Of a stretch of DNA of 64,000 nt, positions 1 through 64,000 are shown piece after piece (position 1 is the stretch's first letter; every line of letters begins with the position of its first letter). This DNA comes from Anaeramoeba ignava BMAN (Eukaryota; Protista; Anaeramoebae): assembly GCA_028826165.1 (NCBI GenBank), contig JAPDFW010000014.1, forward strand, positions 16,475 through 80,474, in the 5' to 3' direction. The position numbers and the translations under genes are program-made. Below the pieces are notes generated by a model, which made no database searches, was not told the DNA's origin, and saw only the letters and a program-made list of their open reading frames with translations.

Positions 1-530
1 ATATTTTATTTATTTTCAATTTGAATTTAAAAATATTGAAATTAAATAAATTAAAATTATTAAAAATAATGAAAAAATTAAATCAAAAATTAATCAAAAT
101 ATAAATTATTTTTATAAAGAAAATATTAATTTTTAGATAAATAATAAATTAATATATTTAAATATTTTATTTATTTTTAATTTGAATTTAAAAATATTGA
201 AACTAAATAAATTAAAATTATTTTAAATCAAAAATTAATCAAAATCATAAATTATTTTATAAAGAAAATATTAATTTTTAGATAAATAATAAATTAATAT
301 ATTTAAATATTTTATTTATTTTTAATTTGAATTTAAAAAATAATGAAACTAAATAAATTAAAATTATTAAAAATAATGAAAAAATTAAATCAAAAAATTA
401 ATCAAAATATAAATTATTTTATAAAGAAAATATTAATTTTTAGATAAATAATAAATTAATATATTTAAATATTTTATTTATTTTCAATTTGAATTTAAAA
501 AATATTGAAACTAAATAAATTAAAATTATT
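1..530. repeat. AT-rich tandem repeat, unit about 146-161 bp, about 3.3 copies visible (runs off the window edge)
   Basis: ATATTTTATTTATTTT recurs at about 1, 162, 308 and 469 with the intervening sequence conserved. Confidence 0.85.
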
Positions 531-614
531 AAAGGAAAATTTTTTTTTTCAATTTAAATTTTTCATTTTTTTTTTGATTAAAAAAAATTTAATAAAGAAA
601 ATAAAAAGAAAAAG

Positions 615-2881
615 ATGAAAAAATTAGAAATTAAAACACCAACACCAACAGATATTGAAATATCACAATCAAGTGAATTATTAACAATAGAAGAATTAAG
701 TAAAGAAATTGGATTATTATCAAATGAATATGAAATACATGGAAAATATCGAGGAAAAATAACACTTGAAGTTTTAGAAAGATTAAAAAATCAAGAAAAT
801 GGAAATTATGTTTTAGGTTTTTATTATTTTTTAAATTGATTTAAATTTATTATTTTTAATTGATTTGATTATTTTTAAATTGATTTGATTTAAAGTTACT
901 GGTATTAATCCTACTTCTTTTGGTGAAGGAAAAACTACTACTTCTCTTGGTTTATCTCAAAGTTTAGGTGCTCATTTAAATAAAAAAGTTTTTACTTGTT
1001 TAAGATGTCCTTCAAGAGGTTTTTATCATTTAAATAAAAATAAAAATCAAAATCAAAATTTAAAATTAAAATTAAAATTAAAATCAAAATCAAAATCAAA
1101 ATCAAAATTTAAAATTAAAATTAAAATCAAAATTAAAATCAAAATCAAAATCAAAATCAAAATCAAAATTAAAATTAAAATCAAAATTAAAATTAAAATT
1201 AAAATCAAAATTAAAATCAAAATTAAAATCAAAATCAAAATTAAAATTAAAATTAAAATCAAAATTAAAATTAAAATCAAAATCAAAATCAAAATTAAAA
1301 TCAAAATTAAAATTAAAATCAAAATTAAAATTAAAATCAAAATTAAAAATCAAAATCAAAATCAAAATCAAAATTAAAAATCAAAATCAAAATTAAAATC
1401 AAAATCAAAATAAAAATCAAAATTAAAATTAAAATTAAAATTAAAATTAAAATCTAAAATCAAAATTAAAATCAAAATCAAAATTAAAATTAAAATCAAA
1501 ATCAAAAATTAAAATCAAAATCAAAATTAAAAATCAAAATTTAAAATTAAAATTAAAATCAAAATTAAAATCAAAAATCAAAAATTAAAAAGAATTAAAA
1601 TCAAAATCAAAATCAAAATCAAAATTAAAATCAAAATTAAAAATCAAAATTAAAATTAAAAATCAAAATCAAAATCAAAAATCAAAATTAAAAATCAAAC
1701 AAAAATCAAAATTTAAAATTAAAATCAAAATCAAAATCAAAATCAAAATCAAAATCAAAACTAAAATTAAAATCAAAATTAAAATCAAAATCAAAATTAA
1801 AATTAAAATCAAAATTAAAAATCAAAAATTAAAATCAAAATTAAAATCAAATTAAAAATCAAAATCAAAAATTAAAATCAAAATTAAAATCAAAATCAAA
1901 ATTAAAATCAAAATCAAAATTTACTAAAATCAAAATTAAAATCAAAATTAAAATCAAAATTAAAAATCAAAATCAAAATCAAAATCAAAATCAAAATTAA
2001 AATCAAAAATTAAAATTAAAATTAAAATCAAAATCAAAATTAAAATCAAAATCAAAAATCAAAATCAAAATCAAAATCAAAATCAAAATCAAAATTAAAA
2101 TTAAAATCAAAATCAAAATCAAAATTAAAATCAAAATCAAAATCAAAATTAAAATCAAAATCAAAATTAAAATTAAAATCAAAATAAAAATCAAAATTAA
2201 AAATTAAAATCAAAATTAAAATTAAAATAAAAATCAAAATTAAAATTAAAATCAAAATTAAAATCAAAATTAAAATCAAAATTAAAATCAAAATTAAAAT
2301 CAAAATCAAAATCAAAATTAAAATTAAAATTAAAATCAAATTATTAGGACCAACATTTGGAATAAAAGGAGGAGCATCAGGAGGAGGTTTTTAATTCAAA
2401 AAGAAAAAGAAAAAGAAAAGAAAATAATAACAAATAATAATTGAAAATAAAATAAAAAATAAACAGGATATTCACTTGTTGTTCCAATGGATGAATTTAA
2501 TTTATTTCTTCCAGATATAGATGCAGTTTCAATAGCAAATAATTTATGTGCTGCAGCGATTGATACAAGAATGTTTCATGAAAGTTATCAAAAAGATATA
2601 GATTTATTTAATAGATTATGTCCTAAAGATAAAAATGGAAACAGATTATTTACTAAATCAATGTTAATAAGATTGAAAAAACTTGGAATTGAAAAACAAA
2701 AACCAGAAGATTTAACAGATTTAGAAATTAATCAATTTTGTAGATTAAATATTGATCCTCAAACTATAACTTGGAAAAGAGTTGTTGATGTTAGTGATAG
2801 ATATCTTAGAAAAATTACAGTTGGTCAATCTCAAACAGAAAAAGGAAGAATTCGTGAAACTGGGTAGATTATTTATTTATT

Positions 2882-2915
<34 letters not shown>

Positions 2916-5900
2916 AATTTTACATTTAATTAAGAAAGGAAATCAATTTATAAAATATTAATGAAATGAATTTATAAAATATCAAGGAAATGAATTTATA
3001 ATTAATTTATAAAATATTAAAGAAATTAATTTATAAAATATCAAAGAAATGAATTTATTTGAAATTAATTTATAAAATATTAAAGAAATGAATTTATAAT
3101 TAATTTATAAAATATTAAAGAAATGAATTTATTTGAAATTAGTTTATAAAATATCAAAGAAATGAATTTATAATTAATTTATAAAATATCAAAGAAATGA
3201 ATTTATTTGTAATTAATTTATAAAATATTAAAGAAATGAATTTATTTATAATTAATTTATAAAATATTAAAGAAATGAATTTATTTAAAATTAATTTATA
3301 AAATATTAAAGAAATGAATTTATTTGAAATTAATTTATAAAATATTAAAGAAATGAATTTATAAAATATTAAAGAAATGAATTTATAAAATATTAAAAAA
3401 ATTTTGAATATTAAATATTAATAGTTTTGATATTGCTGTAGCATCTGAAGTTATGGCTATTCTTGCACTTGCTAATTCTTTACAAGATTTAAGAGAAAGA
3501 ATAGGAAGAATTGTTGTTGCAAGAGATAAAGATTCAAGACCAGTATTTAATCAAAAAAAAATAATTTAGAAAAAGGAAAAGAAACTGAAAAAGAAAATAT
3601 TTATTTTTTATCCGATTTTAATAAAAATAATAATAAGGTTACAACAGAAGATTTAGGAGTAGCAGGAGCAATGACAGTATTACTTAAAGATGTTATTAAA
3701 CCTAATTTAATGCAAACAATTGAAAAAACACCAGTTTTAGTTCATTCAGGACGTAAAATATTAAAATATTCAAATATTCAAATATTCAAAAAAATAATTG
3801 ATTTTGATTTTGATTTTGATTTATTTATTTTGATTTAGCATTTGCAAATATTGCTCATGGAAATTCTTCAATAATTGCAGATAAAATTGCATTAAAACTT
3901 GTTGGAAAAGATGGATATGTTGTTACAGAAGCAGGATTTGGAGCAGGTAGATTAAAAAAAACACAAATTTTATTTGAAAAGAAAACAAAATTGATATAAA
4001 ATTGATTTAAAATTAATTTAAAATTGATATAAAATTGATATAAAATTGATATAAAATTGATATAAAATTGATATAAAATTGATATAAAATTGATATAAAA
4101 TTGATATAAAATTGATATAAAATTGATATAAAATTGATTTAAAATTGATTTAAAATTGATATAAAATTGATTTAAAATTGATATAAAATTGATTTAAAAT
4201 TGATTTAAAATTGATTTAAAATTGATTTAAAATTAATTTAAAATTGATATAAAATTGATATAAAAATTGATTTAAAATTGATTTAAAATTGATTTAAAAT
4301 TGATTTAAAATTGATTTAAAATTGATTTAAAATTGATTTAAAATTGATTTAAAATTGATTTTAAAATTGATTTAAAATTAATATAAAATTGATTTAAAAT
4401 TAATATAAAATTGATATAAAATTGATATAAAATTGATATAAAATTGATATAAAATTGATATAAAATTGATATAAAATTGATATAAAATTGATATAAAATT
4501 GATATAAAATTGATATAAAATTGATAAAATTAAATTGATTTAAAATTGATATAAAATTGATATAAAATTGATTTAAAATTGATTTAAAATTAATATAAAA
4601 TTGATATAAAAATTGATTTAAAATTAATATAAAATTGATATAAAAAATATAAAATTGATTTAAAATTGATATAAAATTGATATAAAATTGATTTAAAATT
4701 GATTTAAAATTGATTTAAAATTGATTTAAAATTGATTTAAAATTGATTTAAAATTGATATAAAATTTATATAAAATTGATATAAAATTGATATAAAATTG
4801 ATTTAAAATTGATATAAAATTGATATAAAATTGATTTAAAATTGATATAAAATTGATTTAAAAATTGATATAAAATTGATATAATTAAAATTGATTTAAA
4901 ATTGATATAAAATTGATTTAAAATTGATTTAAAATTGATTTAAAATTGATTTAAAATTGATTTAAAATTGATTTAAAATTGATATAAAATTGATATAAAA
5001 TTGATATAAAATTGATATAAAATTGATATAAAATTGATATAAAATTGATATAAAATTGATATAAAATTGATATAAAATTGATTTAAAATTGATTTAAAAT
5101 TGATTTAAAATTGATATAAAATTGATTTAAAATTGATTAAAAATTGATTTAAAATTGATTTAAAATTGATTTAAAAATTGATATAAAAATTGATATAAAA
5201 TTGATATAAAATTGATATAAAATTGATATAAAATTGATATAAAATTGATATAAAATTGATATAAAATTGATATAAAATTGATTAAAAATTGATTTAAAAT
5301 TGATTTAAAATTGATTTAAAATTGATATAAAATTGATTTAAAATTGATATAAAATTGATTTAAAATTGATATAAAATTGATTTAAAATTGATTAAAATTG
5401 ATATAAAATTGATATAAAATTGATTTAAAATTGATATATAAAATTGATTTAAAAAATTGATATAAAATTGATGTAAAATTGATTTAAAATTGATATAAAA
5501 TTGATTTAAAATTGATTTAAAATTGATTTAAAATTGATATAAAATTGATATAAAATTGATATAAAATTGATATAAAATTGATTTAAAATTGATTTAAAAT
5601 TGATTTAAAATTTATATAAAATTGATATAAAATTGATATAAAATTGATTTAAAATTGATTTAAAATTGATATAAAATTGATTTGTAAATTTAAAAAAAAT
5701 ATATATAAAAGATTGTGGAGCTGAAAAATTTTTTAATATTAAATGTAGATCAAGTGGATTAACACCAAATTGTTGTGTAATTGTATGTTCACTTCGAGCA
5801 TTAAAAACACATGGAGGAATACCATTATCTGAATGTAAAAAGCCAAATATTGAAGGAGTTATTAAAGGATGTTCAAATTTAAAACAACATATTGAAAACA

Positions 5901-6551
5901 TATCAAAATTTGGAATACCAACAGTTGTTTGTATTAATCAATTCATCAACGATACAGACGAAGAAATTGCAGCAGTTATTACCGAGGCAAAAAAAGCAGG
6001 AGCATTTGATGCAGTTTCTTCTACTCATTATGCAAGGGGAGGTGAAGGTGCAATTCAGTTAGCAACAAGTGTGATTGAAGCGTGTCAAATGAAAAACAAT
6101 TTCAAGTTTCTTTATGAATTAAATCTTCCAATTAAATCAAAGATTGAGATTATTGCGAAGGAGATTTATCGGGCAGATTCTGTGAAGTATGAAGGAACAA
6201 CTGAGGAAGATATTGAAAATTTTGAGAAAAATGGATTTGGAAATCTTCCAATTTGTATTGCTAAGACTCAGTATAGTTTTAGTCATGATCCTAAACTTTT
6301 GGGTACTCCAAATGGTTTTGTTTTTCCTATTAGAGAGATTAGAGCAAGTATTGGTGCTGGTTTTATTTTCCCTATTTCTGGAGATATTTCAACAATGCCT
6401 GGATTGGTAAAAACTAAATAAAATTTTTTTATCCGATTTTAATTTTAATTTTAATTTATTTTTAATTTTTAATTTTTAATTTTAGCCAACAAGACCTGCT
6501 TATTACGATATTGATATTGATGAAAAAGGAAATATTACTGGACTTTTTTAA
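615..6551 (+). CDS. FTHFS: Formate--tetrahydrofolate ligase (monofunctional FTHFS), 9 exons
   Basis: Exons 615-816, 896-1018, 2348-2386, 2467-2863, 3425-3542, 3638-3752, 3839-3946, 5712-6406 and 6486-6551, all joined by GT-AG introns in consistent phase. The translation has [89 protein letters not shown] and TMPGLPTRPA. Confidence 0.97.
1030..2340. repeat. (AAAATY)n hexamer microsatellite filling FTHFS intron 2
   Basis: Interspersed AAAATC and AAAATT units between the GT at 1019 and the AG at 2346-2347. Confidence 0.95.
2940..3400. repeat. Minisatellite with core AATTTATAAAATATTAAAGAAATG in FTHFS intron 4
   Basis: The core is repeated more than ten times with variable linkers. Confidence 0.85.
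3987..5682. repeat. 11-bp (AAAATTGATWT)n array filling FTHFS intron 7
   Basis: About 1.7 kb of AAAATTGATAT and AAAATTGATTT units. Confidence 0.95.
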
Positions 6552-7500
6552 ATCAAAATTAAATCAAAATTAAATCAAAATAAAATTAAATTAAATCAAA
6601 ATAAAAATTAAAATAAAAATTAAATCAAAATTAAAATTAAAATTAAAATTAAATAAATAAAAATTAAATTTCAAAATTTAAATTAAAAAAAAATTAAATT
6701 AAAATTAAATCAAAAAAATCAAAAATTAAAATTAAATTAAAAATTAAATTAAAATTAAATTAAAAAATTAAATCAAAAATTAAATCAAAATTAAATCAAA
6801 ATTTAAATTAAAATCAAAATTAAATCAAAAAAATAAAATTAAATTAAAATTAAATTAAATTAAAATTAAATTAAAAAATTAAAATTAAATCAAAAAAATT
6901 AAATTAAAATTAAATTAAAATTAAATCGGATAAAAAAACCAAAATTAAATTAAAATTAAATCAAATTAAAAATCAAAATTAAATAAAAAAATAAAAAAAT
7001 TAAAAATTAAAATAAAAAATTAAAATTAAATTAAAATTAAAATTAAAATTAAAATTAAAATTAAATTAAAATTAAATTAAATTAAATTAAAATTAAATTA
7101 AATCCAAAATTAAATTAAATTAAATTAAATTAAAAAATTCAACCGAAAATTAAAATTAAAATTAAATCAAAATTAAATCAAAATTAAAATTTAAATTAAA
7201 TTAAAATTAAAAATCAAAAATCAAAATTAAATCAAAATAAAATTAAAATTAAATTAAAATTAAATTAAAATTAAATTAAAATTAAATCAAAATTAAATCA
7301 AAATTAAAAAAATTAAATCAAAATTAAATAAAAAAAAATTAAAATTAAATTAAAATTAAAATTAAAATTAAATTAAAATTAAATCAAAATTAAATTAAAA
7401 TTAAATTAAAATTAAAATTAAATTAAATTAAAATTAAATTAAAATTAAAATTAAAATTAAAATTAAATTAAAATTAAAATCTAAATTAAAATTAAATAAA
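6552..7500. repeat. (AAAATT/AAATT/AAATC)n low-complexity spacer between the convergent FTHFS and BUD31 genes
   Basis: Seen directly in the sequence. Confidence 0.9.
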
Positions 7501-7628
7501 ATTTTTCATTTTCAAAATAATTTTTTAAATAAATTTAAATTCAAAAATAGTTTTATTATTTAAAATAATAATTAAAATTTTCTAAAAAAAAAATAAACGA
7601 AATAAAAGGAAAGAAGAATAAAAACAAA

Positions 7629-8240
7629 TCAACCACAACCACGACAACCACAATTAAAGCATTGAACAGGTTTTTGAGATTTCCTATCTTTTTTTGGAAC
7701 TCTACAAATACAACAATTACCATGAGTTGTATCACGAGTTTGAATACATTGTAAACAACAAAGCCTTTCAAAACTAAAAATCCAAATTAGAAAATCAAAT
7801 CAAAAGAAAATAATCTCATTGAAAAACTTACCCAGGTTGTTTCCATTTTTCCATAAGAGGTCCATCTGCAATTTTATATTTTACACAATATTCAAATAAT
7901 TCTTTTGATATTTCTTTTTTTTTATAATACATTTCAAAAATATATCTTGATCTTTGATGATTTATTTGGAAAATTGGCCATAAAGCTTCATTCTTTCTTT
8001 TTCCTTGATGAGGTTGAGATTCAGCTTTATTTAAAGAAGAAAAAAAAAATTAAATTAAAAAATTAAATTAAAAAATTTAAATTAAAAAATTTTAAATTAA
8101 AAAATTTAAATTAAAAAATTAAAGTAATTTTTAATTTAAAAATTACCTTCTCGCATTTTTTGGTCAAATTCTTCTATTTTATCTGATATAATTTCCCAAC
8201 CTTTTGGAGGTTTAGTTTTTCTTCTTCTTGCTAAAGACAT
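7629..8240 (-). CDS. BUD31: BUD31/G10 splicing factor, 3 exons
   Basis: Spliced translation [98 protein letters not shown] matches the G10 family over its whole length. Confidence 0.97.
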
Positions 8241-8335
8241 TATTTTTAAAAAAAAAATGAAAAAAAAAATGAATTTAAATTTTTTCATTTTTTTTCATTT
8301 TTTTTCAATTTTTTTAAAAACAAAAACAAAAACAA
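8241..8335. promoter_or_regulatory. 95-bp bidirectional promoter with inverted TTTTCATTTT initiator-like elements
   Basis: Head-to-head ATGs at 8240(-) and 8336(+). The spacer is (AAAAATGAAAA)x2 followed by (TTTTTCATTTT)x2. Confidence 0.7.
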
Positions 8336-11300
8336 ATGACATCAAATCAAAATCAAAATCAAAATCAAAATCAAAATCAAAATCAAAATCAAAGTCAAAA
8401 TTTAATTAGAAAAGTTTCTTCTGAAGAAAAAATAACAACAGAATCTCAAAATTTTTTTAGTAATTTTTTTAATCAAAGAAAAAGTAGAATTTTAAAACAT
8501 TTAGACAGAACTTTAAGTTTTTCAGAACAAACACAAAAAAAAGTAAAATAAATTTTAAATAAAAAAAAATATAAAATTAATTAAATAATTTTATAAATAA
8601 TTTAGACACTTGAAAAATGGGTTCAATTTAATTTAAATGAAAGAAATTTAACTTTTGATGATTTAAAAACAGATTTTCAAGATGGAATTAAATTAATAAA
8701 TCTTCTTGAAGTTTTAAGTGGAAAAACGTAAATAAAATTTAAAATAAAATTTAAATTAAAAAATTAAATTAAAAAATTTAATTAAAAAATTAAATTTAAA
8801 AATTAAATTAAAAAATTAAATTAAAATTTAAATTAAAAAATTAAATTAAAAAATTTAAAGTATTCCAAAATATCAAACAAAACCTACTACAAGAGTACTT
8901 CAATTAGAAAATATTACTCTATGTTTAAATTTAGCAAAATCTATAGGAATTTCTTACTCAATTTGTGCTGAAGATATTCTTGAACAAAATGAAATTTTAA
9001 TTTTAGGAATGATTTGGAATTTTGTTCAATTTTTCTCAATTTATTCATTAATTCCAAACAAAGAAATTAAACCATTAAATTTAATCCTTTTTTGGTGTAA
9101 AAAATGTGCTTCTTCTTTTAAAATTCGTGTTGATAATTTTTCTACAAGGTTTTTATTTTAAAAAATAATTTTTTTATCATTTAATTTAATTTAATTTATT
9201 TTTATTTTTAGTTTTTATGATGGATTTGCTTTTGCTTCAATTATTAAAACTTATTTTCCTGATAAAATTGATTTAAAAAATTTAGATTCTGTAAAAAAAA
9301 ATTTATAAAATAAAATTAATTTAAATTTAAATTTAATTTTATTTAAATTTAAAGAATGAAAATGAAAAAAATGTTAAACAAGTATTTGATATTCTTCAAG
9401 AATTGGGAATACCTCAAATTATTGATATCCAAGAATTTTTAGAACGTAAAACAGATGAAAAATCAATTTTTATTTACATTTCAATTTTATTTCAAAAATT
9501 TGTAAAAAAAGAAGAGGTAAAAAAAAATTAAAAAGAAAAATTATATCTTTTTATACATTTTATTAATATATATATAAAAAGGCAAATAAATTAATTGAAC
9601 AATATAAAGTTAATATAAGAGAAATGAAGAAAAGATTACAAAGAAAAAATTCAGTTGATGATTCTCAAAATATTCAACAAGGAATATCAAAAACAAACAA
9701 ATCACCATCTTTATCAAAAATCAAAGCAGTTAAATTCCAAAATGAAAATCCAGATTTTTCATTAGAACAAATGCATGATAAACATAGAAAAGAAGTACAA
9801 AAAATTGAAAAGGAAAATGAAATGCAAATTTTACAACTTTTTAAACAACTTCAAGAAACACAAAAAAAAATTCAACAAACTCGACTTCAAATTAAAAAAC
9901 AAAAAGAAAGAAAAGGAATCAAATCAAATTTACCTTCAAATCAAGATTTCAATATTAATATTAATATCAATATTGAAAATGAAAATCAAAATGAAAATCT
10001 TCCAGACAAAACGGAAACAATAACTAAGATTGAAAATTTAAAAGAAAACCTAAAAAGTATTGAAAGTGATATAAATTCATCTCAAACCAAATTTAAAAAT
10101 GAAAGTGAGCAATTTGAAGAAAAAATAAAATTGCTTGAAAAAGAAATTTCGGAACATCAAAAAAGCCAAGAAGAAGAACAAAACGAAAAAACAAGTTTAA
10201 TTACAGAGAAAAATCAACTCGAAATTGAATTATCTGTAATGAGAAAAGAATATGAAAAAATGGATGCACGATTACAAAAAATTAGAACAAGAAGATTGAA
10301 ACAAGAAAAACAACTTAAAAAAGTTTCCAAAATTTCACAAAATGAAACCAATTTGAAAATTGAAGAAAAAAATGAAAATTTGAAAAAACAAATTGAGGAA
10401 AATCAATTGGAAATTGATGATTTAATAGATAAAAACAAACAAAAGAAAACAAATCTTGAAAAAAATGTTGTTAAATTGAAAATACTTTGGGAACAAAAAA
10501 GCCTCAAAAATCAAGAACTGAAAAATCAATTAATAGATGATCGAAAAAATTTTGAAAACGAAAGAGTTCTTCTTGAAAAACATGCAGAAAGTTATCAAGA
10601 AAAATTAAATGTTTACACAGAAAAAATATCAAAATTACAGAATAAAAAAAAAGGTATTAAAAACTCAATAAAAGAACTTGAGGTGAAAAAACAAGGAATT
10701 GAAGAGGAAGAGAAACAAATATTGGAAGAACAAAATTTAATTGAAAAAAACATTTTGGGAATTGAAGAAGAAATTAGAAAAAACGAGGAAAAACTTGAGA
10801 AATTAAAGGAAGATAAAGGAAGTGAAATTGATTTGAAAAACGAGGAAATTCATTCGAGTCTTTCAAAAGAACTTGAAGAATTGAAACAAAAAAACAGGGA
10901 TTTAGAAAGGAAAAATAACATGAAACAAAGAAGTCTTAAATTGGAAATTTCAAGAAATGAAGATTTAAAAAACTTGATAGATTTAAATCAGAAATTAGAT
11001 CGAGAACAAATTTCTCAGTTAAAAAACGAAATTTCAAGTTTGAAAATGATGATTAAAAACGATCAAGAAAATTTTCAAAAGCAAATGGAACAAAGACTTT
11101 TAGAACTTCGTAAAATTAATGGGATTCTTATTGATAAAAATGAAAAAATACAATCATTAGAAGATGAGGTTAATGAATTGCAGTTTAAAATTGATAATGA
11201 TAATAAAAGACATGGTAAAGCAATTGTTCAACTTGAAGAGGAAATTGAGAAGGAAAAATTGCAGTCAGAAAAATTAAGCAAAGCAAATTCTGCTTTATCA

Positions 11301-12119
11301 AGAGAATTTGAAGATTCAATTGCAAAATATAGCACTCAAATTGAAATTCTTAAGGAAAGAGTTGATGATATTGAAGAAAATGCTAAAAAAAAGAGGAAAA
11401 ATGCAAAAACTAAACTTATAATTGAAAAAACCTTTGAATTGTCAAGAGAATTGAATTTTGAACAACAAGAATCACAAATCAAACAAGTTCATTCAGATTA
11501 TGATACTTTGTCAAGAATGCTAAATAGCAAAATTCAAGAAATTATTAATAATAAAAAGAAAATTCAAAACGAACAAGAAAATGAGGAAAATATGAGGAAA
11601 TTAATTGAAAATTTTGTGGAAAAAAACAATGAATATATTTTAAGAATCAAAGAACTTGAAGAAACACTTAAAATCAATCATGAGAAAAATAACGAAAATG
11701 AAGAAAAAAATCGATTGTTATCTGAATTAAAAGAAAAAGAAAGTAAATATCAAGATTTATTAAAAGAATTGAAGAAATTGCAATTTGAAGGTGAAATTAA
11801 TAGGCAAGAAAGTATTCGAATTTTAAATCAATTAATTAAAACAAGATTGGAAAATGATTCAAAAGAAAAAGATTTAAATGAAAATGCTCAAAATCAAAAT
11901 TTAAAAGAATTGGTTGAAAAATTAATTAATTCTTTTGCTGATTCTTTAATTCATGTTAAAAAATTAGAAAATGAAAAAACTGAAATTGAAAAAGGAATTC
12001 TTTCTGATGAAGAAATGATAAAAATTCAAAAAATGAATACTTATTCAAAAGAAATTGAAGATGATCAATTTAATTTATTATATGAACTTGAAAGATTAAA
12101 TTTATTAAGTGAAATTTAA
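8336..12119 (+). CDS. Tandem calponin-homology (actinin-type actin-binding) domain protein with a long coiled coil, about 6 exons
   Basis: Spliced 5' exons give QKKTLEKWVQFNL..DDLKTDFQDGIKLINLLEVLSGK..LENITLCL..AEDILEQNEILILGMIW (CH1) and LFWCKK..VDNFSTSFYDGFAFASII..FPDKID..LGIPQIID..DEKSIFIYIS (CH2). The final exon contains the 831-aa E/K-rich ORF. Confidence 0.88.
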
Positions 12120-12146
12120 AAATTTAAAATTAAATAAAAAATTTCT

Positions 12147-15100
12147 TTAATTAAATTTTGTATTTGGAAATCTTGTTTGTGGTTTTAAAAAAGTTCCTTT
12201 AAAATATTCTGAGAAAATTAATTCATGTTTTTGGATTCCATGATAATAATTGATTTTCTTTTCATTTGCTTCTTTTTTAAGTTTTGAAATTTTTTCATTT
12301 AATAAAAATAAAGAAGAAATTTCTTTTGAAAAATTTCTAAGAAATTCAACATGAAGAAGACAAATTGATAATTTATCTTTAATATTCAATAAAGATTCAT
12401 CAGAAGTTGCTCTATTAAATAAATCAATAACTTTTGAAATATTATCGTCTTGAATAATTTGGATTTCGAAGTTAATATAACTAATCCATAAATGAATAAA
12501 ATGTTCAGAATAATCAAAAGCTCTTTCAAAAAGTTCTCTAATTTGGTTGATTAAATCACTTTGGGATTGATTTGAACTCATTAAGTTATCCATTAATTGA
12601 TTTGTTAAAAAACGACAGAGTTCGATTGTTATTATTGCGTAAATTTTATTGTTTTTTCTTTTTGTTAGTCTTGAATTAGCATAATATTCAGTTAATTCTG
12701 AAAGTGTATTTTCAAGTGAATTTATAAATATTTCATTTGATTTATTTGATATTCTGTATTCAAAATGAGCTAATTTAATAAATCCTTCAGCAATTGCTTT
12801 TTGATTTTTTTGTTTTTTATATTTTGCTATAAAATCATTATAAATGTTTCTTGATTGTTCATTATTTTTTTGTCTTTCTTCAAATTCTGCAAATGAAAAA
12901 ACAATTTTTGGTCTATTTGGAATAAATATTTGTGTTGCTTTTTGGAATATATTTCTTGCTTCTTGAATTTTATTATTTTCTTCATAAAACAAAGCGAATT
13001 TTAACCAAAAAGAAGGATAAAGAGACTAAATTTTTTTAAAAATTTTTTTAAATTTTAATTTTAATTTTTAAAATGAAATATTTTTTAAATTGAAATATTT
13101 TTTAAATATTAAATTGAAATATTTTTTTAATATTAAATTGAAATAATTTTTAAATATTAAATGAAATATTTTTTAAATATTAAATTGAAATATTTTTAAA
13201 TATTAAATGAAATATTTTTTAAATATTATATTGAAATATTTTTTAAATTTTAATTTTAAATTTTAAATGAAATATTTTTTAAATTTTAATTTGAAATATT
13301 TTTAAATATTAAATTGAAATAATTTTGAAATATTTAATGAAATATTTTTTAAATATTAAAATGAAATATTTTTAAATTTTAAATTTTAATTTTTAAATTT
13401 AAATATTTTTAATTTTTAAATTTTGAAAATTTTTAATATTAAAATGAAATATTTTTTTAAATATTAAATTTAAATATTTTTAAAATATTAAATTTAAATA
13501 TTTTTTAAATATTAAATTTAAATATTTTTTAAATATTAAAATGAAATATTTTTTAAATATTAAATTGAAATATTTTAAATATTAAATTGAAATATTTTTT
13601 AAATATTAAATTGAAATATTTTTAAATATTAAATTGAAATATTTTTAAATATTAAATTAAAATAATTTTTAAATATTAAATTGAAATATTTTTAAATATT
13701 AAATTGAAATAATTTTTAAATATTAAATTGAATAATTTTGAAATATTTAAATGAAATAATTTTAATAAATTTTAAAATGAAATATTTTTAAATATTAAAA
13801 TGAAATAATTTTTAAAATATTTAAAATGAAATAATTTTTAAATATTAAAATGAAATATTTTTAAATATTAAATTGAAATATTTTTTAAATATTAAATGAA
13901 ATATTTTTTAAATATTAAAAATGAAATAATTTTTAAATATTAAATTGAAATAATTTTTAAATATTAAATTGAATATTTTTAAATATTAAATGAAATATTT
14001 TTTAAATATAAATTGAAATATTTATTTTTAAATATTAAATTGAAATAATTGAAATATTTTTAAATATTTAATGAAATATTTTTTAAATATTAAAATGAAA
14101 TAATTTTTAAATTTTTAATTGAAATATTTTTTAAATTTTAATTTGAAATATTTTTAAATATTAAAATTGAAATATTTTTAAATATTAAAAATGAAATATT
14201 TTTTAAATTTTAAATTGAAATATTTTTAAATATTAAAATGAAATATTTTTTAAATATTAAATTGAAATATTTTTTAAATATTAAATTGAAATAATTTTTA
14301 AATTTTTAATTTGAAATATTTTTTAAATATTAAATGAAATATTTTTAAATTTTAAAAAAATAACAATTTTCTTTCATAAATTTTTTATAACAAATTCAAA
14401 TGATTCTAAATTTGATTTATATTGTTCTTCTGCATAATTTAAATAAGAATTCCAAATATAAAGTTGTTGATCATCTAATGGATGAATATGAAAATAAGGT
14501 CTTAATATTCCTGATTCATAAATTATAATTTTGTTAAATTTAACTAATGTTTTTTGAAATTCTTGTTCTTGTTTTTGTAATATTGTTTGTAATTTAAAAA
14601 GATTGTTTTGTTCATTTTCTTTTTTTTCTTCTAAAATTAATAAATAAATTAATAAATTAATTAATAAATAAATTAATAAATAAATTAATAAATAAATTAA
14701 TAAATAAATTAATAAATAATTTGATAAATAAATTAATAAATAAATTAATAAATAAATTAATAAATAAATTAATAAATAAATTAATAAATAAATTTATAAA
14801 TAATTTAATAAATAAATTAATAAATAAATTAATAAATAAATTAATAAATAAATTTATAAATAATTTAATAAATAAATTAATAAATAAATTAATAAATAAT
14901 TTAATAAATAATTTAATTAATAAATTAATAAATAATTTAATAAATAATTTAATAAATAAATTAATAAATAATTTAATAAGTAAATTAATAAATAATTTAA
15001 TAAATAAATTAATAAATAATTTAATAAGTAAATTAATAAATAATTTAATAAATAATTTAATAAATAAATTAATAAATAAATTTATAAATAAATTAATAAA

Positions 15101-16251
15101 TAAAAATTAATAATTTTAATAAATAATTTAATAAATAAATTAATAAATAAATTAATAAATAAATTAATAAATAAATTAATAAATAATTTAATAAATAATT
15201 TAATAAATAAATTTAATAAATAAATTAATAAATAATTTAATAAATAATTTAATAAATAATTTAATTAATAAATTAATAAATAATTTAATAAATAATTTAA
15301 TAAATAAAATTAATAAATAAATAAAAAATTTTAAAAATTTAATAATTTAATAAATAATTTAATAAATAATTTAATAAATAAATTAATAAATAAATTAATA
15401 AATAAATTAATAAATAAATTAATAAATAATTTAATAAATAATTTAATAAATAATTTAATAAATAAATAATAAAATTAATTAATAAATAAATTAATAAATA
15501 ATTTAATAAATAATTTAATAAATAATTTAATAAATAATTTAATAAATAATTTAATAAATAAATAAATAAATTAATAAATAAATTAATAAATAATTTAATA
15601 AATAATTTAATAAATAATTTAATAAATAATTTAATAAATAATTTAATAAATAAATTAATAAATAAATTAATAAATAAATTAATAAATAAATTAATAAATA
15701 AATAAATAAATAAATTAATAAAAATAAATAAATAAATAAATAAATTAATAAATAAATTAATAAATAAATAAATTTAATAAATAATTTAATAAATAATTTA
15801 ATAAATAAATTTAATAATAATTTAATAAATAATTTAATAAATAATTTAATAAATAATTTAATAAATAATTTAATAATAAATTAATAAATAATTTAATAAA
15901 TAATTTAATAAATAATTTAATAAATAAATTAATAAATAAATTAATAAATAAATTAATAAATAAATTAATAAATAATTTAATAAAAAAAATTAATAAATAA
16001 TTAAATAATTTTAATAAATTAAATTAATAAATAATAAATAAATTAATAAATAATTTAATAAATAAATTAATAAATAATTTAATAAATGTTTTTGAAAATA
16101 ATAAATAAAATTATAATAAATAAATTAATAAATAATAAAAAATATAAAATAAATCAATAAAAATCAATAAATAAATTTTCAATCAAATAAAAAAATAAAA
16201 ACAATAAATAAATAAATAAATAAATAAAATAAAACAAATAAATAAATAAAA

Positions 16252-16302
<51 letters not shown>

Positions 16303-16329
16303 AATTAAATAAATAATTAAATAAACAAA

Positions 16330-16392
<63 letters not shown>

Positions 16393-16418
16393 AAATTTTA
16401 AATAAATAAATTTTAAAA

Positions 16419-16477
<59 letters not shown>

Positions 16478-17894
16478 TAATAAATAAATTTTAATAAATA
16501 ATTTAATTTTAAATAATTTTAATAAATAATTTAATAAATAATTTAATAAATAATTTAATAAATAAATTAATAAATAAAATTAATAAATAAATTAATAAAT
16601 AAATAATTTAAATTTCCATTTCTAATCAATCTTCTAAATTAAAAACAACATTAAAATTGTTTTTGGAAATATAATTTTTCAATCTAAAAAATATATCTAT
16701 ATCTTTTTGTTTCAAATATAAAATATAAAATATAAAATATAAAATATCAATAAAAACCATTTTCATTTTTGAGGATAAATTTTCAGGTTCTAATTCAGAT
16801 AAAGGTCTTGTTTGAGCGTAATGTCTTTTATAACTAAATTAATTTTTAAATTAAAATTTAAATTTATTACAAAAAGAAACAATTTAAAATTAAAGAGAAA
16901 AAAAACTATTACTTTTGCCAATAAATTTCAATTTGTTGAATTGGAATTTGAATAACTTTTTGATAAATTTTTGTAACATTTTCTGGTTTATTTTGTGAAA
17001 ATTCCCATTCAATATAATCATTCCAAAGATTTGTAGAAAAAAAATCAGTTCCAACAGCTTCAATAGCTCTTTCAAATAAACTTAATTTTAATTTTAATTT
17101 TAATTTTAATTTTAATTTTATTTTTAATTTTGATTTTGATTTTCATTTTAATTTTAATTTTAATCTTAATTTTATAAATGAATTTTAATTTTATAAATGA
17201 ATTTTAATTTTAATTTTAATTTTAATTTTAATTATAATTTTAATTTTAATTTTAATTTTAATTTTAATTATAATTTTATAAATGAATTTTAATTTTAATT
17301 TTAATTTTAATTTTAATTTTAATTTTAATTTTAATTTTAATTTTAATTTTAATTTTAATTTTAATTTTAATTTTAATTTTTAATTTTAATTTTAATTATA
17401 ATTTTAATTATAATTTTAATTTTAATTTTAATTTTATAAATGAATTTTAATTATAATTTTATAAATGAATTTTTATTTAAATTTCAATTAAAAAAAATAC
17501 TTTCTTGTAAAATCAGGAGGTTTATTTTCAATTGAATAACGACAATAAAAAATCCAAATATCAACACAATAATAAGCAACTTTAACAGCTCTTTCATAAA
17601 TTTGTTCTTGATTTTCTAAATCTAAAAGAGAATATTTATTCCAATAACCAAAAGCAAATGGATAAATTGATAAAAATAAATCAAAACTCTTTCTAATTTG
17701 ATTTATTTTTCTTCCATTTTCTGCAACTGTTAATATTTTAATCCAAGTTGAAAAATCTTCTCTATTTTTTTCAAGAAATTGAATATATTTATCAAATTCA
17801 TTCTAAAGATAATTTTAATAAAAGAAAAATTTAATATTTTTTATTTATTATTTTTTATTTATTTTTTATTTTTTACATCTTCTAAAGTTGTCAT
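12147..17894 (-). CDS. PRP39: Pre-mRNA processing factor 39 (HAT-repeat U1 snRNP protein), at least 6 exons
   Basis: Exons translate to DFSTWIKIL..FDLFLSIYPFAFGYWNKY..IYERAV..CVDIWIFY, LFERAIEAVGTDFFSTNLWNDYIEWE, YESGILRPYFHIHPLDDQQLYIWNSYLNY and LYPSFWLKFA..EARNIFQKA. The junction near 14360-14385 does not resolve cleanly (probable consensus error). Confidence 0.9.
13030..14350. repeat. About 23-bp minisatellite (TTAAATTGAAATATTTTTAAATA) in a PRP39 intron
   Basis: Degenerate tandem copies seen directly. Confidence 0.85.
14635..16610. repeat. 12-bp (AATTAATAAATA)n and (AAAT)n array in a PRP39 intron
   Basis: Seen directly; it is the source of the artefactual LINK-repeat ORF at 14721. Confidence 0.9.
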
Positions 17895-18166
17895 TTTTAA
17901 TTTTTTTATATTTATTTTTCTTTTTATTTGAAAAAAATGAAAAATGAAAAATGAAAAAATGAAAAAAAAAATAATTTTTAGAATTTAAAAAAAAAAAGTG
18001 GAATAAAATTTCAAATTAAAAAAATAAATGAGAAAGTGATTTGTTTTTGGATTGGATTTATTTTTTTTGAAAGGAAAAAAATTCATCAAAAAGAAATAAT
18101 TTTCTTTCTCATTTCTTCTTCTTAATGAATTATTGTTGTTTGAAAAAAAATTTGATTGAAAAAAAT

Positions 18167-20237
18167 TCAAAAGAATTGTAGAATCATCATCATTAATCCA
18201 ATTATCAAAATTGAGAAAAGAATTTCTGAACTTGATGATGGTGGTGGATTTGGTGGATTTGGAACTGAAAATTGTATAAATGGAACTGGATAATTATTAT
18301 ATCCTGAAGCATATTCATATCTTGATGTCGAATCATATACTCCAATAAATCCATTCAAATATAGACCAATTGATGTGTTTGAAAGTAGTTGATTTGAAAT
18401 TGTTTCAATTTGGATTATTCTTGTTTCATATTCTCCAGTTTCATTATTCAAAAAATCACTCACAAAAAATCCATAAGTTTGACTTGATTCAATAAATGAA
18501 CCAACGAAATTATTAACTCCTTCAATTTCAAGACAATAAAAAAGTTCCGTATTAGTTAATCCAAGTCTACAAATTTCAGAATATGTTGCATCAGTCCCAA
18601 AATAAATGTATTGATGATTTGAATCAAGGAATATTACGGAAACATTATAATTTGATAAATAAGTTGAATCAATAACTTCACTTAAATTTGATAAAGCAAC
18701 TTGATTTATGAAATAACCTGAAACCTTCAACAATTCATAAAGAAATCCTTTTGAAGAATAAACTATCAAATAATCAATTTCATTGTTATCCAAAATAACA
18801 GTATCAACAATTTCAAAATTAGGTGAGTTGATTTTACTGAGTGTGGAAACATTAGAAGTATGATTATCAAATCCAACATAAACGAAATGGTTTTGATTAT
18901 CAAATGCACTTACTATAAATGAACAATTAGAATCAAGTATTATAACTCCATCAACTGAAAAATTTGATAATCTGAGTTTGATAGCTCCTAATCCAGAAGA
19001 AGATAAGAAGAAATAAGCAAATCCATTTGTTGAATCAATTTCTCCTCCAGTAAATGAATCACTAACTCCAGTATTCAAAAAATCAACAAGTTGAAATGAA
19101 TCAAGATCAACTTTAGCAATTGTTCCAACACCATTACTAAATGCAACATAACCAATATTATTTGGTTCATCAACCAAAATTACTGATGGATATCGACAAT
19201 TTGGAACTATTATTTGATCAGTTTGATTTAATACTGTTAAATCAACTTCAGAAACTCCTATCTCTGATAATCCAATAAATGCTTTTTGAATGTTTAAATC
19301 AACAGACATTGAATTAGGTGTGAAAGTAAAACTTAATGAATCAATTCCGGTGAAATCAGTTAAATTGATTTTGACAAGAAGTTTTGATCGAGATACGAAA
19401 TAAGCTAATTCATTATCAATATCAATTCCTGTTCCTAAGCAATATGAACATGAAGTTGCAATTGAATCTACTTTTGTGAAATCTGTTAAATTCACCCTTC
19501 ACAATCATCATTGGAGCTGAGTTAGTTCCCAAATACATAAATCCTGTTGAAGAATCAATCACTGCACAAAATGGTTGTGCTTCTGATGAATCCAAAGCAA
19601 GAGATCCAACTTCAGTAAAATTTGATAAATCAATTTTGGAAATCACTGGAGTTCCTCCTACTGGTGTGCAACAATCTGTGAAAACATAAAAAAATCCATT
19701 TGGAATATCAATAGCAGAACCCCAAAAATTTTGATTTGAAGTATTAAGTGTTAAATTTGCTTCTTCAGTAAACGTTGTTAAATCAATTTTGACAACACCA
19801 ACGATTATATTAACAGCAAAATAAGCTTTTTGATTTACAACATCAATTTGGCCAGTCCAAACACCATCACCATTTGTTGATAAAGTGAGAATATCAACAA
19901 CTGTGAATGTTTTTAAATCCACTTTCGCAATTTTATTAGGATTAGTATATGCTCCAAAATAAGCAAATTTATTAACAGTATCAATCACTCCACATTGAAT
20001 ATTATGAATTTCCAAATCAAGAACATTAACAGGTTGAAGAGTATTTATATTAAACTTATAAAGAGTCTTATAATCATAATCAGCAAAGTAAACAAATCCT
20101 TCATCAACATCGATTAGAGAAACATAAGGACTAGATATTCCAAGTGGGAAATTGAATGAATTTGATGGAGTAATTTGAGGTTTAACAATCAAAATGAGAA
20201 AAATTAATGAAGAAAAAAAAAGCAGAAAAGTATTCAT
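18167..20237 (-). CDS. Intronless secreted, probably GPI-anchored beta-propeller repeat protein (about 690 aa, one frameshift near 19495)
   Basis: Signal-peptide-like MNTFLLFFSSLIFLILIV, then 14 repeats of about 40-45 aa (ID..NGF.Y.G....I.K(I/V)DL..F..V..L.L), a Pro/Ser linker and a hydrophobic C-terminus. Removing one base from CCC at 19495-19497 joins the two ORFs as IVKVNLTDF, which fits the repeat. Confidence 0.75.
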
Positions 20238-21269
20238 TTGTTTGTTTTTTTTGTTTGTTCCTATTTTCAAACAATAATAAATAAAAAGAAAAGAAAAACA
20301 AAACAAACAAATTAATTAAATAATTAAATAATAAAAAAAAAAGTTTTTTAAGTGTGTTTTTTTTTTGTGGATTTAGATCCAAAATTATTACTTTAAAAAG
20401 CAAAACAAAAGTAAATGGAAAATTTAAAAAAGAAAGAAATGAATTTAGAAAAAAAAAGAATTAAAAATTTATCCAAAATCAAGATGAGGTTGGAATTTCA
20501 GGAAAAAATTTTTTTCTTTTTCTTTTTCTTTTTAAATTTAAATTAAAAATTATTTTGAGAAAATTGGTTTTCAAAAGGAAATTTATTTTTTTTTATTAAG
20601 TACATTTAATACTTTAATTTATTTTTATTTTCTTTTTTTGATCATTTTGATGATTTCAGTTTATTTTCTTTTAAATTATAAAGAACTTCTTTTCTTTTCT
20701 TTTTCTTTTTTTACTAAAAAGATATTTATTGAAAATTCTAACTATTTTAAAGGAAAAGTTGTTAAAAAATTGATAATTGAGTATTTTTTATTTATTTTTT
20801 TTTTGATCAAAAAAGTATAACAAAATTAATTAAACTGAGTACAGAAAACAACTTAATTATTAACAAAAGTTTTGAAAAATAAATTTGTCTCATTTTTCTC
20901 TTTTTTCTTTTGTTTTTGAATTGATTTTGATAATTTGAATTAATAATTTCTTTTCTTATTTAATTTTCCAATTAAATTCAAATTTTTCTTCTTTATTATT
21001 TTTCTTCTTTAACAAAATATTTTTTTTGAGTTTTTTTTCCAATAAATGAATTAAGAAAATAGATTAATCTTTCTATGAAATTTTGAAAATAAATTTTCTT
21101 TAAAGATTTTCTTCAATTTTTTATCCGATTTTAATTTTGATTTTAATTTTTTATTTTTGAAAAGAAAAAGTAATTCTTGATTTTTGTTTTTAAAAAAATT
21201 GAAAAAAAAAAAACTTTGAGAAAATTCAATCATTTTCTTTTAAAAAAAAAAATCAATGAATGAATTTAA

Positions 21270-23419
21270 TTAATCAATATTCATTTGATTATCATTATTT
21301 AAATCCATATCATCCAAATCATCTTGAGGTTGAACTCTTTCTAAAAACTTTTCCAATTTATCTTTTTCTAAAAATTTAAAAGGAGTATCAACTCCAACAA
21401 TTCCAACTGAACAATTATCTTTAGTTAAAACTTCTTTACTTGATGATTCTTTAATTGCTGTTAATCCATGAAAAATTAAATCATCTAAACTTAATTTTTT
21501 AAAATTTTCAAAATTCTTTTCTAAATAAGTTTTTGCACTTTGTGCTCGTGACCCTATTGCTTGTGCATAATAATTAAAATAATTTCCTGATGGACTTGTT
21601 TCAAATAAATGAACTCCTGATTTCTTTTTTTAATTTTAATTTTAAATTTAAATTTAATTTTAATTTTAATTTTAATTTTAATTTTATAAATGAATTTTAA
21701 TTTTAATTTTATAAATGAATTTTAATTTTAATTTTAATTTAAATTTTAATTTTAATTTTAATTTAAATTTTAATTTTAATTTTAATTTTAATTTTAATTT
21801 TAATTTTGATTTTAATTTTAATTTTAATTTTAATTTTAATTTTAATTTTAATTTTAATTTTAATTTTAATTTTAATTTTAATTTTAATTTTAATTTTAAT
21901 TTTAATTTTAATTTTAATTTTAATTTTAATTTTTAATTTTAATTTTAATTTTAATTTTAATTTTAATTTTAATTTTAATTTTATTAATTTTAATTTTATA
22001 AATGAATTTTAATTTTATAAATGAATTTTAATTTTATAAATGAATTTTAATTTTATAAATGAATTTTAATTTTATAAATGAATTTTAATTTTGATTTTAA
22101 ATTTAATTTTAATTTTAATTTTATAAATGAATTTTTAAAAGAAATAAATTGAATGAAATGCTCTCTGTTTAAAAATAAATATAATATAATATACATCATG
22201 ACCAATAACTAATAAACCAACACCATAAGGTCTTTTTCCATATCTTTGAGTATGAATTTGAGATTCTTAATTAATTAATAAATTAATAAATTGAATTTAA
22301 ATTTAAAAAATTTGAGATAAAATTTAAATTATAATAAAATATACTATCAGCAATTTGAGAAACTAATTTTTCAACACTCATTGGTGATTCAAAAACATAT
22401 TTATGATTTAAAGTTTCATTCTGCATATATTTCAATAAAACTCTTGCATCAGCAGTAAGTCCTGCAATTGCTATTCCAATATTTTCATCAACTTTAAAAA
22501 TTTTCTAAAAGAGAAAAAATATTTTTTAATTTTAATTTTAATTTTAATTTTAATTTTAATTTTTAATTTTAATTTTAATTTTAATTTTAATTTTAATTTT
22601 AATTTTTAATTTTAATTTTTAATTTTAATTTTAATTTTAATTTTAATTTTAATTTTAATTTTAATTTTAATTTTAATTTTAATTTTAATTTTAATTTTAA
22701 TTTTAATTTTAATTTTAATTTTAATTTTAATTTTAATTTTAATTTTAATTTTAATTTTTAATTTTAATTTTAATTTTTAATTTTTAATTTTAATTTTAAT
22801 TTTTAATTTTAATTTTAATTTTAATTTTAATTTTAATTTTAATTTTAATTTTAATTTTAATTTTAATTTTTAATTTTAATTTTAATTTTAATTTTAATTT
22901 TAATTTTAATTTTAATTTTAATTTTAATTTTAATTTTAATTTTAATTTTAATTTTAATTTTAATTTTAATTTTAATTTTAATTTTAATTTTAATTTTAAT
23001 TTTAATTTTAATTTTAATTTTTAATTTTAATTTTAATTTTAATTTGAATTTTAATTTTGATTTTAATTTTAATTTTAATTTTAATTTTAATTTTAATTTT
23101 AATTTTAATTTTAAATTTAATTTTAATTTTAATTTTAATTTTAATTAAATAATAAAAATAATTGAATATAAATTAAATAAATGAATTAAATTTAAAATAT
23201 ATATTATAAATAAAATTATAAATAAATTAATAATACTTGTTGATAAGAACTAAGATCTGAACTAGATCTAAGAAGAGTAACAACAATAGCATGAGTTTCA
23301 CTTTTTAAACCAATTGCAGTACTTCCTTGTTTAACAGCTTCCATTGCATATTCTATTTGATGTAATCTTCCTTGTGGAGAAAATGTTGTTACATCTGAAT
23401 CATATTGTGTTCGAAACAT
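21270..23419 (-). CDS. PSMA1: 20S proteasome subunit alpha type-1 (alpha6/Pre5), 4 exons
   Basis: [90 protein letters not shown]. Introns 1 and 3 are filled with (TTTTAA)n. Confidence 0.97.
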
Positions 23420-24028
23420 TTTTTAAAAATGAAAAAAAAAATGAAGAAAAAAAATGAAAAAATTTTTTTGTTTTTTTTTTTAAATTTGGAACTGAATAAA
23501 ATTTTTATTTAAATTTTAATTTAAAAAGGAATTAATTTTAAATTTAATTTTAATTGTAAATTTTGCTTTTAATTTTAATTTTAATAAAAAAAATTCTTTT
23601 TAAAAATTTATCCGATTTTTAATTTTAATTTTAATTTTAATTTTTAATTTTGATTTTAATTTTGATTTTAATTTGAATTTTGATTTTAATTTTTTATTTT
23701 ATTTTTAATTTTATTTTTATTTTTAATTTTAATTTAAATTTTAATTTTAATTTTAATTTTAATTTTATTTTTAATTTTATTTTTAATTTTAATTTTAATT
23801 TTAATTTTAATTTTAATTTTAATTTTAATTTTAATTTTAATTTTAATTTTAATTTTTTTAATTTTAATTTTAATTTTAATTTTAATTTTAATTTTAATTT
23901 TAATTTTAATTTTAATTTTAATTTTAATTTTAATTTTATTTTGAAAATTTAATTTTAATTTAGAATTTTAATTTTAATTTTAATTTTAATTTTAATTTTA
24001 ATTTTAATTTTAATTTTGGAATTGAAAT

Positions 24029-25100
24029 TTATTTAATAAATGGAATATAAGTTGGTGTTTTTGAACGATATTTTCTGTATTCATCTCCAAAAAATTTAAT
24101 TAAATTTAATTCTTCATCTTGAATTCTTTCATTGAAAAATTTCCATAAAATTATTGCAAAAGCAATTGGAGAAAGAATATTGCATAAAAATATTTGAGTT
24201 CCACAAGCCCAAATTAAAAATCCAAGATAACCAGGATGTCTTATATATCTAATAAATAATAAAAAATTAAAATCGGATAAAAAATTAAAATTAAAATTAA
24301 AATTAAAAATTAAAATTAAAAATTAAAATTAAAATAAATTAAAATTAAAATTAAAATTAAAATTAAAATTAAAAATTAAAATTAAAATTAAAATTAAATT
24401 AAAATTAAAATTAAAATTTAAAATTATAATTAAAATTAAAATTAAAATTAAAATTAAAATTAAAATTAAAATTAAAATTAAAATTAAAATTAATATTTAA
24501 TATTAAAATTAATATTAAAATTAAAATTAAAATTAAAATTAATATTAAAATTAATATTAAAATTTAAAATTAAAATTAAAATTAAAATTAAAATTAAAAT
24601 TAAAATTAAAATTAATATTAAAATTAAAATTAAAAATAAAATTAATATTAATATTAATATTAAAATTAACTTATAAATTCCAAAATCAACTAATCTATGA
24701 TTAAATCTCTTTTCTTCTTGAACTTCATGAGTGAAATTATGTTGAGCAGTTATCATTGAAACTTTTCTAATAAGTTCACCAATAATAATTAATAATAATC
24801 CCAAAATTTGCATAAAACTATTTTGTTTAAAAGAAGAAATAAAAAAGGAAGATAAAATATATTCAGTTAATCCACCTAAAACTGAATAAGTATAATCCCA
24901 AGTTATCAAAGTTGCTAAAAATTTAATTTTTAATTTTCAAAAAAATTAATCAAGTTTTTGTTTTTAAATTTTGCTTTTTTTTTTTTACATTCCCAACTTA
25001 AATGAGATGGATTATAAATATATGTTAATAAAACTTCTGATAAATGGAAAAAAAGATAAATTGTTATTAAAATTAAAAATGTTGCAAAAATCCCAAACAT
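24029..25100 (-). CDS. ICMT: Isoprenylcysteine carboxyl methyltransferase (Ste14), 3 exons
   Basis: FFHLSEVLLTYIYNP, GELIRKVSMITAQHNFTHEVQ..HRLVDFGIYKYIRHPGYLGF..GTQIFLCN..FFNERIQDEELNLIKFFGDEYRKYRSKTPTYIPFIK*. Confidence 0.95.
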
Positions 25101-25149
25101 TTTAATAAAATAAAAAAATGAAAAAAAATGAAAAAAAGGAAAAAAAAAG

Positions 25150-25935
25150 AATTAATTTAAAAATATAATTTAATAATTAATTTAAAAATATAATTTAATA
25201 TTTAATTTTATTATTAAAATATTTAACATATAAATATAAAAAATGAAAATAGGTTTAATTTAATATTTAATTTATAAATTAATTTAAAAATATAATTTAA
25301 TATTTAATTTTATTATTAAAATAATAATTTATTGTTTTAGATTTAAATATTTTATTATTTAATTATTTAAACATATAAAAATATAAAAATAAGAATAGAT
25401 TTAATTTAATATTTAATTTATAAATTAATTTAAAAATATAATTTAATATTTAATTTTATGTTTAAAAATAATAATTTATTGTTTTAGATTTAAATATTTT
25501 ATTATTTAAATATTTAAACATATAAATATAAAAAATAAGAATAGATTTAATTTAATATTTAATTTATAAATTAATTTAAAAATATAATTTAATATTTAAT
25601 TTTATTAAAATAATAATTTATTGTTTTAGATTTAAATATTTTATTATTTAAATATTTAACATATAAATATAAAAAATGAAAATAGGTTTAATTTAATATT
25701 TAATTTAATAAATTAATTTAAAAATATAATTTAATATTTAATTTTATGTTTAAAATAATAATTTATTGTTTTAGATTTAAATATTTTATTATTTAAATAT
25801 TCAACATAAAAATATAAAAAAATAAGAATAGATTTAATTTAATATTTAATTTATAAATTAATTTAAAAATATAATTTAATATTTAATTTTATTATTAAAA
25901 TAATAATTTATTGTTTAATTTTATGTTTAAAAATA
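25150..25935. repeat. About 145-bp tandem repeat, about 5 copies, between the divergent ICMT and BTB-TLDc genes
   Basis: The landmark AACATA recurs at about 25225, 25370, 25517, 25658 and 25803. Confidence 0.85.
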
Positions 25936-26333
25936 TTTTGAAAATTGATTTTTTTTAAATTAAAATTTTATCTTTTTTTTTGAATTAAATTGAATTAATA
26001 TTAATTTGAAAATTTGTTTTAAAATTTAAATTTATTAATAATTTTTAAATTCCAAAAAAAAAAATTAAATTAAAAATTAAATTAAAATAATTTTCCTTTT
26101 TTTTTAATAAAGAAAATTAATAAAAAATAATAATAATTTATTAATAAATTAATTTAAAATAATAAATTAAAAAGAAAATTAAATTAATTATTAATTTAAA
26201 TTTATTCTCATTTTTTATATTTTTATTTATTTTCAAAATCCACTTTTTTTATTCATTTTTTTTTTTTAAATTTTTTTTTTCATTTTTTTCCTTTTTTTTA
26301 AAACACAAAAACAAAAACAAAAACAAAAACAAA

Positions 26334-27907
26334 ATGGATAACAATAATAATAACCAAATTGAAAATCAAAATCAAAATCAAAATGAAAATGAAAATGAAA
26401 TGAAAAATTTAGAAAAAAAAGTAACAAAAAATTTAATTAAAGATTATTCAAACCTTTTAAATGGAAATTTATTTAAAGATTTTTCAATTTTTGTTGAGAA
26501 TAAATCAAATCCTTTTGAAATTAAAGTTCATAAATCAATTTTATCTTCAAGATCTCCTTTTTTTAATAAGTTTTTAAGAGGACAAAACGATATTAATAAG
26601 ATTTTTTAAGACAATTTAATAAAAAAGAAATGGAATCAATTTTGAGTTATATTTATTATGGAAATATTTCTTTTGAGAATCAAGAAAATCTTCTCCAATT
26701 ATTGGAAATTTCAATTTATTTTAAATTAAATTTATTGAAAGAAATTATTCAAAAAAAAATTTTAAATTCAATTAATTATTCAAATTTTTTCCAATTTTTA
26801 TTCCAAAATCGAAATTTAAATTCAAATGAAATTGAAATAAAATGTTTTGAATTAATAAATCAAAATTTTTCCCAAATTCAGAATAATGAGAATTTATTCA
26901 ATTTAACTAAAGAAGAAATTATCAAATTTATTCAATTTAAACAAGAAAAAAAAGAAATTTTTCAATTTGATTTTTTTCAATTTTTAAGTAATTGGATTCA
27001 AAAAAGAAATAAGAGATTAAAAGGAAAAAGATTTAAGCACAAAATTAATGAAAAGAAAAGATTATTTCATTCTTTTTATTCATTATTTGATAAAGATTCA
27101 ATTTCAAAACAAGATTTTGATAAATTAAAACAATTTGAAATTTTTCTTCCAAATTCTTTTTTAATTGAAAATCAAAAAAAAGTTATTCAAGATAAAGAGA
27201 AAGAAAATCAACAAATGAAAAAAGAAATTGAAGCGAAAGAGAAAGAAATTGAAGATAAATGGAAGAAAGAAATCAAAGTGAAAGAAAAAGAAATTGAAGA
27301 GAAATGGAAGAAAGAAATTGAGAAAATGAAGCCAAAAATAGAAATGGAATTTGGAAATATTTTTTCAGATTCAGAAATTATTAAAGATATTGAATATATT
27401 CAAAAATTAAAAGAATGGATAAATGATAATGATTTATTTTCCAAAATGAAATTAGGATTTTCAGCAAAAAATGATGGATTTAATTCTCAAAATTGGCATA
27501 AAGCAGTTGATAATAAAGGAGAAACATTAATTATTATCAAAACCAAAGAAAATTTTATTTTTGGAGGATTTACTCAAGTTGGATTTAATGGAAATTCAGG
27601 AAAAATTTATGATTCAAATGCATTTATTTTTTCATTAAGAAATGATAAAGGAGATAGAAAACCTGAAAAATTTACTTATAAACAAGGAAAAGATGGATAT
27701 GCAATTTATTCTCATTTAAGTAGAGGTCCAAAGTTTGGTGCAAATGATTTTTGGTTGAATTCTGAGTTACAACCTGGTTATTCAAATATTGGTCATAGTT
27801 ATAATCCACCTAATGGAATTACTTATAATACATATCAAGCTCAAAGTTATTTAGCTGGTTCTTATAATTCATGGGTTGTTGATGAACTTGAGACTTATTT
27901 CATTTAA
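26334..27907 (+). CDS. BTB/POZ - helical/coiled-coil - TLDc domain protein (copy A, frameshift near 26605)
   Basis: DFSIFV..IKVHKSILSSRSPFF..ILSYIYYG (BTB); FSAKNDGFNSQNWHKAVDNKGETLIIIKTKENFIFGGFT..AFIFSL..GPKFG..VDELETY (TLDc). Adding one T to the run at 26602-26607 joins ORFs 26334 and 26630. Confidence 0.9.
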
Positions 27908-28329
27908 TTTTAAATTTTTCTTTTTTTTTTCAAAATCCAATTCAATTTTAATTTAATTTTAATCAAATTAATTTCTTTAAATTAATAAATAAGAAAACAA
28001 ATCTAAATTTAAAAAAATAAAAATCGAAAATAGAAATTAATAATAATTAAATTTAAATTCATTAATTAAAATATTAAAATAAAAAAAATTAATTAAAATT
28101 TATTATTAAAAGTTATTTAAAATTCAATTTATATTTTTATTAAAATATTTATTCCACTTTTTTTTCAAATATTTTATTATAATTAAAATTGAAATAATAA
28201 ATAATCTAAAATATTAATTTAATCAATAAAAATATTATTTCAATTTAAAATAAAATAAATTTAAATTAAATTCTTTTTAACTATTATTAAAATTCAATTT
28301 TTCTATTTATTAAAATATTTCAATTTTTT

Positions 28330-28745
28330 TTCAATTTTATTTAATTATTGAGAATAAATTTATATTATTTTAAATAAAGAAATATTGATAAAATATATAA
28401 AATAAAATTAATTTTAAATTGAATTATTTAATATTCTTTATTCCATTTTTGAAATAAATTAATTAAAATATTTTATTAAATTTATTAAATTATTGGGAAT
28501 AAATTTATATCATTTTAAATAAAGAAATATTGATAAAATATATAAAATAAAATTAATTTTAAAAAATTTGGATTATTCCATTTTAATAAATTTATTTTAT
28601 TTTTTAAATAAATTAATTAAAATATTTTATTAATTTTATTTAATTATTGGGAATAAGTTTATATTAATCTAAATAAAGAAATATTGATGAAATATATAAA
28701 ATAGAATTAATTTCAAATTGGATTATTTAATATTCTTGATTTTAT
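28330..28745. repeat. Degenerate tandem repeat of about 150 bp, about 3 copies, upstream of BTB-TLDc copy B
   Basis: TAAATAAAGAAATATTGAT(A/G)AAATATATAAAATA recurs at about 28371, 28516 and 28670. Confidence 0.75.
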
Positions 28746-28789
28746 TTTTTAATTTTTTTCATTTTTCATTTTTCATTTTTTTATTTAAA

Positions 28790-30279
28790 ATGGAAACTTA
28801 TTTAAATTTAGAAAAACTTTCAAATGATTTAAAAAATTTATTTCAAAATCAAAATGAAAATCAAAATCAAAATGAAAACCAAAATGAAAGTTATTTTGAT
28901 TTTGAAATAATTTGTGAACAAAAAGAAATTTCATTTAAAACTCATAAATCAATTCTTTCTTCAAGAAGTGAATATTTTAAATCCCTTTTTAAATCTAAAA
29001 TGAAAGAATATCAAGAAAATAAATTAATTCTAAAAGATGTTTCAAGTTCAATTCTATTTTCAATTTTGAATTATTTTTATTCAGGAAAAATTGAAATTAA
29101 TTCAGAAAATGCAATTCAAATTTTAATTTTTTCATCAAAATATTTAATTGATGAATTAATTGAAATTGTTCAAAATTTATCAAAAAGAATTTACAATTTG
29201 AAACTATTGTTGATGTTCTTAAATTATCTGAATCAATGAACATAAATCAATTAATAGATTCTTCTTATCAATTTATTTTTGAAAATTTTGAAAAATTTAT
29301 TAAAACTCCATTTTTTCTTGAACTTGAAGAAAATCATTTAAATTCAATTTTATTAAATGATAATATTCCAATAAAAGAATTTGGACTATTTCAATCAATA
29401 ATAAAATGGGGAAAACATAAATCAAATATTAATCAAGAAATGAATAAAAAAGAAAAAAAGAAATTACAAAATCAAATTTCCAATATTATTGATAAAATTA
29501 GATTTATTGATTTCTCAAAACAAGAACTTGAAGAAACTTTGAAACAAGATTTAATTCCAAATCAAATTTCAGAAAAATTAATTGATTTCCAAATATTACA
29601 AAACAGAAATCAAAAAATCAAAAAGAATTGGAAAAAATTAACACAATTTATTGAAAAAGAAAACTTATTAATTTTCAAAAGAAGAATAAAATTGAGATCA
29701 ACAATTATTGAAGAAAAAGAACATTTTGATAAATTAAAAGAATGGATAAATGATAACGAATTCTTTTCCAAAATGAAATTAGGATATTCAGCAAAAAGAT
29801 ATGGATTTAATTGTAAAAACTGGCATTCAGTAATTGATAATAAAGGAAAAACATTAATTATTATCAAAACCACAAACAATTATATTTTTGGAGGATTTAC
29901 TTCAGTTGGATTTTTAAGTGATGAAACAAAATGGAGTATTAAACGTTCTCCAATAAAAGGATGTATTAAAGATGAAGACGCATTTCTATTCAGTATCAAA
30001 AATCCAAGAAATGATCCTCCTCAAAAATTTCCAATTAGAAAAGAAGAATCAGATAATGCAATTATGTATAATTTAGAAAATGGTCCAATTTTTGGATATT
30101 CTTCAGATTATCTTCAGAATGATATTTGCTTATATGGAAATCTTCAAGGTTACACAAATTTTGGTTGTAGATACACTCTTCCTAATGGATTAACTTTCAA
30201 TACAAACAAAGCTAAAAATTATTTAACAGGTTCTTTTAAAAAATGGAGAGTGAATGAACTTGAATGTTTTTTTATTTAA
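28790..30279 (+). CDS. BTB-BACK-TLDc protein (copy B, frameshift near 29167)
   Basis: FKTHKSILSSRSEYFKSLF, FLELEENHLNSIL..LFQSIIKWG..IRF and TLDc motifs. Comparison with copy C shows one T missing (EICSKF becomes EIVQNL). Confidence 0.9.
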
Positions 30280-30312
30280 AAACGAATTTTTTGATTTGGT
30301 TAAAAAAGAAAA

Positions 30313-31822
30313 TTATTTTTGAATATGAATTATTGCTTTAAGTTTAATTTCTTTCTTGTTTTCTCCTTCTTCTAATTCAATATTAAATTCCAATCTTAAA
30401 TTTAAGAATTTTTCTTTGATTTCTTCTTGAAGAGTAATAAATTCTTTAATATAAACTTTATTGTTATAAATTGCAATATTTGATGATTTCAAATCTTCGA
30501 TTATTGTTTGTTTAGATGGACTTCCACTTTGGAAAAAAGATTCTTGAAATTTTTGAACAATAAAATTAGTTGGAGAATTTTGATTTTCTAATAATGAAGA
30601 TTCAAGAGAGAATTTTAAACTGTTGATTTGAATTGAAGTTGAAGATAAATTTGTGAAAACAATAAAAACTTCAGTTTTTTCTTTTGTTTTGAAAATGGGA
30701 TAATTTAATAAAGTAATTTTAGGTAATTCTAATAATCCAAAATTTTGGATTTTAAATCGAACATTTTGTTGAAGATCAGGTTTAATAAGAGGATGTCCAC
30801 AAGATAGACAAAGTCTTCCTTTCTTTGATTTGAGTTTAATTCTTTTTGGAAATAAATCCCTTAATTTTTTAAAATAAATTTTCAGATAAATTTTTGAATA
30901 AAATAAAATAAATTTTTTAAATTGAATCAAATTTACTTCTCATTTTTTGGTTGATTTGGAATTTCTTGTAATTTTCGTTCTAAATTAATTGCTATAAATT
31001 AAAAATTAAAATTAAAATTCATTATAAAAATTAAAATTGAAATTCAAATTTACATTCATTTAAATCAATATTTCCAAATAATTCCTTTTTTTCAATTTCA
31101 TCATCAATAATTGAATCTTTATCAACATTTTTACTTCTAATAATAACTTCTTTTTCTCTTTTTTCCAATTCATTTTCCAATTCAGAAACAGTAACTCTTT
31201 CTTTAGGATTATTTGACAAAACAGAAGAAAATTGAGTTGATAAAGATTGATTTGAAATGGGATGATATAAATAGTTTGATTTATAAGGAGAAGAAACCAT
31301 TTTTAAAGGTGAATTTAAAGGTGAATTTCTTGGAGATGAATATTTAAATAGATTTTTTGTTGGATTAATTTTCTTGTTATAATAATTAATCAACTGTTTC
31401 AGTTGCTTTTGATTTTCAACTGTAATTTTTTGCTCCTTTTCATTCTGAATAATTATATTGATTAATGACTTAATATTTTCAGTTTCAATTCCAATTTCTT
31501 TAGTTGTCCAATTGCAATAATTGCATTTTAAAGAATAACTTGATATAGTTTCATTTTGGTTTTCAACCATTGGCGAAAGTTGGCTAGAACATCTTGGACA
31601 TTCAAAATGCTTTTGTGATTTTCCTTGTATTTGATTTATTTCTGATAATCCAAATGTGTCAAAACTAACTGGACAATAATATTGAATTATTTCTTCAAAT
31701 GTGCAATTATTACAATAGAATTTCCCACATGATTTGCAATAATAAGTATCTTCTGCCCCTACTTTCTCTCCACAATTACATTCATAGAGTATATTTACTT
31801 TATTTGCTTCAGGATTTAACAT
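30313..31822 (-). CDS. DCTN4: Dynactin subunit 4 (p62), 3 exons
   Basis: Cys pattern YECNC..YYCKSCGKFYCNNC..EEI..YYCP..FECPRC..LKCNYCNWTTKEIGI and LFPKRIKLKSKKGRLCLSCGHPLIKP..RFKI. A short middle exon lies at about 30937-30992. Confidence 0.9.
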
Positions 31823-31884
31823 TTTTATTTTATTATTTTTTTTTGAAAAGAAAAAAATGAATTTTAAAAAAATTGAAAAAAATA

Positions 31885-33530
31885 TTTTTAATAATTTTAA
31901 TTTAATTAATTTCAATATTTTTTAAATTTATTTTGAAAATGAACGAAATATTTAAATTATTTAATTTAATATTGATTTGGAAATTTATATTTCTTTATAA
32001 ATTAATTTTTAATTTTTTAATAATATTTTTAATTAATTTTTTAATAATTTTAATTTAATTAATTTCAATATTTTTTAAATTTATTTTGAAAATAAACAAA
32101 TTATTTAAATTATTTAAATTAATATTGATTTGGAAATTAATATTTCTTTATAAATTAATTTTAATTTTTTAATAATTTTTTTAATTAATTTTTTAATAAT
32201 TTTAATTTAATTAATTTCAATATTTTTTAAATTTATTTTGAAAATAAACAAATTATTTAAATTATTCAAATTATTATTGATTTCAAAATTAATATTTCTT
32301 TATAAATTAATTTTAATTTTTAATAATATTTTTAATTAATTTTTAATAATTTTAATTTAAATAATTTCAATATTTTTAAATTTAATTTTAAAATAAACAA
32401 AATATTTAAATTATTTAATTTATTATTGATTTCAAAATTAATATTTCTTTATAAATTAATTTTAATTTTTAATAATATTTTTAATTAATTTTTAATAATT
32501 TTAATTTAATTAATTTCAATATTTTTAAATTTATTTTGAAAATGAACGAAATATTTAAATTATTTAATTTAATATTGATTTGGAAATTTATATTTCTTTA
32601 TAAATTAATTTTTAATTTTTAATAATATTTTTAATTAATTTTTAATAATTTTAATTTAATTAATTTCCAATATTTTTTAAATTTAATTTGAAAATGAACA
32701 AAAATATTTAAATTATTTAAATTAATATTGATTTGGAAATTAATATTTCTTTATAAAGTGTTTTTGATTTTTTTAATAATTTTTTTAATTAATTTTTAAT
32801 AATTTTAATTTAATTAATTTCAATATTTTTAAATTTAATTTGAAAATAAACAAATTATTTAAATTGTTTAATTTATTATTGATTTGGAAATTTATATTTC
32901 TTTATAAATTAATTTCAATTTTTAATTATATTTTTAATTAATTTTTAAATAATTTTAATTTAATTAATTTCAATATTTTTAAATTTAATTTGAAAATAAA
33001 CAAATTATTTAAATTATTTAATTTATTATTTATTCCAAAATTAATATTTCTTTTATAAATTGTTTTTAATTTTTAATAATATTTTTAATTAATTTTTAAA
33101 TAATTTTAATTTAATTAATTTCAATATTTTTAAATTTAATTTGAAAATAAACAAAATATTTAAATTGTTTAATTTATTATTGATTTTGAAATTAATATTT
33201 CTTTTATAAATTAATTTCAATTTTTAATTATATTTTTAATTAATTTTTTAATAATTTTAATTTAATTAATTTCAATATTTTTTAAATTTAATTTGAAAAT
33301 AAACAAATTATTTAAATTATCTAATTTATTATTGATTTGGAAATTTATATTTCTTTATAAATTAATTTCAATTTTTTAATAATATTTTTAATTAATTTTA
33401 TTAATAATTTTAATTTAATTAATTTCAATATTTTTTAAATTTAATTTGAAAATAAACAAATTATTTAAATTGTTTAAATTAATATTGATTTCAAAATCAA
33501 TATTTCTTTATAAATTATTTTTAATTTTTT
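31885..33530. repeat. About 151-bp satellite, about 11 copies, upstream of DCTN4
   Basis: ATAATTTTAATTTAATTAATTTCAATATTTT recurs at about 31891, 32044, 32196 and onward. Confidence 0.9.
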
Positions 33531-33531
33531 T

Positions 33532-35073
33532 TTAAATGAAATAAGTTTCAAGTTCATCAACAATCCATGAAGAATAAGAACCAGCTAAATAACTATTTGC
33601 TTCATTTGTGTTAAAATCAATTCCATTAGGCATATTGTAACTAAAACCAAAATTTGAAGCACCAGTTTTTAAATTTTTATTTAGAAAAAAATCGCACCAA
33701 TATCCAAAAGCAGGACCATTCTCTAAATAATTATAAAAAAGTGCAGTTTTTTCTTTTCCTTTTTTAATTGTAAATTTTTCAGGATTTCTATCATTTTTAT
33801 CATTTCTTAATGAAAAAATAAATGCATCTTTATCTAAAATATATATTCGTTCATCATAATAATCTTCATAATCTTCATCTTCATAATCTTCATAATCTTC
33901 ATCTTCATCATAAATAAATTCATTCAATTTTACTTCATTCCATTTTGATTGATCATTTGTAAATCCAACTGAAGTAAATCCTCCAAAAATATAATTATTT
34001 GTGGTTTTGATAATAATTAATGTTTTTCCTTTATTATCAACTTTATCATGCCAATTTTTACAATTAAATCCATCTCTTTTTGCTGTATATCCTAATTTCA
34101 TTTTGGAAAAGAATTCGTTATCATTTATCCATTCTTTTAATTTATCAAAATGTTCTTTTTCTTCAATAATTGTTGAAGAATTCAATTCAAATCTTGTTTT
34201 GAAAATTGATAAGTTTTCTTTTTCAATAAATTCTTTTAATTCTCTTTTATCTTTTTCGTTTTGAAGTTTTTGGAATTGGATTAATTTTTCTGAAATTTGA
34301 TTTGGAATTAAATCTTGTTTCAAAGTTTCTTCAAGTTCTTGTTTTGAGAAATCAATAAATCTGATTTTATCAATAATATTGGAAATTTGATTTTGTAATT
34401 TCTTTTTTTCTTTTTTATTCATTTCTTGATTGATATTTGATTTATGTTTTCCCCAGTTTATTATTGATTGAAATATTTCAAATTCATTTATTGGAAATTC
34501 ATAATTTAATAAAATTGAATTTAAATGATTTTCTTCAAGTTCAAGAAAAAATGGAGTTTTAATAAATTTTTCAAAATTTTCAAAAATAAATTGATAAGAA
34601 GAATCTATTAATTGATTTATGTTCATTGATTCAGATAATTTAAGAATATCAACAATAGTTTCAATTTGTAAATTCTTTTTGATAAATTTTGAACAAATTT
34701 CAATTAATTCATCAATTAAATATTTTGATGAAAAAATTAAAATTTCAACTGCATTTTCTGAATTAATTTCAATTTTTCCTGAATAAAAATAATTCAAAAT
34801 TGAAGATAGAATTGAACTTGAAACATCTTTTAGAATTAATTTATTTTCTTGATATTCTTTCATTTTAGATTTAAAAAGAGATTTAAAATATTGACTTCTT
34901 GAAGAAAGAATTGATTTATGAGTTTTAAATGAAATTTGATTTTGTTCACAAATTATTTCAAAATCAAAATAACTTTCATTTTGGTTTTCATTTTGATTTT
35001 GATTTTGATTTTGATTTTGAAATAAATTTTTTAAATCATTTGAAAGTTTTTCTAAATTTGAATAAGTTTCCAT
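33532..35073 (-). CDS. BTB-BACK-TLDc protein (copy C, intact, 513 aa)
   Basis: Single ORF, nearly identical to copy B through BTB-BACK and the start of TLDc, with an acidic YED-repeat insertion inside TLDc. Confidence 0.93.
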   Translation of the reverse strand: METYSNLEKLSNDLKNLFQNQNQNQNQNENQNESYFDFEIICEQNQISFKTHKSILSSRSQYFKSLFKSKMKEYQENKLILKDVSSSILSSILNYFYSGKIEINSENAVEILIFSSKYLIDELIEICSKFIKKNLQIETIVDILKLSESMNINQLIDSSYQFIFENFEKFIKTPFFLELEENHLNSILLNYEFPINEFEIFQSIINWGKHKSNINQEMNKKEKKKLQNQISNIIDKIRFIDFSKQELEETLKQDLIPNQISEKLIQFQKLQNEKDKRELKEFIEKENLSIFKTRFELNSSTIIEEKEHFDKLKEWINDNEFFSKMKLGYTAKRDGFNCKNWHDKVDNKGKTLIIIKTTNNYIFGGFTSVGFTNDQSKWNEVKLNEFIYDEDEDYEDYEDEDYEDYYDERIYILDKDAFIFSLRNDKNDRNPEKFTIKKGKEKTALFYNYLENGPAFGYWCDFFLNKNLKTGASNFGFSYNMPNGIDFNTNEANSYLAGSYSSWIVDELETYFI

Positions 35074-35149
35074 TTTAAATAAAAAAAATGAAAAAAATGA
35101 AAAAAATTTTTGATTTTGATTTTTATTTTGATTTATTTTGATTTTGATT

Positions 35150-37585
35150 TTGATTTTATTCCATTTTTTATTAATAAATTATTAATTAATTTTATTCCAT
35201 TTTTTTATTAATAAATTATTAATTGATTTTATTCCACTTTTTATAAATAAATTATTAATTAATTTTATTCATTTTTTATTAATAAATTATTAATTAATTT
35301 TATTCCATTTTTTATTAATAAATTATTAATTAATTTTATTCTATTTTTATTAATAAATTATTAATTAATTTTATTCATTTTTTTATTAATAAATTATTAA
35401 TTAATTTTATTCCATTTTTATTAATAAATTATTAATTAATTTTATTTCATTTTTATTAATAAATTATTAATTAATTTTATTCCACTTTTTATAAATAAAT
35501 TATTAATTAATTTTATTCTATTTTTATTAATAAATTATTAATTAATTTTATTCCATTTTATTAATAAATTATTAATTAATTTTATTCTATTTTTATTAAT
35601 AAATTATTAATTAATTTTATTCCATTTTTATTAATAAATTATTAATTAATTTTATTCCATTTTTATTAATAAATTATTAATTAATTTTTATTCCATTTTT
35701 ATTAATAAAATTATTAATTAATTTTATTCCATTTTTATTAATAAATTATTAATTAATTTTATTCCATTTTTATTAATAAATTATTAATTAATTTTATTCC
35801 ATTTTTATTAATAAATTATTAATTAATTTTATTCCACTTTTTATTAATAAATTATTAATTAATTTTATTCCATTTTTTATTAATAAATTATTAATTAATT
35901 TTATTCCACTTTTTATTAATAAATTATTAATTAATTTTATTCCATTTTTATTAATAAATTATTAATTAATTTTATTCCATTTTTATTAATAAATTATAAA
36001 TTAATTTTATTCCATTTTTATTAATATATTATTAATTAATTTTATTCCACTTTTTATTAATAAATTATTAATTAATTTTATTCCATTTTTATTAATAAAT
36101 TATTAATTAATTTTATTCCACTTTTTATAAATAAATTATTAATTAATTTTATTTCATTTTTATTAATAAATTATAAATTAATTTTATTTCATTTTTATTA
36201 ATAAATTATAAATTAATTTTATTCCATTTTTATTAATAAATTATTAATTAATTTTATTCCATTTTTATTAATAAATTATTAATTAATTTTATTCCATTTT
36301 TATTAATAAATTATTAATTAATTTTATTCCACTTTTTATTAATAAATTATTAATTAATTTTATTCCATTTTTATAAATAAATTATTAATTAATTTTATTC
36401 CACTTTTTATTAATAAATTATTAATTAATTTTATTCCATTTTTATTAATAAATTATTAATTAATTTTATTCTATTTTTATAAATAAATTATTAATTAATT
36501 TTATTCCATTTTTATTAATAAATTATTAATTAATTTTATTCTATTTTTATTAATAAATTATTAATTAATTTTATTTCATTTTTATTAATAAATTATTAAT
36601 TAATTTTTATTCTATTTTTATAAATAAATTATTAATTAATTTTATTCTATTTTTATAAATAAATTATTAATTAATTTTATTCTATTTTTATTAATAAATT
36701 ATAAATAAATTTTATTCCACTTTTTATTAATAAATTATTAATTAATTTTATTCCATTTTTATAAATAAATTATTAATTAATTTTATTCCACTTTTTATTA
36801 ATAAATTATTAATTAATTTTATTCCATTTTTATTAATATATTATTAATTAATTTTATTCCATTTTTATTAATAAATTATTAATTAATTTTATTCCACTTT
36901 TTATTAATAAATTATTAATTAATTTTTATTCCATTTTTATTAATAAATTATTAATTAATTTTATTCCACTTTTTATTAATAAATTATTAATTAATTTTAT
37001 TCCATTTTTTATAAATAAATTATTAATTAATTTTATTCCATTTTATATTAATAAATTATTAATTAATTTTATTCCATTTTTATAAATAAATTATTAATTA
37101 ATTTTATTCCATTTTTATTAATAAATTATTAATTAATTTTTATTTCATTTTTATTAATATATTATTAATTAATTTTATTCCACTTTTTATTAATAAATTA
37201 TTAATTAATTTTATTCCATTTTTATTAATAAATTATTAATTAATTTTATTCCATTTTTATTAATATATTATTAATTAATTTTATTCCACTTTTTATTAAT
37301 AAATTATAAATAAATTTTATTCCATTTTTATTAATAAATTATTAATTAATTTTATTCCATTTTTATAAATAAATTATTAATTAATTTTATTCCACTTTTT
37401 ATTAATAAATTATTAATTAATTTTATTCCACTTTTTATTAATAAATTATTAATTAATTTTATTCCATTTTTTATTAATAAATTATTAATTAATTTTATTC
37501 CATTTTTTATTAATAAATTATTAATTAATTTTATTCCACTTTTTTATTAATAAATTATTAATTAATTTTATTCCATTTTTTATTA
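35150..37585. repeat. 35-36-bp minisatellite TTTTATTCCA(C)TTTTTATTAATAAATTATTAATTAA, roughly 65-70 copies
   Basis: Period measured directly (ATTCC at 35726 and 35761). It fills the region between divergent BTB-TLDc copy C and kinase K1. Confidence 0.95.
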
Positions 37586-37659
37586 AAAGAAGAAAAAAAA
37601 TTTTTTTTAATTTTTTCATTTTTTCATTTTTTTTAAATCCATTTTAATACAAAAAAAAA

Positions 37660-40372
37660 ATGGAAAAAAAAAAAGACAAATATAAAAAAAAGAACAAATT
37701 GCCAGAAGGAGATAATTTTATAGCAACAAAATTACTTGGAAAAGGTTCTTATGGAACAGTTTATTTAGGAGAAACTAAAGATACAAAAGAAACTTGTGCA
37801 ATTAAAGAAATTATTATAAAAAAAAGTAGAAATGAAAGAAAAATGGTATTAAGAGAACTTAAAATAATGGAAAAAATTAAACATGAAAATTGTGTTGATT
37901 TATTTTTTATTGAACCAAAAAATTATCAAAAAGTAAATTTAATTTAAAAAAGCAAAAAAAAATTTAATTAAAAAATGGAATAAAAATTAAAATTATTAAA
38001 AAATTAATAATAAATAAAAAGGCTGATTTAGTTTATATTGTTATGGAATATTGTGATATGGGTGATTTAAAAGAATATATAAATTCAAAAACAAATATTT
38101 CTATTGAAGAAGTTAAAGAAATATTTGGGCAAATGGGTATAATTTATTTTTCTTTTTCAAATTAAAATCAAAATTAAAATCAAAATTAAAATCAAATTTC
38201 ATTTACAAAATTAAAATCAAAATTAAAATCAAAATTAAAATTAAAATTAATTTATAAAATTAAAATTAAAATCAAATTTAAAATTAAAATCAAAATTTAA
38301 TTTAAAATTATAATTATAATTAAAATCAAAATTAAAATCAAAATTAAATTTAAATTTAAAATTAAAATTCATTTATAAAATTAAAATTAATTTATAAAAT
38401 TAAAATTAAAATTAAAATTAAAATTAAAATTAAATAGTTATTATGATGCAAGTTCTTGATAAAAACAGAATTGTTCATAGAGATTTAAAACCACAAAATA
38501 TTCTTCTTTTATCAAATCCACAATCAAATTTTGAATATACACTTAAATTAGCAGATTTTGGATTAGCAAGAGAAATTCCAAAAGAAGATGAAAAAAATGA
38601 AGGAATTCAAACTCTTGTTGGAACACCTTTATATATGGCACCAGAAGTTAGAAATTTAACAATAAAAATCAATCAATCAATTAATCATTTAATCAATTGA
38701 TTTAATTCAAAAAAAATTATTTAAAAATAGATTTTATCCAATAAACCTTATACTTCAAATGTTGATTTATGGAGTTTAGGTGTAATTTTATATGAAATTA
38801 TTACAACAAAATGTCCTTTTCTAGGATTTAAATTATCAGATTTATCTGAACATTTTAGAAGTTTTACAAAAAAATCACTTCCAAAAGAATATTTAGTAAA
38901 TCTAAAATATATTTAATTCAAAAATATATTTAATTCAAAAATATATTTAATTCAAAAATATATTTAATTCATATTTAATTCATATTTAATTCAAATTTAA
39001 TTCAAATTTAATTCAAATTTAATTCAAATTTAATTCAAATTTAATTCAAATTTAATTCAAATTTAATTCATATTTAATTCATATTTAATTCATATTTAAT
39101 TCAAATTTAATTCAAATTTAATTCATATTTAATTCAAATTTAATTCAAATTTAATTCAAATTTAATTCATATTTAATTCATATTTAATTCATATTTAATT
39201 CAAATTTAATTCATATTTAATTCAAAAATAAATTTAATTCATATTTAATTCAAATTTAATTCAAAAATATATTTAATTCATATTTAATTCAAAATCAAAA
39301 TCAAAATCAAAATTAAAATCAAAATTCAAATTTAATTCAAAAATATATTTAATTCATATTTAATTCAAAATCAAAATTAAAATCAAAATTAAAATCAAAA
39401 TTAAAATCAAAATTAAAAAAGAAAATTGTTCCAAAAGAATGTAATGACTTAGTTGAAAAATTATTAACTGTTGATCCAAATTCAAGAATTACAAGAAAAG
39501 AATTATATAATCATTCTTTCATTTCTGCAAAATTAGTAAATTATTCCAAAATTGAAAATTTTAATCTTTATTCACAAAATTAAAAATTCAAATTTCATAA
39601 ATAGAAAAATTTATCCAATAATTTTGTTGATAATACAGAACAAGAAAAGGAAATGATTGGAGTTACAAAAGAGACATTTCAAAGCACAGAAAATGGAAAA
39701 CTTTCATTTAAAAAAGAAGATGTTATTGAAATTATTAAAATCAATAAAGATGAAGGAATTTGTGAAGGAAAATTAAAAGAAAAAGAAGGAATTATTGAAT
39801 TAAAAAAGATTGATTTATATAAAGAAATTCCAGACATTTTTTCAATGATTCAATCAAATAATAATAATAACAACAATCAATTAATTAATTTCGAAAAAAG
39901 AATTATTGGAATTTCTAAATTTGAATATAAATCAAATGAAATTTCATTATCAAAAGGAGATTTAGTTAAAATTATCAAAATTAATCAAGAAAATGATTAT
40001 TGCAAAATTAAATTCCGAAATCAAAAAGATGAAATTCTTTTATTCTTTTTGATTTTTTATGAAATAATTGAAAAAAATGATGAAATTAATGAAAATGATA
40101 ATGAAAATGATAATGAGAAGAAAAAGAAAAACAAAAACAAAAACAAAAACAAAAACAAAAATCAATTAGTTGATGAAATAACAAAAAAAAAATTTGGAAT
40201 TGCAAAAGTTAATTCAGGAAATGATGAAGATGATGATGATGATAATTTCCTTTCTTTTTCAAAAGGAGATGAAGTTGAAATTATTGAAGATGATGGAGAA
40301 ATGGGAATTGGAAAATTAAATGGAAAAGAAGGAGAAATTTTTATGGATGATTTTGATATTCAAGAAAATTAA
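37660..40372 (+). CDS. Ser/Thr kinase (ATG1/ULK-like catalytic domain) plus 3 divergent SH3 domains; K1, motifs intact, 6 exons
   Basis: [59 protein letters not shown]. The last exon has three LSFxKG(D/E)x(I/V)EII..G-type SH3 units. Confidence 0.9.
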
Positions 40373-40448
40373 ATTTAAAATCAATTCCACTTTTTTTTTC
40401 TTTTTCATTTTTTAATTTTTCATTTTTCATTTTTCAATAAAAAACAAA

Positions 40449-42759
40449 ATGGAAAAAAAAAATGAAAAAGAAAATCTTCCTCAAGGAAATAATTTTATTT
40501 CAACACAATTAATTGGAAAAGGTTCTTTTTGGAAAAGTTTATTTAGGAAAAATTAAAGATACAAAAGAAATTTGTGCAATTAAAGAAATTAATTTAAAAG
40601 AATTTGAAAAAGAAAAAGAAAAAATAATCAAAGGAATTGAATTGATGAAAAAAATTAAACATGAAAATTGTGTTGAATTATTTTTTATTGAACCAGAAAA
40701 TTATCAAAAAGTGAATTTAATTAAAATTAAAAAATTAAAATTATTAATTAAAATTATTAATAAATAAAAAGGCTGATTTAGTTTATATTGTTATGGAATA
40801 TTGTTCTATTGGTGATTTAAAGAAAATTATTCGATCTCAAAATCAAAGATGTGAAAGAATTCCTATTGAAGAAGTTAAAGAAATATTTGGACAAATTTGT
40901 ATTATTTTTAAAAATTTAAATCAAAATCAAAATCAAAATCAAAATCAAAATCAAAATCAAAATTAAAATTAAAATTAAAATCAAAATCAAAATCAAAATT
41001 TAAATTAATTAGTGAAAGGATTGAAATATTTATATCAAAATCAAATTGTTCATCATGATTTAAAACCCGAAAATATTCTTCTTAAACAAGATTATAATTC
41101 TAAATTTGGATATTCAATTAAATTAGCAGATTTTGGATTTGAAAGAATAATTCAAAAAGAAAATGCAAAAAATGAATTAGAAATTGAAAAATTTTTTGGA
41201 AAATCTTTATATATTGAACCAGAAGTTTGGAATAATATTTTATAACTGAATTGAATTGAATATTGAATATTGAATATTGAATATTGAATATTGAATTAAA
41301 TATTGAATATTAAATATTGAATTGAATATTGAATTAAATATTGAATTGAATATTAAATTGAATAAAAATTATTGAATTGAATAAATATTGAATATTGAAT
41401 CGAATATTGAATTGAATATTTGAAATTGAATATTGAATTGAATATTGAATTGAATATTAAAATTGAATAAATAAATATTGAATTGAATATTGAATTAAAT
41501 ATTGAATAAATTGAATTGAAATTGAATCGAATATTGAATATTGAATATTGAATATTGAATATGAATATTGAAATTGAATATTGAATATTAAATATTGAAT
41601 TAAATTGAATAAATAATAAATTAAATATTGGAATTAAAATATTGAATTAAATATGAATAAATCGAAAAATGAATATTGAATCGAAATTGATATTGAATAA
41701 TGAATATTGGAATGAATGAATTGAATAAAAAAATGCCAAAAATGAATATTGAATGAATATTGAATTAAATATTGAATCGAATATTGAATATTGAATGAAT
41801 ATTGAAAATTGAATTGAATATTGAATTAAATTGAATTAAATATGAATTGAATTGAATATTGAATTAAATATTGAATTGGTGAATAATTAAATTAAATATT
41901 GGAATTGAATCGAATTGAATCGAATATTGAATTGAATATTGAATGAATTGAATATTGAATTGAATATTGAATGGAATTGATTGAATGAATATTGAATTGA
42001 ATATTAAATATTGAATTGAATATTTGAATATTAAAATAATAAATGAAATTGAATATTAAATATAATGGAAAATTGAATGAATATTGAATCAAATATTGAA
42101 TTAAATATTGAATTGAATATTGAATTGAATATTGAATTGAATATTAAATATTGAATTGAATATTGAATTGAATATTGAATATTGAATTGAATATTGAATA
42201 TTGAATTGAATATTAAATATTGAATATTAAATTGAATATTGAATTGAATATTGAATTGAATTTAATATTAAATATTGAATTGAATATTAAATTAAATTTT
42301 TTCAATCAAATTTATTTAAAAATAGATTTTATTCAATCAACCTTATACTTCAAATGTTGATTTATGGAGTTTAGGTGCAATTTTATATGAAATTATTGCA
42401 AGAAATCCTCCTTTTGAAGCTAATGATCTTGATGATTTAGAAAAACAATATCAAAACACAATAAAAAAATCACTTCCAGATTCTTTTTTAGTAAATTTAA
42501 AAATTAATTACTTTAAATCATTTCAAAATTTAATCCAAATAATTGTAAAAATAAAAATAGAAAATTATTCCAAAAGAATGTAATGATTTAGTTGAAAGAT
42601 TATTAACTGTTGATCCAAATTCAAGAATTACAAGAGAAGAATTATATAAACATCCTTTTATTTTTGAAAAATTAGTAAATTAATTCAAATTCCCAAAATT
42701 TTCCAAAATTTAAAAATTAATTAAAAATAATTTTTATTATTATTATTTAATAGAAATAA
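40449..42759 (+). CDS. Kinase paralogue K2, degenerate (pseudokinase or pseudogene), SH3 lost
   Basis: Extra T in the Gly-loop codons (about 40526-40530), alphaC Glu changed to Gly, HHDLKPEN, KSLYIEPE. A TAA at 42757-42759 precedes a truncated SH3 remnant. Confidence 0.75.
41250..42300. repeat. (AATATTGAATTG)-type microsatellite in kinase intron 3; also at about 44500-45110 and 47095-47320
   Basis: Same repeat type in the equivalent intron of K2, K3 and K4. Confidence 0.9.
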
Positions 42760-43131
42760 TTAATTAATGAAAATTCAAAGAAGAAAATATTTGGAATTGC
42801 TAAAATTGATTCTCAAAATGATGATGATGATTTCCTTTCTTTTTCAAAAGGAGATAAAGTTAAAATCAAAATTAAAATAAAATTAAAATTAAAATTCCAA
42901 AAAAGGAGAATAAGAATAAAAAAATATTTTAAAAAATTCCATCAAAATTCAATTCAAAATTAAAATCAAATTAAAATTAAAATTCCAAAAAAGGAGAATA
43001 AGAATAAAAAAATATTTTAAAAATTCCACTTTTTTTTCTTTTAAAAATAAATTTCGAAAAATAATTTTTTTTAATTTTTATTTTTCATTTTTTTTTTCAA
43101 TTTAAAAAAACAAAAACAAAAAAACAAAAAA

Positions 43132-45775
43132 ATGGAAAAAAAGATAATTTTAGAAGGAGATAATTTTATTGCAACAAAATTAATTGGAATACATTCTTCT
43201 GGAAAAGTTTATTTAGGAGAAACTAAAGATACAAAAAAAACTTGTGCAATTAAAAAAATTAATTTAAAAAAAGATAAATCAAAAAGAAACACGACATTAA
43301 GACAAATTAGAATAATGAAAAAAATTAAACATGAAAATTGTGTTGATTTATTTTTTATTGAACCAAAAAATTATCAAAAAGTAAATTTAATTTAATTTAA
43401 TTTAATTTAATTTAATTTAATTTAATTTAATTTAATTAAAAATGGAATAAAAATTAAAATTATTAAAATTTAATAATAAATAAAAAGGCTGATTTGATTT
43501 ATATTGTTATGGAATATTGTAGTATGGGTGATTTAAATCAGTATCTTAAATCAAAAACAAATATTTCTATTGAAGAAGTTAAAGAAATGCTTGGTCAAAT
43601 TGGTATTATTTATTTTTCTTTTTCAAAATCAAATTAAAATTAAAATCAAATTCAAATCAAATTCAAATTCAAATTCAAATTCAAATTAAAAATCAAAATC
43701 AAATTCAAAATCAAATTCAAAATCAAATTCAAATTCAAATTCAAATTCAAATTCAAATTCAAATTCAAAATCAAAATCAAAATGAAATTGAAAATCAAAA
43801 TCAAAATCAAAATCAAAACCAAAATCAAAATCAAAATTAAAATCAAAATAAAAATCAAAATTATAAATTAAAAATTAAAATCAAAATCAAATTCAAAATC
43901 AAATTCAAAATCAAAATCAAATTCAAAATGAAAATCAAAATCAAATTCAAATTCAAATTCAAAATCAAATTCAAAATTAAAATTAAAATTAAAATCAAAA
44001 TCAAAATCAAAATTAAAATTAAAATCAAAATCAAATTCAAAATTAAAATCAAAATCAAAATTAAAATTAAAATTAAAATCAAAATCAAATTCAAAATTAA
44101 AATCAAAATCAAAATCAAATTCAAAATTAAAATTAAAATTAAAATAAAAATCATAAATTAAATTCAAAATCAAAATTAAAATCAAAATCAAAATTAAAAT
44201 TATAAATTCAAATTCAAATTAAAATTAAAATTAAAATCAAAATAAAAATTAAAATTAAAATTAGTGAAAGGATTGAAATATTTATATCAAAAAGATATTC
44301 TTCATCGAAATTTAAAACCTGGCAATATTCTTCTTCAATCAAATGATAATTCTGAATTTGGATACACAATTAAAATAGCAGATTTTGGATTTGCAAGAAT
44401 GATTCGAAGAGATGATTTAGGAGAAACTATAGAAATGGATTTATATGTTGGAACACCTTTATATGTTGCACCAGAAGTTTGGAATAATATTATATAATTG
44501 AATTAAATTGAATTAAATATTGAATATTGAATTGAATATTGAATATTAAATATTAAATATTGAATTGAATATTGAATTGAATATTGAATTGAATATTAAA
44601 TATTGAATTGAATATTGAATATTGAATATTAAATATTAAATATTGAATTAAATATTGAATTGAATATTGAATTGAATTAAATTGAATTAAATATTGAATA
44701 TTGAATATTAAATATTGAATTGAATATTAAATTAAATATTGAATTAAATATTGAATTGAATATTAAATTGAATATTGAATATTAAATACTGAATTGAATA
44801 TTGAATTAAATATTGAATTAAATATTAAATATTGAATTGAATATTGAATATTTAATATTGAATTAAATATTGAATTGAATATTAAAATATTAAATTAAAT
44901 ATTGAATATTGAATATTAAATTGAATATTAAATTGAATATTAAATTGAATATTGAATTGAATATTAAATTAAATATTAAATATTGAATATTGAATATTAA
45001 ATTGAATTAAATTGAATTAAATATTAAATATTAAATATTGAATTAAATATTAAATTAAATATTAAATTGAGTATTAAATTGAATATTGAATATTGAATTG
45101 AATATTGAATTTTCAATTAAATTTTTTCCAAAAATAGATTTTATCCAATAAACCTTATACTTCAAATGTTGATTTATGGAGTTTAGGTGCAATTTTATAT
45201 GAAATTATTACAGGATATCCTCCTTTTGAGGCTGAAAATCGCAATGATTTAGAAAATCAATTAAAAAAAGCAACAAAAAAATCACTTCCAAAAGAATATT
45301 TAGTAATTTAAATAATTCAAAATTTAAATAATTCAAAATTCAAATAATTTAAAAATTTAATTGTTAAAAATTTTAAAGAAAATTATTCCAAAAGAATGTA
45401 ATGATTTAGTTGAAAGATTATTAACTGTTGATCCACATTCAAGAATTAAAAGAGAAGAATTATATAAACATCCTTTTATCCCTGAAGAATTAGTAAATTA
45501 ATTCAAATTCCCAAAATTTTCCAAAATTTAAAAATTAATTAAAATAATTTTTTATTATTATTATTTAATAGAAAAAATTAATTAATGAAAATTCAAAGAA
45601 GAAAATATTTGGAATTGCTAAAATTGATTCTCAAAATGATGATGATGATTTACTTTCTTTTTCAAAAGGAGATAAAGTTAAAATTATTGAAATTGATGGA
45701 GAAATTGGAATTGGAAAATTAAATGGAAAAGAAGGAGAAATTTATATTGATGATTTTGATATAAAAAAAAAATAA
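43132..45775 (+). CDS. Kinase paralogue K3, pseudokinase plus 1 SH3
   Basis: Gly loop GIHSSG, alphaC LRQ (E to Q), HRNLKPGN (catalytic D to N). Frame and splice sites appear intact. Confidence 0.85.
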
Positions 45776-45973
45776 TTTCCAATCAAAACCAAAATCAAAA
45801 TCAAAATCAAAATCAAAAGAAGAAAAAATATTTTTTAAAAAATTCCACTTTTTTTTCTTTTAAAAACAAAAAAAACAAAAAAAGCAAAAAAATTAAAATA
45901 AAAAAAGGAAAAATAATTTTTTTTAATTTTTCATTTTTTTAAATTTAAAAAAACAAAAACAAAAAAACAAAAA

Positions 45974-48119
45974 ATGGAAAAAAAGATAATTTTAGAAGGA
46001 GATAATTTTATTGCAACACAATTTATTGGAGAAGGTTCTTTTGGAAAAGTTTATTTAGGAGAAACTAAAGATACAAATCAAATTTGTGCAATTAAAAAAA
46101 TTAAGTTAAAAAACAAAGAAGAATTAGAAAGAAAAATGACATTAAGAGAACTTGAAATAATGAAAACAGTTAAACATGAAAATTGTGTTGATTTATTTTT
46201 TATTGAACCAGAAGATTATCAAAATGTAAATTTAATTTAATTTAATTAAAAAAAAAAAAAGCAAAAATTTAATTAAAAAAAAAAGAAGCAAAAATTTAAT
46301 TTAATTAAAAATGGAATAAAAATTAAAAAATTATTTACTTTATAAAAATTATTAATAAATAAAAAGGCTGATTTAGTTTATATTGTTATGGAATATTGTG
46401 GTATGGGTAATTTAAACGAGTATATTGATTCAAAAACACAAGGAAATGAAAGAATTCCTATTGAAGAAGTTAAAGAAATATTTGGACAAATTTGTATTAT
46501 TTATTTTCCATTTTCAAATAAAAATTAAAATCAAAATCAAAATTAAAATTAAAATTAAAATTAAAATTAAAATTAAAATCAAAATCAAAATTAAAATCAA
46601 AATCAAAATCAAAATTAAAATCAAAATCAAAATCAAAATTAAAATTAAAATCAAAATTAAAATTAAAATCAAAATCAAAATCAAAATCAAAATTAAAATC
46701 AAAATCAAAATTAAATTCAAATTCAAAATCAAAATTAAAATCAAAATCAAAATAAAAATTAAAATCAAAATCAAAATCAAAATCAAAATCAAAATCAAAA
46801 TCAAAATAAAAATCAATTTCAAAATTAAAATCAAATTCAAAATTAAAATTAATTTTAAAATTAGTGAAAGGATTGAAATATTTATATCAAAAAAATATTG
46901 TTCATCGAGATTTAAAACCTGAAAATATTCTTCTTCAAAAAAATATTGATTCTAAATTTGGATATACAATTAAATTAACAGATTTTGGATTTGCAAGAGA
47001 AATTCCAAAAGATGATTTAGGAAAAACTCAAATAATGAATACATTTATTGGAACACTTTCATATGTTGCACCAGAAGTTTGGAATATTATTATATAATTG
47101 AATTAAATTGAATTAAATATTGAATTGAATATTGAATATTGAATATTGAATTAAATATTGAATTAAAAATTGAATTAAATATTGAATTAAAAATTGAATT
47201 GAATATTGAATTAAATTGAATTGAATATTGAATTGAATATTGAATTGAATTTAATATTAAAAATTGAATTAAATATTGAATTAAAAATTGAATTGAATAT
47301 TGAATTAAATTGAATTAAATTTTTTAATTAAATTTTTCCAAAAATAGATTTTATTTAATAATTCTTATACTTCAAATGTTGATTTATGGAGTTTAGGTTC
47401 GATTTTATATGAAATTATTACAGGAAATCCTGCTTTTCAAGCTTTTGGTCGTAATTCTTTAGAAACAAAATACCAAAACACAATAAAAAAATCACTTCCA
47501 AAAGAATATTTAGTAATTTAAATAATTCAAAATTTAAATAATTCAAAATTCAAATAATTTAAAAATTTAATTGTTAAAAATTTTAAAGAAAATTGTTCCA
47601 AAAGAATGTAATGATTTAGTTGAAAGATTATTAACTGTTGATCCACATTCAAGAATTAAAAGAGAAGAATTATATAAACATCCTTTTATTTTTGAAAAAT
47701 TAGTAAATTATTTCAAATTCCAAAAAAATATTTCAAAAAAAGAATTTATATTCCAAAAAAAAATATTTTAAATTAATAAATAGAATGAATTAATTGGAGA
47801 TTCAAATCAAGAATTAACTAATGAAAATTCAAATCAAGAATTAAATAATGAAAATTCAAATCAAGAATTAAATAATGAAAATTCAAATCAAGAATTAATT
47901 AATGAAAATTCAAATCAAGAATTAATTAATGAAAATTCAAAGAAGAAAATATTTGGAATTGCTAAAATTGATTCTCAAAATGATGATGATAATTTCCTTT
48001 CTTTTTCAAAAGGAGATGAAGTTGAAATTATTGAAATTGATGGAAAAATTGGAATTGGAAAATTAAATGGAAAAGAAGGAGAAATTTTTATTAATGATTT
48101 TGATATAAAAGAAAATTAA
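45974..48119 (+). CDS. Kinase paralogue K4, motifs intact, 9-aa repeat linker plus 1 SH3
   Basis: [35 protein letters not shown]; the linker has five SNQELxNEN units. Confidence 0.88.
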
Positions 48120-48647
48120 TTTCCAATTTAAAAATTCAATTTAAAATTTAAAATCAAAATCAAAATCAAAATCAAAATCAAAATCAAAATCAAAATCAAA
48201 ATCAAAATCAAAATTAAAATTAAAATCAAAATCAAAATCAAAATCAAAATTAAAATTAAAATTAAAATCAAAATCAAAATCAAAATCAAAATCAAAATCA
48301 AAATCAAAATCAAAATTAAAATCAAAATCAAAATCAAAATCAAAATCAAAATTAAAATTAAAATTAAAATTAAAATTAAAATTAAAATTAAAATTAAAAT
48401 TAAAATCAAAATCAAAATTAAAATCAAAATCAAAATCAAAATCAAAATCAAAATTAAAATCAAAATTAAAATCAAAATCAAAATTAAAAGAAGAAAAAAA
48501 TATTTTTTAAACAATTCCACTTTTTTTTTCTTTTTAAAAACAAAAAAAAGCAAAAAAAATTAAATTAAAAAAACAATTTTTTTTAATTTTTCATTTTTCA
48601 TTTTTCATTTTTTTTTTCAATTTAAAAAAACAAAAACAAAAATAAAA

Positions 48648-51460
<2,813 letters not shown>

Positions 51461-51656
51461 AATTTCAATTTAAAAATTAAAATCAAAATCAAAAGAAAGA
51501 AGAAAAAAATATTTTTTAAGCAATTCCACTTTTTTTTTTAATTTAAAAACAAAAAAAAAGCAAAAAAATTAAAATAAAAAAAGGAAAAATAATTTTTTTT
51601 CATTTTTTCATTTTTTTTCAATTTAAAAAAACAAAAACAAAAACAAAAAAAACAAA

Positions 51657-54211
51657 ATGGAAAAAAAGATAATTTTTGAAGGAAATAATTTTATTGCAAC
51701 ACAATTAATTGGAGAAGGAGGTTTTGGAAAAGTTTATTTAGGAGAAACTAAAGATACAAATCAAATTTGTGCAATTAAAAAAATTAAGTTAAGTAAAAAT
51801 AGAAAAATGACATCAAGAGAACTTAAAATGATGGAAGAAGTTAAACATGAAAATTGTGTTCAATTATTTTTTATTGAACCAAAAGATTATCAAAATGTAA
51901 ATTTAATTAAAAAAAAAGCAAAAAAAAATTAATTAAAAAAAAGCAAAAAAAAAATGGAATAAAAATAAAAATAAAAATAAAAATAAAAAAAATTAAAAAA
52001 TTAATTAAAAAATGGAATAAAAATATTAAATAAAATAAAAGGCTGATTCAGTTTATATTATTATGGAATATTGTGATATGGGTAATTTAAATGAATATCT
52101 TAAATCAAAAAAAGATAAAAATGAAAAACTTTTTATTGAAGAAGCTAAAGAAATATTTGGACAAATTGGTATTATTTATTTTTCATTTTCAAATTAATTC
52201 CAAAATCAAAATCAAAATCAAAATCAAAAAATCAAAATCAAAATCAAAATCAAAATCAAAATTAAAATTAAAATTAAAATCAAAATCAAAATCAAAATCA
52301 AAATCAAAATCAAAATCAAAATCAAAATCAAAATCAAAATCAAAATTAAAATCAAAATCAAAATCAAAATCAAAATCAAAATCAAAATCAAAATCAAAAT
52401 CAAAATCAAAATCAAAATTAAATTCAAAATCAAAATCAAAATCAAAATCAAAATCAAAATCAAAAATCTAAATCAAAATTCAAATTCAAAAATAAATAGT
52501 GAGAGGATTGAAATATTTATATGAAAAAGGGATTGTTCATCGAAGTTTAAAACCTCAAGATATTCTTCTTCAATCAAACAATAATTCTAAATTTGGATAT
52601 ACAATTAAATTAGCAGATTTTGGATTTGCAAGAAAAATTCAAAGAGATGATTCAGGAAAAACTATAATGATGAACTCAATTGTTGGAACACCTTTATATA
52701 TAGCACCAGAAGTTTGAAATATATTTTTTAAAAATAATAAAATCAATTTATTTTATTGAATTTTAATTTTGAAATTGGAAAAAATAGATTTTATTTAATA
52801 ATTCTTATACTTCAAATGTTGATTTATGGAGTTTAGGTGCAATTTTATATGAAATTATTACAGGAAATCCTCCTTTTCAAGCTAAAAGTCTTGGTGATTT
52901 AGAACGACAATATAACAATACAATCAAAAAATCACTTCCAAAAGAATATATTGTAAAATTTTAATTCAAAATCAAAATCAAAATTAAAATTAAAATCAAA
53001 ATCAAAATTCAAAATCAAAATCAAATTCAAAATCAAAATCAAATTCAAAATTCAAATTCAAATCAAAATCAAAATCAAAATCAAAATCAAAATTAAAATT
53101 AAAATTAAGGAAATTTTTGGAAAAGAATGCAATGATTTAATTGAAAAATTATTAACTGTTGATCCAAATTCAAGAATTACAAGAGAAGAATTATATAAAC
53201 ATCCTTTTATTTCTAAAAAATTAGTAAATTATTTTAAATTCCCAAAAAAAAGAATTTATATTCCAAAAAAAAATATTTTAAATTAATAAATAGAATGAAT
53301 TAAAGGAAAAATCAATAGAAATTGCAGATTTAGAAAAGAAAATAATTGGAATTGCAAAAGAAGATTTTGAAAGCAAAGAAAATGGAAAATTTTCATTTAA
53401 AAAAGGAGATGTTATTGAAATTATTAAAATTAATAAAAATAAAGGAATTTGTGAAGGAAAATTAAAAGAAAAAGAAGGAATTATTGAATTAAAAAGAATT
53501 GATTTATATGAAGAAATTGAAGATATTTATTCAATAAATGAATTAAATAATAATAATGATAATCAATTAATTAATTTTGAAAAAAGAATTATTGGAATTG
53601 TTTCAAATGAATATAAAACAAATGAAATTTCATTATCAAAAGGAGATTTAATTGAAATTAATAATATAAATGATAATAATTATTGTATAATTCAATTTGG
53701 AAATCAAAAATATGAAATTCCTTTTTTCTTTTTTGATTTTTATAAACAAATTGGAGAAAAACAAAAACAAAAACAAAAACAAAATCCAAAGAAAATAATT
53801 GGAATTGCAAAAGAAGATTTTGAAAGCAAAGAAAATGGAAAATTTTCATTTAAAAAAGAAGAAATTATTGAAATTATTGAAATTTATAAAAATAAAGGAA
53901 TTTGTGAAGGAAAATTAAAAGAAAAAGAAGGAATTATTGAATTAAAAAGAATTGATTTATATGAAGAAATTGAATATATTTATTCAATAAATGAATCAAA
54001 TAATAATAATGATAATCAAACAAATAATCTTGAAAAAAGAACTATTGGAATTGTTAAATTTGAATATAAAACAAATGAAATTTCATTATCAAAAGAAGAT
54101 TTAGTTGGAATTATCAATATAAATGAAGATGATATTTATTGTATGATTCAATTTAGAAATCAAAAATATGAAATTCCTTTTTTCTTTTTTGATTTTTATA
54201 AAAAAATTTAA
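51657..54211 (+). CDS. Kinase paralogue K6, pseudokinase plus 4 SH3 (duplicated pair)
   Basis: HRSLKPQD (catalytic D to S, N to D), DFG retained. The last exon carries two copies of the IGIAKEDFESKENGKFSFKK / IGIV..EYKTNEISLSK pair. Confidence 0.85.
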
Positions 54212-54435
54212 TTTTAAAAAAAAAAGAAGAAGATAAAATTAATAAAATTAATTGAGAGAAATAAGAATTTAATATTTAAATGGAAAAAAGAAAAAATAAT
54301 AAGAAATTAATTATAATTTTAATTTAAAAAAGAGAATATTTTTTTTATTAAAAATTTTTTCCGAAATTTAATTAAAAATAATTCAAAAATTTTTTCATTT
54401 TTTTTTTCATTTTTCCATTTTTTTTTTCTTTTAAA

Positions 54436-57400
54436 ATGACATTATTTCAATCAAATTTTTTTTATATTTCAGAAAATATTTCAACAAATCCAAAAAAACT
54501 TTTTAATATTTTAATTCAAAATGGAGGAAAAGTATTAGAAGATTTTAATGAAAATGCATTTATAATTTCAGAAATTGATCCAAATGTTTATTAATAAAAA
54601 ATAAAAAAGAAAAAAGAAAAAAAATTTAATTTAAAATTTAATTTAAAATTTAAAATTTAAAAACAAAAGAAATTTAATCAATATCCTTCAAATCTTATTA
54701 CACCTAATTTTATTTATGAATCTATTTCTCTCAGTAAAAAAATTATGAAATTAAATCATCCATTTCATTCTTATTGTTTAAATGGAGAAAATATATATTT
54801 TAACAATTTATCGACTAATAAACATGTAAATAATTAAATTATAAATAAAATTATAAATAAAATTATAAATTAAATTATAAATTAAATTATAAATAAAATT
54901 ATAAATAAAATTATAAATTAAATTATAAATAAAATTATAAATTAAATTATAAATAAAATTATAAATTAAATTATAAATTAAATTATAAATTAAATTATAA
55001 ATTAAATTATAAATTAAATTATAAATTAAATTATAAAATTATAAATAAAAATTATAAATTAAATTATAAATTATAAAATAAAATTATAAATCAAAATTAT
55101 GTAAATTAAATTATAAATTAAATTATAAATTAAATTATAAATAAAATTATAAATTAAATTTATAAATAAAAATTATAAATAAAAATTATAAATAAAATTA
55201 TAAATAAAAATTATAAAAAATAAAAATATAAATATAAATTAAAATTAAAAAATAAAAATTATAAATAAAATTAAAATTAAATTATAAATTAAAATTATAA
55301 ATTAAATTATAAATAAAAATATATAAAAAAATTATAAAATTAAAATTATAAATTAAATTATAAATAAAATTATAAATTAAATTATAAATTAAATTATAAA
55401 TAAATTATAAATTAAATTATATAAATTAAAATTATAAATTAAATTATAAAATAAAATTATAAATTAAATAAATTATAAATTAAAATTATAAATTAAATTA
55501 TAAATAAAAATATATAAAAATTAAAATTATAAATAAAATTATAAATAAAATTATAAATAAAATTATAAATAAATTAAAATAAAATTATAAATAAAAATAT
55601 ATAAATTAAATTATAAACAAAAATTATAAATAAAAATTATAAATTAAAATATAAAAAAAATTATAAAATAAAAATTATAAATTAAAATTATAAATAAAAT
55701 TATAAATTAAAATTATAAATTAAATATATATAAAATTAAAATTATAAATTATAAAATTAAATTATAAATTAAAATAAAAAATTATAAATTAAAATTATAA
55801 ATAAAATTATAAATAAATAAAATTATAAATAAAATTATAAATAAAATAAATCATAAAAATAAAATTATAAAATTAAAATAAAATAAAAAAATATAAAAAA
55901 AATTATAAATAAAATTATAAATAAAATCAAATTATATAATTAAAATTATAAAATTAAATTATAAATTAAATTATAAAATAAAATTATAAATAAAAATATA
56001 AATAAAATATAAATTAAATATAAATAACAAAATTATAAATAAAATTATAAAAATAAAATAAATAAAATTATAAATAAAATTATAAATAAAATTATAAATA
56101 AAATTATAAAATAAAAATTATAAATAAAATTATAAATTAAATTATAAATTAAATTAGTATAAATAAAATTATAAATTAAATTAAAATAAAATTATAAAAT
56201 AAAATTATAAAATAAAATTATAAATAAAAATTATAAATAAAATTATAAATAAAAAAATAAATAAAATTAAAAAAATTATAAAAAAAAATTATAAAATAAA
56301 TTATAAAATGTATAAAATAAAATTATAAATTAAATTATAAATTAAAACATATAAATAAAATTATAAAATAAAAATTATAAAAAAATTATAAATAAAATTA
56401 TAAAAAAAAATTATAAATAAAAATATAAATTAAAAATATAAAATTAAATTTATAAAAATTAAATTATAAATTAAATTATAAATTAAAATTATAAAGAAAA
56501 ATTATAAATTAAATTATAAATTAAATTATAAATAAAATTATAAATAAAATTATAAAATAAAATTATAAAAAATTAAAATAAAATAAAAAAAAATATAAAT
56601 TAAAATATAAATTAAAAATATAAATTAAAAATTAAAATAAAATAAAATTATAAAAATAAAATTATAAATTAAAATTATAAATATAAAAATATAAATAAAA
56701 TTATAAATTAAATTATAAATAAAATTATAAATTAAATTATAAACAAAAATTATAAATTAAAATTATAAATTAAATTATAAATTTAAATTATAAATTTAAA
56801 TTATAAATAAAATTATAAATTAAATTATAAATTAAATTATAAATAAAAATTATAAATTAAATTATAAATTAAATTATAAATAAAATTATAAATTAAATTA
56901 TAAATAAAATTATATTAAAAAAAAATATAAATAAAATTATAAATTAAAATTATAAAAATAAAAATATAAATTAAATTATAAATAAAAATTATAAATAAAA
57001 TTATAAATAAAATTATAAATTAAATTATATAAATAAAATTATAAATATAAATTAAAAATAAAATTAAAATTATAAATAAAAATTATATAAATTAAATTAT
57101 AAATTAAAATTATAAATTAAAATTATAAATTAAATTATAAATAAAAATTATAAATAAAATTATAAATAAAATTATAAAATAAATTAAAAATAAAATAATA
57201 AATAAAATAATAAAATTATAAATAAAATTATAAACAAAAATAATATATAAATTAAATTATAAATTTAAATTATAAATTAAATTATAAATTAAAATCTACT
57301 ATAAATTAAATTATAAATTAAATTATATAAATAAATTATAAATTAAAATTATAAATAAAAATTATAAATTAAATTATAAATTAAAATTATAAAAAAAATT

Positions 57401-60400
57401 ATAAATTAAATTATAAAAAAAAAATTATAAATAAAATTATAAATTAAATTATAAAATAAAATTATAAATTAAAAATAAAATTATAAATAAAATTATAAAA
57501 TAAAATTATAAATTAAATTATAAATTAAATAAAATAAAATATAAATAAAATTATAAATAAAATTATAAATAAAATTATAAATTAAATTATAAATTAAATT
57601 ATAAATAAAATTATAAATTAAATTATAAATTAAATTATAAATAAAATTATAAATAAAATTATAAATTAAATTATAAATTAAATTATAAATAAAATTATAA
57701 ATAAAATTATAAATAAAATTAAAAATTTAAAGAAAAAAATTCTGTTTCAAATTCTTTGTATGAATGGTCAATATTCTACAGAAATTACTCCACAAGTTAC
57801 ACATATAATTATTGATATAAGTGAAGAAAATAGACAAATCATTAATGATCCAAGAGTTATTGATATTGAATGGATTGAACAATGTTGGAATAATCATAGA
57901 AACATTAAATCAATTATTTTCCCACAATTTTCAAAATGTTGCATTTCAACAACTGGATTTTCTGAAGAAGAAACAAAAAATATTGAAAATTTGATTAATA
58001 AATTTTCAGGAGAAATACATTCTGCTTTTATAAAAAAAACCACACATCTTATAACAAAAATATCCTTTATAAAACAATTTATATATTTATAATTATATTT
58101 TATATTTATATTTTATATTTATATTTATATTTATATTTATATTTATATTTATACTTATAATTAGATTTATATTTATATTTATATTTATATTTATATTTAT
58201 ATTTATATTTATATTTATATTTATATTTATATTTATATTTATATTTATATTTATATTTAGATTTAGATTTTATTTATATTTATAATTAGTTTCATTTTTC
58301 CTTGACTGTTAATAATTTTTTTTATTAATATTATTGATAATAATACATATTTAAAGGTTCAAAATATGAATCAGCAATTAGACAGAAAAAAACTATTGTT
58401 ACAATTGATTGGTTGAGAAAAATGATTTTATTAACAGGTAATTTAAATATTTATATATATTTATATAGTTATATTTATATTTAAATTTTTAGAAAGAAAT
58501 CAATTTTTCCGAAATTGTATATTTTATTTTGATCCTAATTCTATTAAAAGTTCAATCATTTCAATTCTTAAAGAAAATGTTTTGAAATTTGGTGGAATAT
58601 ATTTAGATAATTTTAATAATCAAGTTACTCATTTAATTATTCAAAGAACTGATGGAGAATATTATTATCAACCTGAATGGAGTGAAAATTCTAAAATTAT
58701 TGATATTGAATGGATAAATGAATGTCTCAGAAAAAAAAAACTTGTAAATATATCAAATTTCTCCATTTTTCCAACAAATTTAACAGAAGAATCAAGTTTT
58801 AGATCAAGTTTAACAACAAATCAAAATGTATTAAGTAATGAAATTTCAAGTGATTCAAAAATTTCACAAAATTCAAGAACAAATTCAATTGCTATTGATG
58901 ATATTTATAAAAGAAAATCAAAATCATTTAATAAAAAGAAAAGAGATTCAAATATTGATATTGATATTGAATTTGGAAATCAAAATCAAAATCAAAATCA
59001 AGATCAACAAATCAAAAGACAAAAACAAAGAAAACAACAGAAAAATACAGAAAAAGAAATTATTCCAAAATCAATTCCAATTAATAATCTTAAAAATCCT
59101 GAAATTTCAATTAGTCTAAATAGAAACATAGAAAATATTTCAATAGAAAATGAAAAAGAAATTTCAAAATTAAATTTATCAGCAAATTATCAACAAAATA
59201 CTTTAGAATATATTGAAAAACAAAATGAAATATCAGGACTTAATTACGAACCTTATGAAGCAAATAATTTATTTCAAGGAATCTCTTTTGTGTTTGTTCA
59301 AGTAACAAAAAAAGATGAAGAAGATTGTTCTAAACTTATTAAAGAACATGGAGGAAAAATAGAAGATAAAATCACAAATGAAACCAAATACATTTTAGTA
59401 TCACATGGAGCAAATATATTGATAAGTGAAAAATTTTAGAGAAACATATGAAGAAATATTAGTTTCTAAAAATTGGTTAGAAAAGATGTTGTTTTAAAAC
59501 ATTGATTTATAATCCAAGAGAATATTGTATTTTCAAACCTTTAAAAAGCTATTCCATTTGAATTTATGAAACAATTCCGAATATCTTTATCAGGATTTAA
59601 AAAACAAATGAAAATTAAAAATAAATACATTATCAAACAACTTGGAGCAAAATTTACAGGAACATTATCAAGAAAAATACACATTTGATTTGCAGAGAGA
59701 AGCTAAAGGGAATAAATACAAAAAGCAATTTTATGGGGAATCAAAATTCAAATGAAAATGGCTTTGTTTATATTGCAGAAAGTGGAGAATATTTAAATGA
59801 AAATGATTTTTATTTTTAATCAAGAAAGAAAAATCAAATTTAAATACAAATACAAATACAAATACAAATTCAAATCAAAAACTGAAATTGATCTTTTTGA
59901 ATTAGATTCAACTCCTCAAAAATTCGAAATTTCAAACATTAGAATATTCTAAACCAAGAAATTCAATAAAATCAATAAATAGTGATTTTAGTTCACCTTT
60001 ATATCGCAAAAAAATAACAGATAGTAAATTATTCAGAAAGTAATTCTGATATAAGTTATAGTTTAGATACAGATGCATATAATTATGAAGTTGATGAGTT
60101 TTTAGATGATACTCAAGAACAATTTATATTTTATATTCTTTCAAAAACCAAAAATAAACTCAGATTAAAAGAAATTGTTTCTTCAACATTGAATTCAGCA
60201 TGTTGTGAAAAGATTAATATCAGATGTTACTCATGTGATTTATTCAAAAGAAGATGAAGAAAAGTGAAGAATATAAAGAAGCATTATCTTTGAAAAAGAT
60301 TCTTGTTAAAGATGAAGATGTTTATGAATTTTTGATGATCCAATTAAACTTACAAATTTTTTGAAATCAAATCGAAAAATTCAAATGAAAAACATCAAGT

Positions 60401-61048
60401 TATAAAAATCACCAATATTAGTTATTCAACAAATTTTGGAGGTTTAAAACAATTACAAAACTCAGAAAAATTTAAGCATGAATTATCAAATGAAAATACA
60501 CCATTATCAATTAAGAAAATAACAAATTCAAAAATAAATTTAAAAATACAAATTCAAAAATCCAAATTCAAAAATCCAAATTCAAAAATCCAAATTCATT
60601 TCAAAACTATAATTTCACCTTGTAAAATTGTTTCACCAACAACAACATCTCCAAAAATAATTTGGAAATTATTGATGTTTTATTTTCTAAACAAAAGTCC
60701 ATCTCATAAAGTTAAAGAAAAATATTTAGAAAATTTAGAAAATTCAAAACAAAATCAATTTAGAAGATCAGATTTAAAATATTTTTCACAATTTTATGAT
60801 AATTCACAAGTTGAAAAATGATTTAAAAACAGAATCAAAAAGAAAAATGAAAATGAAAATGAAAAATGAAAAATGAAAAAGAAAATGAAATGAAAATGAT
60901 GATGATGAACCAAATCCAATTGTTATTTTGGGAAAATAGTAATCAAGAAAATGGAAAAATATTCAAACTTTTTCTTCAAATGATAGTGATGTTGATTTAT
61001 TTAAAATTAATGGAAGTGGATCAAAACATTTATAGAAGCATATCATAA
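54436..61048 (+). CDS. TOPBP1: Multi-BRCT replication/checkpoint scaffold, TOPBP1/Cut5/Dpb11-like; 3' part frameshifted and end approximate
   Basis: BRCT signatures in TOPBP1 order: NGG.., HPFHSYCLNG..MNGQYSTEITPQVTHII..IEWIEQCW, FSKCCISTTGF..THLITK|IFKGSKYESA..IVTIDWL, FGG..VTHLII..IEWINECL, LFQGISF..HGG, RISLSGF..LGAKFTGTLSRK..THLIC..GNKY. Confidence 0.78.
54830..57720. repeat. 12-bp (AAATTATAAATW)n array filling the 2.9-kb intron 2 of the TOPBP1-like gene
   Basis: Seen directly between the GT at 54826 and the AG at 57731-57732. Confidence 0.92.
58060..58346 (+). other. U12-type AT-AC spliceosomal intron (287 nt)
   Basis: Donor ATATCCTTT at 58060, branch TTCCTTGAC at 58298-58306, acceptor AC at 58345-58346. 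Phase-0 removal restores the BRCT motif. Confidence 0.88.
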
Positions 61049-61155
61049 AATGAAAAATAAAAGATTTTAAAAATAAAAATAAAATTAATTAAATAAAATT
61101 ATAATAAAAATTTTTCATTTTTCATTTTATTTTTCATTTTATTTTTCATTTTTTT

Positions 61156-62589
61156 ATGTCAAAATCAAATTCAAAATCAAATTCAAATTCAATAGAAAAT
61201 GAAAAGAATTTTTCTTTTTGAATCAATTTCAAATGAAGATTCAAATTCAGATTCAAATTCAAATTCAAATTCAGATGAAAATTTAAATCAAAATCAAAAT
61301 CAAAATCAATTTATTACAAAGTACAATGTTTATCAGTCAAAATCAAAATAAAATAAAAAAACATTCAAAAACAAAAAGATCCATTTTATCATTCAGATTC
61401 AGAAACAGAAACAGAAACAAATTCAAATTCAGATTCAGATTCAAATTTAAATTTAAATGAAAATTCAATTTTTATAAAAAAACAAAATCAAGAATCAGAA
61501 GAATTATTAGATAGTATTTATCAAAAAGTTTTTAAATAAAAATGAATTAACAAAAGAAGATATTAATGAAAATTATGAATTATTTAATCAAGAAATTGAA
61601 TCTCAAACAAAACAAATTGAAAGAAAATTGAAGTATAAAAAATTTTTAGATTCAACAATAGAAATAAATTCAGAAAATCAAAATCAAAATCAAAAATCAA
61701 AAATGAAGATTTAATAAATTTTAATGATAATTTTTCAAATTCAATCCAAATCCAAATATAAAAACAAGAAATTGAAGAATTTAGAAAAGAACTTGAAAAA
61801 ATACAAATTGAAAAAAACAAAATATTATCAAAAATTAAAAGAACAGAAGAAAAAAAGAAAGAATATGATAAAATCAAAAATGTTTTGGGAAAATAATTTA
61901 GATTTTCAATATCAAAAATACAAGAAGATGAACTAGTTTCTTTAAAAATAAATTTGAAAATGCAAAAGAATCACTTTCAGAATTTGAAAATTTAAATATT
62001 TTGATATTGTTTTTAAATTGAATTTTGATAATAAATTGCAAGTATAAATGATTTACAGGAAATTATCACAAAATGGAGTTAGTTGGCAAGAAATTAATAC
62101 AGCTTGGGAGATTAACAACATTATTTCATTAGCTAAAAATTAAATTATATGAATTTATTAAGTAACTTTTTAAAAAGCAAAAAGCAAAAATTATGGAACA
62201 AAAATTTATTCTTTTTTTTCAAAACAAAATTTATTTATTTAGTTATCAAATTATTCCCTTTTGGGAAAAATCTTATATTCAAAAACCACAAAAAGAAATT
62301 AAACCTCTTTATAAAGTTGATCAGATTTGGGGAAATCTAATCCTTTTGAAGAAGGAAATGGTTTTGGTTTTATTGAATGTGTTGATGAATTGGGAAATTT
62401 TTGAAAAAAAAAAATTCAAAATTTAAATTTGAATTTTTAATTAAAGGAAATTATATTGGAAATAAAAACAATTAAAGATGTAAAAATATGAAGAATGGAC
62501 AAAAGCACCAGTTATATTTTAAAAATTTACAACAAATTTCTAATTGGCATTCAAATTATAGAGAAATGAACAAATCTTATAAAAATTAA
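61156..62589 (+). CDS. ATG6: Beclin-1/ATG6/Vps30; many frameshifts in this assembly, probable intron about 62162-62242
   Basis: Coiled coil followed by BARA-domain fragments IASIN.., GVSWQEINTAWG, YQIIPF..KSYIQ..PLY, FIECV, EEWTKA..LKNL. These match Beclin VEWNEINAAWG and EEQWTKALK. Confidence 0.8.
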
Positions 62590-64000
62590 AATCAAATTAA
62601 AATCAAATTAAAATAAAAATTAAAATTAAAAATTAAATCAAAATCAAATTAAAATCCCAAAATCAAATTAAAATCAATCAAATTAAAATCAAAAATTAAA
62701 AATCCAAAATTAAAATCAAAATTAAATTAAAATTAAAAAAAAAAATTAAAATCAAAATAAATAAAAATAAAATTATTTCCAAATTCAAAATCAAAAATCA
62801 TTTTTCATTTTTAATTTTAAAAATAGATAATTGATTGAGATGTTTTAAAAGAAAATGAAATATTCATAGATATTTAAAAAAAAATTGTCACATTTATTTA
62901 AATTATTATTAAAAATTTAGATATTTATTTAATGAATGTATTTAAATTTAAATGATTTTTATTATTTATAGTTTTCAGTCATTATTTATGAAGATTAGAT
63001 AGAAAATTTTAATAAAATTATTTATAAGAAATAATTAAATGAATAATAATATCTAAAATTTATTAATATAAATTTTTAAATTATAATTAAATTAATTGAA
63101 TTTCTAAATATTATTTAAAAATCTTTTTGACGGATTTTTCCATTTTTCGTTAAAATAATGCAAGCACCATAACAAAAATCTTTTTGATTGATTTTTCCAT
63201 TTTTCAGGTTAAAATTTTACTTTGACACGCGAAAAATCTTTAATGAATTTTCAGAAAAGATAATTATAATTATTTTGTTATTTATGCTATTGCTGTTATT
63301 TCAAAGTAATTTTATTTGGAAAAAGAAAAAGAAATAAACCAAGAAATAGAAATAAAAGAAAAAGAAAGAAAAGAAAAAGAAAAAGAAAAGAAATAGAAAC
63401 AAATGGGAATGAAAATGAAACATTTAAACCAGTTAATATTACTAAATCGAACTTTGGCAAAAGATCCGCTGAAGATTTACCAACTAATTTAGTAACTCAT
63501 ATATAACATAAGATCGCTAATATCGTTCAATTTTTGTTTCGCAAAATAAATTGGTCAACTTAATAAACCACGTTCGATTTAAAATATCAAACGCCGAAGA
63601 TTTTTCAAATTTAAATTGTCAAAAAAGAAAAATGTTATTATGTTTAAACAAATATTGAAGCATAAGGAAAAACCAGAAGAACCTTAGTATTGTTTTATAT
63701 TGAGGTTCCAAGGTTTGAATTCCACATTCATCATGCATTAGTTTTGATTATTCAGCGAAAAATTTGGTGTGTACGAATGAAGCTTTTTCAAAACTGGCAA
63801 AAATTATACAATTATGAGAAGACAAGATCACAGAAGATTCAAGAGACTGATATGGAAGGAAGAACTTGGATCGAGTCTCAACAACGAAATGGGATCCCAA
63901 AAACAAATACAGCAAGATATTGAAGTGGTAGCGAAAAAGAGTTTTTTGGTTGAATGTTGGGAATTTAGACCAAATACTTTAGTTGATAATACAGTTATTA

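Follow-up and report, generated by a model that had tools for sequence, protein, structure and literature searches.

A predicted U12-type AT-AC intron within the BRCT domain of a Dpb11/TopBP1-like gene of Anaeramoeba ignava

In Anaeramoeba ignava, a Dpb11/TopBP1-like gene loses its reading frame in the middle of a BRCT domain, and the question that this locus raises is whether the break marks an intron of the minor (U12-type) spliceosome and, if so, which parts of the minor-splicing machinery the genome encodes. We examined the gene within the window (the whole stretch of DNA that was analysed, 64,000 nt on contig C16) and searched the remainder of the genome for related introns and for components of the machinery. 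An earlier note on this DNA had proposed an AT-AC intron with U12-type signals at the break and had guessed that the host was a metamonad; the guess was right, as Anaeramoeba ignava belongs to the Metamonada. We put the probability that positions 58060-58346 form a U12-type (minor-spliceosome) AT-AC intron inside the BRCT domain at roughly 0.85, judging from sequence evidence.

The signals of the proposed intron (intron 3 in Table 1) were examined first from its 5' end. Exon 3 closes with ACA AAA (THLITK) at 58059, and the break in the BRCT frame coincides with the start of ATATCCTTT. A (TTTATA)n filler follows directly, and the intron body as a whole is simple repeat of approximately 95% A+T. 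Towards the 3' end, the stretch TTTTTCCTTGACT includes TTCCTTGAC (58298-58306), the sole plus-strand match to TTCCTTRAY in the gene region. The intron then ends in TAATAC at 58346, and ATA TTT AAA GGT TCA AAA TAT begins at 58347. All of these elements matched the description in the earlier note base for base. It was noted that intron 3 combines a RTATCCTTT 5' site, a TTCCTTRAY motif, and frame-preserving AT-AC termini. In other organisms the usual distance from the U12 branch site to the 3' splice site is 10-26 nt, and intron 3 falls outside this range with 41 nt between the branch A at 58305 and the 3' splice site. The degenerate TTATTGATAA, which lies nearer to the terminal AC, is a possible alternative branch site.

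We assessed the competing splice junctions by enumerating with a script all in-frame, stop-free donor and acceptor pairs around the BRCT gap. Zero GT-AG or GC-AG pairs were found among them, in agreement with the prior claim that no GT donor is at hand. Five in-frame AT-AC pairs exist around the gap, and the U12 5' motif occurs only in the pair joining 58059 to 58347. Positions 4-49 of the BRCT Pfam profile correspond to the upstream exon and positions 55-78 to the 91-nt exon; because the profile is matched on both sides of intron 3, a single domain is split there. The sequence and the deposited model also confirmed that a GT-AG intron follows the 91-nt exon in phase 1 and that the exon after it shares the frame of ORF 58582.

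Table 1. Features of the Dpb11/TopBP1-like gene in the window (position 1 is its first letter) and related sites on other contigs
Feature	Position	Strand	Basis
Exon 1, start codon 54436	54436..54585	+	tblastn of deposited protein against window, sequence
Intron 1, ordinary GT-AG, 84 nt	54586..54669	+	tblastn, sequence
Exon 2	54670..54825	+	tblastn, sequence
Intron 2, GT-AG, 2907 nt	54826..57732	+	tblastn, sequence
Exon 3, ends THLITK in phase 0; N-terminal BRCT half	57733..58059	+	Pfam, deposited model
Predicted intron 3, AT-AC, U12-type signals, 287 nt, phase 0	58060..58346	+	sequence, frame enumeration, deposited model
U12-type 5' splice site ATATCCTTT	58060..58068	+	motif scan
Consensus U12 branch motif TTCCTTGAC, branch A 58305	58298..58306	+	motif scan
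Degenerate branch-like TTATTGATAA, 6-9 nt before 3' splice site	58331..58340	+	sequence
Terminal AC of intron 3	58345..58346	+	sequence
Exon 4, 91 nt; C-terminal BRCT half	58347..58437	+	Pfam, deposited model
Intron 4, ordinary GT-AG, 55 nt, phase 1	58438..58492	+	sequence, deposited model
Exon 5 of the deposited model; in frame with ORF 58582	58493..59425	+	deposited model, tblastn
3' region with 1-2-nt indels relative to the contig C67 copy	59426..59806	+	copy comparison
Branch A to AC, 12 nt	C64:391795		
Branch A to AC, 13 nt	C77:195028		
Branch A to AC, 14 nt	C83:361547		
Branch A to AC, 17 nt	C90:176476		
Branch A to AC, 25 or 29 nt	C1:834597		
Branch A to AC, 38 nt	C79:162235		
Branch A to AC, 37 nt	C79:166609		
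Remaining site of the extended promoter motif	C46:384557	+	
Remaining site of the extended promoter motif	C76:163012	+	
Remaining site of the extended promoter motif	C115:417853	-	
Remaining site of the extended promoter motif	C144:74053	+	

The deposited A. ignava protein (KAJ5080094.1, 598 aa) reads THLITK|IFKGSKYESA over the junction, with THLITKIFKGSKYESA / THLITKIFKGSKYESAIRQKK across 58059/58347, and so uses the same splice as the one proposed here. One may ask whether this junction is an annotation artefact that bridges a disrupted BRCT domain with no splicing at all, and the same deposited model does contain one doubtful intron (59426-59548). AT-AC introns, however, are not normally proposed by gene predictors without RNA evidence, the two BRCT halves fit at the junction, and the same intron architecture was encountered in other genes. 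The motifs themselves also speak against an artefact. Shuffled sequence yielded approximately 4.9 matches to RTATCCTT and 5.4 to TTCCTTRAY per 64 kb on both strands, corresponding to a chance of about 4e-5 per position for the 5' motif at the frame break and about 0.01 for a branch motif within 287 nt, or jointly about 1e-6 or less. Given these low rates and the correct placement of both motifs, the arrangement is far beyond chance, and we regard the artefact explanation as hardly credible.

Several further features of the gene and its surroundings were recorded. A second match in the window to the 5' motif, ATATCCTT at 54681, was rejected as a chance occurrence, as it is coding in exon 2 (CAA TAT CCT TCA). 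The examined parts of the ends of intron 2 (54826-54920 and 57400-57732) consist of tandem repeat of the AAATTATAAAT type, and between 55000 and 57727 this intron holds no ORF of at least 30 aa. One search with exon 3, the exon upstream of the break, recovered KAJ5080094.1, and a homologous protein search with it returned no matches. With the full-length KAJ5080094.1, the search recovered the protein itself and otherwise unrelated eukaryotes, with no A. flamelloides orthologue. Elsewhere in the window, a cluster of paralogous BTB-BACK-TLDc genes occupies 26334-35073, and, judged by eye, the ORFs of 37660-51932 look like kinase-like genes arrayed in tandem, their introns filled with repeats.

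A sister copy of the gene was found on contig C67 (102856-106173), where it is 97.8% identical downstream, has an intact ORF, and carries the same AT-AC intron. The 5' splice site, branch motif, 41-nt spacer, and AC are unchanged in the C67 intron, and its (TTTATA)n filler is 71 nt longer. Relative to C67, the window copy shows approximately 7 indels of 1-2 nt between 59429 and 59748, mostly in A runs, and its BRCT frame is repeatedly shifted, whereas C67 retains one continuous ORF with a proper BRCT pair. The KAJ5080094.1 model accordingly stops early at 59688, and the doubtful intron that it places at 59426-59548 is coding sequence in C67. These downstream frameshifts indicate that the window copy is possibly degenerate or poorly polished; the cause is either a lack of polishing of the long-read sequence or the decay of a duplicate, and the intron call is unaffected in both cases. 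A related reading is that the intron is genuine in the species and that the C67 copy is the functional, spliced one, the window copy being either a duplicate in decay or an alternate haplotig left unpolished. The broken frame, the uninterrupted C67 ORF, and the truncated model that omits coding sequence all point that way. Indels that lie mostly in A runs, however, follow the pattern of long-read homopolymer errors, so that the window gene may really be intact, and before 59426 the two copies differ by few substitutions and one in-frame 6-nt indel. We consider this reading rather unlikely; it would qualify the assignment of a U12-type intron at 58060-58346 without excluding it.

We sought to determine whether comparable introns occur elsewhere in the genome. 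A RTATCCTTT motif followed after 20-400 nt by TTCCTTRAY was found 36 times genome-wide, compared to 4 times for the reversed control. Antisense coding sequence with a G+C content of 20-40% accounts for part of this excess, and 12 of the 30 motif-pair loci retrieved were intron-like, with at most 17% G+C. Several of the loci are AT-rich AT-AC introns that link long ORFs in frame. It was noted that perfect TTCCTTRAY motifs occur in at least 8 independent AT-AC intron loci, including intron 3, while chance alone would supply only about 0.1 branch motifs over some 32 such introns; the canonical branch motif is therefore conserved in a good share of them. The distances from branch A to AC, derived via ORF continuity (Table 1), separate into canonical and long distances, with intron 3 among the long ones. 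The genes at C79:162235 and C79:166609, also with long spacing, are paralogues of the C64 gene and have the identical intron position. In addition, a potassium-channel pore region (TVGYGD) on the plus strand at C1:503403-503654 (L025) contains GTATCCTTT...TTCCTTGAC. No AG or AC acceptor restoring the frame was found at this locus, and the element is possibly a minor-like intron whose 3' end is non-canonical.

The RNAs of the minor spliceosome were searched for with Rfam models, and this examination recovered candidates for U6atac and U11, both below threshold. The U6atac candidate (C71:58882-58994) scored 29.9 bits with a genome-wide E of 2.7e-4, short of the Rfam gathering score of 33. It is intergenic, contains AAAGGAGAGA.GGUUAGCA (the U6atac box), and its fold (z = -2.9) includes a long 3' hairpin. 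It is also distinct from the canonical U6, which lies elsewhere (C70, 88 bits). The best U11 match, at C1:50977-51083, reached 26 bits (E 0.2) against a gathering score of 39. At the 5' end of this candidate, AAAGGA is unpaired and complementary to UCCUUU; its fold further comprises a four-way junction and a 3' hairpin, together with a UAUCAAUAC loop resembling the AUCAAGA loop conserved in U11.

These candidates share upstream elements with other snRNA genes of this genome. An exact block of approximately 30 nt, TAATTAAAT(n)CCATAATTAAAA, precedes both U6 and the U6atac candidate and has no other exact site in the genome. When upstream regions were compared (L059, L001, L066, L067, L064, L068, and L069), CCATAAT was found to precede U2 and U4, the U6atac candidate, and two short U2-like genes by some 60-75 nt. 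The corresponding distance is about 69 nt for the U11 candidate and 99 nt to the start of the U6 model. An extended 22-nt form of this promoter motif has 8 sites in the genome, among them that of the U11 candidate, and 4 of the 8 precede these snRNA genes; the others are given in Table 1.

The remaining part of the snRNA search was negative. No credible match to U12 or U4atac was obtained in genome-wide Rfam-model searches that scored 40-50 first-look candidates each, and U12 was likewise not found genome-wide by a 25-mer with 3 mismatches. The pattern GAGTAAGGAAA gave 22 matches compared to 37 in the control, and promoter-anchored U12 and U4atac patterns returned coding-antisense matches or nothing. 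Three U12 candidates were rejected, as L009 proved to be an ordinary intron's GTAAGG donor, L057 runs antisense to an ORF of 303 aa, and L058 is where a GTPase gene begins. The sole U4-like gene (C95) was rejected as U4atac, since it pairs with U6 and is thus U4. We also examined two identical 127-nt U2-like genes (C57:254345-254471 and C67:346616-346742; 52 bits), each with the promoter element. They retain an intact GUGUAGUA branch-binding region and lack the 3' half of U2. The presence of GUGUAGUA identifies them as U2 variants rather than U12, and they may be truncated ones. The Rfam U1 model likewise gave no match at E <= 1 in the whole genome. GT-AG introns are abundant, so U1 must exist and is either very divergent or missed by the search filters. 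With U1 also missed and only 40-50 candidates scored per search, the U12 and U4atac negatives are weak, and we infer that both RNAs are present.

Proteins specific to the minor spliceosome were found in part. An SNRNP25 orthologue (C116:13470-13739; Pfam PF18036, 57 bits) matched the human U11/U12-25K (PDB 8r7n, chain 8r7n_B) over its full length with E 1.2e-9, and a PDCD7/U11-59K orthologue was located at C76:310988-311749 (Pfam PF16021, 67 bits). Two proteins specific to the U11/U12 di-snRNP are thus encoded, and the zf-U11-48K domain was not found in the genome. The U12-type reading of the earlier note is supported by these two proteins, by the U6atac and U11 candidates, and by the other two-motif AT-AC introns.

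An intriguing question is whether the AT-AC intron could be removed without a separate minor spliceosome, by the major (U2-type) spliceosome or by hybrid machinery of the kind proposed for Giardia. Hybrid snRNAs are known in diplomonads (PMC6679479), and the undetected U12 and U4atac, the pairing of the only U4-like gene with U6, and the atypical branch spacing of intron 3 would all fit such machinery. The weight of these absences is reduced, however, by the loss of U1 to the same search method. A separate U6atac-like gene alongside the canonical U6 also argues against removal by major or hybrid machinery, as do the U11 candidate and the two di-snRNP proteins. U2-type AT-AC introns have an ATAAGT-like 5' splice site, whereas that of intron 3 is the full U12-type consensus. 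Removal by major or hybrid machinery therefore appears improbable, and a minor-spliceosome intron is the preferred reading. On the model of the known U12 pathway, the UCCUUU of the 5' splice site would pair first with U11 and afterwards with U6atac, and U12 would recognise a branch site. Intron 3 would then be excised between A58060 and C58346, and THLITK would be joined to IFKGSKYESA.

The novelty that the earlier note had attached to this intron did not hold. Jerlstrom-Hultqvist et al. (2024, Nat Commun; PMC11550330) reported 33 AT-AC introns in strain BMAN (Supplementary Note 1, Table S3B) and 32 introns beginning (G/A)TATCCTTT, 27 with A and 5 with G. They inferred a minor spliceosome in the Anaeramoeba lineage as probable (Supplementary Note 1) and named the RNA-seq runs SRR19421494 and SRR19421493 of A. 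ignava BMAN. For A. flamelloides, the minor-like introns that they describe are all of the GT-AG type. Intron 3 is almost certainly one of these 33 AT-AC and 27 ATATCCTTT introns, and the deposited model already uses its junction; the finding is thus correct but already known. New here are the U6atac and U11 candidates, SNRNP25, PDCD7, and the shared snRNA promoter element, as well as the canonical branch motif in at least 8 introns, some of which have an unusually long branch spacing. The accessible portions of the text and supplements of PMC11550330 name no snRNA. The supplement describes no conserved branch-point sequence and none resembling the published motif, and the canonical branch motifs seen in the A. 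ignava AT-AC introns, as sequence matches, contradict it.

Prior to PMC11550330, no U12-type introns or minor-spliceosome components had been reported for metamonads in the searchable literature. Set against those earlier metamonads, Anaeramoeba would show that the metamonad ancestor kept a minor spliceosome, with independent losses in parabasalids, fornicates, and preaxostylans, a point already made briefly in the supplement of PMC11550330. The candidate snRNAs, SNRNP25, PDCD7, promoter element, and branch motifs would make that remark a testable system. They also raise the narrower question of how strict branch-site spacing is in the Anaeramoeba lineage. A more far-reaching proposal is that Anaeramoeba has a complete working minor spliceosome, the first in Metamonada with both snRNA- and protein-level evidence, which uses the canonical branch motif, tolerates spacing up to approximately 40 nt, and has U12 and U4atac RNAs too divergent for the models. 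We advance this proposal tentatively and would place its odds somewhat below even.

Comparison with known systems shows likenesses at several distances. No minor introns or components were reported in the analysed excavates (PMC11347168), in Monocercomonoides (PMC6759080), or in diplomonads and parabasalids (PMC6679479), so that Monocercomonoides, Giardia, Spironucleus, and Trichomonas share the supergroup-level lineage of Anaeramoeba and are described without U12-type introns. Blastocystis has AT-AC-dominated minor introns (77%, compared to 27 of 32 in A. ignava), many of which are in phase 0, also a likeness to A. ignava (PMC10639083, Larue and Roy 2023). It differs in belonging to another supergroup and in possessing hundreds of very short minor introns (PMC10639083). 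With the canonical U12-type AT-AC introns of animals and plants, intron 3 shares /ATATCCTTT, TTCCTTRAY, the terminal AC, and the lack of a polypyrimidine-tract requirement, and the U11 and U6atac candidates are complementary to UCCUUU as in those systems. Unlike animal and plant U12 introns, it has a branch spacing of 41 nt rather than 10-26 nt and a repeat body of approximately 95% A+T. The A. ignava intron set of PMC11550330 is of the same organism and the same class as intron 3, and against that account, intron 3 and at least 7 other independent loci carry a perfect TTCCTTRAY.
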